Origin: Blasia pusilla
Taxonomy: Eukaryota
Length of the DNA: 64,000 bases
Reading direction: 5' to 3'
Assembly: GCA_050084515.1 (NCBI GenBank)
Contig: CM114271.1
Span: 6,014,001 to 6,078,000, forward strand
The notes beneath the pieces were generated by a model. That model was not told the DNA's origin and ran no database searches. It worked only from the letters and a program-made list of their open reading frames with translations. A program made the translations under genes and the position numbers. Positions 1 to 64,000 of this stretch are shown here, one piece after another. The number at the start of each line of letters is the position of its first letter. Position 1 is the first letter of the stretch.

Positions 1-297
1 GATTCCCGGATGACCATATGGAAAGAGGCTAAGAAGTAAGGGCTCAGTGATTCTGGAGTCTGCTTTTCTTCCTTTGTGTGGGCTGACAAGGGTGGCTCTG
101 CTGTTATTTAATCTACTGTAACTGTTTTATTTCCCCTTGCCCCTGACCTCCGACAAAGTTAAAGTTGGTTCCATTCTATTAATAATCTTTCAACAGGGAT
201 AGAGATACAGCTAAGCAATTTACTCTCCATAGAAATAAAGCACGTTTGGCAATTATTTACCAACGATTCTTCAACGGGGCAATCTGGAAGAGATGAC

Positions 298-3056
298 CTC
301 TGGTGAAGCAGCTTGCACAAAGTCAACCATTGTTGTAAGCAGCTTGCGCTCTTCTTCCACGATCAACTTGGCTTGTGTTTCTAGGTCCAGAGGTACCTCG
401 GGTTCCTTTTCAATTACAGGAAAAGATCCATCTTGAACTCCTTGTATAGACGATGCTTGTGAGTAATCTTCACCTGTCTGGAACCTAGTAGTGTTCCCCT
501 GCTGCTTCAATGCAAGATTTACGGCTGAAGACACAGAAGCCATATAACCAGCAACATCCTCCCTGTGTATCAAATCCCTTGCATTTAGGACAAGCCCACT
601 TGCTCCAGCTTGTAGCATTCCTAATGTTCGCTCCAAATCTTTAGAGGACAACTCTAACATTGAGACATCGAGAAACACTGGAATGCTGACTTCCCTGCAG
701 ACACTGCTTATATAATTGCCATGATCCTCAATTGCTGAACACTTGAGAAGTAGTAAGTCAGCCCCCTCCAATGCAGTGGCAGTTTTAGCTGACTGAGTGG
801 ATGAGACAGTCCTCACCACAAGAGGTAACACTGCAGCTTCTGAAACAGCATTTTGCATCATTCTCCTTGCCACCACTGTCGGTAGCCCTGCAGAAGGAAA
901 CATCATTATTCCCACCATAAGTATATAGCCGTCCAAAGCAAGAGACACAATCAACAAGACAATATAGTCTAATGGAGAAATCCTGTTGAGCAGGGCATTT
1001 ATTTACCGCTTGCTTTTGTAAATATCCATCCTAGACTACTGATTATCGATAACCCAAATTATGCTTCATGCGTGATGTCCAGAATCATAGGCTCTTTTTC
1101 TCATTCCCCGTCGATCCCTTTAGTAAATCGATTTCGTTTTCCCCTCGAAAATGAGGATGAAACTCAAGGTGAGAATTCAAAAAGGAGATTGGTCTCGGTC
1201 AGTTATCGGAGTGTTACAACACTATCAAACCAGTCGAAGAAATTGGAGAAAAAGGTGGAAACTTACGAGCTCTTTCAAGAACAGGAAGTAGGACTTTGGA
1301 GTTGAGCAACAACACAGATACCATTCTAGAAGACATGAGGGTTTAGAGTCTATAAACTTACAGCATGAAATATTCAAATCTTGAAGAAGAAGAGATAAAT
1401 TTTAGATCTGAAAGACTAAAGGAGGAGGGTTGGCTCCCATACACCTCTGGAAACAGAAGTCCCCGGAAGAATATCAGTTAAATTAACTGTAGGTTCAGGT
1501 CAAACATTCAAGACTAACCACTCCAAAATTTGTTGGGGTGAGTTAATGCCAAGTTAATCCATGATGGTGGCACTATTCACGAGCCTGTTTTGGTCAAGTC
1601 AAACTGAAGTATGTCACTGCGCGGGGTGCCGTTACGCATAACCGGCGAATGTGGGGTGCTGCAGTCTCACGGCTGTTGTCCACGCAATCGACAACCTTCA
1701 GGAAAATTGGGAGAAACTAAGCATTCACACTTGTATCTCAGAACGACGACTTAACCTCCACTCCACCCATCCGTCACGGGAAGACTCTGACAAATACTGG
1801 ATTGATTGGAAAAGGATTTACGATCGCTTTTAAGGACCACGTATGCATCTCTTTAAGAATTCGTACTGCACTTCAACGACAGGAGAAAGTGAATGCAGAT
1901 CAACTCCCGAGAGAGCGAGAGACGAAGAAAAAACTTAAGATTATTAAGGGCAATAACAACCTCCATCTGAGAGAACAACACCATCAGCACCAGCTGCCGC
2001 AGCAATATCCACCCGTTCGGCTACCAAAAGCTCTGCTCGACCTCTCAGCACTGACTTCAGCGCACATGCTGCCTCATACAGCCTGGCTCCCCCTTCACCT
2101 TCCATTCCTGATTCGACGATCACCATGGTCAAACCCTCGGCTACAACTGAGCTTAGAACTTCCAGAAACCCTTCCAATCCTTTTCCCTCCAGGACCTCCA
2201 GGACCTGAACTCTTAAAACTAGTCCCGGTATACGAACTTCAGCCCTTCGCACACCACCCGGAAAAACTCCTATGGGAGATTGCTTCGACTCAACGTCCAC
2301 CGAGCTAGCCTCTCCAATATCACTTCCACTCAGCTCATCAACCATGGAGTTCCTGGCGATCCGTGAAAATCTCCACCTGAATCTGAAGGGTGCTTCTAAG
2401 CATTGCTGATCAATTCTTCCAACCAACCGCGCTCGTCTGGACCACTCTATTCTAAAATTTGCACCCGAATCCAGCGGTCGTAGCACTACACGACTCGTTT
2501 CAGTTCTCTGGGCAGATACCTTTCTACTTCTGCCATATCGCCTTCCTTGAGCTACAAGATTTCTGGAGCAATGAAAACTACAGGGATTCCAACTAATGCC
2601 ACATCCGCAAGTCCCTCCACGAGTGGTAACTGAGAGGAATTTCAGAGCCATAGACTCCGACAGCGACGTGAATGGCATCCGAGCCTGAAGTGAAGAAGAA
2701 TGTACATGAGACAAATTCGCTGACGCACCCGACCTGAACAATGAGGCGTTCCCTGACAAAGCAGATTGGATAAAAGCGCTTGAAGGTGGCGAGGATTCAC
2801 AACCGAGAAGTGAGCTTCCACTCGGATAATTCAAATTCCACGAGTCACGGCAGGGGTGCAATCCTCCACCCCTTGGACACGTCTCCCTCCCAGCCAATTC
2901 ATGACCACCTAATGGCGTCTCCAATCTTCCGGCACCGCACCTCACATTCGGAGAGACCGTCCCGAAAGGCGCGAATCCACTCAGGTCCAGAGACCCGCTT
3001 CCACACCACGACGATCCATGCTTCCCCACTGCAGGGGGCGTCCATGTAGCACACAT
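298..3056 (-). CDS. FZL: FZO-like chloroplast dynamin-family GTPase, 5' part. Exon 1 ~3056-1961, exon 2 887-298; gene continues beyond the left edge.
   Basis: Translation LYEAACALKSVLRGRAELLVAERVDIAAAAGADGVVLSDG|GLPTVVARRMM matches the N-terminal thiamine-phosphate-synthase-like domain of plant FZL. Long Ser/Arg-rich transit-like N-terminus. GT/AG sites at 1960, 888 and 297. Start codon uncertain. Confidence 0.85.
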
Positions 3057-3825
3057 GCTGCAGGCAAGCCTGCTCACCACAGGCAGTGCAGCGAATGGAG
3101 CGCACGTAACTCACTTTTCCAACATCCTCATCCGACTACCTCTCCGACGCATCATACATCTTCTTCTTCTACTCCGAGTGATTTCTGCTCTGCTCCACTC
3201 CGCTCTGCTGTGCTCTTCTCCTCTGTCCTGTCCTGAAATTTCCCGTTCCCCAGCGGAGACCAATCAAATGCGCCCATCAAATCTTGCAGATCATCCTCCG
3301 CTTCGTTGGCATGCATCTCTCTACACCTCCCTGGATAAGGTCCTACAGCGGTGCCTTTAACATTTGAGAGACGCTCGCGAATCTGCGCCATCCTATTCTA
3401 TTCCCTCTATCTCATCTGCGCAGTGCGTCAAAATGGTCACATGTTATTCAACTTTTCCCGACGAAAGGAGGAGATGGGGAGTTCGACCAGTCGGACACTA
3501 TCCACGTCACAGATTCTCCTAAAACTCGAAACTACGAAAATACCCGGTATTACTCCATTTCCAAATCTTTATTCCGAAAAAAGTTTTTGGAGTCGGATAT
3601 TATCCATCTCACAACTTCAAAATTTACTAGATATTAATTACTATATATATATATAAAAGAGTGCCCTTGCTTTTTACACCGGCCTCTTGCCCAATAGTTC
3701 ATTGAATTCGCATTCTTTTAAAGTAGGTAATTAAATCATCCATTACTAGTGGGGAAATAAAATAGTGATTGAGGAGCCCTTTGTTAGTGTACAACCTGGA
3801 TAAATTTTAAAATTTATTTCATCCG

Positions 3826-4975
3826 AGTATCTCCGTATACACTACGTTTCGTGTGTAGTTACCTTCCTTATTCGAATGTTCATCGCTTCCAATGGTAACC
3901 TAGATGGAACTTCTCTTCCCTACTCTAGATAATGCTACATACAATTGACCATGAGAAAGTATACGAGTAGGAAAGTAAATATCAACCTTTTGCAAAACTT
4001 GACCTTGAGACTTATTCATAGTCATAGCAAAAGTCGGTCGAATAGGGAATTGAAACCTACTTAAATCAAATGGCAAACCAAAATCTGATGCAATCAATAG
4101 GATACATGGAATAAAGACTCGATTTCCAATATTCTTTCGTGTGATAATTTCAACATCTATGCAATGTCGCATAAATCTACGAATCGCCAATCTAGTCCCG
4201 TTTGCTTGTCTATATGATCCATTCATGTTTCGTAATAGTATGATTGGTACACCAGTCTTCAAACACAAACGATGTGGAGGAAATCCAAAAGGCAAGCATG
4301 TGTTCAAAAAATTAGTTAGATAGATATAATTCATCCAACTAATTCGGAATAGAGTCAACGCTAAGGTAAATATGGTCATGTACACAACATGTAATAAATT
4401 GGTGTGAAAATACAAGATTAGTATCCAAACTTCCCAAAAACAAAGTTCCCATAGGAAAAAAATTTCTACGATTTATATGCATGTTAAAAGGATTACCTCT
4501 CCACAAAATCGAGACATAACCTCTACATCTTTATTTCTCAGAGTCAAAATAGCTATATCTCTCAAGAAATCAATGTCATGGAATCGGCTAGGAAAATTTT
4601 CATAGATCAAATCAATAACATCGCATATCTTATAACTTTTTGTAACAATTTCAGATGGTAATAGTGTAAAGTCTTCTCCCAAATGAGGGTGCAAAGGTAC
4701 ACGACCCTCTCTCACTTCCAATCAGCAAAAGCTTATTGTTCACTTCACAAATGACCTTTCAACCTTTCAATTCGCATGTTTGTTGTCAACTTCATGACCT
4801 TTACATTAGACCAAAGAGATGACCTCTTTATGGTGGCTTGGATGATTTGCGACCGATCCCCATGACGAACAACACGCAACACTTGACGAAAATCACCACC
4901 AAATCCCATAAATTTTCCACCAAATGGTATTTGCCGTAGATCATCCCTCTCTCTATTTGGAGCAATGCAAAAAGA
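3826..4975 (-). mobile_element. Helitron remnant 1 (PIF1-like helicase C-terminal half, pseudogenised)
   Basis: PPHRLCLKTGVPIILLRNMN, NGTRL, RFQFPIRPTFAMTMNKSQGQ, HGQLYVALSRV, YTRNVVY and GGDFRQV motifs, with stops and frameshifts. Confidence 0.85.
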
Positions 4976-4989
4976 TAGATCTCTCCATA

Positions 4990-5464
4990 TATCTCAAGGG
5001 ATAGATATACATAGGTCCTTTTTGGATACTTAAGAAAGGCCCATCGGTCCCTATCTATTCCAAAGGAGAAAAAACAAAAAAAATTGTTACTGTCTCTCCA
5101 TCTTTGTCCTTAGCATTTCATGGGGGAATGAGATTTTATTTTATTTTTAAAAAAAAAGAAAAGAGGAGGAGTAGGAGGAGGAGAAATGTGTATCCGCACA
5201 ACGCCTCCTTGAGAATGGATATACCGGAGGAGAGTGAGCTTTGGAGCTTATTTTCTCTTTGTTAAACCTCTTGGCATAAGATGGTGAAGTTCTGGTCCTC
5301 CTTGCCTTGTGACTAACCAAAGCCTCTCATAAAGAGAGTGGCTATGGTTTTGACAAGAGGGAGATAGATAGAGATAGAGAAGCATGAGAGCTTTGATGCT
5401 ACTTGATTTATTGTATTTTTTTTACAACAATATATGTTATGTAACGACGTACATCTGCATGATG
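4990..5464 (+). repeat. Decayed solo A+B repeat unit of the split-repeat Gypsy lineage
   Basis: 5230-5370 aligns with element-3 repeat A (gagcttattttctctttgttaaacctcttggca...ccttgccttgtga...aagcctctcat). 5424-5464 resembles the conserved B terminus (acaacaatatatgttatgtaacgacgtacatctgcatgatg). Boundaries approximate; no TSD seen. Confidence 0.6.
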
Positions 5465-7199
5465 CCTCTAGCATAATGCATTGCATAGGCACATAAGCAC
5501 TAATACTAATATAGTAGAAGATATTGAATTATCAATTAAAAAGAATAGTTACTACTTATAAGAATAGGCTTCTTGCTTCTCTTGAGAGTCATACTACACT
5601 TTTATGTACATGCAAACTTGCAATGGTTGACAATATATTAAAAGGGTTTGAAGAAAAGGGCAAACGTGGAATACCAAGGCAAGTGGGGGGAACAAGAATA
5701 GGGAGGATATTGGGCCCACATGGACAAGTCTTTCCGTAGGATTGACAGAAGTCTATCGATATGGATATATTTGAAAACACTTACTTTATCCATATGCAAC
5801 CTTATATCTGTCAATGTTGCTACTAGGAATACGAGGAATACTTGTCTATACTTCGAGCTCAATCTCGTAAAATATTGGGCTAACCTTGTCTACCAACCAC
5901 TTGATGTCCCCTTATAATGACTATCATATGTGGTTGTTGAATATGGTCGTAGTTATGCTTGACCTATCTAATGTCTAATCACGTCAATTGGGATGATGGA
6001 GATTGACTATGTCGGTCCCAACATAGCAATAGTGATGGGTAACTCTGACATCGCTCTCATGAGGTTCTCCTATATCAATGGTGATCATGACTTCTAGTCT
6101 CAAAGACCGATATATTAGAGTTCTCCTCATCCTTGTCCTTGTATGCAAACATGTTACTTGACTCCTTATATCACAAGTCCAATGGCAAAGTCAAGTCATC
6201 CCTTGAGCTACGACATCTTATAGTGCAAGAAGATCCCTCTTTGTGAGCCCTTCAAATCACGGTTGGTATTAACACCTCCGAAATATTGACACCACCATAA
6301 TGAAGCATACTATGTCGTAAGACAAATGGAACATAACATTTGTGCATACTAGCTACCAAAAAGACTTCATTTATCAACTTCAAAGTTAGATTATATACAT
6401 TGAAGATACATACTAGGATAGAAGACCATTGTCATATTCTCATGTGCCAACACTCCAACATCTCATCCATCGTTGCAAATACCTACTCTCATGTTTGTAT
6501 AAAAGTATACACATCATCCATGTGGTAAGCAATGAATACTCTCTGTATCAAGTGAAAATTACACAACATGCATACACAAGATTAAAGTCATATACACCAA
6601 ACTTAGATCTAGACTCGCTAGAGCAATAGAGATGATAGGGAGAAGACAAACAATGGGGCCATATGGGCACTTGGCCTTTTTTTTTTCCCTTGGTGCATTA
6701 TAGAGACGTTTTTTCACTATGGGTAGGGCTATATGGCTATCTAGAGTTACTTTAACCTAACAATCAACTAGAGGACAATTCAAGACCTTTTCAAATAAGA
6801 TTTTGCGTGTGTCGTATTTCCTTGATTCGGTATGTTTTCTAGGTTTTTGAGCTTGTTGAATTATGGCTACGATGTATATTGCCTAAAAATTATATTAGCA
6901 CAATAATTATCACATCATTTATATGGAAGTATTTACTCAATGTTCTCAAAGAGGCCGTGCATCAACCATTCCATGTCATGAATGATTTATTCAGGAGGTG
7001 GGAAACTTGAGTGTTTATGTTTCCTCTAATTTAGGACCTATTTAATGGCTATTTGTATAAAGTTACTATTATAGTAAGTTCTCCAATTTAAGCACAATTC
7101 ACTCCCAATTATGGAAGTTTTCTCTTGATCCACTTTAGGAGGCTAGGGCAAGAGAGGTGACTCGTGTGCATAGATCACCGAGGAGAAGGCTTGGGGCAG

Positions 7200-7345
7200 A
7201 AGAGAGAGTTTGGGAGCTTATCTATTTTTGTTAAACCTCCTTCCATAACGCATTAGACCCATGGTGCCTTGCCTTATATTTGAGTAAAGTGACTCTGAAC
7301 CTCTTACTTTGAGATTGGGATTTGATTTGACATGGGAGAGAGCTT
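7200..7345 (+). repeat. Second, more diverged fragment of the same A-type repeat
   Basis: gagcttatctatttttgttaaacctc...gccttgcctt...tttgacatgggagag resembles 5240-5365 and 45478-45600. Confidence 0.45.
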
Positions 7346-7671
7346 TGTGATGTGAGTATATTGATGTACTTTACATTTATTAGACACCTTTTGATATATG
7401 ATCATGTGTGTGTCTAGTTTCTTGGTTATTGAGCTTGTTGAACAAAGTTGCACACGGACAAAGTCTGTGTATATGGATATATCTTTGCCTCGAGAATGTA
7501 CAGGTCCGTGTTAGCTTGGGTTCCCACCGCTCCAACCCAAGCTATCCCGCCTACAATGTAGACCTAAACTCAGCCAATCCGCATCCTAGCCCAACAAATC
7601 AACAACCTGCCGCTGATTTTCTAGCTCACACTAAGCCCACCCTTCATCCGCATAGGCTCAAATCAATATAT

Positions 7672-7983
7672 TATAGAAAAGTGATAACGAAGTATAACTG
7701 GTGGGAAACGACTCTCACACTCACACATTTCCATGGAGAATGAAATTTTGCAATGAGAGAATGAGTGGAGGTTGGTCCCCTTCTCAATTATGTAGGGTAT
7801 GTACAAACAACCCTAACCCTAATCCTAACCATAGTCTTGAGTTAGACTAGTTGTGATTAACTAACCCTAGTTAAGATAATTGTGCTTAAGTGACTAATCA
7901 AGATTAAGCTTCTAACTTTGTATGAGTACCAAATCTAGCAATTTGGATGTCTGATGAGCTTGATTATAACTTAACCTTCAATA
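7672..7983 (-). repeat. Copia 3' LTR
   Basis: Direct repeat of 22155-22453; PPT AGGGGGAG (minus strand) at 7984-7991. Confidence 0.9.
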
Positions 7984-10900
7984 CTCCCCCTCAAACTCAT
8001 ATCGATATCTCTAATGCCTAAATCATTTCTAAACATCTCAAACTTATCTCTAGACAATTTCTTTGTAAAGATATCACAAATTTGGTGATCTATACCTATA
8101 CATACAATATCAATTTCTCCTACAAGCATTTTCTCTCTGATAAAATGATAGTGCACCTCAACATGCTTTGTTCGAGCATGAAACATAGGGTTATTACCAA
8201 GCTTGATGCTACTAATATTATCTCCATATATTACACTAGGTTCTAAGTTACTAACACCAATCTTAACAAGTAATCGATGAAGCCACACCGCCTCACATGT
8301 TGCATTGGTTTCTCCTCTCTGCTCAACCTCTCTTGAAGATAAAGCAATTGTAGGTTGCTTCTTTGAAGCCCAACTTATAGTTGCGCTTCCCAAGATAAAT
8401 GAATAACCAAATATGAAATGCCTATCAGACATGCTTATTGCCCATTTAGCATCTCTGAATCCCTATAATTGTAAACTGGGAGAAGGTTCAAGTTGAAGCC
8501 CGAATTGACCAGAGAATTTCATACACCGCATAATCCTCCTCATAACATCAAGATGAGGTTTTCGAAGTGCTTGCATAAACTGGCTCATTAAGCCAACTGC
8601 ATAGCTCAAATCTGGCATGGTTATAGTTAAATAAATCAAACTTCCAACCATGCGCTTGTACATATTGGAATCTACAAGCAACTCTCCTTCATCCACTCTT
8701 AGCTTCACACTTTGATCCAACGGTGTAGATATGGGCTTAAAAGCCGTCACACCATATTTTGAAAACATGTGAAGACCATATTGTCATTGTAATAACCATA
8801 TGCTCTCTCTCCAACCTTTATAAACTCAACACGAAGGAAGTACTTGAGTTCTCCCAAGTTCTTCATATCAAATTCGGCCTGTAACTTTAGCTTGACTTAT
8901 TGTACTATATCCTCAATACTCCCAGTAATCAAGAGATCATCAACATACAACACAATGATAACCGTATAATCTTGTCCTCGCAAGACATATAACGAGGAGT
9001 CAAAATCACATGCCCTAAAGCCCAACTCTTGTAGGACGTATATAATCTTGCCATACCAAACTCTTGGAGCTTGATTAAGCCCGTATAGAGCTTTCTTTAG
9101 CGTGCATAATATACGGAATAGACTTTGGATGCTCATATCCAAGTGGTTGAGTCATGATACCTCCTCATACAGATCTCCATACAAGAAGGTATTCTTAACG
9201 TCCATGTGTTGTAATCTCCACTTCTTACTTACTACAATTATAACCATTGTTCTCGTAGTCGCCATCTTTGCAACATGGCTGAATGTCTCCTCATAATTAA
9301 TGCCATATTATTGTGCATAGCCCTTGGCTACCAATCTAGCTTTATATTTGTCAATTGTACCATCTTGATTGCGCTTGACATTGTAAATCCATTTGCAACC
9401 AATAGCTTCCTTACCAACAAGTATATCAACCAACTCCCAAGTCTGTTGATGTCTTAATACAACAAGCTCTTCCTCCATAGCTTCAATCCATTCGACCTTG
9501 CTTGCAGCTTCTTGAAAACAACTTGGCTCTTGTTATTGAAGGATAGTCATCATATATGCATGGTGTGTTGTAAGAAATCCGTCATTTATGACTTTATGAA
9601 CAAGTTGTGTGACTCTACTTGATCTACGAATTCGAAGTTATTGTTGAGATGTGGATGTCTCTAACACGTGACTCAAGCTCTTACTAATGTCAACAGACTT
9701 AATGCATATTCTTCTCGTTCAGGGACTAACAGATTAAACTGACGAATCTAGGATCTCACCTAACCCTCTACTCGTACTTGGGGAATTTGTAGGCAATATC
9801 TATTGATTTCTACTCATATTCTCCTTCTCAATAGACGAGTTTAGAAGTGGAATAAGCTTAGATGCAGCATACTATGACTTTAGCTCATCAAAGAGAACAT
9901 CGTGACTAATAATAAGTTGCCTAGAGGATGGAATGTACCACTTATATCCCTTAGTTCTATCAGCATAGCCAATGAAGATACACCTTTCATATTAGGGTTC
10001 TAATTTCTGACGTTTTGCAGAAAGAACGTGAGCATAACAAATACAACCAAATACTTTCAAGAAGAAAAAATCAAATTTACTTCCTATGAAGACTTCGGAT
10101 GGAGTCTTATCATGAACTCCTACTATTGGAGTTAGACTGATTAAGAAGACTGCGTATGCTACAGTCTCTGCCCAATACGCCTTGGGCATATTCTTCTCAT
10201 TCAATATAGCTCTTGTCGCCTTAGCAAAATATCAATTCTTCCTCTCAACCACTCCCTTTTGTCATGGAGTGTAACGGCAAGTCACTTGTCGTTGGATATG
10301 TCACATTTGAGTAGCCGATAGACTGAGATCTATCGTGGATAGGGCATAGGAGCCAACGCACTGTCTTGAGTGTAACTTTGTCCCGCAATGTTGGATGAGG
10401 TTGAGGATAGATTCATTGTGTCAGGAACATCGTTTCTGACAACTTTCCTGTTGAGGTCTTTCACAGCCGGGTGACTTGTTGAGCAGGTCACCCCCCTGGT
10501 AACTTGTGTGTGCAAGTTACCAAGAGGATAGCTATTTTTAGGGAAAGAGCCAAAAGGCTCTTCCCAACCCTATATAAGGGAGGAAGATGGCTTTCCCAAG
10601 CCATCTTTCTCATGTTGGGCCAACCATTCTTGCTCGTGTGTGTGAGTTAGGACTAGGTGCTAGCGTCTGGATTCCTTGATAGCATAGTGTGGACGAGGCT
10701 CTATATGCCAATGTAGATTGAGGAGTGGAGTTTTAGGCCGGATGTGTTGTTTTTACTACTCTATATTTTTACATGAGAAAGATGTCAGGGAGTTGGTGGG
10801 AATTCATTTTTAGCAGGTAGGCAAGCGAGTTGCCTCAATGGGGAGCCCCTGGAGAGGTAGGTTGGCCTTTTGTTGTCATTTTTATGTTCGAAAGGCAGTG

Positions 10901-13500
10901 GGCGGAAGCACTGTCCATTTTTTTCACATTTTTCTGGTGTAGGTTGATGAGGGACAACAACAGAGTGGGGATCACGCAGGAGCGCTCGGGTGCAGCGTAG
11001 AGTGTTGGAGCGTAGCGTCAAGAGAACAGCGCAGAGCGGGAGTGTAGAGAAAGAAACGCTTTGAGAGCTTGTAGCAGCCGAGGGCTAGAGTTGCAAAGGC
11101 GGCTAGGGCTAGGATGAGCCAAGCTCGTGAGGCATATGATGGGATCTTGAGAGGAGAGAGACCCACACCATCAGCCCGGAGACTAGATGGAGACGAAGGC
11201 AGTGAGACAAGCAATGTGGCAGAGACCTCTGGTGGTAGAGGGCCACCAAGCTTCAGTCCCATAGTGGAGTTCTTCTGACAGTTGGGGAAGAGCTACCAGA
11301 GCGTATGCACCGACAAGCTGAAGAGTCTACAGGATTTTCAGGGATGATCGGGTGAGAGTCTGAGAGAGGCATTCACGCACATGAGGAGGCTGATCATTGC
11401 TACTTACGGAGTGACTGAGGCGCAGTCAGTCTAGTATTGGTACGGGGTTATGGACCGAGAACTATGGAGGAGAGTTTGAGATATGATGCTGATTCACACA
11501 ACGAAGCCCACATTGAAGGTGGTCTTCGAGTTGTCTGAGCGTATTGAGCTCAACATGAGTGAGGAGCAAGTAGTGACCGCTAGATTTTCTTGAGAGTCGA
11601 CGGGTCCACAAGCGATGGTGACTCCACAGGTGCCACAGCAGGCACCATTATCACGGGAGCGGGCCATTGTGCCCAGAGAGCACGAGGGGTACTGTGAGCC
11701 TATGAGGCAACGCCCCGTACCTACATATGTTGCCCAACAGGGACCGATGTTCTCTTGCTGGATGTGTGGAGGGACCCATAGGGAGAGAGACTGCCCAGAG
11801 CATGGGAGAGGGCCACAAGCACCTCCGATTGCTCATGTGCCAAAGAGGATGGCCCCACCAGAGTATCAGTGTGACTATTGCCGCAGATATGGTCACACTA
11901 GGGATAGGTGTTTTGACCTTCGTCGACAGGCACATCTAGAGGTAGGCGGGAGGCCTGGGGGCGGTCGTCCTGGAGGAGGTTGAGGAGTTGTTCCTGGATG
12001 TCTCTGGCGCTTCTCTCACGCATCGATCAATTGGTGCAGAGGATTGTTGCCATGACGATGAAGCAGCTCAAGAGCCGAGAGTAGCTAGTGTGGCTCCAGC
12101 TTCCACCTCTTACCCTGACCTGGGTGAGGATCTTGCTAGTATGGGGTTTATGGTTAGTGCAACTCAGGTTGAGGTTGTTGCGTTGATGACTCCGGGTGCT
12201 GCAAGAGGCATTGAGCCATCGAGAGGTGGTGTTGAGATTGACCCATCGGAGGGGACTAATGGGCGGCAGGCCAGGGTTCAACACTCATTCGCATTGTCTG
12301 GAGCACTACACACACCATCGATGGTGCCTCGATGACCAGCGGTGCCTACAGGTCAGGTAGATCCGTCGACCTCACGAGGAGTTGGAGTGACAACTCCTAT
12401 GTCAGCTCGAGTGGAGTGAGTGTTGACCATAGTGTTGGAGGTGGCCAGAGTGAGCCAGGCTCCGCTATTTTCGGCCATAGAGTTGGCGATGTTGGGGGTT
12501 GGACTAGCTGAGGTGTTCCGGCTGGCCGCCACGTTGTATGAGCGTGGAGAGGTGATTGCCTCTCGTTTAGAGGTAGTTGAGGAGGTGGTGGACTTGCCCT
12601 CGGAGCAGGTGCTCGGGACATCCCCTATAGAGTCATGGCATGCGGCGGCGGCGAAGTTGGTAGATATGCCAGCTCAATCGGCCATAGAGCGAGCAGTGGT
12701 GACACATGGCGTAGTCTTATTGGATAACCCAGCTGGAATATTTTGCTTGGTTAGTCCGACGGGGATAGTGTACCACCCGCAGCGTGTCCTACTGGATTCA
12801 GGAGCGCAACCCTTGATGTTAGGGAAGGCAATGTGTTTAGTGTTGGAGTTTTGGAAGGCCGAAATTGTGCCTTGTCCCTTCCAAATACAGACCTCGATTG
12901 GGGGCTTGTCACCCACGCAGTATATGACTCGACAAGAGATAGTTGTCAGAGTCTAGGCAGAGCATGCGACGGATAGTGTTATGGTGCACACTGGTGATTA
13001 CGACACCGGCTGAGTCGTACAATGTGTTGGTGGGGAGTATAGTGCTATATCCCCTAGGATTCATCCTTGACTTCTAGGAGGAGACCGTTGCTTATCGGCC
13101 AGGTGACGGGCGGATGAGTTAGTTATTTGTGCAGTTTGCGGGATGATGTGATCGATCACAAGACGAGTCTGTCACCACGTTGGCAGCTTTCACAGGTAGT
13201 ATTAGTAGGCCAGGAGGGTTGTTTGAGGGGAACGCACATGCAGAGGATGTCCCAGTAGAGGATAGTCCCACGGAGAGACAGGCCATGGCGGGTGTCTAGT
13301 CCCATGTTGGCGAGACCTCTTCACCCTTGTGGGGTACGACTCGAGAGCTATAGAGGAGTGTCAAAGACCTTTTGAGACAGATGTGGAGTCATGCCTTTAT
13401 CCCGGAGCAGTGATAGTCCGGTGGCGATTGGGCTCCTAGAGTGGAGAAGTTGACACCACTGGATACCACACCCATTGTGGGGCAGTGTCCAGAGGAGGGT

Positions 13501-14450
13501 GTAAGCATGTTAGATCTCTTCGCAGGGATAAGCACTAGATTGGCTCTAGTATTGCAAGCGGATATACAGGTGCATTAGTACCTTTATGTTGAGAGAGTTG
13601 AGACCACGCGACTACTATCATTACGTCACGTGGCGAGATTGGTCCAGAGGTATCCTGAGTTGTTGCCGATATATGCAGTACAGGGATATTAGCATACACT
13701 ACCCGCAGATATCTCTTTGGTAGGGGCGCAGGACTTGGATAGAGTTGGCACCATTCATTTGGTGATTGCAGGATGGCCATGTAAGGGTCATTCATCAGCT
13801 GGCCAAGGGTTTGAATTCCACGATCCAAGGCCAGGGATATTTTGGGAGATACTGCAAGTAGTGCGACACTTGCAATAGAGTCAGACATGTTCTCTGACGT
13901 ATATTTTGGAGAACGAGCCATTTTGGGAGATACTTGTGCACATGTGATGACGTGTATGCATCAGGTCAAGTCATGGTTAGGACCTGTTGTGTTGTTAGAT
14001 GCAGTGAGAGTTGGATCACACGCCCATCGTCCATAGCTGAGATGGACAAACCTGATACCATCAGAGGTACAAAGTTGAGCATACAATTGAGTTCAGAGAG
14101 CACCACATCTCACAGTGGATACTATTTTGGGCTCAAGGCATCGATCTCATGTGGTGACGCAGGATGATAGACCACCATTGGCGATAGCCAATGGTGGGGG
14201 AGTTGAGGGCAGCCTTACCTACGTTGGTGAGCTTCCCACATCCCATGCCTTTCGTCAGGGAGGGCCAGGCATGATTTGGGATAAGGTGACCCAAGCATTG
14301 GAGAAGCCTACAGTAGATGAACGCAAGCGCGCCATGGGGTTTGCTATGGGTACTATGGCTGTGCCAGGTATGACTGAGGCATCACGGAGACAAGTGTTAG
14401 GGCAAGCGATGGACCTCAACTGTCTCACATGGATAGTCAGCCTAGGTACG
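13501..14450 (+). pseudogene. DNMT3-like C5 cytosine DNA methyltransferase domain inside element 1 pol
   Basis: Motif I LDLFAGIST (13510), II YLYVE, IV LVIAGWPCKGHS (~13760), VI YILEN (~13900), VIII AHRP*LRWTN (~14025), IX ERKRAMGF, X RRQVLGQAMDL. Confidence 0.88.
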
Positions 14451-14717
14451 GCCGAGCAGAGACGGATGCAAGTGTCATCCATGTCGTCACGTCCACCAGT
14501 TGGAGCATTGCCTACAGGGTCTATACATGCATTGGCTGGGGGTGGGACGAGGAGATATAGGCACCCATGGACTTCCTGGGACGTCATTCGAGTAGAGAGT
14601 GTGAAGGCGGCCAAACTAGCACGTGTTCATTTTTTGGATGTAGAGCATGGTGTAGGAGGTAAGAGTGGAGTTGTTGTTGTGGAGGTGGCTAGGGTTGCTA
14701 CATAGCAACCAAAGCCA

Positions 14718-17660
14718 GTGGTTGCGTCCTCTCCAAGTGAGGTCACGATAGAGACTTGGGAGCCTGTAATAGGTCTCAAGTTGATAGGAGGAGAGCGACG
14801 GCAAGTTCATAGGTTTCTGAGAGGGCATGTCAATTATTTTGCCTTCGGTATGAGAGACTTGGGTATGTTGAAGGGTCCCGAGATACGAATTGAGTTGGCT
14901 AGCCATACGCCGATCTTTCGTCGATCCTACAGGTATTCTGATATGGAGTGAGCTTTGATTCAGAGCAGGAGTCAGGACTTGTTTGAGGCAGGACTTGTGG
15001 AGTTATCACATGGGGAGTATGCATCTGCCATAGTCATGCCGGCGAAAAAGGATATGTATGGCAATTGGACAGATTGGCGGATGTGTGGAGATTACCGTCC
15101 TATCAACCGAGATGCAAGGTCAGATTGGTACGCCATGCCTACTCTTGAGGAGATCTTTGATGTGGTAGGGCATGCAAAGATCTTCAGTACTTTAGATCTT
15201 TGTGCTGGCTATCATCGGCTTCCTATCAGTTTGGAGGACAAGGAGAAGATAGCATTCTGGGAGACAACTCGGTTCGGGAGAGATTGTTTGTATCATTGGC
15301 GGTTCTTACCATTTGGGTTGAAGAACACGCCTGCGGAGTTTCAGAAAGTGATGGACAGGATTATGGCTAGCTTGGATTTTGTATGGTATTACATAGATGA
15401 TATTCTTATCTTCAGTTCCACGGTTGAGGAGCATGAGCGACACATGGAGGAGATGTTTCAGCGATTGCAGTTACATGGACTAAAGTTACATCCAAGCAAG
15501 TGTAGATTCTTTCAGGAGTAGATTGAGTACTTGGGACACACGATATACCTGAGTGGGTTAGGTATTCAGCAGACAAAGATGGCAACTATTGCGCAGATTC
15601 CACGCCCTATAGATGTGAGTCGAGTCCGAGTGTTTCTAGGACTCGCAAAATTCTATCGATTGTATGTCAAGGGTTTTAGTACAATCGTGAAGTCTTTGAC
15701 CTTGCTCACAAGACTTGACCAAGTTTGCTTGTGGGAAGATGATCAAGAGCAAGCATTTCACAAGCTCAAGGACAGATTGACGTCCTCACCCATTTTACAG
15801 AGACCGACTAAGGGTCGCCCATTCTAGTTACGTACGGATTGGAGCATGTTGGGTTTAGGAGCCATGCTTACTAAGAGAGATGACGAGGAGAGGGAGTTCC
15901 TTGTGGCTTATGCGAGCCGATTGAACAACATTGCAGAGGCAAAGTACAGCTTCTAGGAGGGAGAGTGATTGGCTGTAGTGTGGGCCGTGCCACATTTCAG
16001 GTGCTATTTATTCATCAACCCTTTCACACTTATCACTAATCATCAGCCGTTGAGGTAGTTGATGGAGTCCGACAAGCTTACGGGAAAGCTTGCCAAGTGG
16101 GCTCTATTACTACCGGAGTATGAGTTCGAGGTGGTTCACAGACCAGATATGGTGAACCAAGATGCGGATGGGTTGAGTTGTAACCCATGTCTGAATTAGA
16201 GAGACGACACAGAACCTCGATGGCACGGAGAGAGTGATGAGGAGATGGTGCCCGGCTGGCATGCATCTGCCTATCTTTGTTGGTTGACTATGGCAGGTCA
16301 ACTGCAGGTGGTGACTCCAATGGTGGGATCGGATGATGAGTTTGGATCCGGAGGTTAGTGAGGAGGTGAGAGGTGGTCATGATATCCATGACGACCTGGA
16401 GGTGGTGGAGTTCTTGCGTACTGGCGTCATAGTGAGCACACTAAGTGCTAGGGAGCAAAATCAGATCCTACATAGAGCCAAGAGGTTCAAGTGGGAGGGA
16501 ACTCACATTTTGCGGGTATGGGGAGATGGTAGGATACGAGTGTTACCTCATCCTTCCCAACGAGCACGTGTAGTGTGACATGCCCATGTGGAGTTGGGGC
16601 GTTTTGGATTAAAGCTAACTTACAACTTACTCTAGGTTTAGTATTGGTGGCACGACATGCATATTGGGATACAGCAATGTGTGGCCACATGTATGGTATG
16701 TGACAGAGTGCGAGCATCCTTCAATGCTCCCACTCCGCAGTGACATCCTTTGTCGATTATGTGTTTATGTTATCGGTGGATTTTAGACTTCGCGGGACCT
16801 TTGCCATTGACGGGGTGTCATCATAGGTACGTGTTGGTCATGGTGGAGCATTTCTCCAAGTGGATAGAGCTAGTGGCACTACCAGACAAGGCGATTGAGG
16901 GAACAGCTTATGCGTTTCTAGATCGTGTGCTTAGTCACTTTGGTGCACCAACGGAGGTGTTGACTCAAGGTTATCGAGTTCAGGGGAGAGTTTCAGGCCT
17001 TGAGTGATGAGGCGCTGATAGATCACCGCACCACATCCTAAGATCATCCTTAGGTGGATGGTTGGCGGAGAGAGCAGTATAGACGGTGATGAGAGGATTG
17101 CGCTAGTATGGCTTGCAACAGGGACAGTTGAGGGAGTGGGACCTACAGTTGCCATGGTTGGCTATGGGTTATCGATTTAGTCGGCATGCATCTTTGGCGT
17201 CATTTTCACGGTCCTTTTTGCTCTTTGGGAGAGAGCAAGATTTATCTGCAGCTATTTGACATGACATGGCAGAGGTGTTAGATCTGGATGATCCATATGT
17301 GTGGGTATAAGCGTGTTCTCACAGGGCGGAGATTTTTTGTAGAGTTATGCCCATGGCCTTTGAGAACTTAGCTATTGCCCAGCATAGGGATATATTGAGG
17401 TACGCGACCATTTGTGGAGGAGGTTATCATCCAGGGATTATGAGGTTTCATCCTGAAGATTACTTGTATTTACAACAATCGGTACCCACGGCGCTAGATG
17501 TCACTGCAGGGCACACGATCCTACGTGTGCGCGAGGTATTTTCGACCGGAGTCCTCATGTTGGAGGGACGGGATGGTATGGTTTGGAAGGATCATGTGCG
17601 CAATTGTGCGCCATGTCATCTTTCGAACGTGGACGGGATAGTGGATCCGAGCTTGGCTAG
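14718..17660 (+). pseudogene. Element 1 RT-RNaseH-integrase (decayed)
   Basis: RMCGDYRPIN, LPFGLKN, YIDD, TDWS, KLAKWALLL, DFAGP, MVEHFSKW. C-terminus deleted at ~17660. Confidence 0.92.
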
Positions 17661-18892
17661 GTTCGTTGTATCAAGAACGTCATTTCTGCCAACTTTCCTG
17701 TTGAGGTCTTTCACACTCGGGTGACTTGTTGAGCAGGTCACCCGCCCCTGGTAACTTTTGTGCGCAGGTTACCATGAGGATAGCTATTTTTAGCTATTTT
17801 GGGAAGAGCGTTTTGGCTCTTCCCAACCTTATATAAGAGAGGAAGATGGCTTTCCCAAGCCATCTTTCTCATGTTGGGCTGGCCATTCTTACTCGTATGT
17901 GTGAGTTAGGACTAAGTGCTAGTGTTTGGATTCCTTGATAGCACAGGGTGGACGAGGCTTGATATGCCGATATAGATTGAGGAGTGGAGTTTTAGGCCGG
18001 GCTTCCATTTTTACTACTCTTTATTTTTTGTTTTGTGATCGTCATGTATATGTATAAGTTGATTTTTGTACATGTGTGGATCTATCCGTGTGTGGGAAAG
18101 ATCTGTGTTGTGTGGTATGGATATGCATAGCGATGTATGTTGTGTAGCGATGTGTATGCATACAAAAAATGCCATTTTGATGTAAGTAGTCATAAAACTC
18201 TGTTGAAAGGTACTCTCCTCCTCCATCACGACGCAATTTGAGAATGTGTTCTCCAATATGCTTCTCTATCATAATTCTAAATGTTTGAAATATTGAGAAT
18301 ACTTCTAACTTGGCTTTCAGAAAGTATATCCATATATACCTAGAGAAGTGATCAATGAATGAAACAAAGTAATGGCAACCACTAAGGCTATGTTGTGATG
18401 TTGCCCATACATCATTGTGAATCAACTCCAATATCTTGGATGCTCTTCTACCTTATTTTGGAAATGGAAATCTAGCTTGTTTTCCAAATTTGCAAGAAGG
18501 ACATACCTCTAACATAATAGGACTCGCTAATTTAGGAAGTCTTATTCCAAGATTAGAGGATAAAAGACTCTATAATCTTTCAAGATTCATATGCCCAATT
18601 CTCTTGTGCCACACATTTAGATTTGTGAGTTGTTGGCCAGTTTGATCATACATTGTTGTTTGAATCTCTTGCATAAAAACATATAATTTGAACCTTCTGC
18701 CAGATTTATTTCCTTTTCTTATCATAGTCTCATCATCCATTATTTCAATGAAACAACAATCTGTATTAAACTTCACTTGATAACCTTGTTCTACTATTTG
18801 TCTTACATAGATCAAATTTCTTGCAATGGTAGGAACATAAAGAACATTTCCAAGAGCACAAAGACCATCTAATGCTATTGGAACTTTACCGG

Positions 18893-20487
18893 TGTCGTAT
18901 AACAAAATCACCCATTATGTAAACTCCTCTATCATTACGTGTTACAGAGAGTTTTATTAGTATTAAGTAAATTAGCCTAGGAAAATGAAATTCCCATATT
19001 TAAACCTCTTTGGAGTGGCTCATTTGTACGAGCCCAACATTGTAGTCTTCATTTTTTATAATGGCACTAACAAACTATGTGAGCTAGATCCCACAATTCT
19101 CAAGCTGCCCATTGTAGGAAAAAGGGTCAAGATTTTTTTTAGACGTGAGGAATTTCTTGATTTTGATCAATAATTCAATCAATCTAGAGACACAGCAAAA
19201 ACAAGTCTTGATGCACATATGGAAGGATGTGCAATTTTGGAGGGGATGAATGTCACATAGTAACATCACCCACTCAGTAAACTTCTCTATCATTAAGTGT
19301 TAGAGAGAGTTTTATTAGTATTAAATAAATTAGCCAAGGAAAATAAAATTCTCATGTTTAAACCTATTTAGGATGGCTTATTTGTGTGGGCCAAACTTTA
19401 GGAAAAGAGATAATAAATAAAATATGGAATTATAAAAATAAAATAGTGGGATATGTGTTTTAATGAAAAAAAACAAAAGTAGCCTTAGTTGGTGGTTAGG
19501 GTAGTTGGGTTAGTTTGGAAGAGATAAAAAGTAATCTACTTGTGTCAAAATAAAATTGGCTAAGCCTTGAGAGGAAGTCATGTGACGCAAGATAAGATTA
19601 GCCCTATTTCATACTCTTGTGGATCCCTTCTGAGTATAAAAAAAAGACCTTCAAGGGTTCATCACCTTCTACTTCATTTCTTGAGTTCTCGTGTCACTCT
19701 TGAGTGGATGGCATTGGGCTTGCTTGTTCTTCCAATGAGAATGGATTATCCCTCGTGGGAGAGTAATTTGACCATGGTCTATTCTTCGAGAGGTTTCTAG
19801 AGTGTGGTATGTGTGGGGATGAGAGACTTGTCATCTTAGGGCAGTTTAGTCATACTAGAGATAGTGGATGGGTTTTGACTTGTTAATTTCCCAATGAGAG
19901 GGGATTACCCCTCTTGGGAGAGCAACTCCGCCAAAAACCATTGTTGAGGAGAGTAGAGGATATCCGTCAACTATGGATAGATGTGTAGCACGAGTTGTAT
20001 CTAATTTTCCTTTCCTTAACCAATACCACGTAAAGATTCTCTTCATAGATAGGCAGTGGTTTACACGTTATCTACTTTATCACTTTGGAGAGACATTCAT
20101 GAATCAGGTCATGCAATCTCCAACTCCAGTGATTCTTCCAATGGTCACATATGGGAGGACATGAGATTGTAGGTTGTATGTTCTTATATAACGATCCATG
20201 GATGTTAATAGGCCTCCTCGTTTAACACTAATTGTGTTATTTTTCTTGTCTATAAGCGTAAAGTATTTTACAATGACTTCATAGTCATGAATTTTTGAAT
20301 TCGTTGTTATGAAGAAATGATCGCCTCAGCACTACCATTCGTGATTCCTATCATGAGAGAATGGAGGGTTTACATAATAATTTTGTATTGGAAAAGGATA
20401 ACTTCTTATAGAGTTCGGCTTGCATTAACCACGTCTGCCGCAACTAGCAAGTCCGTCCTTACTCGAAGAAAAGCTCTCCACACAACA
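18893..20487. mobile_element. 1.6-kb non-coding TG...CA insertion (probable solo LTR) in the Copia protease region
   Basis: Begins tgtcgta and ends cacaaca. Flanks ccgg/tcga look like a CpG-decayed 4-bp TSD. Removing the insert restores IIH-TGKVP. Internal ~130-bp duplication (18905-19040 vs 19262-19398). Confidence 0.7.
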
Positions 20488-22142
20488 TCGATATGTATGA
20501 TATGAAATTGAGTATCATCTCCTTTAAGCACAATTGCAAGTTCTTTCACCGGTTCCATACTACTGAACCATTTAGCTTCTGAGGTCATTTGATTTGATGC
20601 ACCAAAGTCAATGTACCAATCTGTTGTCCAGTCTTTCTTGACCATAGCTCCCATATGATATGTCACGACCAAGATATGTTCAATTTATAAATTTTGTTGT
20701 TCTTTATATTTCCCTTGGTATTTTTGCTCCACATAGTTTTGTTGTTGTAAGGCTCTCGTTCTCATATCTTCCTTCTTCTTGAAGCAAAACTTTGTATTAA
20801 GACCCTTTATCCCACAATAATTGCAAGATCTAGGGATCCTCTTTTATTGACCTCGATCCCAACGGTTTCCACCATCATCAACTTGTGATTATATCTGGTA
20901 CTGATTTGCGGTTGATCGAGTGACGTTATGTTGAGTGTCTCTTCCTCCATATGCTTGATATCCACGACGACCATAGAAGCTTCTACCACGACCTCTGCCT
21001 CTGTTTGTTCCATTATCTGCAAATATCGCACTCTCTTGCATACTAGACGAGCTACTGTTGCCTACTAGGCGCATCTTCTCACTGATTAAGAGTGGGACTA
21101 ACTCTTGAAAGATTGCATACTTCTCTCTCACAGAAATAGAAGTCTCAAAGGACTTGTAATCCTTTGGAAGGCCTTGAAGAATAAAAAATTCATATCATCA
21201 TCTTCTACTAGCATTCCAATGCTATTCAAATGATCAACGACATGTCTGATACTGAAAACATAGTCATTGATGCTCTGCGATCATTTCCCCATTTTATTCA
21301 ATTTTTGTTTCAATTGAATCTTTCTCGCTTTAGTAGATGTTCGGAACAGCTTTTCCAATGTCTTCCATGACTCCTTTGGAATATCAACATCTTGAGTGTG
21401 ACCTATCAATATTGGCGAACTGATCATTATTAAAATACAATTTATTACTTGCCTTGCACGTTTGTTCCAAGGGCAAAGATTCAAGTCTGTTGAGTCACCT
21501 TCTGGCTTGGCCTCATCACCTGTAACAAGTTCCCATAATTCTTGATCCATGAGAAATTATTTCATTCGAAACTTACAAACATTGTAGTTCTACTTGTCTA
21601 GCTTCTCGCATATGATTGCTGTTGAGGAATATTCCATAAAAAGTAATTTTAGTCACAAAAACATAATTTCAAACTCTCCATTGCTCCAATTAAAGCATAG
21701 ACTATTCCTTAATAGAAATTGACCTGAATTTTTCCAAAATTGATCAACTGTATGGAAGAACTAGTCAAAATTGGCCTGTAGAGAGCAAACTGCACAACTT
21801 TCCTTCACTAATTGCACTTTCCTACATTGAAATTGCCACTCCATGAGCTCAGAATGTCAAAATTGAACGATTTTGGATGCTTTGGAAAGCTATAGACGAG
21901 CTCTACAAGAAAATTAAAATGATTTTTCAGCATCATTCTATCTGATGCGGGTCCATATTGTTAAATCAATCGGGAAAGCCCTAAAAAATGCCTCCAAAGT
22001 TTTATCACCATCATAGCTCCACTTGAAATCTTCTATCACCAAGCTCTCAATGGAAATTTCCTTCTACTAAATTATAATTTTGCCTTCTTTTGCCTCTCTT
22101 CTCTCCTCAAACACCAAGAATTTCAACTGATGTTCTCATATC

Positions 22143-22154
22143 GCTCTAATACCA
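22143..22154 (-). promoter_or_regulatory. Copia primer-binding site (initiator tRNA-Met type)
   Basis: Minus strand TGGTATTAGAGC, one mismatch to canonical TGGTATCAGAGC, directly after the 5' LTR. Confidence 0.85.
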
Positions 22155-22453
22155 TGTAGAAAACTGATAAAAAAACATAATTTATGGGAAATGACTCACA
22201 CTCACACACCACCATGGAAAATGAAATTTTGCAATGAGAGAATGAGTGGAGGTTCGTCCCCTTCTCAATTATATAGGGTATGTACAAGCAATTATAACCA
22301 TAGTCTTGAGTTAGACTAACTGTGATTAACTAACCCTAGTTAAGATAATTGAGCTTAGCTGACTAAACAAGATTAAGCTTCCCTACTTTGTATGAGTACG
22401 AAATGTAGAAGTTTGGATGTCCAATGAGCTTGAGTGTAACTTAGTTTTCAATA
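22155..22453 (-). repeat. Copia 5' LTR
   Basis: Direct repeat of 7672-7983, abutting the PBS. Confidence 0.9.
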
Positions 22454-22737
22454 AAAAGGTGACAGGATCTATAATGCATTGGAATTATCTTCTCATAAGC
22501 TTTCCAACCCCATCTTATTCATCCCAAACGTCTCTTGGGTCTAATGGTTAAGACCTCAAATACAGAAAACCCCCAAATGCTTAGTCAAGTTCCATATTAG
22601 TTTACGATCCCATTGGTGCCCAACTCTTGTAGGACTTGAGATCCTCTCAAATCCTACTTGATGATTGGTCTTGTTCTACTAGGTCACTATCATTATCACT
22701 TGAGACGTCCAATAAAGCTCACATCTCACTTGCAACT

Positions 22738-22828
22738 CATGTCTCATTCGAGAGATTCTGACGCGCTTCCATCCTAGTGTGAGCATACTAGAGTTTTGAT
22801 GTTCCACATCGGCACACTTTTGGTTATG
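22738..22828 (+). repeat. Dispersed repeat, second copy at 62323-62416 (probable remnant of another TE family)
   Basis: Shared catgtctc...ccatcctagtgtga.c.tactagagt..tgatgtt...catcg.cacac.tttggttat. Confidence 0.6.
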
Positions 22829-23877
22829 AGGGTCGCAACATGAATTATCATATTACGTTTGTGTTGTCAAATCATCTTATTCTTCCACACAAATGAGATA
22901 TTGATCCACTATCCATTTGTAAGCATCTCCATAGCTTGACATATCACTTTTCATGATCATAAATAACTATTGGTCATGACTTTCTTCCACTAGTCGAACA
23001 TTCCTATGCTTACCTTTCAGATCTTTCTCCTTCCAACAAACTTCTCCATGCTTACACTCCCATATAAGTTTCTATTATTCTTGGTCTTTGACAATGGTTT
23101 TCGCAACATTCAAAGTCTTCAAGAAAGAGTTACGAAGTAGGTTCACTTGAAACTTTCGTTAGAACCCCTTAAAATAAGAGTTCGCACCATTTTTGGTGCC
23201 TGAGCAACTTCCAATTGAGATTTGTCTTGGCCTAAACTAAAGAAGAGGGGTAAGTAGAGAAGAGAGTATTGAGGGATCTATACTGAAACTCTTATACTTA
23301 TAAGGCTCATCCTCAAATATTGGATCCTTACTCGAAATCTTAACCAAGACTAATAGAGAGGTTGCTTAGGAAACCTCAAGGATTAAAAATTTTGTGGAAA
23401 TAACATCTACCTTGAAATTTTAAAACTATATCTATGAAGATCGTCCGTTATGGTTGTGAGAATTGCAATTTCAACAAGGTGAAGTGAACTCTAATAGAAA
23501 ATATGTCCAAAGTCGAGACAGTACTTAAAGTTTTGTATATCAAAGAACAATGTGGAGCAAGGTGATGTTACCCTAGGTACAACGGGACAACTGAACTGTT
23601 GGGATTATCTTGAGTTTAGTATTAGGAGCACAACATATTTGGTTAAAACAATAGTGCAGAATAGCCAACATGCAATACTGTAGTTGATTGCAGAACGAAT
23701 CATTACAGTTCTTAAAAAACTTGAACGACCACATTTTATTGAGTGTGGGCGATACCAATCTTGTAAACATGAATGATGACTAGAATGGACAAAAATGGGT
23801 CTTTTCGCTCAGTTGAGGAGGGTATTCAGTTGTAAAATTTGTAGATGAATCCTGCATAACTCTCAGCCTTGTAATCA

Positions 23878-26800
23878 TTAGGCATACACATGATCTTCTT
23901 GAATGAACAGTTTCTTGACCTGAAATAGGCAATACAACCAGTAAACAGTTGTCAGTTCATACCTCAACTCTCTAACCTAGGCAACAGTTAAATTAAGAAG
24001 AGCAGGTGGAGTACAAATTAGTGCCTCCTTACAAACATGACAACCTCAACATCTAAATTCATATCTGCCAAGTTGGAGTGATGTTGACTACTGTCTAAAC
24101 CATATTTGGCCATCATCTGCAACTGCCACGTAGATACAGCAAGGGAGAGATAGACCTGTTCCAAAGTCAAAAACATGATGACATTCCATGATCCCAAACG
24201 TCCAAAATTCGGTACAAAGCCTTTGTAAAAGGCCATGATTCCCTACAAAACACAGAAACTTGCAGCATTGAGATGGAGACCAGATATTTGAAAAAGTTCC
24301 AATATTAAAACCAGACCATACAAGCTTTCTCTGAATAGAACAGTATCCTGACTATAAATTCAACAGCTACATTACCTTCCACACTAACCAATCAGGGTTT
24401 TTCACCCATCTCCTGCAGTAGATCACTTGGCATGCTTTTCAAGGCAAAATACATTCTTTGCATTCACAAGTGCATTGGCAGGAAGCAAGATGTGCTGACA
24501 TACATCATTTTGGAAGGTTTTCACAAAGCAATCGATAGTCCCCTTGTATGCCTTTGAATCTCCCATCATCCGGGACTTGACCTGCACATTCACCCAAGAA
24601 CTAATTCACTCAGTGAACCATGTGGAAAACATGTTGTGATTGAACCATATGCAGACCAAAGAATATCATTGGTCAGGCCCCTAGATACCTACTTTCGCCT
24701 AAAACTGCACCTCACAGACTGAAATAAATGTCTCAAACAGTCAAGACGCATACTCTACTCACCACATCAACTGGCGAACCTACGCACACGGCAATAAATC
24801 CAGCTCCGAGGCCAGATAGTATGTGAGTGATGACATTGTCCGAAAATCCAGGCAGCTTCAATAGAGACTGAAGGTTTGCAGCAAAATACAACTTTAGTAA
24901 GTGCCAGATGAACAATATATTGAGGGTCAAGATCGAAACAAAACTTGGATGGAGCGAAGAAAAAGTACAGGTAGTCCTCAGAATCATTTAGGCATCTAAT
25001 GTTAAGGTTCTCCCAGTAGTGGTCTCATAAACCAAAAACCTCCTGCATAAAACTGCCTGGGCACTTAGCATCACAGTAGCCAAGGAATTTATCCATAGAA
25101 TTAGGTTAATCTTTAGAGATGACAAAATCTCCCCTTTTTCTCGTACTACGATGTGCAGAGGTAAATCAAGTGCCTTTCCCACCTCCTATCGTACACAAAA
25201 TACGTCTTTCTCCTCAACAGATGTACTGCTCTAAAGAGACCTATTTCCCACCCTCTGGATTTTGTCACAAACCAGTCTTTGTTGAGATCCAACTCTGGGT
25301 GTGTGATCTCCTTATATCTTACTATTCTCTAGATTGCTGGTACTGCTCTTTCAAGCTATCCATGAGTTCTGCTAACCCAGATCGACAGGCTCTGACCCAA
25401 CTCTTGGCACATGCTCTACTCATGATTTTGGAGGCTTCCCGAGACACATGGGCATATTGCTCTTTTGGATCTTCTCACATCTACTACACGAGGGGAGTTT
25501 AGAGAGGAATTGTTGCATGGCGCCTACCATATAATACAGAGAGCTGGAAGCCAATTGCCATAGCAGGGTGGAGTAAGGTAAGTGAGACACATAGATGACC
25601 ACTCTGAAATTTTATCCATCATAAATGGATTATAGCCAGCATGACGCACTATAACTGTACAGTCTGCAGATATGTGAACAAACATATCCAGAGAAAAATG
25701 ACAGGTTTATTAATCCCTCCAAAAACACAACATATCATCAGCAAATAAGACAGGTGTGAACACATGCTGATTGGAGGTCTATTTCATAGTCTTGATATGA
25801 ATCTAAGTCAACCTGTTGTTGATCAATCACTTCTTCATGATCAATCATATTTTCTGAGACTACAGTCTAGACTAATGTATGACCTGTTACTTTGTGAAGC
25901 TAGCACTTGCCATGTAAACAAATGAAATTTCTTTATGCAGATCGATAGCTCAAGATTCAGAAAATCATTGCACAAAGATGTAAGAAGACATAGTCAACGC
26001 TCACCTGTTTGACTTGATCATAGCTTGCAAGTTCAGCAGCATTAATAATGGCATTACGGGCTACATTAGGCCCAATTCCCGTCCACAGTGCTTTTACTCC
26101 TTCCTATCAGCAATACGACCAAGAGATATAGCAAAAATATCAGTTTCGTTGGAATATAATTTTCTCTAAGTGAAGAATATTCTGCGAGGCAATTGGAACA
26201 ACACAACATCATTGGATTCGAGGAGGGTGAACCTGCTTCACGATTGTGGAGTAAGCATTCATTGCTCCACTGTAACGCCGTGGTACACCTGGTGGGAGCT
26301 TTCCTTCTGCCTGTAGCCGCACCTTAACTAGATCGGTGGGACTTGCCACTGCTATGCCTACCGCACCTGTCTCTCACAACCAATTTTGGAAATTATTAAG
26401 AAACAGAAGATGGAAGAAATTTCCCGGCGACCAAAACTGCAGCTCCATACTGAGATGAGACATCGCATTAAAGAATGTCAAATCATGAGAAGAAGTCCTT
26501 CCAAGGCAACTTCACTTACATGCATTCCTTCAAAGCGCTACTCGTTTGAGACCCGATAAATATTAAAGAGGGGTGAAAAGCATGGTACCTGTTGTGAGAC
26601 CGGCAGCGATCTTCTTTATCAATGGTACATCACCTACATGATCCTTCCCCACATAAATATTTTTTACCTGCTCTTGCGAAAAACAGGCACCAGTCAACTC
26701 CAATCCCTTTTTTCTTGTACCAAGTGAGAAGTTGCTACTAGCAAGGTTTCTTAAAGATATCAAGAGAAAGCACTTGAATGTCCACGATGCTCTACCAACA

Positions 26801-29800
26801 AGTTTATGACAGGAATAAGAGCAAACATTCTGATTAGAGTCGTCAAGATGGTTCAGGATCCCCATTTCAGCATTCCTTACAGGCTGATCAACTGACTGTC
26901 CCTAAACTGTTCTCCCGGTTAATTTCTTAGAACCTCACCGTCTTCTTTGGTTGTCCCTAGTCGTCATTTTTTATCTGGTAAGCTTTGGTGATTCAAGTAT
27001 TATAATTCCAAGTTCCAACCCCACGTTTTCTAACTCTTTCTCCTTGGACATAGGTTTCTGATACAAACTAACACACACGAAATTGGTTCTGTAGTCATAA
27101 ATGAACAAAGGTGTATTTCTTTCAGGCATCTCTATGACTCACTATCAATGGTTGTCTCATCTCCTAGCCTAATTTCATATCTGATTCGCACTTGGAATCA
27201 GGTGAGGAAACAAGGTGGACAACAATGAAGAGCTAAAGGACTAGGGTTAACACATGGTGACCCAATGGAGTCATGATATTCTGTAAGCTCACTAGCAGAC
27301 ACTACCACCAGCAAAAAACAAGCCCAGGATTCAGCCATCTTCTCTAGTCAAAGCAAAAGTTATCCCACTTAGGAGATAGAGGATCTCTCTGTCAACATGG
27401 ATCATCTCTGGCTTGGGTAGGGTTTGTAGTAAACTGGAAACCCATAGGTTTATGAGGACGCCTTCATGTGCGTGCCTTGGCATCTCATCTACTGAGCACC
27501 TGCACAGTCAGATCTCAAGTCTTTTTGGCTTAGCTTCTTCAGGAAAGAGATTTAGAATCTTTCGTCCTACCACTGGTTTTCAATGCATTTGGTAAGGGAT
27601 GTCACTGACAGCACTAGTTATAGAACTCATGCACTCCATGGGAGGATATTAAGAAAGTTTAGCTACACTAGACTACCGTCTACTGCAAAAGAAAGATAAT
27701 CTCAAAGATAAAAAGAGAGACGGACGGACAGTATGCTCCTCCAGATTTTCATCAGGGAGATCTTCAGACCACTGTGAACCTTACATCTATATTGACCCCA
27801 ACGCAGCAACCTAACTCACTTCTTTGTGCCTTGTCATCAAGGCTGCGGTATTTTGGAAGTAGCTCCCTTGGGGCTACTTCAGCAACTGTATGCAAGAACT
27901 CTTCTTAATGTCATGTTCGTGCAAGCAGACTGCATACGCATCTTCTTAGAAAGAGAATGAAGTCCCGTTTACGCGTGTGTGTCCAGCTCACCTTCTCTAC
28001 TGCGACCTCTACTCGCGCTGAGTGTGCTCAACCACTCTATTTGAGGAAGGAATGGTCTTATGTTTCTGCTCTTCTATGCTGTAGACCACATCTCTCCATT
28101 GCTTTGAGGCGTCTCAAGCAAGTAGGCTCTTGAGACACATTTAGACCATGGCTGATACTGTTCTAGAATTCCTCATTCTGGTAGTAATGTTTCGATTGCT
28201 TTACCTGACATTATTTCTATTGGTGAAGTTAATTTGTAGAGGGTTCCTCCTCTTTCTTTTCACTCCACCAGGCTGTGACCTTAAACCTAGTTGATTCCAA
28301 TACTCAATAGTTTTTTCTTTTATCAGTTCTCCCATCCTCTTTTATCCATGGTGTCTTTTCTCATTTCTTGTGTCAAAGGCTTAACATGCATCTCGAGTTT
28401 GAACCTGAAACAAGTTTTTTAGGAGGGTAGATTTAATATCCCTGTACACAAGGGATACGAAGAGGCTGACTTCATTGGCAGCACGTGTACATCCACTAGG
28501 TCGGTAAATTTTGTCACTGTAGGTGACATCTCGGTTCATCCCAAAATCAGAATCTATGGGGAGATTTTCAACCCTAAAATTGGATATCGCCGTCCACAAA
28601 TTCCACTGCTTCACCGGGAAGATACAGTGGACAGCCTTCGACGTCCAATATAGACTTAACGCGTGTTCAGACAGGAAAGTAACATTCAACGGGAAAATAG
28701 AAACAAAAAATAGACAAAAAGACAGACGGGTAGCAAGACTTGACTCGAAACCGGAGCATTGCTGAATGGCTTAGTGAAGGTCAAGGAACAATCCCAAACA
28801 CAAGAAGAATTCCAGGGCTTAAAGACCATTCCCCGAGCCCTCCTCTCTGCCTCCGTCATTTAACGACCGTTGTGATTGGTGAGTATTTGACAATAGAGTT
28901 TTTAAAACTCTTGTCACGGACCTTTCATCAACTGTTTTACACTTGCGGAGCTCTGTGAAAGAACCCTCAGGTGATGTTCAAAGGTGAGAGAGATCGACCT
29001 TACCGGTTCATAGAGTCCTATTCGAAGACCCCCAAATAGGCACTGCCTGTGAAGACCGGGAATAATTCCTCTCCATAGCGAAGCGGCTCCTTCTTCTCGA
29101 GCAATGGTGGCCATTGTGCCCATCATTCCTTTATACTTCGGAGTCGCATTTTCTGCCCCTGCCAGGGCTTTTCCTTGCAGCTGTAGCCTTACTTTTGCGG
29201 TATCTATAGGAATGGTACATGTCTGCACGACGATACCCACTGCGAGATTCAGCTCTCAGTTATGAGTCAAGATATAAATTCAATTGTACAACATAAAATC
29301 AAGTATAGTCCACTCGCAACGTGAAAGTATTACAAATCCCCTGCGATCAATTACAGACAAAGCTCGACAGGGAGGGGTAGTTCCCGAACTAAAGACCTCT
29401 CAGATAAGAGACATCGCCGTCCCTTCAAGTTAGGGACATAAACTCCGTCGAACAGCTAGTTAACCCGGTGCTGAGGAAAGAAGTGTGCTTTCACATTTAA
29501 GCAAGGTGGCAACATTTGAATCTGACGTTCTTGATTGCAGAAGAATTTTCGGACTGTCGCCACCGAAGGGATTCACAAACCTGCGCAACTTCTGCGACTG
29601 TCGTTTGCCAAGGACGGTGCCCACCAATCATAAAAATTTCTCAACTTGTCTTTGTCCCTCGCAGACTCGAGAAACTGTCATGATAGTTATCATAATATCG
29701 CAGCAATAGGACGTAATTGTCACCATGTATTTGTACGAGAATTGTCATTATGTCCACCTAAATCGGTGAAGTTATTTAATTCTTGTGAAGAGAACAAAGA

Positions 29801-30484
29801 AAGATCGTATAAAAGTCTCGGACGCTGGAGCATGCACAGCTGGAACGAAAAAGTACGATTAAAATTCAGTAGTGACTGAGACGTCGGTCACTTCTGAATT
29901 TTAGCACAAATATCAACACTCCCCTTCGATCTTATCCCAATCGCTGAAGGGATGACGCTTTTCTTCTTCTATTTACCTCGAAAATGCCCTTCGATTCACA
30001 GAATACCGAGCAGATGCTCATCACTGTACCGGACCAGCATGCACCAGCGGACGGGATTCAAGAAGATTCAGAGAGATCATCCACAGGCGATCGATGCGAT
30101 CGGCAAGAGAAAGCGGGGCTGAGGCTGAGATGGTTATTAAGTTTAATCGAACGAGATCCAAAACGCAGAGCGAAACTCGTTTCATTCGGATTTCATCGCA
30201 AATCTCGTCCACGAGGAATTGCTGCACCTGAAACCAAATCCTAGTAACTACAAAGAGCGATCGCAGTTGGAAGGAAATCAAGCATCGGTAGAGCAACTTC
30301 TGTTTTCAATCTGAGGCTCCGACTCCCAAAATTCCGAAAAGATCCGAGTAGCAGCGCTGCTCGGTTCCGCACACGCAAGAATTCAAAGTCATACCTCAGC
30401 CCAGCATGCACTGAACGCACTGCTCGCGAAAGTTCCGAGCATAGAAATCTTAGGCGTCGTCCGTGGCTTCTCGTCCGCCACCAT
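23878..30484 (-). CDS. UCP1: Mitochondrial uncoupling protein (PUMP/UCP1-2 type carrier), 9 exons: 30484-30395, 29222-29004, 26667-26589, 26366-26233, 26103-26005, 24867-24763, 24581-24504, 24242-24156, 23919-23878; 310 aa
   Basis: All introns GT-AG; exons sum to 933 nt in frame. Carrier signatures [20 protein letters not shown] and PVDVVKSRMM; C-terminal [18 protein letters not shown]. Paralog number uncertain. Confidence 0.95.
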
Positions 30485-30880
30485 TTTCCTCAGCTTGTGT
30501 GCGTTCAGCACAATCGCTGCCTCCCGTCAATACTCTTTTTCGCAAACACAGTGTACAACACGAGAGAGGCGCCACCCGAGCGAGAGATCGGGGCACCGGC
30601 GCCTCAAGAGAAGAACGAGATAAATGGGAACGACCTTAGACAAGCACGTGTCAACACTTGAAAAAAGCCTGCAATTCAAACATCTTCTGTTTTGCTCCCA
30701 CGGCTTCTCCCTAAACTATTCACGTTGACCCCAAGAGTAGTTTGACCCCGAAGTGGTTGTGCAGGTTACCCACATCCAAACTTGCCATATTTAATAGTGT
30801 ATGTTGGCAATAGTCACGATCTCTACCGGTCCTTTTCCAAAAGAATGGTGAGGCGGTTTAAGATTCCATTATTAAAATAT

Positions 30881-30950
30881 GTCGTGGAAGTTTCATATGA
30901 GGGTTACTCAAGTCGTGGAAGTTTCATATGAGGGTTACTCAAGTCGTGGA
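30881..30950. repeat. 31-bp tandem duplication upstream of the UCP gene
   Basis: gtcgtggaagtttcatatgagggttactcaa x2 plus a partial third copy. Confidence 0.9.
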
Positions 30951-31928
30951 GGGAAAGTGAACTTCTTGTGTTGTAAGTGGGCATCTCCACCCGATTACAC
31001 AAACTCGGATGGTCCTTACCCTTGTGGTGGGAAAATTTTATTTCATTCCTACATATCATCGTTTCGTAGAGTTTTGATCTTGCACTCACTAAAATTTTTG
31101 ACATTTTTTGGAGTGCCCTTGCATAGCTATGAAAGCGGGCAAACTCTTATCATAGGGTGGAGATGTCGTTAAGGCCTTTAGTCATGAGGGAAAAAACATG
31201 ATTAATTATTACAATCCACAATATCTCAAGCTCTTACAAAGGTAAATTCTCCTGAGTGGGGCTTCAAATAATTGCGTGTGAACGTAAGAGAGAGAAAGCT
31301 TCATTTTTCCCAACACAATTTTGTTGAAAAGTGGATGTATACTAAAAGTTCCTGCTGATTCTCAAAAAATTGTTTACCATAGGAATGAGGAAAAGCTTAC
31401 GGGTGACTTACGTCATTTTGGGGTTTCATTTGCCCGAATCCGAAACGCTTGAGCAATGAGTATCCTCTAATATCTTATATATTTTTGTATGGGGATTTCT
31501 TCAGCCAAAATCCGAAATGATGGAGGAATGAGCATTGATCCTCTTTGGACATATTTCTTTCCAAATTTTTACTTCATTATAATAAGAATACTAACGAGTG
31601 AAGCCGTTTGTAGCGAGAGTGAAACATTTTGATGCCGTAGCGTGTCAAACTGGCCACCTTACGTTGCTTAATTTAGGGTCCATCGTGTCATGGTGATTAT
31701 CTCATGTGTGTAATTGGTTATCCATTTTATTATAAAATCCAACCTTTACTTAGAGGGTTATTTTCTTACTCTTCATGTGAAGTTTTGTCTTCATTCCATA
31801 AAGTTACACTCTCAAGAAATAAAAATAAATTTAGAATGAAAATGTGTGAGGATTTTATCTAAAAAAATAACATTTTAGAACCTGCTCATAGGTATAATGG
31901 ATATGATTCTATCTTGTTTTTTTTTTAA

Positions 31929-31955
31929 CTAGTAAGAATGCCCGTGCGATGCACC
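31929..31955 (-). terminator. Helitron 3' terminus (hairpin + CTAG|T)
   Basis: Minus strand ggtgcatcgcacgggcattctta-CTAG followed by T, about 95 bp after the helicase stop. Confidence 0.85.
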
Positions 31956-34900
31956 AATGTCGAATTTTATAACGTTAAAGAATATTGCATATAGAAAAAC
32001 TTGAAGAGAAATACCTATTATTTTATTAATATAACTCTTCGGGATATACAACATTTCTAGTATAAACACCATCTTTGTTTGGTGGACTCTCATTGTCAAT
32101 CATCATATGGATTGACTTGGTAGAACCTACTCTAGATGAGGCAACATATAATTTTCTGTGAGAAAATACAGGATTTGGCAAGTGAATACCAACTCTATCT
32201 AACGTTTGACCTTGAGACTTATTAATTGTCATTGCAAAAACAAGACGAATATGAAATTGAAATCTTTGTAAATCAAAAGGTAATCCTGAATCAGATGCAA
32301 TCAACGGAATGCGTGGAATAAACACTCGAGCTCCAATACTTTTTCCCGTCATAATTACAGCATCTATAACATGTCGACCAAATCCAATAATCACCAAGCG
32401 AGTTCCGTTTGCTTGTCCCTTTGCTCCATTCATATTTCGTAATAGCATAATTGGAGCTCCCATTTTCAACGTTAGGCAATGTGGTGGAAGTCCTGATGGC
32501 AAACAAGTATTCAAGAATTATGTTAGGTATATAAACCTCACCCCGTCATCAATCACTGAATCATCACTTTAAAAATTGTGCACCAGAGAAGAGAAACAAT
32601 CATTAGCATCAAAACAATAATTTCTTATAGTACAAATTAATTATGTCTTCATTTCATATAAATTGAAGATATTCATGAAATATTCAAATTACCTCTCTTG
32701 GAAATTGCGACATAATTTCGGCATTGATCAAATCCACAGTAGTATTCTTTGTTGTAAGAATAGATGTACCCCTCAAGAAGTCAATATCACTCCACTTATC
32801 AATATCACGTTCATAGACAATTTCAATCAAATCATTAAGTCTGTGGCTCTTAATAATCATCGCATCAGGAATTCTTATAAAATCATCTCCAAACTCACAA
32901 TGCAATGGTATCCGATCCTCGCCAACCTTTAGTAACTAGTTTGCAAATCCATCTTGCTCATGTCGTGCTTCTCCTAAATAAAATTGACAAAAAAAAAGGA
33001 ATGAGTACATTTTCATAAAAAATCCATAAGATAGCAAAAGCAACAACAAAAGGTTCAATCTTGTTACCTTGCAAACAATTCACTCTCATGTTGGTAGTGA
33101 GTTTCATTATTCTCCCATGAGTCCAAATAAGAGATCTCTTAAGGGTTGCACGCACGCTGTGGTTGGTCGATCACCATGACGTACTACAAGAAAAAATTGT
33201 CGGAAGTCACCACCAAAAATAAATATATTGCCCCCAAAAGGCAGATCTCGTAGTTCAAGATCCACCAAACCCATGATATCTTGGAAGGTACGATTAACAG
33301 CCTCAAAAGCATAACGATGCGTCATAGGAGCTTCATCCCATACGATCATCTTTGCATTTTGCATACGACGTGCAATATCACTATTTACAGATAAGCTAGA
33401 AAATACACAAGAAATAAAAAAGTAAGAAATATTTATACGTAATATATAAGAATAATAAAAACATAATGGAAACCTGATTTTAGAACAATATTAGAGTAAT
33501 AAAAAAAATCTTAGACATAAACTTATTTGCAAGTAGACGATTCATGTATCTAAATAGGAATCTTAAATCGAGAATGAACAATACGGCCTCCATCGAGTAA
33601 CAAAGCAACAATACCAGAAGATGCAACTGCAGGAGTTATATAACCCTTGCTTCGTACGCTAACAAGAAGAAAATTGTATAGAAAGGTTTTTCTGTTCCAC
33701 CACGACCATCAATGAAGAATAACTTTGCCTAAAAAGATCCACATTAGCCACAATATATAGATATTAAAGAATTACAACTTAGAAATAAATCTTAAAATAG
33801 CTTTACATATATAAAATGCACTTACAGAAGATAGCGCATCATTTAACACATCCTCTATGAAAAGATGGACAACATCCCATATAGCTCGTTGTCCATCATT
33901 CAATGAAATCTCCCCTCGTTGAACAGGATCAGCAAGCATTTCACAATCATAGCACAACTCTTATTCCTCTAAGCGCGAGATCGATATAATCCGAGTAACA
34001 ACGTTAGGTTGAGGCATGTTGGGGAAATCTGCCATACTTTTACCATAATCTTGAAGATGGTAATGGATCTCTAATAATGCAACATTAATAGTATGTGGAT
34101 CCAAAGGAAGATTAGAAATTCCAATTCTTTGCATCAAACTATAAAAATATCTGAAACATCTGAAAGAAAAAACATAAAAATCAATACAAATTTGTAATAA
34201 AAAATAGAAAATTCAAGAATGCATAGAAGGCATGCATATTACCTCGCGCCTTTGATGTAAGAGATCTTCAGTTAGAGGAACTAAGAAGCGTTCCCATACC
34301 ATGCTAGGTATAGAGGGCGTGTTGTACAGAAGAATAATGGCAAAGAGCAAACGCAATGAATAACCAGTACGAATTTGTATTGCCTCTTCAAAGCATGAAA
34401 AAACCTCTCTGTTGTCTTCTAATAATCCCATTTGAATAGCCGTTTCCTTAAAAGTAGAATAAACAACACCATCAATCGTTCTTAAATCTTGATAATATTG
34501 AGCTTTTCTCACATGATGAAGAAGTAATCGTAGCCAATGACGCTCCTATTCACCTATATAAATTAACAATCAATTAAAATAATTAATGTAAACCCAAGAA
34601 AGAAGAGAATAATATTATATTAAGTTTAACATTAATTTTGTGAAAAAAAAATCTAGAGGAAAGTTCACGTGGGTTAGTCATATACAAACGTCTGATAGGA
34701 TGTCCACATCCTTTTCTTCCACATCGAACCCACGTCTTCTTTGTCGTGCGAATCCACATCGTCATACAACATACATCGCTGACATACCATACGCACATAC
34801 ATACATAACATAGACGAGAGTATCCACAAACGCAAGTGTACCACCACTGAAATCCGTGAAAGACCTACTGTCATAAAACACGTTTACAATCACATACAAT

Positions 34901-35499
34901 CGAGCCAAACCCACTCCACGATGGGAGAATCTAGGTCGAAGCTTGCGGGAAAACACCATAGCCAAGAGCTCTACTCACTACCAAGGCTAACTCCCAACGC
35001 AACAGGCTCAACTCAAAGAACTTACTGTTCTTTGAGGGCAAGCCACCTTATATCCTCCAACCTAAGAGCGGGCCCTACTGGGAAAGTCACCCCCAAGTGA
35101 GTAACCCCCAACCCTATGTATGGAACCGCATCTCTACCAAGCCACTACGGTCCTACATAAGGAATGGCCTCTACCAGCACACCATACTCTACGACATAAT
35201 CCGTATGGTCATGACAAGTGTCATGCGAATCCACATCGTCATACAACATACATCGCTGACATACCATACGCACATACATACATAACATAGACGAGAGTAT
35301 CCACAAACGCAAGGGTACCACAACTCGCCCTCCTAACTGGCGGTTAGGTCCCTCTAACTCCCAGGTAGCCCTATACATCTACTACATGCTATACACCTTC
35401 TTGGGTGCCCAAATCAGAAGGCCGGGTGCTAGGTTGCCCCATCGTTAGTCGTACATCTGTAATCCATATCATGCAAAGATCAAGTCATCTACCTCTCCT

Positions 35500-35640
35500 A
35501 AGTACATCGAGGACAAACCCACCTTCCAAAGAGGAACAACATCCAAACGTGAGTCAAACACATAATGTGCCAACCCCTAGAACACCGATCACACACCAAC
35601 ATACGGGCTGCGTTACCAACAGACCCACACAACATGCACC
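35500..35640 (-). pseudogene. PHD finger at the integrase C-terminus, element 2
   Basis: CMLC-x8-LVCDRCSRGWHIMCL-x9-GRWVCPRC fits the C4HC3 PHD with the conserved W before the last CxxC. Confidence 0.9.
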
Positions 35641-38570
35641 TCAAGCTAGCACGTATCATGGCTAAGCTTGGGTCAACAGTACCATCCACATTTGGAAGAT
35701 GACATGGCGCACAATTACGCACATGGTCCTTCCAAACAACTCCATCACGACCCTCCAACATGAGAACTCCATAAGCTAACACCTCACGCACTTTCGTAAA
35801 ATAGTGCGCCTGCCGTCACATCCAACGTTGTCGGGCAATCTGCTGCAAATAGACATAGTCCCCACATGGAACCTACGAATCGATGGTCGATAACCTCCAC
35901 CCGAATGGTTGCATGCCGCAACGTATCCCTGTGTTGAGCAATGGCAAGATTCTCAAAGGCATTTGTTGGCATAACTCTCGAAAGAGCTCCGCCGGCGAGA
36001 ACACACCCTCATCCACATCTCGGGGTCATCAAGGTTCACCACCTCACTAGACTCCCAACAATTGTTGGCAAGTCGGATCTCGGCCGTATAACTTGAGAGA
36101 ATAAGGTGAGAAGGAAGCCAAGGATGCTTGGCGATCGAACCCTATACCCCATGGCTAACCATGGCAACTGAATATCCGGTCTCCAAGATGCCCTTCAGAG
36201 GCCATACTTGCGCAATGCCCTCTTCACCGCCCTGAACCACATGCTCAGCCAAACCATCCGCCTCTGGATGATCTCGAGCGTGGTCCGATGATCAATCAAC
36301 GCCTTGTCACACAAGACGAAACTCACCCGAAACTCAGACCTGGTCGGGTCAAGACGCCAATTTGGTGCACAAAAATGACTAAGCACTCTATCCAGAAACG
36401 CATACGCCGTTCCCTCACTTGCCTTGTCCGGTAATGCCACCAACTCAATCCACTTGGAGAAGTGCTCCACCATCACCAACACATATCGATGATGTCGTAC
36501 AGTCAACGGTAACGGTCCCGCAAAGTCCACACTCCAACGGTAACCTAACCCCATAATAGGCAAGGGGTGTAATTGTGGTGTAGGGGCATTAAATGATGCC
36601 CTCACCCGGTCACAAACCATACAACGTGACACCAACTGCTGCACCTGAGTATGCATGCCACGCCACCAATACTGGCCAAGGAGTAAGCTATACGTACGCT
36701 TTACCCCAAAATGTCCCAACTCCTCATGGGCATGTCGCACAATGCGCTCTCTCTGAGCCAAATGTGGCACTACTCGTACTCTACCATCCTCCCATACGCG
36801 GAGAATATGTGTTCCCTCCAATCGATACCTCTTAGCACGTTGAAGAACACGGTCTCACTCCTTGGCACTCACTATGCCTGGCACCCTACTGGTCCGTAGG
36901 AACTCCAACACCAACGCATCATCATGAATATCACGCTGATCCGTACCACCATCTCCAACCTTAGGATCTCAAGGTGGCCATCTACCCCTCGACTAGAGTA
37001 AGATATCATGTGGTCCTCCATACTAGAGTCCACCCCTAACCAACATAAAAAGGCGGATGCATGCCAACCTGGCACCATCTCCTCATCAACCTCGCCATGC
37101 CATCTAGCCCCAGTTGTATCCTCTTGGCTAGTACATGGGTTCCTACTCAACCCATCAGCATCAAGGTTGGCAACTCCAGGTCTATGTACCACCCGGAAGT
37201 CATACTCTGTAAGATAAGAGCCCATCGTGCAAGCTTCCTGTAAGCTTGTCCGACTCTATCAACCACTTGAGCGGCTGGTGATCGTACCAAGGGTAAAGCG
37301 TGTGCCAAACAAGTAACACCTAAAGTGTGCCACACCCCCACACTCTTGCCAAGCACTCTCCCTCATATGAACTATAGCGCGACTCCATTTGCATTATTCG
37401 AACAACTTGCATAGGCCACCACAAACTCCATGTGCTCATCATCATGTTGTGTCAACACCGCTCCAAGTCCCAACCTACTCCAATCAGTGTGTAATTGAAA
37501 TGGGCGCCCTCTGATAGGTCTCCTCAAGATAGGCGCCGCCACCAACTGGGCCTTAAGCTCCACAAAAGCTCTCTCCTGATCATCTCCCGAGTGCCACTCT
37601 TGATCTGATTTCAGCAATTGGTTCAAAGGCTTTGCCATAGCACTATATCCCTTCACATACCTCCGATAGAAGTTCGCCAATCCCATAAATGCTCGAACTC
37701 TACTCACATCTATCGGACGCGGAATAAGTGCAATAGCCTCCACCTTTGCTTGCTGAACTCCCAAACCACCTGGATAGATCACATGACCCAAGTACTCAAC
37801 ATCCTCATGGAAGAACTTACACTTTCCTGGATGCAAACGTAGACCATGAGCTTTCAACCGCTCAAACACCATCTGCAAATGTATCTGATGCTCCTCCACC
37901 GTGTTACTGAACACCAAGATATCATCAATGTAACACCGAACAAAATCCAACCCTGCTAGGATCCTGTCCATCACTCTTTGAAACTCGGCATGTGCATCTT
38001 TCCACCCAAAGGGTAAGAATTTCCACTGGTACAAACAATCCTTACCATGAGAGTTGACACCCCAAAATGTTGTCTTGGCCTTGTCACTCTCCCGAATCGG
38101 CAATTGATGGTATCCTGCCCGAAGATCCAAAAATCGCAAATCTTTGCTGTCCCACCACATCAAAGATCTCTCGGTGTAGGCATGGCATACCTATCGGCCT
38201 TGGTTTGCCGATTGATAGACGGTAATCTCCACACATCCGCATATCCGTGTAGTTGCCATGCATATCCTTTTTAGCAGCATGACGCGCCGATGCATACTCT
38301 CCATGCGACAACTCCACTAATCCAGCCTCCAAAAGGTCCAACGTCCTACTCGAATCAAGTCCTCTCCATATCACTATATCGATAGGGACGACGGAAGATT
38401 GGCGTATCACTAGCCAAATCAATCCGTATACCGGGTCCAACTAGAGAACCCAACTCCTTCATGCTAAAGGCAAAACAACTCCTATAAGCACGTAGGAACT
38501 GTGTCAAGCGTCGTTTCTCACCTCTCGTAAGCTTGGGCCCAAGTAATGGCTCCCAAGTCTCCTCCTTTGG
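35640..38570 (-). pseudogene. Element 2 RT-RNaseH-integrase
   Basis: LDLRAGYHQ, LPFG, YIDD, HTDWS, H-EELG-H...CMVC zinc domain, DFAGP. Confidence 0.93.
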
Positions 38571-38849
38571 CACACTAGAGGGAGAGGCGATGCCATTGGT
38601 CGCTCATAACCCCCTCACAAGATGGTACACCCTTAGCTACACCATCATCTCGAGCAAATAACTCTCCACCAAAGATGAGCAACCAACTCCACATGCCCAG
38701 CCATTACATCCCATCTACTCCAAGGATGCAAAATACTACTCTCCTCGCCCCCATCCGATGCCTCTACCGTCCCGATAGCCATCGAGCTCATTACAAGGGG
38801 TGGAAGACCCACAGACATAGTCCGAAGTCGACGCTGCTCGGCCATACCA

Positions 38850-39795
38850 AGACTCAAAATCCAAGTCAAACAATTCAGGTCCATGGCCTGACCCAACACA
38901 TGACGTCGTGAAGCCTCAGAAATAGAAGCAACCGCTGTCACACCTGTAGCAAATCCCATCGCACGATCTCTCTCATCAGCGTTAGGCTCCACCAACTGTC
39001 GCACATGAGAATCCCATACAAGCCCTGGACCACCTTCCCTGTAGGCATGTGACGAGGGAAAACTCACAAATGTGGGTAGTGCCATCCTAGGCTGGCCCAC
39101 ACGGTTCACCACTGCCATGGGTGACCGATCAATAACCCTCCCCACTTGGGAAGTCGCCGAGTATCCAAGATACTATCCACTGTAAGGCGAGGATCCCACT
39201 GCACTGCATCATATGCTCGACGTAGAACCTCCCTAGGCAACAAGTTTGTCCACCACAAGCGTGGACGATGTGCACGCGAGCCAACTCGCGCTGCATCCAA
39301 CAACACCGCTGGTCCAATCCAAGAGCGCACCTCATGAACACTCGCCATCATTCGGGTCCGAGTGTCACCCAACAATGGAACATTCTCCAGAATGTAAGCT
39401 AGAGCATGTGCCTGATGAACCTGAAGATGTCGTAACACCCGTAACATCTCCCAAAACAATCGAGACCTAGGGTCATGTAATCCCTCACCACGACCAGCAC
39501 GTGTATGACCCTGACATGGCCATCCAGCAATCACCAAATCCACAGGACCTATTCTCTCAAGGTCCTGCGCCCCCAACAATGCAATGTGTGATGGTAAAGC
39601 ACGCTGGTACCCACGAATAGCGATGGCGCCAACAACTCAGATATCTCCGCATCAATCGACCAATATGTCGGGATGAGACTCTGGGCCGTCTCATCTTGCT
39701 CCACATACGTATCTCTCCGACAGAATACCGGCTGCAACATCATGACCAAACCAAAGTGCTAATCCCACCAAAGAGATCTAACACACAAATGCCCT
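38850..39795 (-). pseudogene. DNMT3-like C5 cytosine methyltransferase domain inside element 2 pol
   Basis: GICVLDLFGGIS (I), YVEQD (II), DLVIAGWPCQGHT (IV, catalytic PC intact), YILENV (VI), SRAHRPRLWWTNL (VIII), ERDRAMGF (IX), RRHVLGQAMDL (X). Confidence 0.93.
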
Positions 39796-40199
39796 CCGGC
39801 GGATATTGCCATACAATGGGTGTAGTATCCAAAGGGGATAACCAATCGGGCTAGAAGTAGGAGTCCGCCGTGGGGCCTCCTCTTCCTCGTGAGGTATAAT
39901 GACCTCACACCAAGCCTCTGCACTAGGCGTCGCCTCTGCCGTAGTGCACCACCCGAACTCCAAAGTGGCACATCCAACGATGAGGATGCCATTGCTGCAA
40001 AAATAGGGACCTCCTCTTCCTCCTCATGCGCAAGGAGAATCCATAGCGTAAAACATTACCCTCCAAAAAGTCTCTGGCCAAGTGACTACTCCACTAAAAC
40101 CAGACCACAGATGCTAACATCTTTGTTGGGAAGACCCTCCTGGTCGAGCCAGGAAATAAATCTCACAGAACTTGGCTCATACGTCCATCCCGGATCGCC

Positions 40200-42650
40200 A
40201 ACCTGGTCTATAAGACGCTGTCTTAGTCCAAGTAATCCTCGAAAACCCATCGGTACAATATTGCTCCTCCAACTAGTACATCATACGACTCGGTGATGTG
40301 ACTACCATGCAGATACTCCCAACCGGGAGCTATCGATCGCATGATCTGGTCTCAACTGCACACAAAAATTCTCCCGTGTCATGAATTGAGACCTATCATT
40401 GGCTCCTCCAAGTGATGTTTGAATCTGGAATGGGCAAGGCTCAAGCTCGACCTCCGAATACCCAAACCAATACATGCCGCCTTTCCCAACATCAAAGATT
40501 GGGCACCGAGTCTAACAAGACTCTATCTGGTTTTACACTGCCTGTAGGACTCACCAATCGAAAGATCCCACTCTGGTTGTCCAACATACATACACCAGGT
40601 GTAAGCCTCTCACGATCAATGGTCGGGCCGGGTGGTAATGCATCCATCTTCGCCATCGCCGCTCGCCAAGTAGCACCGGTACTCAATACTACTCGACATA
40701 GAGGGTCGCTCCACCGCAACACCCTCATCCACCTCAACACGTGTAGCAAGAATACCCCCACGTTCACACAACGTGGTCGCTAATCGAAATCAGGAGCTAA
40801 GTCAACTCCTAAAGCCATCACTCCGTGGCGAAAACAATGGGGATCCCAACACTGAAGTTGCCATCCGCACATCTTGCATTGATCTTTGCATCCGTGTCTA
40901 CTACACGCCATGTAGATGCCTCGGTCCCCAATGTCGGCTCAATAGGTCTGCGAGGAACCATGGATGGAGTCCTAAGCACCTCGCAGACAACAAGAATGAC
41001 TGGGGAAGCCTAGCTCGCCTCCCGGCCTCACCCCTCTGTGGGTCCAACTCCACAAGAGCACCACGTGGCTCGACGCTTTCGAGTGGCTCCTCTCAGAATC
41101 GCGGTGATGCCTCAACCTTTGTCTTTGACTCGCCATATAAGAGAGATCATCCCCTCCATAAGAGGTGAGGAAGCCCCTACTCCCAAACCTGATCTATGTT
41201 GGATACCACCATAGTAGCCAACTCTCGCTCCAATCTGCTCAATCTGGCGACCATAGGCGACTCTGTCGTAGTGGTAGGGGTAGCCACCGTAGGCTCTCCA
41301 ACCACTAGTCCACCTCTACCACCCCTACCACCTCTACCACCTCGGCCTCTCGGAGCTACTCCACCACGGCCACGGCCTGATCTCAACTCTGGATGAAGAT
41401 CAAAGCAACGCTCGAGGATGACCTAGTCTCCCAATGATCACACACCGAGTTGGGGCCGATCGAGGCCCATCCTCCAAAGTCCGTCTCCCATCCTTTTGGG
41501 GACAAAACTTCCTAACATGATCACCTCCACATGTCCAACATGACTATCCTTTCTTGGGGCAGCAAATGAAGGCAATGGTCTCTGCACAAATGTCCCTCTA
41601 GGACTTGATCGAGGTCGCGTGTACCCCACGACTCCCACTACTACTACCACCACCACTACTACGAGACTGTGAGGCGGGCGGTGAACACGTGAAGTAGTAG
41701 TTGTATCCCCTCTTGAATGCGGATGTCACCACTCTCTCCTTCACCATGTTAAGCTCAATCTTCTCGAGATAGAGCAAACACATGGGTCAATGTGGGTGAA
41801 TCATCACTCATAAGAGTAGCATCACGCACCCTACGGGCGCAAATCTCTGCCCAAGATCCCATACCAAAATGGATCCGCCTGATCCTCAATCACACCTGGG
41901 TAATCGAAATCAAGCGTCGATACGCGTGTATGCCTCACTTAAGACTCTCACCGGGTCTTTCGCTCAAAGTCCTCAAGATTCCTCAACTTCTCCGTCTTCA
42001 CTCCTTGATAGTTCTTCTTCAACCTCTTGAAGAACTCGCAGAAGGCTAACGATGGTGGGGCACTAGTACCTCCACTAGTACCCCCACTAGTACCTCCACC
42101 GGTACCCCCACTCCGGCTCAGACTCGTAACACTAACGTCGGCCGGGTTGGTGGCATAGCAGAGCACTACTACCAATACCACCATGGGTGATAGACACATA
42201 GCCGGAGACCAATATTGTCTCCATGCCTCAATCTCAAGCAACATGGTCCTTCCTAAACTCATGGTAATCATCCACGGGTGGTCCTTCCAAGTCTTTGAAA
42301 CAACCCCTTCCAAGCCAAGAAGGGTGTAAACAACGTGGCATTCCGCAACATCTGCATATCACACCACGTATCAAACTCCTGCATGAAGTCCTCCAACTCA
42401 ATGGTACCCTTTGCACCGAGTATCGTCGTGGGCCCTTCATGGCCCCATATCCACCGTCCATGTCCCAAACCAATGGAGCTGCAATACTCGATAACAACGT
42501 AGAAGACTCGGTGTTTGGAACACCCTCGTCCTCCTCTTCATCAACCGTCAGAAGTGGAAAAGGTAGCCGATACCTAAATCCACTCCGTGTGAAACCACCA
42601 CTGTCCGCACCACGGTCCCCAACCAGACCACCCGTCAGCTCCGTGATGAC
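40200..42650 (-). pseudogene. Element 2 gag and aspartic protease
   Basis: IELEDFMQEFDTWCD gag motif shared with element 3, RGG-rich tail, protease RVLLDS. Confidence 0.8.
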
Positions 42651-45131
42651 CAACGCCGATGCCGCACCACCACCAAATTACCAAGTGACGTCGATGTCGC
42701 TATACTATTCTAGCTCTACTAGCTATGGGTGTAGGCAACCTAACTTGTCATCACCACAAGAAGTCTCCCACAATCTATTCGTCATCCCTCCAGCCTCACT
42801 ACCGGTAGCACACAAGAGTAACACTACTCTGGAAATCAGCGTCAACCCTAACAATGGGCGCGCAAGCAAGAAGCACGATGGAGGGGATCCAAACACAGGA
42901 AATCCAACGACAACCCTCCAATCGCAAATGGAAATCAAGGTTACACAATCCACCAAACGTGGTGCCCTCTGAATCCACAAAACCCACCACACAATTCTAA
43001 CGCAATAGCTGCTCCGCCGCGGGTCGATGACGTGCTAGTCGAACGCGCAGCACCTGAAAATATCACCTGCATGGAGAGGCTACACCGTACTATGCCCTAG
43101 AGTTACATCAACCAAAAACCTAAGATGCATAAAGCGCCTAACATATCTCCGAACAGCACCAAATGAGCTACCACAGTCTTCACACTGGCAGTTAAGAACT
43201 CGGCAGTTAAGCGTCCTCCAGGCAGAATAGCCCAAAGATGGGTGACCAGTTATGCAAAACTCAAATCCCGAAGTCTGAAAAAATTGCCTCACGCCCAAGC
43301 AAGCAAGCTTGCTTGCTTGCTCCTTGCTCCTTACTCCGCCTCTCACGCCCACTCGCCCCGAGCTACCACGAGTTGCCTCGAAGCCTCAAAACGCCGAGAA
43401 ATGCTCGAAACATGCCCCTATCGCCCCGTTGGCCATGCTTCGCTATGGAGAGAGGTCCAACCAGGGTGCCCCCAATGGGATAGGCGTCTCCAAAAATGAA
43501 CGAGTCACCAACCAACCAGCCCCTCCGATCCGCTGTCCACCATAGCCAGACCTTGAGCTAGTCCGCAAAATTTCGATCAGAAATTACTTCACAAATACGT
43601 GACCAAAATCAAATCTGTTTAGATCAGAATTCAATTGACCACCATAGCTATCTCCCCACAAAAACTCAGCTACAACCGAGCTCCGTACTCCGAGCTAAAA
43701 ATCAGACAAACTTGCTGTCCATACACCTCCGCAGTACCAAATCCGGCCGCTTCCGCCAAGTTTCATGCACGCAGAAATCCGCAACGCTCCACACACTCGA
43801 GCAAATAAATTCACAGGAGATCACAATACGAGTAGCAACAGGAACCTCTCACCTGATCTGGATGAACTTCAACACAGCTTCCGCACTCCAAGCTCTCCAC
43901 ATCAGAAAACCGTCGAACACGAACCAGAATCTTCAATCCTTGATAACTTCCAACTCCCTTGACGAAATCCGGCGATCTAAAGCGCGTTGGAAAGCTCTCA
44001 GCAAGGCGCTTCTTTCCCATCTGACTGCGCACCAGATTCACACCTCCAACATAGGCCACAAGCCACGAACATCCACGGCTGAGTACACAATCAGCCCTAA
44101 CCAGATCCTACTGATCTACAATCGAAGCTACCATCGATCTACTCCAGTTCTTTGAGTGAAATCCGTGAAAGACCTACTGTCATAAAACACATTTACAATC
44201 ACATACAATCGAGCAAAACCCACTCCACGATGGGAGAATCTAGGTCGAAGCTTGCAGGAAAACACCATAGCCAAGAGCTCTACTCACTACCAAGGCTAAC
44301 TCCCAACGCAATAGGCTCAACTCAAAGAACTGACTGTTCTTTGAGGGCAAGCCACCTTATATCCTCCAACCTAAGAGCGGGCCCTACTGGGAAAGTCACC
44401 CCCAAGTGAGTAACCCCCAACCCTATGTATGGAACCGCATCTCTACCAAGCCACTACGGTCCTACATAAGGAATGGCCTCTACCAACACACCATACTCTA
44501 CGACATAATCCGTATGGTCATGGCATCTTATTCCAAGAGTAATGGGAAGGAAAATCCAAATAAAGGAATTGTCAAACCGTAGGATCAGATATATTTGTAG
44601 CAAAGCATTGAGTGAGAGTCATCTCCTTACTCCGTTCTAGAATATTATCCAAAGAGTTACGATCATGAAAATATACCATCTGACTATCAGGGAGATGTAC
44701 AATCAATCGTACAATACTTGGTTGCTCACCATGTAAAATAAACTTGAAGATTCTCCAACAAGCTTTTGAAGCAGAAACATACTTGAAAAGACAAAAAAGT
44801 AAATATAGTTAGAGTCCAACCTTTCAATATTCTAATCTAATTTCAAAATAACATAAAAAAATAGAAAGTCATGTACCTCGCATCAAGATATAAGGATGTC
44901 TCATCAATAATATCTTTTGTAATTGTGCTTCTTGCTAATGTATACAATATGGCATATGATTCCTTATATACAAACTTATAGAAGTACTTCACAGCCAATA
45001 TGCGATTCATAATCTCCAAATTGATATGACAATCAAATAAGGTACATAACATCGGATTATGTAAAACCACCCAATGATTGTCAAAGTCATGATTCGACTT
45101 ATGAATACACCTACCATTAACACGTCTACAT

Positions 45132-48100
45132 TGTTACCTCTTTTATGATAGATCGGTGAGATCTAGTAGAGTACCTTGGCGGAATAGTAGAGGACAGACT
45201 CAAGAGGTTGAGGATGACCTACAGAGACCCCAGGAAACCTGAGAGAACACGTTCTCCCTTTGATTCGTCTCATTTGGAGCCATAACAATTTATTATTTTA
45301 GGTAAGTACCATGTTGAATATATTATCAATTTTCTATTTTTGGTTAGTGGCCCTTGACCTCCTACATCAAATCAAGAATGTAGGAGGTCAAGGGCCAAAG
45401 AGGTGACTTGGGAGCATAGGTTACCATGGAGAGAGTTTGAGAGAGGGGAGGGGTATACCTCAAAGAGAGAGAGCTTGAGAGCTTATTTTCTCTTTGTTGA
45501 ACCTCTTGGCACAAGGCAGAGAAGTTATGGTCCCTTGCCTTGTGAATGTAACCCAAGCCTCTCATTAGGAGAGTGGGTTTAGTTTGACATTGAGAGGGAC
45601 ATGTGAGAGTGCACACATTTGAGAGTTATAGTATTGAGAGAGATTGGATCGTGATTTACAAAGAGAGAATGAGATGAGTGAGAGAGCTTTATGGAGGAGC
45701 TCGCTGGTTTTGCAGGTTGGGAATCATATTCCCCGTTTAGAGGTTCATGAGAGTGCTCATCGGAGCCGAAGCCACTCATTTTTTATGTTTCCTTTGCCAA
45801 TTTTTTGTGTGAAAGAGTGGCGCGCGGAAGCGCTACCCAATTTTTATAGGGATTGAGTATGGGAGGAAATTTCCCCATGTTGATGCTCTCAAGAGTACCA
45901 TGTAGCTTGTTAATTTGTGTTTTCACAAGTTTTATACTTTTTTTGGGAAAAATCAGTGCGAAAGCGCTGCCAAATTTTGTGTCAACAAAATTTGGCAGAA
46001 AGAGACCTTGAGCTTTACAACAATCCCTGTCAGTTTTTACTAGAATGTCCAATTCAAAATATTTTTTGACGCCGTCGTAGATCGTGAAGCTGTACACGCT
46101 ACACAATAGACAATGCATGGTTTTGAGTTGCAGGCAAAAGTTATGGTCAATCTTGCAATTTTGCCATTGCTATGGGATTTTTAGGGTAAAATTGTTCAAA
46201 CCCTAAACTGACGGCCGCCGCCGCGGCGGCCGTCAACGGTCCACTGTCCACCGTTGGCCACCGCCACCGCCTAGCGCTGCTCAGAGCCACGTTTGGCCAT
46301 TGTCCATCCTTGGTTGCCATTGCCGCCATTACGAAGTGGAGGGTCTTCCACGACGACCGTTGATTCTGACTTACATCGCCACCAAATACTTTGTTTTGGC
46401 CGCTACCGTCATCGCAATTTCGTCATCAATCAGTGATTGCAGGGGACCTCTGGTTATGGTGTTCGAGTTTTTATTTCATTCTGCTATGTTGTGATTGGTA
46501 GCCGCTCGAGGAAGATCGAGTATCGTGTCGTGACTCCCGTAGCCATAACGCGCCGCCATTTTCCGCGACGTGCCGCTCGTGGCCGCATCGCACCGTCTCG
46601 ATCACGGAGCCGCTCCTTCACTAAGGACCAGACCATGTGTATTTTTTATTGAGGAGATTATGCCGTGGAGTGCCGCATCCCATTATCGAATGTCGTGTCA
46701 TTATGTAGCCGTTCCGCACCGCGAGTGCCGTACTATACCGCTGGATCCGCACGGCATATTGAGGAGGTTTAAGCAACGTGAGTACAAAAAGAGTACGACT
46801 TGCTGATTGGAGGAGTTGTCTTCACGACCAAGTTGGGATTGAGATTTGCAGTTTCTGAGGAGCGACATCAACATTATTATCAGGTTACCCATTGTGGTCT
46901 CTTATCGTGCATGTGTGAGGGAATTCCGGGTATTTGCAAGTTATTTGGGATATTGGGAAATTATTTGGGATATTGGATTTTATGCTTATGCTGAAAGTAT
47001 TGATGACGTATGGGTTGAGGGGACATAGACCTGTGTGGAATGTCTAGAGTTGAGGATCAGTTGATTTGCCGCACAACACATATCTCGGTGAGAGAATGTA
47101 GCTTGAGTGCCACATATTAGATTGAGTGATTGCGTGATTATTCACGAGGTTGAGAGTGATCGTGTGAGGGAGGCACAAGGATCATCACGACGTCCTTTCG
47201 GGACTATGAGAGGCAAGGTTGTGGACCGGAGAGTAGCTCTAGAGGATTTATGCAGAGTGGCGCGAGGTTTCGAGGATCTCCATGTGCGGGACCACCTCGA
47301 CCTCCTTCTATGTCATCTTCAGATGAGGAGGAGGGCGTAGAGGAGTTCAATATTGCTATGCCACTCACATTGAATAGTCCTACTGCTTGGGCGTACAAGA
47401 TGGATGACCGGGGTAGAGGACCGTGTAGGTTCTCAAGTGCAGTAGGCGTGATAGAGTTGCACGACTTCATCGCGGAGTTTAGGAGTTGGTGCGACTCACA
47501 GCGGGCTAGGAAGTCTAGAGAGTTGAACTCGTTTACAGCATGGAATGGTATATTCCAGCATTTAGATGGGGCATCCATGGAAGATTACCATGAGTTCTCC
47601 CACAAATATGCCCAAGAGATTGAGGCATGGCGACTCTACTATGATCCACACTATATGTCATGGACGGAGCCGTTCCAAGATGAGGAGGAGGATTCAGGAG
47701 AGCCTACTTCCTCGTCCACCAGTGATGTTTTAAGAGGGGTATCTCGCACTAGAGCAGTTGCACCATTCTGTCGGGTTTGCTCCAGGTTCAACCCCCTGGT
47801 TGAGTTCTTCGCTGAGTTGAGGGCGAGCTACCAAGGGTACGTAGAGAGAAGTTGCGGAGCATCCACGACTTCCAAGGGCGCCCAAGTGAGAGTTTGCGTG
47901 AGGCTTACACTCGCTTGCACTGGTTGATCAATGTCATTCAGGGGATAATAGAGGCTCAGGCTATCCACTCATAGTACGCGATGCTGAACTCGACCCTGCG
48001 GATACGTGTACGGGAGGGGGCACTTCTTATGAACACCTCACCTATGTTGAGAGATGTTTTTAGGACCGTTGAGAACATTGAGCGCATCATGGCGGAGGAA

Positions 48101-51100
48101 AGCGTATCCACCATGGGTTCTGGGCGAGAGCAATCACGATTGCCTACACCACCAGTGCAACCACGTGGACTCCGAGATAGGTTGACTATGGCACCATGAG
48201 CTCAGGGAGGATACCGGGAGGCCATGCCATAGAGATATGCGCCTTCATATACAGCTCAGTAGCAGCAGCCGCCTACGATTACTTGTTGGTCATGTGGTGG
48301 AGCCCATCATCAACATGATTGTACTCATCAAAATCATGGACGTGTGCCTCAGCATGGAGGAGGAGATGGTGTTGCACCATGAGGTTATCAGTGTGACTAT
48401 TGTCAGAGGTTTGATCACACACACGCCTGGTGTTTCAATTTACACCCTTAGTTAGGTCCGGGCCGAGGGCCAGAGAGGGCACCAGAGCAAGTAGCCGGTC
48501 TAGGTGGGCCTAGAGATCGTGCACCACGTGGTCCCTTTAGGGGACGAGGACCAGAAGTTTCCCGACAGGGTGGTGGAGTTCCCCGTGGAGGAGGTAGAGT
48601 CCCACCACCTAGACGCGTCGAGGGAGACGTCGGGCGTACAGCTGGGATGGCTGCTCAGATACAACAACTATAGGAGAAGATGTTAAGGAAACATAGTAAG
48701 GCCTTCTCTTTTACTACATAAGAAATTGGTTGTGTAGACACGAGGGTGGTGGCACCGATGGTAATTTTCACAATTCCACATATGCCTTGGGCTTTGAAAT
48801 CCATACCAGTACCACGAGCTATGATTCCCAAGTTGATTGAGTTATTGAAGGAGAAGATGCAGATGGATATCTTAAAGCCATCTATGGGGCCTTACTCGAG
48901 TCGATAGTTCACTATGCCAAAGAAGTCAGAAGCTCTCCGATTCATTCAAGATATGCAACCGACAAATAAGATAACTATTCAAAATATGGGAGCGGGGCCC
49001 ATGCTATCTATTCAATAGGAGATTTGCACTCGAGATATGATCATAGCTATGGAGGGTAGAGATATTACCACTATGGGCACTCCACTTGGGCTTGTAAGAA
49101 TTTGCACATTACCTAAAGGAGCAACAGATTCTGTTGCTCACATGCAGCGTGCAATGAATAAGATCTTGAGAGAATTCATTCTTGAGAAAACCATTCCTTT
49201 TGTAGATGATATTCCTATAAGGGATGTGCAATAGAAGATAGAATTGAGAGGGTTGTGAAAGATGGGTGTAGAAAGTTTGTGTCTGATCATATTTATGATG
49301 TGGATATTGATCCTAACAAGACTAGAAGAGGTCAATCTTACTCTTTCTAGAGAAAAGTGTAGCTTTGGGGTTCCTCAAATTGTGGTAGTGGCTTATCTTT
49401 GTGGAGAATTTGGCCGAAAACCAAATCCAGCAAAAGTTGATGTCATCGGGAGGATACGAGAATGCGAAAACGTCACCGAAGTGAGAAGGTTTTAAGAGCT
49501 TGTGTGTTTTATCAACTATGAATTCCTCATTTTGGCCACATATCTGATCCTTTGTATGAACTCTTGAGAAAGAAGAAGAAGTTCACTTGGGAGAAGAAGC
49601 AAAGAGCAGCATTGATGTAGTTGAAGGAGGCATTGAAGTCGCCACCGAATCTATGACAAATGAGCTACGAATACGGAAGACCTATTATCATCACAATAGA
49701 CACTAGCCCTATTGCCATTGGTTGGGCAGTTGGGCAGGATGACGTGGAAGGAAGAAGATTTGCGATAAGGTTTGGAGCTCGTACATTCACGGAACGACAA
49801 AGGAGGTACCCTTAGGTAAAGAGGGAGCTTTGGGGAGTTATGACTGTGATGAAAGTTGAAAAAGATTATCTTATGGGAGCGTATGTGTTGCTTGAGGTTG
49901 ATTGTCTACCTCTGTTAGGAATGATTGCAAATTATACAACTCCAAATATAGCCATGTTACGTTGGATAGCCTACATTAGATCCTTGAATCCACAACTGAG
50001 GCATATAGCTGGAAAAGAGAACTCAGTAGCTGACATGCTGTCTAGAGCTAGATTTAGTCAAGAAGAAGATATGGAGGTAGCTGAGATAGATGAGGATGAT
50101 GCATATGTATGGCAAGTGTCATCACGAGAAGAAGGTGGCATAGAGGATGTTTTAGCCTTCAAAGAGAATTTGTATAAGGGCAAGCATACGAAGTCCAATA
50201 GGTATGTCGTGCCCATCCCTAAGGAGATCTTTGATGCTATATGCAAAGATCTTCAAGCCGGATACCATCAACTTCCTATTAGATTGGAGGACATGCAGAA
50301 GACGGCATTTTTGGGCATCGATCCTCACGGGAAGGATTTTTTGTACTAGTGGCGGTTCTTACCATTTGGGTTAAAGAATGCCCCGGTTGAGTTTCAGAGG
50401 GTTATGGATAGGATCTTGGCACGTCTGGATTTTGCTAGGTGTTATATTGATGACATCGTAGTCTTTAGCATCACGGTTGAGGAGCATGAGCGACATCTAG
50501 AGGAGGTTTCAACGATTGCTATTACATGGGCTGAAGCTACATCCAAGCAAGTGCAAGTTCTTCTACGACCAAATTGAGTACTTGGGTCATACGATATACC
50601 CAGGGGGGCTTGGTATGTAGCAGACAAAGGTAGAGGCTTTTTCACGCATTCCACGCCCTAGACATGAAATTCATGGGATTGGCGAACTTCTATCGACGGT
50701 ACGTCAAGGGTTTCTATTTGATTGCGAAACTCCCAACCTTGGTGACCAAGGTGGATCAAGAGTGGCACCGAGGGGATGAGTAGGAGAAAGCATTTAAGCT
50801 GCTCAAGGACATATTGACGTCCGTGCCCATATTGAGGAGATCGATCAAGGAGGTGTCCTTTCCAGTTGCATACCAATTGGAGCATGTTGGGGCTTGGAGT
50901 TGTGCTCACCGAACATGACGATGATGGTAGAGAGTTCGTAGTGGCATACACTAGTCGCTCGAATACCATTGCAGAGGCATAGTATAGCTTGTATGAGGGT
51001 GAATGCTTGGCTGCAGTGTGGACTGTCGCACATTTCAGGTGTTATCTATTTGACAACCCCTTTACCATCATTACTGATCATCAACCACTTAAGTGGTTGA

Positions 51101-53828
51101 TGGAGTCCGACAAGCTTGTAGGGAAGCTTGCGAGGTGGGCTCTTTTGTTGCAGGAGTATGACTTCCAAATGGTGCATAGACCTGGGATGCTCAACCAAGA
51201 TGCATATGGTTTCAGCCGTAATCCATACCCGAGTAAGCTAGATGCGACTAGAGCTTTTGCCATGGTGAGAGTGATCAAGAGTTGGTGCCAGGATGGCATA
51301 CGTCAGCCTATTTGGGCTGGTTGGCTATGGAGAGCGAGATTTTTGAGACTTCAATGGCGAGGTCTGATGGAGAGTCGTTAGATCCAAAGGCCGATGAGGA
51401 AACGACATGTGGCCGAGATATTCATGACGATGGAGTGGTCTTGGAGTACCCGCGTACTGGTAGCGTCATGAGCATAGTGGGTGCTAGAGAGCAGGATCGG
51501 ATCCTATAGCGAGCCAGACGGTTCCAATGGGAGGGGGCATATGTATTGCAAGCGTGGGAGGATGGTAGAGTGTGTGTAGTGCCTCATCCTTTGCTGAGAG
51601 CACGTTTGGTGTGTCGTGCCCACAAGGAGTTGGGTCATTTTGGAGTAAAGCGGACGTACAGCTTGCTTGAGTTTCAGTAATGGTGGTGAGGCATGCAGAC
51701 TGACGTTCAGCAGTTTGTTGCCAGATGCATGGTGTGTGATTGAGTCTGAGCATCATTCAATGCTCTGACTCCACATGTGCATCCACTTCCGATCATGGAT
51801 TTAGGTTATAGATGGATTTTGGATTTTGCAGGACCTTTCCCTTTGATAGAGCGCCATAGTCGTTATGTGTTGATGATAGTCCAGCACTTCTCGAAGTGGA
51901 TGGAGTTGGTTGTATTGCCTGAAAAAGTGAGTGAGGGAGTAGCAAATGCCTTCTTTGATTGAGTGTTGAGTCATTGTGGCGTACCAGCTGAGGTGTTGAC
52001 AAACCAAGATATACAATTTCGCGGGGAATTTCAGACCTTGTGTGATCAGGCATTGATCGACCATCGCACCACTTTGCGAGATCATCTTGAGGAGGATGGA
52101 CTAGCAAAGAGGGTTGTGCAGACGATGAAGAGAGGATTACGTAAGTATGGCTTGCAGAAAGGTCACTTAGGAGATTGGGACCTTTAGTTGCTGTGGTTAG
52201 CGATGGGATACAAATTCAACAGGCATGCATCCTTAGCTTCTTTCTCACCGTACTTGCTCCTTTATGGCCGTGAGCCTGATTTTCCTGTGGCCATTTGTCA
52301 AGATGTTAGTGAGGTGTTGAACCTTGATGATCTTGATGTATGGATGAGAGCATCTTCTAAGAGGGTTGACTTGTTCCAAAGAGTGAGGCCCATGGCATTT
52401 GAGAACTTGGCTATTGTGTACTATTTGGATACATTGAAGTATGCGACTATTCGGGGGATGGTTATCGACCTACTATCCGAAGATTTCATCAGGGAGACTA
52501 TGTCTACTTGTAGCAGATGGCACCCATAATGTTGGATGTGACTGCAAGGCGCACCATCTTGAGAGTACGGTAAGGGTTTTCCATCGGGTGTTCTCTTATT
52601 GGAGGGACGTGATGGTATGGTTTGGAAGGACCATGTGCATAACTATGGCCGTGTCACCTTCCAAACATTGACGATATAGTTGATTCGAGATTAGTAGTAG
52701 TTCTTGCAGGCTTGCGATGTATGTTGTGTGGTTATGCCCGTGGTATAGCCACTATAGTAGTCTTTGATGGATATTCGAGAGGATGGCATATGGCATGCTT
52801 GACACCACCTCTCACTAGGGTTCCTCAGGGACAATGGATGTGTCCCAAATATACATAGAGTAGGTAGTTCTACATTCTGACTTGTGTCTGTGACATGGAT
52901 GACAAGAAGGTGACTAACGATGGGGACACATGAGCACCCGACCTTCTTGCTCTTAGCGTCTGAGAGATGTATGTCATGCATGGTAGGTAGGGATAGATGG
53001 TTATCTAGAGTTAGAGGGACCTAACCACCAACTAGGGGGGGATTGGAGATATTTTGGTACTTCTTGTCTCCTTGTTTGGATGCCATGAGTTAGCGTGGGA
53101 TCGTGCGTGTTAGTGTGTGTGTTCGGTGATAACGATGTATGTTGTGTAACGATATATATACGCACGACAGTTGTCACGTCTTTTAGGATAGATCGTGAGA
53201 TCTAGTAGAGCGCCTTTGCGAGTAGTGGAGGACAGACTTAAGAGGTTGAGGATGACCTACTGAGGCCCCGAAAACCTGAGAGAACAAGTTTCCCCTTTGT
53301 TTCCGCTCATTTGGAACCATATTGAGGAACTTACTATTTTAGGTAAGTACCATTTTGAGTATATGGTCTTTTTTTTTTTTTTTGGTAAGTGGCCCTTGAT
53401 CTCCTACATCAGATCAAGAACGTAGGAGGTCAAGGGCCAAGGAGGTGACTTGGGAGCATAGATTACCATGAAGAGAGTTTGGGAGAGGGGAGGGGTATAC
53501 CTCAAGGAGAGAAAGCTTGAGAGCTCATTCTCTCTTTATTGAACCTCTTGGCACGAGACGGCGGAGCTATGGTCCCTTGCCTTGTGAGTGCAACCCAAGC
53601 CTCTCATTAGGAGAGTGAGTTTGGTTTGACATTGAGAGAGACATGTGAGAATGCACACATTTGAGAACTATGGTGTTGAAAGAGATTGGGTTGTGATTTA
53701 ATTGGAAATATTTTGGTTCTTCTTATGTCCTTGTTTGGATGCTATGAGTTAGCATGGGATTGTACGTGTTGGTGTGTGTGTTCGGTGACAACGATGTATG
53801 TTGTGTAGCGATGTGTATGTGCACAAAA
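45132..53828 (+). mobile_element. Element 3: same lineage, split repeats A1 45132-45660, B1 53042-53169, A2 53172-53700, B2 53701-53828; chimeric interior lacking PR and DNMT
   Basis: TSD acat/atat. Gag ~47310-48680, foreign RT-RH 48680-50180, own RT-RH-IN 50180-52700, decayed PHD 52718-52856, G-run PPT 53034-53041. Confidence 0.92.
48680..50180 (+). pseudogene. RT-RNaseH fragment from a different Ty3/Gypsy lineage, inside element 3
   Basis: PMVIFTIPHMPW, LRFIQDMQP, LPKGATDS, FVDD, DTSPIAIGW, HIAGKENSVADMLSR; clearly unlike the adjacent YIDD RT. Confidence 0.85.
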
Positions 53829-56800
53829 ATATCAACACAAATATATAAAATATATTAGTACTTAAAAGAAAGTTCTAAAGATATACTCCTATGATAGTTA
53901 AAAAATTAAAACAACGATCAAGATGATTACCACTTATAAATAGGATATCCATCCTCATACTCCATTATCATCGATGTAAAATCGCATTGGATAACCCTTG
54001 GAACATATTTTTGTTGTTTTATTAGTACACAACGCATTGGGATGAAGTACTCCACATGATCCATATATCATGCAATTTCTCAAAGTCGCATGAAGTTTCG
54101 GATGAGTAGTCGAATCAGGAATATGAGCTAATATAATATCATCAAAATCAGGGGTTGTCCTTGGCTTATCCTCCGAACCAAGAATAATCAGAATATGCAC
54201 ATGTGGTAGATCCCTCTTTTGAAACTCCACGACATGAATACAACCAACCATTAGCCCCAAAATATGCTTATCCACTATAAGACTCGTTATCATATCTTGT
54301 CATAGCATCTCTCACACCTTGGTATAAATTAGCTCTTAACTCCTTTTGATGTATCTATGTCAATCGTTGCATCTCAAAACTTGCGTACATATCTACCATA
54401 TATTCTTGAGTAAGACGACCAAACCTCAATAACCTATTATGATCTTCTGCATTAGTTCTCACTTGGAGTCGAGATGAAGCAAATTGTAGAGTAGTGATAG
54501 ACTTTGAACTTTCCTCATGAGTGGTCTCTCCACCTTGAAGTTGCTCTTCTTCCGTTCCCTCTCCAATATTATTATAAACATTCTCATCTCCATCTTCCTC
54601 TATCACGTCATGTCGTCTTCTCATCGCACTTCTTCTAACATCATCCACAGAATGCCAACCACCTTCACCATATAAAAAACGTTACAAAAAATGTTATGGA
54701 ATATAGGGCTCATTCAAGTTAGACATATGATGGATCCCTCCTCCATGTAAACAAACAATAATATCCCGACCTTCTCTACGCTCACTTCCGTCCCCAAGAA
54801 AAATAGCATCAATCTCCGAAGCGGTAGGCAATGTGTATCGTTTCGCATCAAGCCCTCACTTACTACCTTTGAAGATAATATGAAAATCTGCATTACGTAA
54901 GTCCATGGCCACATATCGAAAGATAGCGACATATGGATTATGAACATGTAACATTTCTTGTAATCCCCTCAAGATCTCAACTTCTCTTTGACTCATCATG
55001 AATATAATAAAGTGGCGATAGCATGATAGATACCATCTTGAATCGTAAACACACATCGCATGCTTAATAACATCCAATGCACTATTATAGGCACGAGCAT
55101 TATGCAAAAAGTGTAGACTATTTGACGTAACACGCGAAATGAACTCCAATAGATAAAGAGGTGGAGCCTTCAAATATGGTAATTGAACCTTACCCTGCTC
55201 ACAACACATCCCAAATGGAGAGCTTGGAGACTTTGATGACTTAACTCTCTCGCACTTCTAATAAAGCGTTGTGCAAATCGAACACACATCGTTCATATGT
55301 CCAATGCTATAATGGCCAGTCATACAATCAATACAATCTCCCAACTGAAGAATTCAGATATGTTTTTCTTCAAATGCACGTATACGTACGTGCGACATTC
55401 AATAACTTCCTCAAGTCCACCACCCTTCCACATGTCACATTTGGAACTTCAGAAAATACACGATCTTTGTTTACCTCCATGTAAACCTCAAGACCATCAT
55501 TTTATGGTATAATATTTCTTCTTGAACATTCGCCAAAATGTCCTCCATGAAATAATCCAACCAAATCGGCATGCCTCCGTCCTTGGCCATTAGCTCGCGC
55601 AATTCAAAGCATATCATGTAGTCTTCGAGGGTTGGAAGGAACACAAAGACTACAAAGAAAACAATTTTCAAATCTAAAATTAGCACAAAATGTTAATAAA
55701 ACCTCAAGAAATAAGAAAATTTTAGAAATAAATAAAAGGCTATAGAAAAGAAGTGTACACTAGAGATCGTGTAATAATAGTCATCAACTCGTGGACTACA
55801 TTATCCGTCCTTATTATAGGCCTGACAAAAACCAAATTTTAGAAAAAATAATACCAATATTCTAAAAAGTATACATAGGTAAAGTTAATGCAATGAAATA
55901 AAAATATCTACTACAAAACTATACCTTATATTATCTTCAACATCAATGTCATCAAGTCTAGCCATAGTTGTAGGAGCTACTACTTCCTCAATTGGAGCGA
56001 GACCTATTCCAGTAGATATATTCGGCCTTATTGATGAATCACCAATACTCGCCCCATTAGTTAGCTCTAGCATATCACCACGTTTGCGTCTTTGGCCTTG
56101 TGCTTGTGCAACTCGAAGCATGTCATGTAATCATAGAGGGTTGGAAGGAAAAGAAAGACAACAATAAAAATAATTATTATAGCATTAGTCATGATCATGA
56201 CACTTTGACGTTAGAATAAAAATAACTTTAAAAAAAAAAATTACAATTCTAGAATAGAAACGTGCATAGGAGAGGACGTAACCACAACGTTAGAAGGCTC
56301 AACCACATTCGATACACTTGTTACTCACGTGCAAAACAAACATTGTGAGTATAAAACAAAATTAGACAAAACATTATAAGTTTGATATACAACAGAAATA
56401 AAGTAAAATAATACATGAGATCCATTTTCACATGTCTTCGACTTTATCCTTGAGCTCTCGCAACTTTAAGCATTTCACATACTCGTTTGGATTTGGAAGT
56501 CTACAAAATAAAAGAAAGAACAAATATTTTTAAAAATCAAACATTTTTTCCCACAATATAATTCAAAAATTATAATCACTAAAGTTTAAAATAGTGCTAA
56601 AAACCCTACATTTCCGACGTTGTACTTGCATAAGGATGTACAAAGCGCATATCTTGAAGCGATCGCCTTTTCCTTTGAGTCTTTGCCTTTTTAGCCTTCT
56701 TAGATGCAATATGCGTGTTGCGCTCAATGTTTGTAATTTCAAGGAAAGGCCTTTTACCATTTTTCCGTGATACTTGATCCATATCCATCATACGAAATAT

Positions 56801-59549
56801 TATTCTTGAGAAAAAAAAATTCTTCAAATAAATACAAAGATCTTTTTTTAGAACAAACAACATAAGTACTTCAAAAAAAATGGTAAGTTTTTTATATATG
56901 ATATTTCAGAAAGACAATGAAACTATTGTCTTAATCAGACTAAGCAGTACTGATTTCGCTTGAGTCATTGGAGTCATAGGAATGATCACTACTAACCATC
57001 CAAGACCCAGACCCTAAGGCGTCCCGCACAAACGAAGGAACCATAAGATTTGGGTTGAGAGGAAGGAATGCAATCATTAGTTGAACCTGTATCTCCTTCT
57101 TCCTCCTCACCTTGGGATAACACAACGTTAATACCTTGATTAATAGGTTCTAGTACACGCGTTGATAGAACCTTAGATAATTTCCCTGCGCACACTTGCC
57201 TTACATCCTCAATTGGTACCATCATGTACTTATTATCTACTCCTCATAAAAAATAGGTGTTGGGATATAGCTATCACTTGAAACTTGTACAACTTTAATT
57301 CGATCAGGATTTGTAGGCATAGGCTCAAATGTTTCTTCACCAAGAGAAACATACGACTCACCATCACTAACTTGCCTCATCATTTTTGAAATCCTCGCTT
57401 GCTCCTACACTTCTCCGCTAAACCTGCAAATCTTCTTGAAATCATTACATTTAAATAATTTCACAAACAAAAAGAAACATTCAAAAGAGTTCTCAAAGTT
57501 TTTTTTCAAAGTGAATAAAGCTCCAACCAAAAAATAGACTCTTTTGGCTAATTACTCTCATTGCTATATTCATCATTTCACTCATGATGAGGAGAAAGAG
57601 TATCCAACATCAAATCTCCAATCTCATTACTTTCAACACAATTAACAATATCCCTATAGTTGATATCCCTATATTCCCTATCAAGGCTATCACCGACATA
57701 CCATCCCTCATAATCATAAAGAGAGTTGGAAGAGTACTCAACATCGTCATGTTCTTTCAGACCAGGGCATACTTCTATGGAGTATCTCTCAATACTATTA
57801 AGAGTACCCACAATTTTTGGCGTTTTCCAAATTCCCTAACTTCCTTAACCCCATTGAAAACATTAGGAGGAGATGACAAAGTAGGCTCCACACGAAATAA
57901 TTTGTCTTTTCCTTTCCAAGCAAGACAAAGAAAATTTGTGCTCCTCGTCTCTCTCTACCATATATTCAGGACTCCCTATCTCTACTGTTGTATTTGCAAT
58001 TAAGTGCCTCTTGCATCTCGATGAGAGAGTGGACATGACACCAATTAGGTAATATAATTGGTTGGAGTGAAAAGAAACTGTTAGAAAGCAAAACTATACC
58101 AAATTCTTTTAAAAATCCAAATTTAATAAAATCCTAAATTATTCCCACTCTCGTTCTAAGCCCATTGCTTGGAAATAGATGGCCATACAATGGAACATGA
58201 AAGAGCAAGAAAAATGGATACTGCATAGGCAAGGTGGTCGACCTCTCCACCGTGTCATGCTTTGAGACCAAACCGCCTTGGCTGACTCTAATCTACCTCG
58301 CCGAGATATCGTAAGAATACTCGAACAAAATAATAATTCAAATTGAAAATCATACTTATTTCCACCCTCTTTCTTGCTTGGAGTTAGAATACCATGCTGT
58401 AGAAGAAAAAAAATGAACCAATACAACAACAAGCAAGGTCATCATCCCCTAAAATTACCGCGCCCACCGTGTCATATGCTTTGAGACCAACGCTAGTCTA
58501 GCTCGCTGAGATGTCATATCTTTGCCAGTGTTAGCAAAATTTCCAAGTACTCGACAACAAGTTGTCAAGCACATCCATCCCCACACCAGCCGAAAGAGCG
58601 ATAATTTCAGGTACATGATTGCGGGTCGTCGAAACGTCCACCTTCCCACCGGCCGAATTCGAATCGCATTGTCTAGATACGGCTCGACTGCCCTAGCCAA
58701 GTTTCTAGGATCTCCTTCTTGTCCAAAAAGAACAGAGACGTTGATAATTACCATGTGGGACTCCTCTACTCCTAGAACAAGCAAGTCTTGGCTGCTGCAA
58801 AAAAACCTAGCTCGCTTTAGTTCTGTTGCAACTCTTGTGTAACATACTCTTGTTTCTCTCCTCTCATGTAGAGAATTCCTCCGATCGTACTCATACAGAA
58901 TTCGGAGACGCCTCGCTCAAAGATGGCTCATCGTCCCCCATGGCTTGCAAGAAGTTGGGATAGAGTTTGTTGAGTGCATTGTCGGGTTCTTATGCTTGGT
59001 CAATATGGAACTTGAGTTGTGGAATGAGCTCCTCTACAACGGAGGGATTAACAACACTCCTGCATCAGCTTGCCATTGCACGAAGGTCGAGTGGTTCAGG
59101 TTGTGTTTGCACGGAAAGATTAAATATCCACCTAAGACACTGTGCTCTCTCCCTTACGCCCATTGTTTATGCACACTTCTGTCCATCTGAGCAACCGATG
59201 CGTTCCTCCAAGTGCTTCCCTTTCTCTCCAACTATGGCAGCCACATGTGACATGATTGATGATTGAGCCAATGTCTGGTCAATTTCCACAACGCCTCTCA
59301 CACCTCACAATCAAATGCCTTATGGAAATGCCATTATGAAACCCCAAACCATTATGATACCTTCTTTAGCATGGAAAAAACTGGATTAGAAGAGGACGAG
59401 GACCCTAAACGTAGAAACGAAACTGGGATAAGTTCGAATTGGAATCCAAAAGGGCAATTCTTAAAAGTTCCAAGTTTAGAAAGAGGGAACAATTTTTCCG
59501 CTGCAGGCTCTCAAGCATATAAGTGCCACCACACTCTTGCCTACAGACA

Positions 59550-59820
59550 CCATGCCCACAGTAATAAAACTAATGTAGCATTATTGATGTTGTAAGCCGT
59601 AACAACAGAAAATCTTCATTAGAAGCCTCTTTCCACCTAAAGATTTACAGAGTGGGAAAAGTTTTCCAGTTGCTGCCTCTTGAGCACATCAATGCCAACA
59701 CAGTCTCGCCCACGGACCCCATGCCCGCAATAATAAAACTAGTATTCAAGCTTTATTGATGCTGTAAGCCGAAGCAAAAGAAAGTCTTCGTTAGAAGCCT
59801 CTTTTAGCTAGAGATTTACG
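59550..59820. repeat. Imperfect ~100-bp direct repeat pair (59550-59649, 59720-59819)
   Basis: Both copies read ccatgccc.ca.taataaaacta...ttattgatg.tgtaagccg...tcttc.ttagaagcctcttt...agatttac. Confidence 0.75.
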
Positions 59821-62800
59821 CACATTGTCAATCCTTACTCCACCAAAAGAATGCTAGAGTCTCTAGTGTAATGACCGTGGCGATCAAAGCTCGATTTACA
59901 TCAGAGCTTGATTCGCATCTCTGCTTGAAAGCCAAGCACCAAAATCCGGTCGTGTAAACTCTAAAGAGGAAGAAACATCTAGATATTATGTCATCTCTTG
60001 GCCGCATTAAGCTCTTGAGTCGCATCACACTATGAGGAGATCTGATTCTGATCTAGATTTCTATCATGCTTGCATGTGGACGTCTCAAATACACAAAAAT
60101 CCAATCCAAGAACCAAATACAATCCGCGATTTTCAGGTTCGTGAGCACCAGATCGACTCAACATCCTAAACTACAAGACTCAAAGCGGAATCCTTTTCGA
60201 TTGGGGTCTCTAATCACCAATCCGCTCGTTCTAGACTTCAGATCCACGCGTTCTAGGCTGAGGAATTGCTCGGGGAAAGAATGCGTTGATTCACAGCATC
60301 ATACAGAAATCCAAGAACAACAAAATGCACAAAGAGAGAGGAGGTTCTCAACATTCTCAACGTTCCCTTCTTACCATGATAAATGCTATACCAACAACTT
60401 CAGATTCAAAGCAGATTTGAAGCAGATTACATCAGATCCTAGGAGTAAGAAATGACGAGACCTTTTCACACCTCCAATAAATCTCGCTCTAGACCTGGAA
60501 GATCTCTAAATCCTAGCAGTTTCCTTATGTATTTACCTTTCCAATTTGTTACTACCAAGCATTGAGCCAAAGGTTAGCTTACCTGCCAACATAATCACTG
60601 TTTGTGGATGAAATCGAGGACCAAAGTTAGATGTTACTTTTGAGTGGAAGATGGGCAACCTCCAGTTTTTAAGGGCCAAATGTCTCTCGCTCTCAAGAGG
60701 TGCCAATAAAGGCATAGATACCGAGTGCATTATGAACTCCTTTTTAAAAAAATAATTAGACTTTAGAAGTAAATTTTTCCCTTTCCCACAAGCCAAACTG
60801 CCCCACATCTACTCCGAGAGCTTCACTTATTTTAGACTCAATAATTTATTTTTTACTTATGTCCTCCTACTTATAATAACTTCCCTATGTTCAGTTAATA
60901 GTATAGATTAGGTGATTTCCAAATAAAAATCGAGATAAACTTTACTTCAGCAAAGCTACTACTAAATGCAGTTATGCCACTTTTGACATGCTTTATTTGA
61001 TTACGTAAGACCCCAATGGCTTTCCCTCCGTCTCCTTTTCCTTCATGCGTGTGCGTTTTCATGAGGCTCCAAATCATACAACCCTAACAACATGAGTCTT
61101 AACCAAACGCATATGCTCTAAAACTAGTTCGTACCCTCCTTGGAGACACGAGGAACATGATCTACTCCATTGCACCCCTCTTCACCTTAACATAATACCT
61201 CATGCACACGTAGAAAATAAATGATGAAAGGGACTCGACATAAGAGAGCTTAATACACCCATGGGAAGAAAAGAATGGGGCTTGATATTTGAATGCCCAA
61301 TGTAACCCTCAAGAGCTCATATTAGCAACAATCAAACCATTCCAAGCGCCATTGTAAAATATTCCAATATTTTTAGTTGGGAACTATGGTAAGGTTTGGT
61401 CTTTGTGGTGATAATGAGTTTTTCAAGGTTTCCTTATTGCAAGAACCATAAAGAAGAATAAGAAGTTGGTGATATGGATAGAAATCACTATCGATCTTTA
61501 CCAACATCTCTTGTGAATCCCCCCTCTTTTGTACTTTCAATGGGTTCCCCCCATCATCCTTTTGTGCAAGCTTTCTTTCTCTTGTTTTCAATACGTTTCA
61601 TGTGCATGTAAACACAAGGCATGTTTTCGTGTGCCAACTCCTCTTAGATGTCAATCTTGGATGTTGCACAAGCGTACATTCAGTAGGTCATGCTCACTCT
61701 TCTGATCTGTACCCCTACACACTCTCACTAGTCTTGGTTTGAGTCAACCAGCCTTCCAACTCCCCGAGTTCTCAACTCGAACCATTCACCAAGCTTAACA
61801 GGTCCTATCTCCTTACTTCCCAACACGAGAAAGTCTTTCTAGACTTGGGATATACTTTCTAGATAGTCCAAGCACCTAAAATGACCTAAAGCGATGTTGG
61901 CAAATCTAGCAGTTCTAACAGTCCAATGAACCTTTTATGAGTCCCTAATAGAGACCCAAGAATTAAGTTGCGGATTGAAATCCAAGCTTGACCTTCGAAA
62001 TTCATTCCCTTGGACTTGGCTTCGTGTTCACGAACACGAAGCCAAGAATTTCTCGCTCTTTTTGGCCCTCAACCCAACTATCCATCCCACAATTTTCGGG
62101 GAATTTCTCAACCTCTACTTCTACGTTTGTCTTGATCTTTGGTGCATCAGAATTGGCTCAACATAAAACATAGTAAAACCCCAAACGCTAGTCTAGTTCC
62201 AATTCTGCTTCTCATCCTCTTTAGCAACCCACTCTTCTTAGTCTTGGTTTAGGTTTGGTCAAAGTTTCTTGGGTTGTGACCATTAACCCTTGAAACGCTC
62301 ATCCTTGCTAGTGGCTCATCTCTCATGTCTCCTTCAAGAGACTCCTCCGATGCGCATCCATCCTAGTGTGAACCTACTAGAGTCATGATGTTTCGCATCG
62401 ACACACGTTTGGTTATACATGCCTAGTGTTAGTGTGGCAATGACCATATTGATTTGTATTGGTATGGGATCACTTAGATAAAGGCACACATGCAATTTCT
62501 TGAATATCTACAAAGAAGTAAAAGCATTTATATCATCTTTGAGTTTGGCAAAATTGGTCCCATATATCTATATTGTCATTTATATAAGGAATTAAGGAAT
62601 TTCGAATGTTATATGGATATAACTTCTCAGTTTTCAAATGAAAAATACTCATGTCAAGTTTCATCATTAAAATTTTCTTCTACATCAATATCTTTTCTAA
62701 GTGAGAGTTGCTTATGCATTCTTTTCATTTAATTTAAAATTATTATATAATTATTCCCTTTATCGTGTACAGTTCTTTCACTTGTGAGGCCTCTCTCACG

Positions 62801-64000
62801 TTGATTTTTAAAATATTTCCCTTTACTAAACTAAGAAGCTAAAAAGATAAAGGATTGAAAGGGGCTATCATTTTAAGTTCTTTCAAGAATTATTTTCTAC
62901 TATTTAGTTCTTCTATTAATTTTTTTTTGCTTAGGACCTTAATGGTATAGATTTTATAAATCTCCTTTGGACTCAATATTCTTCATCAAATTTTCCCTTC
63001 TTCTATACATTTTTTTAAGTAGATTTTTTTTAAAATTTTGAGCTTGGTAGAAAAGGAAATTTGAAGCATATTTTGGGAAAAATTTATAAAATTTCAGTTT
63101 CAAAGATGAGAAGGGATATTAGGAGAATGGTTGGAAAAAATAAGGAGAGTGATTTTTCATTATATATAGGAAGATGGACATTAGAAAAATGAAGGATGTT
63201 TTTTTATTTCCCAAATCAAGAAGTGAAGAGACATATTTTTCAAAGCTAAGAATAAGAAAGTTTCAGTTTCTCAAAAAAAGGGGTTTTGTGTTAGATTTTC
63301 TATAATTGCGACATGTGTATAAGGGCTCCTTGATAGTTCTTCAATTTTTTGTGCTTGGAAAAAATTTCCAACCTAAAATATTTTCAAGTCAATGTGTCTG
63401 TAGCTCCCTCTGAGTTTTCATGAGCAATCCATAGTGGTTCACCATTGCATCCTTCTTATACATTACATGCACTAACTCAATGAGTAGACAAATATCGACT
63501 ATTTGAATTGGGTACGCGATTGTTCATATGAGGGCTATGGAAATGAAAACCTTCAAGAATCCAAGAACAAAGTCCACTCTACTTAAATGCATAAGAAGGA
63601 AGATTACATATAACAATAGGGATTTCACAACAGGAAACAAATCATGAGGAAGGACAGTATTAGGATCAATATACTAGCTTGCGATTCAATTATGTGTGCA
63701 ATTTAGTATCAAATCTTATTAGAGGTCCAAGGGACTTTGAGCATTTGTTGTATTTGACCAGTCATCTTACACTAAAGCCAACTCAAGGAGAAAATTTAGA
63801 CACGATACAAACTTTTATGTATTGTTGGATAAGGGCCATCTTACTATCTCTAAGACATGAGGAGTAGCCTGATCGATCATTAAATTTGTATTCTCGTCAT
63901 CTCAAAAACACATAATGTTCTTCGATATCTGGATCTGATTAGTATATATATGAAATCAATTGGGAATGAGTTCACTAAAGAGCCTCGAGATTTGGGCATG

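Follow-up and report, generated by a model that had tools for sequence, protein, structure and literature searches.

Liverwort-type Gypsy elements with A-genes-B-A-B repeats suggest that integrase cuts an end-joined DNA copy within its repeat

Ngaro/PAT-like elements of the DIRS type encode a tyrosine recombinase and are not known to duplicate their target, and DIRS elements often carry a methyltransferase. Their polarity is fixed, and they integrate as a permuted version of a circle in which the repeats occur twice; the direct repeats are split as A1-B1A2-B2 (layout according to figure legends in PMC5890265). This DIRS-element repeat structure has been described together with Gypsy domains in KnitGypsy-Dnmt3 of Klebsormidium nitens (de Mendoza et al. 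2018, PMC5890265, Fig. 4c legend), in which a Gypsy pol with a DNA methyltransferase (DNMT) inside the polyprotein is accompanied by A-coding-B-A-B repeats. The layout takes up a single sentence of that legend; in the accessible portion of the paper the word “circular” is absent from the text, and the main text reports no duplications or junction sequences and describes neither a priming site nor a mechanism. The elements that we analyze here resemble KnitGypsy-Dnmt3 in pol and repeats but have their closest named proteins in liverworts.

In a study of HIV-1, integrase reportedly cleaved the palindromic LTR-LTR junction of two-LTR circles. Foamy-virus integrase likewise cleaves this junction (PMC1180852, from the portion accessible). 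In these viruses the palindrome arises when the cDNA ends are ligated, and a normal provirus is restored once it is re-opened. For the elements described here, we propose a comparable event, in which a DDE integrase would cut a palindrome of two abutted element ends into integration-competent ends; however, the palindrome is encoded inside each repeat and the ligation joint lies at another site, so that a permuted provirus would result. Elements of the Tf1/Sushi-Tcn1 type have ordinary equal LTRs. They are primed from a site that pairs with the start of their own transcript rather than with a tRNA (Neumann et al. 2019, PMC6317226, in the part available), and a putative site of this kind is what our elements would share with them; a PHD finger stands here at the place of their chromodomain. 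Another green-lineage Gypsy element with a PHD finger in pol is Gypsy-7a_cRei of Chlamydomonas, which is active in laboratory strains and is reported to have LTRs of ~2 kb with “subparts”, the left LTR lacking the last 8 bp of the right one according to the legend; the available part of its description states no B-A-B layout, and we compare it by that description, as a lead only (PMC9940879).

The window (the whole stretch of 64,000 nucleotides analyzed) contains three elements that belong to a streptophyte lineage of Ty3/Gypsy whose pol is ordered (PR)-DNMT-RT-RNase H-DDE integrase-PHD, the lineage known in Klebsormidium as KnitGypsy-Dnmt3. Judged from their sequences, they are liverwort-type Gypsy elements, and elements 1 and 2 carry a predicted DNA methyltransferase of their own. 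Among the matches listed, the closest named relatives are proteins of Marchantia, Calypogeia, Klebsormidium and Closterium; the nearest are those of Marchantia polymorpha (84%) and Calypogeia fissa (74-79%), and the RT of element 2 is 51-52% identical to K. nitens proteins. The initial annotation had suggested that the mechanism might be undescribed for plant Gypsy elements; the layout is already in print in the KnitGypsy-Dnmt3 legend, for which the accessible text offers no mechanism (PMC5890265).

On the minus strand of element 2, the C5 cytosine DNMT (38813-39690; PF00145, E 3e-10 on 39106-39636; tblastn to DNMT-bearing relatives) lies upstream of RT and RNase H (37037-38440, in several frames; PF00078 E 2.1e-26, PF17919 E 7.1e-15; tblastn). 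These are followed by the integrase (36195-36854), with an H2C2 zinc finger (PF17921, E 8.3e-17) and a partial rve core in a broken frame, located by tblastn to intact relatives, and by a PHD finger at the C-terminal end of pol (35504-35638; PF00628, E 1.3e-06, 28.8 bits, cut-off 24). In this broken, partial copy the rve core falls under the curated cut-off (PF00665, E 8e-06); it is complete in the relative L001 (E 9.8e-14). The order RT-RNase H-integrase is found by Pfam and a tblastn map in the open reading frames (ORFs) of element 2, in its relatives and in the intact loci L001, L022 and L014. By tblastn, the DNMT is present in elements 1 and 2 and not in element 3. In L001, the DNMT shares one ORF with PR, the latter a weak Asp_protease_2 match in ORF1 (E 2e-4, 22.4 bits, cut-off 24.3). 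Pfam gave no Gag family, and no match at all for the 5' ORFs of element 2.

Element 2 (window positions 34742-44525, minus strand) reads A1-internal-PPT-B1-A2-B2 in its own orientation, all of the following parts lying on the minus strand unless they are palindromic or flanking. A1, the 5' terminal repeat (44157-44525), starts with TGCCATG, has no B after it, and is 98% identical across 366 bp to A2 (34849-35216), which starts with TGTCATG and contains a TATA-like box, a presumed transcription start and R-U5. The polypurine tract (PPT; 35326-35335) reads AGGAGGGCGA in element orientation, with a conserved block upstream, and B1 (35219-35325) follows directly downstream; it is 97% identical across 107 bp to the terminal copy B2 (34742-34848), whose end, ...CGCACGACA, is the 3' terminus of the element. 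A 24-nt motif in the 3' part of B1 is common to all three elements and has five matches in the window against 0.01 expected. TCTT is duplicated perfectly around the element, at 34738-34741 on the B2 side and at 44526-44529 on the A1 side, both read directly. The sizes given in the initial annotation (A 369 bp, B 106 bp) are correct within 1 bp, and its reading of the element as A-internal-PPT-B-A-B proves real on the repeat coordinates, the identities and the TCTT at both ends.

Element 3 (45132-53828, plus strand) has the same layout, comprising A1 (45132-45658), a G-run at the PPT position (53035-53041), B1 (53042-53169, 128 bp), a GT spacer (53170-53171), A2 (53172-53700, 529 bp) and B2 (53701-53828). 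Its A copies are 87% and its B copies 90% identical. Element 1 (10389-18164, plus strand) shares the layout apart from a deletion that fuses the pol reading frame straight to A2 and removes the PHD region, the PPT and B1 together with the beginning of A2. It retains A1 (~10389-10771), a putative 14-nt self-priming site from 10771, the DNMT (13447-14471) with pol downstream, A2 (from ~17655, with the deletion junction at its start) and B2 (~18030-18164); that it keeps a terminal B and has none after A1, as had been annotated, is thus borne out. The 4-bp target-site duplications (TSDs) previously assigned to all three elements are perfect in element 2 and have one mismatch in element 3 (ACAT versus ATAT), but are unconfirmed in element 1, whose flanks at the best end assignment are GCAA and AAAA. 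The polarity is identical in all three.

Several hallmarks of Ty3/Gypsy elements are present, namely a primer-binding site after the 5' repeat, a PPT before the 3' repeat and a short TSD, whereas the two equal LTRs are not: A stands at the 5' terminus and B at the 3' terminus, and the repeat unit that reverse transcription would produce, [BA], is complete only once, as B1-A2.

At the B1|A2 junction lies a conserved palindrome, CAYGACA-GC-TGTCAYG, each half of which forms one terminus of the element. In element 2 it occupies 35210-35225 (CATGACA-nn-TGTCATG). A single copy, placed at the B|A boundary, is present in each of 22 further loci and in elements 2 and 3, with three stray matches against ~3 expected by chance in a rough calculation. 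The other junction, A2|B2 (34845-34852 in element 2, the break falling between 34849 and 34848), was compared with A1|PBS (primer-binding site) and PPT|B1, and it joins the U5 end to the U3 start in four of the four elements in which all three junctions can be read (elements 2 and 3, L031, L071). This is the exact joint expected of end-joined cDNA, in agreement with the earlier proposal that the ends had been joined. A search for end-joining scars at this place gave a mixed outcome: extra bases matching the PPT end were found at 2/6 joints of one family and a ~17-nt filler at some joints (these cases being L017 and L023), as against the exact joint in the four fully readable elements.

The PPT precedes B1 in elements 2 and 3, where the G-run stands at its position, and in metagenome families with a G-run likewise placed. 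From this position reverse transcription is predicted to yield [BA]-internal-[BA], which supports the product deduced in the initial annotation. At the other end, 10-17 nt of self-priming complementarity are found at 11/18 A1 ends and in none of 300 shuffles. The putative primer-binding site of element 2 (44145-44157) could pair over 13 nt with 44320-44332 in A1 and with 35011-35023 in A2, a match also reached by 0/300 shuffles, and we take 35011-35023 as the presumed transcription start in A2. In elements with such complementarity the target lies ~30 nt (range 20-35) past the TATA-like box, where the RNA 5' end would be predicted. From features of this kind we infer where transcription starts, where the poly(A) site lies and that the PPT is used.

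The repeat layout and the fixed polarity are those of DIRS-type elements (layout as in the legends of PMC5890265), and one could imagine Ngaro/PAT-like replication, with an RNA running from A1 into B2, B1|A2 serving as a bridging template only, and A2|B2 inherited through the RNA. We regard this as very improbable. In the present elements a DDE integrase goes together with a PPT, a priming site and TSDs of 4 bp, and the priming site abuts A1 and the PPT abuts B1, so that minus-strand synthesis would never copy B2. No tyrosine recombinase (Pfam Phage_integrase) was found in the 17 ORFs of element 2, in eight intact or long relatives (L001, L022, L014, P0056, P0115, P0043, P0010, P0021) or in the Pfam annotations of the 120 homologues listed, in keeping with the initial annotation, which had noted an integrase and seen no tyrosine recombinase by eye. 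Nor do the B copies behave as separate lineages: there are zero fixed differences between B1 and B2 in 117 and 155 alignment columns, between-element identity is equal for B1-B1, B2-B2 and B1-B2 comparisons, and B1/B2 divergence parallels A1/A2 divergence in elements 2 and 3, L031 and L071. As B2 shows neither fixed differences from B1 nor any extra likeness by position, these alignments indicate that it is regenerated rather than separately inherited.

Beyond the window, B-A-B directly follows pol in 19 of 80 related metagenome loci, representing 16 distinct insertions. Of 13 elements examined, seven (element 2, L012, L013, L016, L031, L044, L073) have perfect 4-bp duplications next to the start of A and the end of B, and three more have one mismatch, which confirms that the TSDs flank A1 and B2 and places the element ends at the B|A boundary inside the repeat. 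In a further 14 distinct contigs, five of them with perfect duplications, A-internal-B is followed directly by flank. These contigs may reflect collapse of the B-A-B loop in short-read assembly, or they may be genuine insertions that lack A2-B2, in which case both palindromes of a linear cDNA would seem to have been cut.

Raw whole-genome reads under the same species label as the window (read sets X15 and X16, single-copy depth ~10) contain ~100 copies with the same junctions. The A2|B2 joint is spanned by a read depth of ~808, with no indel reaching 10% of reads, and B1|A2 by ~680. After the B end, reads continue into A (~680) or into random flank: loose ends at 34741/34742 number 709 in X15 and 731 in X16 and run into unrelated sequence (agreement 0.32-0.35). 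After the A end, they continue into the priming site (717 loose reads in X15, 674 in X16) or into B (~808), a ratio of ~1:1; since the loose A ends agree at 0.93 with the primer-binding-site sequence, reads joining the A end to random flank are at most a minority. Among the loose ends listed, none matched a junction of flank with the B start, which puts such reads below ~186. Recurrence in 19 of 80 independent loci, together with the read depth over the joints, makes the layout a family trait, neither chance nor an assembly artifact. That these might be ordinary LTR elements in which B2 was inserted independently, duplicated locally or misassembled has a negligible probability and is refuted by the metagenome layouts, the TSD positions and the raw reads: the layout recurs in three diverged window elements, 16 metagenome insertions and ~100 copies in the reads, the duplications lie just outside the start of A1 and the end of B2, and B1/B2 identity parallels A1/A2 identity.

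Our best explanation, to which we give about an even chance, draws wholly on integrated copies. Transcription would start in A, ~30 nt past the TATA-like box, and the RNA 5' end would fold back onto the site right after A1 to prime the minus strand, in a Tf1-like manner; the PPT before B1 would prime the plus strand, giving [B-A]-internal-[B-A]. The integrase would then ignore the cDNA ends and use the palindrome CAYGACA-GC-TGTCAYG at the B|A boundary, whose halves are the inverted termini. The actual termini of the cDNA, U5 end and U3 start, would be joined either before integration, as a two-LTR circle, or after it, by repair, leaving the A2|B2 joint. Opening of the DNA at the palindrome of the left repeat and insertion with a 4-bp duplication would give A-internal-B-A-B, with B2 and the 5' part of A1 newly made in each cycle. 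The sequences themselves show the anatomy with its exact joint and conserved palindrome, the duplications, the occurrence throughout the lineage and the strict polarity; the order of the steps, the circle and the reason for the sole use of the left palindrome are what we infer here.

The initial annotation had proposed a simpler course, in which host end-joining closes a two-LTR circle, integrase opens one B|A boundary without bias and the linear product is inserted. The junction anatomy (ends, joint and TSDs) fits this as well as it fits our best explanation, and integrase cleavage of palindromic circle junctions provides a precedent (PMC1180852, in the part accessible). However, such a circle has two B|A sites that match each other for hundreds of bases, and unbiased opening should therefore give A-internal-B-A-B and A-B-A-internal-B alike. 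Of 13 distinct 5' ends none has A-B-A, against 16 of 30 distinct 3' ends with B-A-B (Fisher p = 6e-4), and all three window elements have one polarity. One of the two predicted permutations is thus the only one found, which calls for an asymmetric step that unbiased opening lacks and that our best explanation still leaves unexplained; we consider unbiased opening unlikely. A one-sided process in reverse transcription would account for the single polarity and would yield the exact U5|U3 joint, if the plus strand jumped from the right end onto the left cDNA end and copied B and beyond, with the integrase using the outermost A start and B end. Against it, the PPT-derived bases and the ~17-nt filler look more like joined finished ends, and on either side the integrase would have to work far away from a DNA end, so that we find this origin rather improbable.

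Under our best explanation, one possibility for the sole use of the left palindrome is that, B always being shorter than A, this site is the nearest to a DNA end. We put forward, tentatively and at somewhat less than even chances, that this is the first lineage of DDE-integrase retroelements with an obligatory end-joined cDNA intermediate opened at an LTR-internal palindrome, the provirus being a fixed circular permutation. If so, elements that combine the topology of Ngaro/PAT with a methyltransferase would be a living model for the origin of split-repeat DIRS elements from Gypsy-like ancestors. In the reads, ends joining flank to the A start (365) are fewer than B|A joints (~680), which the permuted-integration model does not predict.

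The palindrome also varies at its center. Spacer variants are transitions from GC, except for the CT of element 2, whose 2-nt spacer between B1 and A2 (35217-35218) is AG on the plus strand. In X15, reads carry 35217 A>G in 283/369 and 247/310 cases and 35218 G>C in 271/367 and 219/307, so that the majority spacer of the family is GC, giving a perfect palindrome.

Element 2, one of three Gypsy retrotransposons in the window, lies on the minus strand at 34742-44525 and in its own orientation reads A1-internal-PPT-B1-A2-B2, where A and B are the split terminal repeats and PPT is the polypurine tract. Along the plus strand, a flank ending in TCTT is followed by B2 (34742-34848), A2 (34849-35216), a 2-nt spacer, B1 (35219-35325), the PPT and internal region, A1 (44157-44525) and a flank beginning with TCTT; A1 and A2 are 98% identical, B1 and B2 97%. 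The layout that the initial annotation had described for elements 2 and 3 is thus borne out, with element 3 (45132-53828, plus strand) showing the same order with A copies of 527 and 529 bp and a B of 128 bp. The 4-bp target-site duplications claimed for all three elements hold only in part: element 2 has a perfect TCTT and element 3 has ACAT versus ATAT, and the duplication of element 1 is unconfirmed. Element 1 has A1 and, later, A2-B2, but its A1 is not followed by a B copy. The pol frame of this element leads directly into A2, and therefore the PHD region, PPT, B1 and first bases of A2 have been lost by deletion.

The reading frames of element 2 are broken, but its domains are still recognisable in a Pfam scan of 17 stop-free ORFs from both strands. 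All are on the minus strand: a C5 DNA methyltransferase (DNMT; PF00145, E 3e-10, 39106-39636), a reverse transcriptase (RT; PF00078, E 2.1e-26) and RNase H (PF17919, E 7.1e-15) within 37372-38190, an integrase zinc finger (PF17921, E 8.3e-17) and a partial integrase core below the cut-off (PF00665, E 8e-06) within 36195-36854, and a PHD finger (PF00628, E 1.3e-06, 35504-35638). No tyrosine recombinase matched in these 17 ORFs, and PF00589 is absent from all 120 homologues among the matches listed, in agreement with what had been judged by eye; rve plus PHD is common among those homologues, and DNMT occurs in some. The nearest named proteins come from Marchantia polymorpha (84% identity, RT plus DNMT) and Calypogeia fissa, followed by Klebsormidium nitens (51-52%), with Closterium proteins also among the matches. 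A liverwort is the likely host. Intact relatives were scanned as well, and long ones have the order DNMT-RT-RNase H-integrase-PHD. One metagenome locus, L001, is nearly intact, with a PR(weak)-DNMT ORF (976-5082) and an RT-RH-IN-PHD ORF (5086-8226) separated by a single in-frame stop (5083-5085) in an otherwise open element; the stop could reflect programmed readthrough or a single mutation. In element 3, tblastn found no DNMT, and just upstream of the main RT lies another stretch with weak RT similarity (24-28% identity, 49091-50145).

With 15 aligned relatives as the query, a scan of metagenome contigs yielded 80 loci. In 19 of these, representing 16 distinct insertions told apart by their flanks, B-A-B directly follows pol (in L072 with a shortened A, in L079 without a detectable B1), and L031 and L071 are complete A1-internal-B1-A2-B2 elements. 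The A-internal-B-A-B layout is a lineage-level trait. In 14 distinct contigs, A-internal-B is followed at once by flank, and five of these (L012, L013, L016, L044 and L073) have perfect 4-bp duplications and no A2-B2. Such contigs are either real insertions without terminal redundancy, i.e., LTR-less, or elements whose B-A-B loop was collapsed during short-read assembly; loops of this kind are collapsed by short-read assemblers, and read ratios in the host genome suggest that the loop is present in most copies. Two further loci stand apart. L022, a GC-rich distant relative, has A copies of ~790 bp that are 80% identical and, at the start of A2, the B1|A2 palindrome described below, and no recognisable B2 was found in it. 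The ends of the L014 contig are identical over 123 bp (1-123 and 9049-9171), suggesting that the assembly followed a circle through a repeat.

For the host genome, we mapped the reads of two whole-genome runs carrying the window's species label (X15 and X16) onto window positions 34600-35500. Depth is ~8-11 in the single-copy flank, 1200-2100 in A, 800-1070 in each B and 1200-1400 at the internal 3' end, corresponding to about 100 copies of the element 2 type, as an order of magnitude. At the end of A, 717 (X15) and 674 (X16) reads enter a single consensus, the sequence following A1 (agreement 0.93), and a depth of ~808 runs on into B. At the end of B, 709 and 731 reads enter unrelated sequence (agreement 0.32-0.35), and ~680-740 cross into A. 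Because the reads leaving the end of A agree so closely with the priming site, those that join it to random flank are at most a minority; loose ends joining flank to the start of B were absent at or above ~186 reads over this interval. It follows that few copies, if any, have ordinary [BA]...[BA] termini. Junction depths of ~1020 at PPT|B, ~808 at the A2|B2 joint and ~680 at the B1|A2 palindrome suggest that most copies carry the B-A-B loop. Loose ends joining flank to the start of A at 35216 (365 and 376 reads) amount to about half the palindrome-crossing depth, below the 1:1 expected were every copy complete. As the reads are at most 170 nt and unable to link both sides of the 107-bp B, copies of the form A-B-A-internal-B or A-internal-B look the same in them as the standard form; the Logan contig sets X1 and X2 consist of 77-170 nt pieces that bridge no repeat.

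Four junctions were dissected. A purine or G run adjoins B1 in every family. In 11 of 18 elements, A1 is followed by 10-17 nt with complementarity to a site within A; this site lies 20-35 nt past a TATA-like box, and none of 300 shuffles gave an equal match. Given these two junctions, the expected product of reverse transcription is [B-A]-internal-[B-A]. The A2|B2 joint unites the base immediately preceding the putative priming site with the first base after the PPT, exactly so in all four elements in which all three junctions can be read (elements 2 and 3, L031 and L071). Extra bases matching the PPT end occur at two of six joints of one family, one of which also has ~17 nt of filler; extra bases of this kind are found at retroviral circle junctions. 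The B1|A2 boundary is a palindrome, CAYGACA-nn-TGTCAYG, present there once per element in 22 loci and in elements 2 and 3, with three stray matches versus ~3 expected by chance in a rough calculation. Its spacer is GC in 13 loci and elsewhere AC, GT or AT, all transitions from GC; element 2 has CT, and the majority spacer in reads of its family is GC. The palindrome halves are also the element's termini, which are flanked by perfect 4-bp duplications in 7 of 13 elements (TCTT, ATTA, TACA, TACA, TGTT, AAGG and TGCA), by duplications with one mismatch in three, and by none clearly assignable in three.

There are no fixed B1-versus-B2 differences in 117 and 155 alignment columns of two families, and between-element identity is equal for B1-B1, B2-B2 and B1-B2, which argues against a DIRS-like scheme with B2 passed on through RNA. 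B1/B2 divergence follows A1/A2 divergence, and on this comparison B2 appears to be re-made at every transposition; the same observations exclude B2 as an independent insertion.

In the textbook account, LTR retrotransposons and retroviruses integrate a linear cDNA through its two ends, and two-LTR circles are generally seen as dead ends. The reading best supported by the junctions is in essence that of the initial annotation, in which a two-LTR circle is opened at one B|A boundary to give A-internal-B-A-B. The integrase sites would be the inverted termini, abutted in the palindrome inside the LTR; the true cDNA ends (U5 end and U3 start) would be joined to each other, and insertion of the DNA, opened at a palindrome, would create the 4-bp duplication. 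With the integrase sites inside the repeat and the true ends joined inside the element, we infer that the inserted form is not obtainable by end-wise insertion of linear cDNA. Routes to B2 by reverse transcription alone, starting from a pause at the palindrome, a nick in the strong-stop duplex or read-through RNA, were worked through on paper and rejected, as each gives A-internal-B-A or A-internal-B and never a terminal B2.

The symmetric opening implied by a circle is not supported by the counts. Such a circle contains two identical palindromes and should give A-B-A-internal-B as often as A-internal-B-A-B; however, we count a B-A-B loop at 16 of 30 3' ends versus an A-B-A loop at 0 of 13 5' ends (Fisher p = 6e-4), and the three window elements have the same polarity. 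The count uses distinct insertions, and a 5' end had to be preceded by 600 bp or more of sequence. It leaves out L004, L010, L024, L045, L055 and L063 (B too near the contig end), L075 (an inverted A fragment after B, at 1627-1928), L040 (a truncated A, then B) and L015 (<600 bp ahead of A1). The imbalance calls for a polar step. The palindrome closest to a DNA end may be preferred, with the two distal ends perhaps joined after integration; in keeping with this preference, each of the six families measured has a B (100-179 bp) shorter than its A (282-537 bp). Alternatively, reverse transcriptase may make a template jump on one side only.

Opening at a palindrome has a precedent in foamy virus, whose integrase is described as cleaving a palindromic junction (PMC1180852, in the portion available). 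The putative priming site after A1 is placed as in self-priming elements such as Tf1, and self-priming in plants is known for the Tcn1 clade (PMC6317226, likewise in part). The window family belongs to the Gypsy-DNMT3 group. Its layout is already on record: one legend sentence in de Mendoza et al. 2018 (PMC5890265) assigns KnitGypsy-Dnmt3 the repeat structure of DIRS elements with Gypsy domains; the available text of that paper gives no mechanism and lacks the word "circular". The available part of a 2026 preprint (doi 10.64898/2026.05.21.726589) treats streptophyte Gypsy-DNMT3 in passing only. Searches on the element name, split direct repeats with integrase, and DNMT3/Gypsy/Klebsormidium returned nothing beyond these works. 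The literature searched (supplements and Repbase aside) holds no report of the duplications, palindrome, exact joint, self-priming site or strict polarity, and within it the junction-level dissection and the polarity appear new. The lineage ranges from Klebsormidium-like algae to liverworts and offers a tractable plant group for the old question of whether joined-end cDNA can be a real integration substrate, and it has a bearing on how DIRS/Ngaro repeat layouts arose. LTR-finding programs built around a pair of equal repeats will mis-annotate these elements, of which the host genome has ~100 copies by read depth.

Several minor features of the window were also recorded. Close to its 3' end, B carries a 24-nt motif (18131-18154, 34755-34778, 35232-35255, 53133-53156 and 53792-53815) that sits 15-50 nt inside the terminus and is nearly invariant across three families, although their A repeats have diverged beyond alignment; a 15-mer of it also occurs at the PHD coding start of element 3, which we take as chance, with no such match in elements 2 and 1. 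An isolated 140-bp fragment at 5228-5364 matches the R/U5 part of the element 3 A repeat at 79-83% identity and includes the presumed start site, with no adjoining B. G+C is ~50% in the three elements versus 35-43% in the flanks, and their coding strands have a strong G-over-C skew of ~0.2-0.27 (10000-18000, 36000-44000 and 46000-54000). A 310-bp direct repeat (7674-7983 and 22157-22453; 84% identical, 14.5 kb apart) brackets element 1 and may represent the two LTRs of an older element that element 1 invaded. A Pif1-type helicase fragment (PF21530, E 4.2e-12, 3900-4472, minus strand) lies within a 410-bp repeat 74% identical to 32126-32533; both are probably Helitron remnants, and the window is therefore transposon-rich.

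Follow-up and report, generated by a model that had tools for sequence, protein, structure and literature searches.

Within a window of 64,000 nucleotides from the bryophyte Blasia pusilla (assembly GCA_050084515.1, contig CM114271.1, positions 6,014,001 to 6,078,000 of the forward strand; all coordinates below count from the first letter of this window), we identified a decayed Ty3/gypsy retrotransposon, E1, which is probably a dead copy of the Gypsy-DNMT3 lineage, and whose DNMT3-like methyltransferase, to judge from sequence comparisons, is a coding part of that lineage kept by selection. E1 is 9.8 kb long, and its open reading frames, Pfam matches and tblastn alignments give the sense order gag, protease, C5 cytosine methyltransferase (DNMT), reverse transcriptase (RT), RNase H, integrase and PHD finger (Table 1).

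Architecture of E1 and related elements in the window

Read in the sense direction, E1 begins with TG in repeat A1 and continues through the coding region and a purine-rich tract to repeat B1, two further bases, repeat A2 and repeat B2, which ends in CA. The same DIRS-like A-coding-B-A-B layout is seen in E3, the flanks of which showed no target-site duplication on inspection. E2, which is bordered at its 3' end by another element, does not show it. A B-A-B block is also present in a second element within one locus recovered from metagenomes (L037). The window further contains a host uncoupling-protein exon at 28914-29255, the nearest relatives of which are bryophyte proteins of 73-81% identity (Marchantia paleacea and Ceratodon 81%, Physcomitrium 80%, Riccia 77%, Calypogeia 76%).

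A first-pass annotation, made from the letters of the window, had placed a C5 methyltransferase at 38850-39795, with its motifs in linear rather than permuted order and the domain between protease and RT. All six motifs that it quoted were found at that place, from 39781 to 38879 on the minus strand, and motifs I to X read in order in E1; the tblastn and Pfam maps of both E1 and E2 set the domain between protease and RT. The location was right; alignment to an intact Marchantia relative gives a slightly wider extent, 39841-38675. The PF00145 match that the annotation had proposed to look for is present above threshold in the ORF at 39106-39636 (E 3e-10, 40.5 bits versus a gathering cutoff of 22) and does not reflect chance; the C-terminal ORF at 38645-39172, taken alone, gave no Pfam match at E ≤0.01. 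The annotation had also pointed to a second copy of the domain at 13501-14450, and this proved to be the DNMT of E2, lying likewise between protease and RT; the two copies share 65.5% DNA identity (E2 13460-14459 against E1 39831-38834), and motif VI of E2 reads ENE instead of ENV. Its description of the domain as lying inside pol holds only in part: the domain is indeed borne by a retrotransposon, but it closes the gag-protease frame and precedes a conserved in-frame stop, which places it outside pol in the strict sense.

The DNMT domain of E1 consists of three frame segments and contains one in-frame stop (codon at 39742). The domain of E2, with six stops and one frame change, is broken as well; the annotation had implied the decay of both copies but had not spelled it out. 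E1 is a dead copy that cannot make the enzyme itself.

Table 1. Coordinates of E1, E2 and E3 and of their parts within the window
Feature	Position	Strand	Basis or remark
E1, whole decayed Ty3/gypsy retrotransposon	34742..44525	-	Repeats; tblastn and Pfam domain map; TG...CA ends
Possible 4-bp target-site duplication AAGA, 5' flank of E1	44526..44529	.	Partner 34738..34741; a 4-bp match is weak evidence
Possible target-site duplication AAGA, 3' flank of E1	34738..34741	.	Read from flanks
E1 repeat A1, 5' terminal, begins TG	44157..44525	-	98.1% identity to 34848-35216
E1 gag region, broken across frames	41412..42461	-	tblastn with residues 1-344 of Marchantia P0170
E1 aspartic protease region	40169..40674	-	tblastn with P0170 residues 583-753; ORF text; VLLDS, against VLLDSGAQ in P0170
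E1 DNMT3-like C5 cytosine methyltransferase domain	38675..39841	-	Pfam; motifs; alignment to intact Marchantia relative
E1 motif I, LDLFGGIST, SAM-binding loop	39755..39781	-	Frame differs from that of motif IV in E1
E1 motif IV, IAGWPCQGH, catalytic Pro-Cys	39505..39531	-	Motif reading
E1 motif VI, ILENVP	39376..39393	-	Motif reading
E1 motif VIII, AHRPRLWWTN	39244..39273	-	Motif reading
E1 motif IX, ERDRAMGFATG	38942..38974	-	Motif reading
E1 motif X, RRHVLGQAMD	38879..38908	-	Motif reading
E1 stop codon TGA at site of relatives' in-frame TAG/TAA (DNMT/RT junction)	38604..38606	-	Site blurred by indel in E1
E1 pre-RT linker and reverse transcriptase	37375..38603	-	Pfam RVT_1 E 2.1e-26; tblastn; frame break near 38200
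E1 RNase H region	36875..37255	-	Pfam RT_RNaseH_2 on adjoining ORF; tblastn
E1 integrase, H2C2 zinc domain and rve core	36198..36854	-	Pfam E 8.3e-17 (H2C2), 8e-6 (rve)
E1 C-terminal PHD finger	35501..35815	-	Pfam PHD E 1.3e-6; PDB matches to MLL3 and ATXR5 PHD fingers
E1 repeat B1, purine-rich tract before it	35219..35325	-	97.2% identity to 34742-34848
E1 repeat A2	34848..35216	-	Pair of A1
E1 repeat B2, 3' end of E1, final CA	34742..34848	-	Pair of B1
E2, diverged relative, order gag-PR-DNMT-RT-RH-IN-PHD	10405..18028	+	Repeats; tblastn; LTRs 86% alike
E2 DNMT domain, six stops and one frame change	13468..14591	+	tblastn; motifs
E2 motif I	13510..13536		
E2 motif X	14385..14414		
E2 in-frame TAG followed by CAA CCA (DNMT/RT junction)	14703..14705	+	Sequence reading; hexamer through 14711
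E3, related gag and RT-IN-PHD, A...B-A-B repeats, without protease-DNMT part	45131..53824	+	Repeats; tblastn

Affinity and distribution of the methyltransferase

Among characterised C5 methyltransferases the domain is nearest to DNMT3. When the E1 ORF was compared with the PDB by phmmer, the best matches were DNMT3A and DNMT3B (E 2e-7), in alignments spanning motif IV to the AHRxRxxWxN motif, with M.HaeIII at 4.5e-5 and DRM2 at 0.22. A profile built from ten family members matched DNMT3A at 9.7e-18, tobacco DRM (NtDRM) at 3.4e-10 and M.HhaI at 6e-6. With a profile of 70 members the values were 9.2e-33 (117 bits) for DNMT3A, 1.8e-30 for DNMT3C, 8.6e-30 for DNMT3B, 1.5e-17 (67 bits) for NtDRM, about 1e-14 for DRM2, 3e-12 (49 bits) for M.HhaI and about 1e-7 to 2e-6 (about 30 bits) for DNMT2-type tRNA enzymes; DNMT1 was absent from the matches of this profile to the PDB at E ≤0.01. 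Since the profile matches are strongest to DNMT3A, B and C, the sequences support the term DNMT3-like, and the resemblance that the annotation had read from two motifs is borne out by the search: DNMT3A stands well ahead of NtDRM and M.HhaI. Plant DRM lies 50 bits below DNMT3A, and its motif order is permuted according to passages of PMC5890265. The host enzymes DNMT3A, 3B and 3C, which are the best solved-structure matches, share with the element domain both the motif I-X order and a short interval between motifs VIII and IX; in contrast to them, the element domain has no PWWP or ADD and is fused to Gag-protease. PF00145 scores of the relatives range from 29 to 58 bits. An AlphaFold model computed from a 10-row alignment had a mean pLDDT of 51.7, too poor for use.

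An exhaustive protein search returned 2636 cluster representatives at E ≤1e-3 and 315 at E ≤1e-10, many of which are polyproteins of 1300-3200 residues. The closest named relatives of the E1 ORF, at 69-81% identity, are many Marchantia polymorpha proteins together with proteins of Calypogeia fissa, Riccia sorocarpa and three Sphagnum species. One M. polymorpha representative (P0170; Mp_4g09160), which stands for a cluster of 18 sequences, is a single uninterrupted frame of 1278 residues in which the DSG motif of the protease, a pair of CCHC knuckles and all DNMT motifs are present. The protease-DNMT order is also found in distant members, which comprise proteins at 48-53% identity, those of Closterium species and those of Klebsormidium nitens, in which GAQ93235.1 reads CCHC-protease-DNMT. 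A third group, whose DNMT is related at 33-42% identity, includes the pol of the green alga Scenedesmus sp. PABB004 (P0140); here the order is RT-RH-DNMT-IN-PHD, so that a PHD finger again closes the protein while the DNMT sits between RNase H and integrase.

The two arrangements are separated in a FastTree phylogeny of 149 DNMT domains, which was rooted at its midpoint without an outgroup and from which, the E1 ORF excepted, domains of fewer than 250 profile positions had been excluded. One clade of 62 (support 0.84) takes in all 35 proteins in which RT precedes the DNMT and none of the reverse order; the 12 proteins in which the DNMT precedes RT all lie elsewhere in the tree. E1 itself belongs to a bryophyte clade of 38 (support 0.999) and sits apart from the subclades of Marchantia and of Sphagnum. 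By these comparisons the Gypsy-DNMT3 family is broad across the green lineage and occurs in two architectures, which is new from this analysis.

Gypsy-DNMT3 was described in Klebsormidium, with purifying selection and DIRS-like repeats, by de Mendoza et al. (2018; PMC5890265), passages of which place the Klebsormidium copies within DNMT3 by a published tree and give a Ka/Ks below 0.2 for the KnitGypsy-Dnmt3 domain. KnitGypsy-Dnmt3 of K. nitens and E1 are both Ty3/gypsy elements with a non-permuted DNMT3-like domain under purifying selection, and the A-coding-B-A-B arrangement given in the legend to Fig. 4c of that paper matches the layout of E1 and E3. The homology extends beyond the DNMT: BLASTP aligns residues 633-1195 of P0170 with residues 604-1148 of GAQ93235.1, a protein that need not be one of the copies of PMC5890265, in a single colinear alignment from the protease to the end of the DNMT (29% identity, E 2e-54). 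From this colinear alignment and from the presence of the published repeat layout in E1, we infer that the E1 family represents in land plants a kind already known: it belongs to the lineage of the charophyte Gypsy-DNMT3 and is no separate invention. It differs from KnitGypsy-Dnmt3 in its host, a land plant, and its DNMT is about 37% identical to that of the K. nitens protein. The in-frame stop after the DNMT and the PHD finger of the integrase are absent from the passages of PMC5890265 on KnitGypsy-Dnmt3, a comparison made with its text; the predicted PHD finger on the integrase is an addition from the present analysis. Its nearest solved relatives in the PDB are the PHD fingers of MLL3, ATXR5, DPF, CHD4, KDM5 and UHRF1. 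Chromoviruses carry a chromodomain at the C-terminus of their integrase, where E1 has a PHD finger as reader, and the placement of a chromatin reader is thus shared.

SymbioDIRS-Dnmt3 of Symbiodinium shares with E1 a DNMT3-like domain within a retrotransposon and split direct repeats, but, as a DIRS element, it has a tyrosine recombinase in place of a DDE integrase, and it represents an independent acquisition, as set out in passages of PMC5890265, where its DNMT is also reported to methylate CG in yeast. Two later papers (PMC12344493; bioRxiv 10.64898/2026.05.21.726589) name Gypsy-DNMT3 in "streptophytes", or retrotransposons with DNMT3 there, in passages that cite de Mendoza et al. or echo that work. 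The annotation had known of no report from land plants, and in the full-text literature, passages of papers on methylation in Marchantia and mosses included but with subscription journals and supplements outside our reach, we likewise found no description of bryophyte or other land-plant Gypsy-DNMT3 elements.

Selection, decay and transcription

In metagenome contigs, scanning confirmed 101 stretches of the element, and the best 80 were fetched as loci. Parts of the element are contained in air metagenomes. Of the best 80 loci, 37 have a DNMT span of 1080 nt or more without a frameshift and were analysed; the remaining 43, partial or frame-shifted, were set aside. Only 2 of the 37 spans are free of stops. 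Across the 37 loci there are 145 stops, 92 of which are a single C-to-T or G-to-A step away from the commonest codon of their column; over the whole domain C-to-T changes occur at 0.103 and G-to-A changes at 0.096 per site-copy, and all other changes at 0.011-0.038. This excess is the decay pattern expected of methylated repeats. Strand-biased editing, considered as a source of the G-rich sense strand, was rejected because the two rates are symmetric.

The catalytic residues are nevertheless kept in the family. The Cys of motif IV is present in 37 of 37 loci and its Pro in 36; motif VI retains E in 36, N in 37 and V in 37; and the Phe of motif I is present in all 37. Estimates of dN/dS among loci by the method of Nei and Gojobori (NG86) depend on divergence, the median being 0.85 for the 38 pairs with dS of 0.02-0.1, 0.56 for 368 pairs at 0.1-0.25, 0.64 for 178 pairs at 0.25-0.5, 0.26 for 73 pairs at 0.5-1 and 0.19 for 27 pairs at 1-2. 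Comparing the two intact ORFs of E1 with the loci gave NG86 values mostly of 0.21-0.32, with extremes of 0.13 and 0.52, while RT, taken as a control from the same elements, had a median of 0.12 (range 0.09-0.18, 25 loci). Our reading of these values is that the DNMT was constrained during diversification of the lineage, about half as tightly as RT, and that single insertions then decay neutrally. Loss of the PC and ENV residues from the family and a neutral dN/dS were two further outcomes that the annotation had set against its own proposal; both motifs are retained across the 37 loci, and dN/dS between lineages is 0.2-0.3.

These data also bear on the idea that the element picked up the methyltransferase only once, as a fragment of a host gene, or that the domain is a chimera of assembly or annotation, in either case without meaning for the element. 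The suspicion has some ground in the fact that many relatives are automatic-annotation gene models, but the domain occupies the same position in E1 and E2 (65% DNA identity), in the best 80 of the 101 metagenome stretches and in four bryophyte and two charophyte genera; it is in frame with gag-protease in the 1278-residue ORF; and its dN/dS is well below 1. We therefore regard the idea as refuted and leave it next to no probability. The annotation's view that the domain is an inherited part of the lineage is upheld by E1 and E2, by the 101 metagenome stretches and by the proteins of bryophytes, Closterium and Klebsormidium.

Sense transcripts of sister copies of E1 exist in the window's own species. 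In each of three stranded RNA-seq runs bearing the same species label as the window, with reads counted at an identity of at least 95%, about 2000-2300 reads match E1. The first mate lies nearly always on the plus strand, which in most stranded libraries corresponds to RNA of the minus (sense) strand. Read depth is 25-50 over the DNMT, 40-118 from RT to the PHD finger and near zero over much of gag. As 1888 of the 2083 reads of run X22 are only 95-99% like E1, with many positions that differ in all reads, the transcripts come from sister copies and not from the E1 locus.

The stop codon after the methyltransferase and its possible meaning

In intact relatives the first frame encodes Gag (with two CCHC knuckles), the aspartic protease and the DNMT, and ends in a TAG or TAA that is in frame with RT-RNase H-integrase-PHD. 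Of the 54 loci in which the junction could be aligned, 53 share a stop at one codon, TAG in 36 and TAA in 17, and the six bases after it read CAA CCC or CAA CCA. Only L060 departs from this, with two stops lying three codons upstream. The frame is the same on either side of the stop in at least 50 of the 54 loci, L055 and L058 having a frame shift just upstream, and in the best-preserved loci (L004, L006, L021, L034) gag-protease-DNMT and RT-RNase H-integrase share one frame. The stop and the two codons after it are kept across lineages that are only about 50% identical in protein (E2, L034). The gag-PR-DNMT ORFs of Marchantia terminate at this position, and ten relatives, 1228-1451 residues long, have no domains besides protease and DNMT. 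In a few relatives (P0027, P0246) the frame runs on without a break. A different stop, shared by several loci 12 nt upstream of the DNMT, is absent from Marchantia and other proteins, and we treated it as decay.

Together these features suggest that the conserved TAG/TAA-CAA-CC between DNMT and RT is a site of stop-codon readthrough. The six bases after the stop resemble CAR-YYA, the signal of leaky plant-virus stops, although most copies have CAA CCC, which is not the exact hexamer. RNAalifold, applied downstream of the stop to seven sequences (the row of L020 being 7 bases off), gave -11.2 kcal/mol with no real covariation and no conserved structure.

Both the inexact hexamer and the lack of a structure found downstream would fit a different route to RT-integrase, by splicing of a short intron that holds the stop, by frameshift or by re-initiation, and for splicing there is a precedent among plant Ty3/gypsy elements, since Ogre elements remove an intron located between their protease and RT frames. 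A shift of frame is not needed, however, as the frames are equal in at least 50 of the 54 loci, and conservation of the stop and its two following codons across the E2 and L034 lineages speaks against these routes, as does the list of RNA joints, which contains none spanning the stop site (38600) at a read depth of about 25-30. We consider such routes improbable, and readthrough the better account of the junction. That the DNMT closes the gag-protease ORF before a conserved and probably leaky stop is new from this analysis.

On the readthrough account, Gag-protease-DNMT would be plentiful and the RT-integrase fusion scarce. With the putative leaky stop lying downstream of the DNMT, the enzyme would be made in Gag-like amounts and would probably enter the particle, where it may methylate newly made cDNA, or it may act on the DNA into which the element inserts, two targets that the annotation had likewise proposed. 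Integration may be tethered to histone H3 tails by the PHD finger at the integrase tail.

The domain might instead be kept for a role that leaves cDNA and target DNA unmethylated, such as binding of nucleic acid or methylation of RNA (the element's own transcript or a primer). Its placement in the Gag-protease frame, beside the part that packages RNA, would suit such a role; passages of PMC5890265 raise RNA methylation for a LINE-borne DNMT and report that the DNMT of the Klebsormidium element produced no DNA methylation in yeast. The authors themselves did not take this result as decisive, human DNMT3B having failed as well (PMC5890265, same passages). Against such a role, the full set of catalytic residues of a DNA methyltransferase is kept, and the best solved relatives are the DNA enzymes DNMT3A, B and C, the tRNA enzyme DNMT2 reaching only about 1e-7 to 2e-6. 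We think a role other than DNA methylation unlikely and hold to DNA as the probable substrate of the putative enzyme.

Tentatively, and as a possibility that we rate below even, we hypothesize that one ancient retrotransposon lineage has carried a writer of methylation (the DNMT3-like domain) and a reader of chromatin (the PHD finger) throughout the evolution of streptophytes, with Klebsormidium and Closterium at one end and liverworts and mosses at the other, that it is still transcribed and still has whole gag-protease-DNMT frames in bryophytes, and that its enzyme, encoded before a leaky stop and made in Gag-like amounts, methylates the cDNA before it integrates or as it does so.

Plants silence transposons mainly by cytosine methylation, and a transposon with a de novo methyltransferase of its own is therefore a paradox. 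Earlier work on it had been confined to a dinoflagellate and one charophyte alga, and the enzyme of the latter could not be shown to work. The presence of the lineage in liverworts and mosses, with a whole frame in Marchantia polymorpha and with sense transcripts, brings it into plants with routine transformation, knock-outs and methylome profiling, and the position of the enzyme before a conserved, probably leaky stop yields a specific, testable proposal for the timing and the level of its production. If the hypothesis is true, new insertions would arrive already methylated, and land-plant genomes would harbour in this element a mobile source of de novo methylation; genetic testing of this would be possible in Marchantia.

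Terminal repeats and strand composition

E1 and E3, two of the related Ty3/gypsy retrotransposons in the window, do not end in plain LTRs. Rather, both are bounded by split direct repeats of the form A ... B-A-B, in which both repeat units, A and B, open with TG and close with CA; in the sense order of E1 (A1, coding part, B1, A2, B2), a purine-rich tract lies upstream of B1 and not of A2. The two elements have these split repeats even though the integrase that they encode is of the DDE type.

The sense strand is G-rich in E1, in the related E2 and E3, and in the relatives at metagenome loci L004, L006 and L034, with a GC skew of +0.17 to +0.25, against -0.07 to -0.14 in their flanks. Since the decay of the elements is symmetric between strands, the G-rich sense strand is a trait of the family and not a product of decay.

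Features of the window and of related elements
Feature	Position	Strand	Basis
E1 repeat blocks	34742-35325, 44157-44525		
E3 repeat blocks	45131-45658, 53042-53824		
Repeat block of the second element at metagenome locus L037	L037:14672-15324		
GC skew stretch, E1	35326-44156		
GC skew stretch, E2	10771-17654		
GC skew stretch, E3	45659-53041		
PHD finger	35501-35815 (E1); family proteins P0044, P0073, P0214-P0236		
Mitochondrial uncoupling protein exon, host	28914-29255	-	
Large host exon, protein with thiamine-phosphate-synthase-like stretch	271-3110	-	by eye only
Helitron helicase-like N-terminal domain and PIF1-like helicase pieces	53955-54299, 32026-32517, 33107-33490, 3900-4472	-	Pfam (N-terminal domain); by eye (PIF1-like pieces)
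Copia-type integrase and RNase H piece	18042-18452, 7971-8462	-	Pfam rve (integrase); by eye (RNase H)

Differences among copies and neighbouring sequence

E3 lacks the protease, the DNMT and the start of the RT, in place of which stands about 1.7 kb of other sequence (48532-50248). Part of it is an RNase H-like piece (ORF 49816-50349) that does not resemble the one in E1; the stretch may have arisen by rearrangement or may be what is left of a nested insertion. In RNA reads from sister copies, 1014 bases of 35960-36975 are skipped and 22 other letters stand there instead (7, 6 and 12 such reads in three RNA runs); therefore, some transcribed relatives differ from E1 by a replacement within the region of integrase and RNase H. 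Host genes sit between the elements of the window, which also holds Helitron and Copia remains.

Closterium relatives and the PHD finger of the integrase

Elements of E1's kind, with the order DNMT-RT-RH-IN, are also present in Closterium spp., which are zygnematophyte algae (P0070, P0053, P0030, P0029 and P0046); we found no mention of these Closterium elements in the papers that we consulted. A C-terminal PHD finger on the integrase is a recurring feature of DNMT-bearing elements of either architecture, both with the DNMT upstream of the RT and with the DNMT between RNase H and integrase. The nearest solved relatives of this finger are the PHD fingers of MLL3, ATXR5, DPF, CHD4, KDM5 and UHRF1. 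Whereas chromoviruses carry a chromodomain at the C-terminus of the integrase, the DNMT-bearing elements have a PHD finger in that place.

Follow-up and report, generated by a model that had tools for sequence, protein, structure and literature searches.

Putative self-priming in split-repeat, methyltransferase-carrying Gypsy elements of Blasia pusilla

Elements of the window and their coding content

The window, the whole 64-kb stretch of DNA that was analysed, contains three related retrotransposons: E1 and E3 on the plus strand and E2 on the minus strand (table 1). All three are dead copies with numerous stops and frameshifts, and the mechanism discussed below is for that reason an account of how their families once worked. 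They are not plain LTR elements. The repeats are split in the order A1...B1-A2-B2 in E2 and E3; in E1, a deletion took the end of pol, the polypurine tract (PPT) and B1, and shortened A2 by about 107 nt. The start of A1 in E1, placed near 10405 in a preliminary description of this DNA, lies at 10299. The same A-coding-B-A-B layout is found in the relatives L001, L004, L038 and L062, among others. Perfect 4-bp target-site duplications (TSDs) at seven insertions flank the start of A1 and the end of B2. The PPT precedes B1, the B/A boundary is a palindrome flanked by CA and TG, and the A2/B2 joint is variable and may keep primer-binding-site (PBS) bases. Two other repeat pairs of the window, 7674-7983/22157-22453 and 3919-4326/32126-32533, were rejected as candidates, their appearance being unlike that of this lineage's repeats.

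Table 1. Positions of the features of E1, E2 and E3, and of one solo repeat unit, in the window.
Feature	Position	Strand	Remarks
E1 5' repeat A1	10299..10770	+	begins tgtcac
E1 upstream arm	10580..10593	+	14-bp hairpin with self-primer region, -21.5 kcal/mol
E1 putative self-primer	10602..10615	+	pairs with 10771..10784
E1 putative PBS	10771..10784	+	pairs with 10602..10615
E1 DNA methyltransferase fragment	13693..13875	+	PF00145, 1.4e-6
E1 reverse transcriptase piece	14952..15518	+	Pfam scan of ORF pieces
E1 A2, 5'-truncated	17655..18028	+	repeat comparison
E1 B2-like tail	18029..18165	+	terminates gcataca; last 38 nt 92% to E3 B2 end
E2 5' repeat A1	44157..44525	-	369 nt, TG..CA, 98% identity to A2
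E2 TATA box atataa	44357..44362	-	29 nt 5' of first paired base
E2 upstream arm ctcaaagaac	44336..44345	-	direct copy of PBS core; 10-bp hairpin with self-primer
E2 putative self-primer	44320..44332	-	predicted RNA nt 1-13
E2 putative PBS	44145..44157	-	pairs with 44320-44332
E2 C5 DNA methyltransferase fragment	39109..39636	-	PF00145, 3e-10
E2 reverse transcriptase/RNase H ORF piece	37375..38190	-	Pfam scan of ORF pieces
E2 integrase	36198..36854	-	H2C2 zinc finger and rve core
E2 PHD finger, C-terminal	35501..35815	-	Pfam scan of ORF pieces
E2 PPT aggagggcgag	35324..35334	-	directly 5' of B1
E2 repeat B1	35219..35323	-	GT-rich, terminates catgaca
E2 B1/A2 boundary palindrome	35210..35225	-	catgaca-ct-tgtcatg
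E2 3' repeat A2	34848..35216	-	repeat comparison
E2 repeat B2	34742..34847	-	97% to B1; true right end of element
E2 TSD aaga	34738..34741	-	partner 44526-44529
E3 5' repeat A1	45132..45658	+	repeat comparison
E3 upstream arm caaagagaga	45461..45470	+	hairpin with self-primer
E3 putative self-primer	45484..45497	+	pairs with post-A1 bases
E3 putative PBS	45658..45671	+	pairs with self-primer segment
E3 PHD finger	52643..52855	+	Pfam scan of ORF pieces
E3 PPT, agggggggg-type	53034..53041	+	directly 5' of B1
E3 repeat B1	53042..53169	+	ends in gaca of the cgaca type; then gt, then A2
E3 3' repeat A2	53172..53700	+	begins tgtcacg
E3 repeat B2	53701..53825	+	repeat comparison
Decayed solo A~B unit, E3 family	5190..5460	+	same self-primer word present

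The lineage encodes Gag, a C5 DNA methyltransferase, reverse transcriptase (RT), RNase H, a DDE integrase and a PHD finger. A Pol order of RT, RNase H and DDE integrase with an H2C2 finger, together with a zinc knuckle in Gag, places it in Ty3/gypsy. The near-intact polyprotein of the relative L021 contains zf-CCHC, DNA_methylase, RVT_1, RNase H, Integrase_H2C2 and rve domains. The PF00145 methyltransferase is found by Pfam in E1, E2, L021 and L048, and was not detected in the scanned ORF pieces of E3. Pfam, run on every ORF piece, returned no chromodomain; E2 and E3 have a PHD finger there instead, and the finger is also present in relatives. No Phage_integrase match, the sign of a tyrosine recombinase, was obtained with Pfam in the window elements or L021, where an rve integrase is present. 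Named relatives of the lineage come from Marchantia, Sphagnum, Calypogeia, Closterium and Cymbomonas.

Complementarity between the repeat and the bases that follow it

Each of the three elements has, at the end of A1 or just past it, a stretch reverse complementary to a segment of the same repeat that lies 29-31 nt downstream of a TATA box. In E2, 44157 to 44145 (actcaaagaactg) is the perfect reverse complement of 44332 to 44320 (cagttctttgagt) over 13 nt. In E1, 10771-10784 (acatgagaaagatg) pairs with 10602-10615 (catctttctcatgt) over 14 nt, and in E3, 45658-45670 pairs with 45485-45497 over 13 nt, one of them a G-U, the longest exact run being 9. The preliminary description had reported these pairings; its sequences lie where it had put them, those of E1 and E2 are reverse complements over their full 14 and 13 nt, and its observation that the three sequences differ while every pair stays complementary holds for all three. 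It had also pointed to a C at the G-U position in the 3' copy of E3. This copy (53526-53539) does have the C, and additionally an A for G two bases from its end. Counted from the initial T of the TATA, which begins at 10571 in E1, the first paired base follows after 31 nt (E1), 29 nt (E2) and 30-31 nt (E3). On the PBS side, pairing begins at the final base of the repeat or at the next one. The further claim that the pairing spans the terminal CA of A1 has to be narrowed: in E1 and E3 repeat homology stops before this CA, and since the 3' copies read otherwise there, the two bases are part of the PBS rather than of the repeat. Upstream of the self-primer, each element has an extra PBS-like copy that can form a hairpin of 10-15 bp with it.

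For a chance control, each repeat was shuffled 5000 times with its dinucleotides preserved, and the longest run against a fixed 23-nt probe was scored. The shuffles of E1 gave runs of at most 12 (observed, 14) and those of E2 at most 11 (observed, 13), so that the observed value was reached in none of 5000 in either case. An exact run of 9 was attained in 94 of the 5000 E3 shuffles; taken alone, the E3 complementarity is therefore weak.

Relatives were retrieved with the E2 RT as 80 loci from metagenome contigs. Pairing was surveyed at 24 A-ends among them that have no B directly after. An unbroken paired run of 10-20, G-U counted, is present at 9 of the 24, L001 and L006 having 17 Watson-Crick pairs; four A-ends have a run of 7-8, and six are without the start motif. 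In the remaining five the run is no longer than 2; one of them is not a PBS, and L038 and L040 nonetheless pair at 17-18 of 20 positions.

The pairs covary. Against the family words gttctttgagt and actcaaagaac, L023 has gttcttCgaAt and aTtcGaagaac, and E2 and L001 differ by cagttc/gaactg versus tagttc/gaacta. Across 11 rows of the E2 family 85.8% of cells are paired, compared with 33-50% under sliding of the partner. Both sides are altered in four pairs, a number reached in 10 of 500 shuffles, and the primer:PBS helix is part of the consensus fold (RNAalifold). A fourth family, L062, whose RT is 52% identical, has a pair of its own, aactagttcat with atgaactagtt (11 nt), the core of which is itself a palindrome and which lacks the upstream hairpin. 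The covariation that the preliminary description proposed to look for across families is thus seen as compensatory changes within the E2 family and as four family-specific pairs.

A probable self-priming mechanism and its rivals

The data show that the two segments are complementary, where they lie, and that they covary both inside a family and from one family to another; the transcription start, the RNase H cut and the priming event itself are inferred. Minus-strand DNA synthesis would be primed by the element's own RNA, as in Tf1. (i) The RNA would begin about 30 nt past the TATA, within repeat A. (ii) Its first 13-17 nt would fold back onto the complementary PBS adjoining A1. (iii) The RNase H of the element would cleave behind this duplex. 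(iv) The released 3' end would then be extended through U5 and R. A retained RNA primer would be copied into plus-strand DNA, and the PBS would be rewritten in every cycle; such rewriting would account for the perfect pairing in young copies. In the rearranged relative L013, A2 starts immediately past the primer and is followed by nine PBS bases. This arrangement was considered as a footprint of strong-stop DNA, but the locus is a four-junction mosaic with inverted pieces and is at most suggestive.

Self-priming of the Tf1 type is the best explanation of the pairing in E1-E3 and a probable one, with a putative RNA start predicted from the TATA spacing. It is preferred to tRNA priming because four related families (E1, E2, E3 and L062) have four primer/PBS pairs, because changes within the E2 family are compensatory, because pairing begins at the repeat boundary and because the TATA spacing is constant at 29-31 nt. 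That a tRNA or tRNA fragment primes further downstream, the 5'-end pairing being no more than a structural stem that serves, for instance, cyclisation, packaging or the control of translation, is unlikely. TGG words are indeed available after A1: the first stands at +11 in E2, at +24 in E1 and at about +40 in E3, which has none within 30 nt, and relatives of the E2 family have tgggagtagtt at about +17. However, these words vary among families and lie away from the repeat boundary, the usual PBS site. There, the first 10 nt are free of TGG in all three elements, in agreement with the preliminary description, which had found no TGG tRNA PBS after A1. The boundary pairing covaries with the repeat, which is not expected of a tRNA-templated PBS, and the E2-family word appears to misfit a T-stem/acceptor 3' end as judged from general tRNA anatomy. 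ARAGORN found no tRNA genes in the 64-kb window or in any of the 80 relative loci.

The hairpins raise a different explanation, in which one arm of the promoter palindrome has been duplicated at the DNA level to give the post-A1 word, for instance as a protein-binding site or recombination scar, with no role in priming. The upstream arms of E1, E2 and E3 are near-identical to the PBS core, and some of the complementarity may thus be a by-product of the palindrome. By inspection, the post-A1 region of L001 agrees at 22 of 24 positions with the palindrome's full reverse complement. As a full account this is very improbable, for the PBS pairing outreaches the hairpin by 4 nt in E1, on both sides in E2 and to 17 nt in L001, L062 has its pair without any upstream hairpin, and the word always occupies the position required of a PBS, no other primer site being apparent. 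Chance complementarity is hardly credible. The shuffles leave room for it in E3 and refute it for E1 and E2, and the pairing holds the same position relative to the TATA and the repeat end in four families and recurs in independent copies.

Known systems and a tentative model for the split repeats

To our knowledge, self-priming is proven in fission-yeast elements only. The Tf1 primer is 11 nt long and is retained, a length similar to the 13-17 nt found here. In Tf1 and Tj1, the PBS, which directly adjoins the 5' LTR, complements the 5' bases of the mRNA and there is no tRNA PBS (PMC4600332). The likeness to Tf1/Tf2 of Schizosaccharomyces pombe and Tj1 of S. japonicus lies in a PBS that adjoins the 5' repeat and is complementary to the element's own repeat, and cleavage and priming are predictions in the present elements. 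In contrast to Tf1, the lineage has a PHD finger in place of the chromodomain, a C5 DNA methyltransferase in Pol, split repeats rather than two plain LTRs, and an extra PBS-like arm 5' of the self-primer.

Among plant elements, self-priming has been predicted for Tcn1-clade elements of mosses and clubmosses and for the Ty1/copia TAR lineage (Neumann 2019, PMC6317226). The preliminary description had mentioned proposals of this kind for Gypsy lineages of non-seed plants, and the Tcn1 prediction bears it out. As described there, these are also plant LTR retrotransposons with predicted self-primers in place of a tRNA PBS, and bryophytes are among their hosts. Tcn1 elements carry chromodomains, unlike the present lineage, and SM-Tcn1 is reported with a TSD of 5 bp (PMC2864245) as against 4 bp here. 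The main text of PMC6317226, as distinct from the element lists of its Additional files 1 and 5, where overlap is possible, mentions no methyltransferase, PHD, Marchantia, Sphagnum or Klebsormidium. The signature described here would add a third and structurally odd lineage to the two plant lineages in which self-priming has so far been predicted from sequence.

A close description in structure is that of KnitGypsy-Dnmt3 from Klebsormidium nitens, which combines Gypsy domains with a Dnmt3-type C5 methyltransferase in Pol (de Mendoza 2018, PMC5890265) and whose A-coding-B-A-B repeats are arranged 'as in a DIRS retrotransposon' (Fig. 4 legend of that paper). Compared by description only, the two share a methyltransferase inside the polyprotein and the repeat order; the host there is a charophyte alga, whereas the hosts here are bryophyte-like. 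The account of KnitGypsy-Dnmt3 in PMC5890265 does not mention priming, the PPT, junction anatomy or target duplications, and literature searches on integrase-encoding elements with split direct repeats, on KnitGypsy and on Gypsy-DNMT3 turned up no account of how such elements prime or how their junctions are built. Self-priming is known in kind but rare, and what is new is its probable host lineage, which carries a methyltransferase and split repeats; in the sources consulted, DIRS-like repeats in such elements are noted only in the Klebsormidium figure legend. A self-carried cytosine methyltransferase and PHD reader bear on how transposons handle host silencing.

The order A1 - coding - B1 A2 B2, with joined termini at the B1/A2 junction, is likewise that of DIRS-order elements (Ngaro, PAT-like, SymbioDIRS-Dnmt3). 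These have a tyrosine recombinase and no TSD, in contrast to the rve DDE integrase with H2C2 finger and the 4-bp TSDs found here. At fourteen more distant loci (RT 46-62% identical) the DNA downstream of RT was long enough for a scan, and of these only L062 and L064 have B-A-B repeats. The layout of TSDs, PPT and palindrome suggests, as a hypothesis, integration at a site within U3. Tentatively, the functional LTR would be B+A, and integrase would cut the B/A palindrome inside U3 instead of the cDNA ends, giving a circularly permuted provirus. Integrase cutting of retroviral LTR-LTR junctions is known. The 16-bp palindrome catgaca-NN-tgtcatg may be cut after the end of U5 has joined the start of U3, as in a 2-LTR circle, and the provirus may then read A-PBS-coding-PPT-B-A~B. 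The mirror form, A~B-A-PBS...B, is predicted as often as the long form; B precedes A1 in none of eight independent A1 copies, and its absence makes the 2-LTR-circle version less probable. If true, the permutation would for the first time give DIRS-like split repeats in an element with a DDE integrase a mechanistic explanation, and would tie the split repeats to self-priming, a retained primer leaving PBS remnants at the A~B joint. The PPT before B, the palindromic B/A boundary, the TSDs and the variable A2/B2 joint together form a testable model of how split-repeat ends are rebuilt.

Liverwort- and moss-like genomes commonly contain the lineage, which is still transcribed, so that the mechanism can be tested in a bryophyte amenable to experiment. 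In stranded RNA-seq under the same species label, the E2 and E3 families are represented by sense transcripts. Over the 19.5 kb covered, depth in the E2 leader is just 12-28, and no pile-up of starts or ends is listed at 44332. Ends at 34862, 14 nt before the end of A2, number 5 of 22, which is not enough to identify a poly(A) site. Molecule ends also pile up at 35055 (23 of 78 and 19 of 81), where they may represent clipped reads of diverged copies.

Complementarity of the putative primer and its covariation

The three gypsy-type retrotransposons of the window, E1, E2 and E3, were delimited by self-comparison of the window and pairwise alignment of their repeats. All are decayed, the longest stop-free piece being 272 aa. 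In each, the putative primer-binding site (PBS) just after the 5' copy of repeat A (A1) is complementary to a segment within the repeat, the candidate self-primer. A preliminary description had proposed these pairs from sequence alone, and all three lie exactly where it placed them. On the PBS side the pairing opens either with the final base of the repeat or with the one after it. Within the repeat it starts 31 nt (E1), 29 nt (E2) or 30-31 nt (E3) downstream of the first T of a TATA-like box, in keeping with the distance of about 30 nt originally given. This is the usual TATA-to-start distance of RNA polymerase II. In line with the described lack of a TGG tRNA site, TGG is absent from the first 10 nt past the repeat end in E1, E2 and E3. 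The E3 pairing includes one G-U; as suggested, the 3' copy (A2) has the C there, which would give G-C, but A2 differs at another position. The repeat copies of E3 have each decayed differently.

Chance was assessed with 5000 dinucleotide shuffles per repeat, scored for the longest complementary run to a fixed post-repeat probe. Shuffled runs reached at most 12 for E1 (14 observed) and 11 for E2 (13 observed); the exact run of 9 in E3 was matched by 94/5000. The complementarity is real, and in E1 and E2 it lies far above chance. At window 5190-5460 stands a decayed solo A~B unit, a member of the E3 family, in which the self-primer word of E3 (attttctctttgt) is preserved along with a short tail resembling B.

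Features of the three elements (window coordinates, in reading direction)
Element	Feature	Coordinates	Strand	Remarks
E1	Repeats	10299-10770, 17655-18028	plus	86% identical
E1	Self-primer vs PBS	10602-10615 vs 10771-10784	plus	14 nt
E1	Upstream-arm hairpin	10580-10615		14 bp, -21.5 kcal/mol
E1	C5 DNA methyltransferase fragment	13693-13875	plus	
E1	Split-repeat region	18029-18165		B2-like only
E2	Repeats	44525-44157, 35216-34848	minus	98% identical
E2	Self-primer vs PBS	44332-44320 vs 44157-44145	minus	13 nt
E2	Upstream-arm hairpin	44320-44345		10 bp
E2	C5 DNA methyltransferase fragment	39109-39636	minus	
E2	PHD finger	35501-35815	minus	
E2	Split-repeat region	34742-35334		
E3	Repeats	45132-45658, 53172-53700	plus	87% identical
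E3	Self-primer vs PBS	45485-45497 vs 45658-45670	plus	13 nt incl. one G-U; exact run 9
E3	Upstream-arm hairpin	45461-45497		15 bp
E3	PHD finger	52643-52855	plus	
E3	Split-repeat region	53034-53825		

Related loci (L numbers) were fetched from metagenome contigs with a piece of the E2 reverse transcriptase (RT); of 184 candidate stretches, 161 passed confirmation, and from these the 80 best loci were taken. In the E2 family the post-TATA segment reads ...ctcaaagaac-ata-gttctttgagt and the bases following A1 are actcaaagaact(a/c)tgtt. Among 24 A-ends without B behind them, an uninterrupted paired run of 10-20 (G-U counted) is found in nine, with 17 Watson-Crick pairs each in L001 and L006, and a run of 7-8 in four. 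The start motif is lost in six. Runs of two or fewer occur in five, one of which is an A2 with an inserted joint and no PBS; in two others, L038 and L040, 17-18 of 20 positions nevertheless pair. Compensatory changes are seen in L023 (repeat gttcttCgaAt, post-A1 aTtcGaagaac) and between E2 (cagttc/gaactg) and L001 (tagttc/gaacta). When 11 E2-family R-U5-PBS stretches were aligned, the RNAalifold consensus fold contained the primer:PBS helix. Within a 20-pair helix that we specified, 85.8% of cells pair, versus 33-50% after shifting the partner by 1-3 columns, and both sides have changed at four pairs, a figure matched by 10/500 shuffles. The more distant L062 (RT 52% identical), a fourth family, has another pair, aactagttcat with atgaactagtt. 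The earlier claim that the sequences differ yet stay complementary thus extends to four families with four words, each fitting its own repeat, unlike the behaviour of a tRNA-templated PBS. A scan of the window and the 80 loci detected no tRNA gene with which these words could be compared. Behind the PBS of L001 (2018-2050) and E2-family relatives come 6-10 consecutive T and then ttgggagtagtt. This 12-nt word recurs in R about 25 nt past the self-primer, perhaps because the start of R was duplicated long ago.

Probable self-priming and the upstream arm

With complementarity, placement and covariation all directly observed, Tf1-type self-priming is probably the best reading; from it we infer a start site, a cut and a priming step. 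(i) The first 13-17 bases of the RNA would anneal to the PBS. (ii) RNase H would cut behind the primer:PBS duplex. (iii) The freed 3' end would prime minus-strand synthesis. Tf1 itself uses an 11-nt primer, which is retained. Its mode of priming is defined by the same order of annealing, cutting and extension of the RNA's own first bases (PMC4600332); it is proven for Tf1 and proposed for Tj1 and the Tf1/sushi group (PMC4600332; PMC6317226).

On a rival view, some of the complementarity arises as a by-product of a palindrome in the promoter. E1, E2 and E3 each carry, between TATA box and self-primer, an upstream arm that nearly copies the PBS core and folds into a hairpin with the self-primer, as happens in L001 (10 bp). 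This arm feeds the rival view, although PBS pairing outruns the hairpin: by 4 nt in E1, at either end in E2, and reaching 17 nt in L001. No analogous hairpin was found in L062. If transcription starts as self-priming proposes, the arm would be missing from the RNA 5' end and present in the 3' repeat copy, where it might, speculatively, tie up the primer word's second copy.

Stranded RNA-seq (three runs, same species label; window 34500-54000) shows the E2 and E3 families to be transcribed in sense, with reads crossing the B1|A2 junction. Read depth reaches about 100 in pol, against 12-28 in the E2 leader. The majority of reads match at 90-95% and so derive from other copies; at that leader depth, no pile-up of ends was seen at the proposed start. 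Molecule ends do accumulate at 35055, a short way upstream of the TATA box in the A2 of E2; a few fall at 34862, 14 nt short of where A2 ends.

Coding content and relation to known systems

Pfam searches of ORF pieces recovered the gypsy order of RT, RNase H and a DDE-type (rve) integrase with an H2C2 finger. In this lineage Gag/PR and RT are separated by a C5 DNA methyltransferase (DNMT) domain, present as fragments in E1 and E2; the integrase is followed by a PHD finger, seen C-terminally in E2 and E3. L021 (321-6809) holds a near-intact polyprotein of the lineage, interrupted by just two in-frame stops. Among named sequences, the E2 RT is closest to those of the liverwort Calypogeia (74%) and the alga Closterium (48%). 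The methyltransferase ORF has numerous relatives in Marchantia (57-63%) and others in Sphagnum (43%) and Cymbomonas (33%); many of these relatives share the set of DNMT, RT, RNase H, integrase and PHD.

On the chromodomain criterion, placement in the Tf1/sushi-Tcn1 clade is not supported, the same searches finding no chromodomain in E1-E3. The lineage departs from the DIRS order in its target-site duplications (TSDs) and in the tyrosine recombinase, which was not found in E1-E3 by these searches. Self-priming is predicted for 12% of surveyed plant elements, namely the copia TAR lineage and, in mosses and clubmosses, the Tcn1 clade (PMC6317226; PMC4600332). The Tcn1 prediction agrees with the earlier statement that such priming had been proposed for some non-seed-plant Gypsy lineages (PMC6317226). 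In SM-Tcn1, Novikova et al. saw evidence of neither priming mode (PMC2864245). Gypsy domains with Dnmt3 in Pol and DIRS-like repeats are described from Klebsormidium in one sentence and a figure legend, which say nothing on priming or junctions (PMC5890265), and a 2026 preprint names 'streptophytes (Gypsy-DNMT3)' in passing. Our literature search returned no account of self-priming in a DNMT/PHD split-repeat gypsy lineage, nor of its junction anatomy. Self-priming is known in kind; what the evidence supports as new is its probable occurrence in such a lineage, with an extra upstream arm. The hosts are bryophyte-like genomes, and the surrounding repeat anatomy is the more novel part.

Split-repeat layout and a hypothetical permutation model

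E1-E3 are not plain LTR elements. The 107 nt preceding A2 in E2 (B1) are repeated behind it (B2) at 97% identity, as are the 124 nt preceding A2 in E3. E1 keeps only the distal copy, owing to a deletion of the pol end, B1 and the A2 start. The A1...B1-A2-B2 layout recurs in L001, L004, L037-L040 (one locus), L023/L025, L044, L048 and L062/L064. Perfect 4-bp TSDs lie outside the A1 start and B2 end in E2 (aaga), L001 (aagg), L004 (tctc) and L038/L040 (cata); others are found in L013 (caca) and L062 (cctt), and imperfect ones in L041 (3/4 match) and L060 (2/4). The flanks of E1 and E3 showed none. Since the TSDs flank A1 and B2, the element ends are tgtcatg...catgaca, and B2 belongs to the element.

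Two forms coexist: seven long copies and about 12 independent short ones (A1...PPT-B|flank; L003, L005, L010, L014, L016, L020, L027, L033, L036, L041, L050, L060), with a single B at the flank and no A2-B2; L003 has the TSD tgtt. B precedes A1 in 0/8 A1 copies. A G-rich polypurine tract (PPT) stands directly 5' of B1, not of A2, in E1, E2, E3 and L062. The B1|A2 boundary reads catgaca-NN-tgtcatg in 11/11 rows, NN being mostly gc, which gives a 16-bp perfect palindrome. The A2|B2 joint varies: among eight independent loci it is ...ca + 3 nt + gtggtac in six, has a 20-nt filler in one, and in one (L013/L046) retains nine PBS bases and six others. In L062 and L064 a spacer of 14 nt occupies the joint.

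A PPT ahead of B and a PBS behind A lead one to expect LTRs of the form B-A from reverse transcription. Genomic copies might then be permuted cDNA: the U5 end would be joined to the U3 start in a 2-LTR-type joint, and integrase would open the molecule at the B|A palindrome inside U3. Such a joint would explain the variable A2|B2 junction and its PBS remnants, but the model also predicts a mirror form, which appears in 0/8 A1 copies and counts against it; we regard it as rather unlikely. Short forms may be primary integration products or products of B1/B2 recombination. Under the permutation model they would result when each of the two palindromes is cut, when a 1-LTR circle is used, or when B1 and B2 recombine later.

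Two diverged repeat pairs bracket E1 (7674-7983/22157-22453, 84%; 3919-4326/32126-32533, 74%) and are perhaps older nested elements or copies of genes; at their ends they do not resemble the E1-E3 lineage. A rearranged copy at L013:10855-11751 (the L046 locus) runs, after the RT region, through an inverted A piece, an inverted internal piece, a forward leader piece, R from the base after the self-primer, U5, nine PBS bases and B2, and looks like the product of several template switches.
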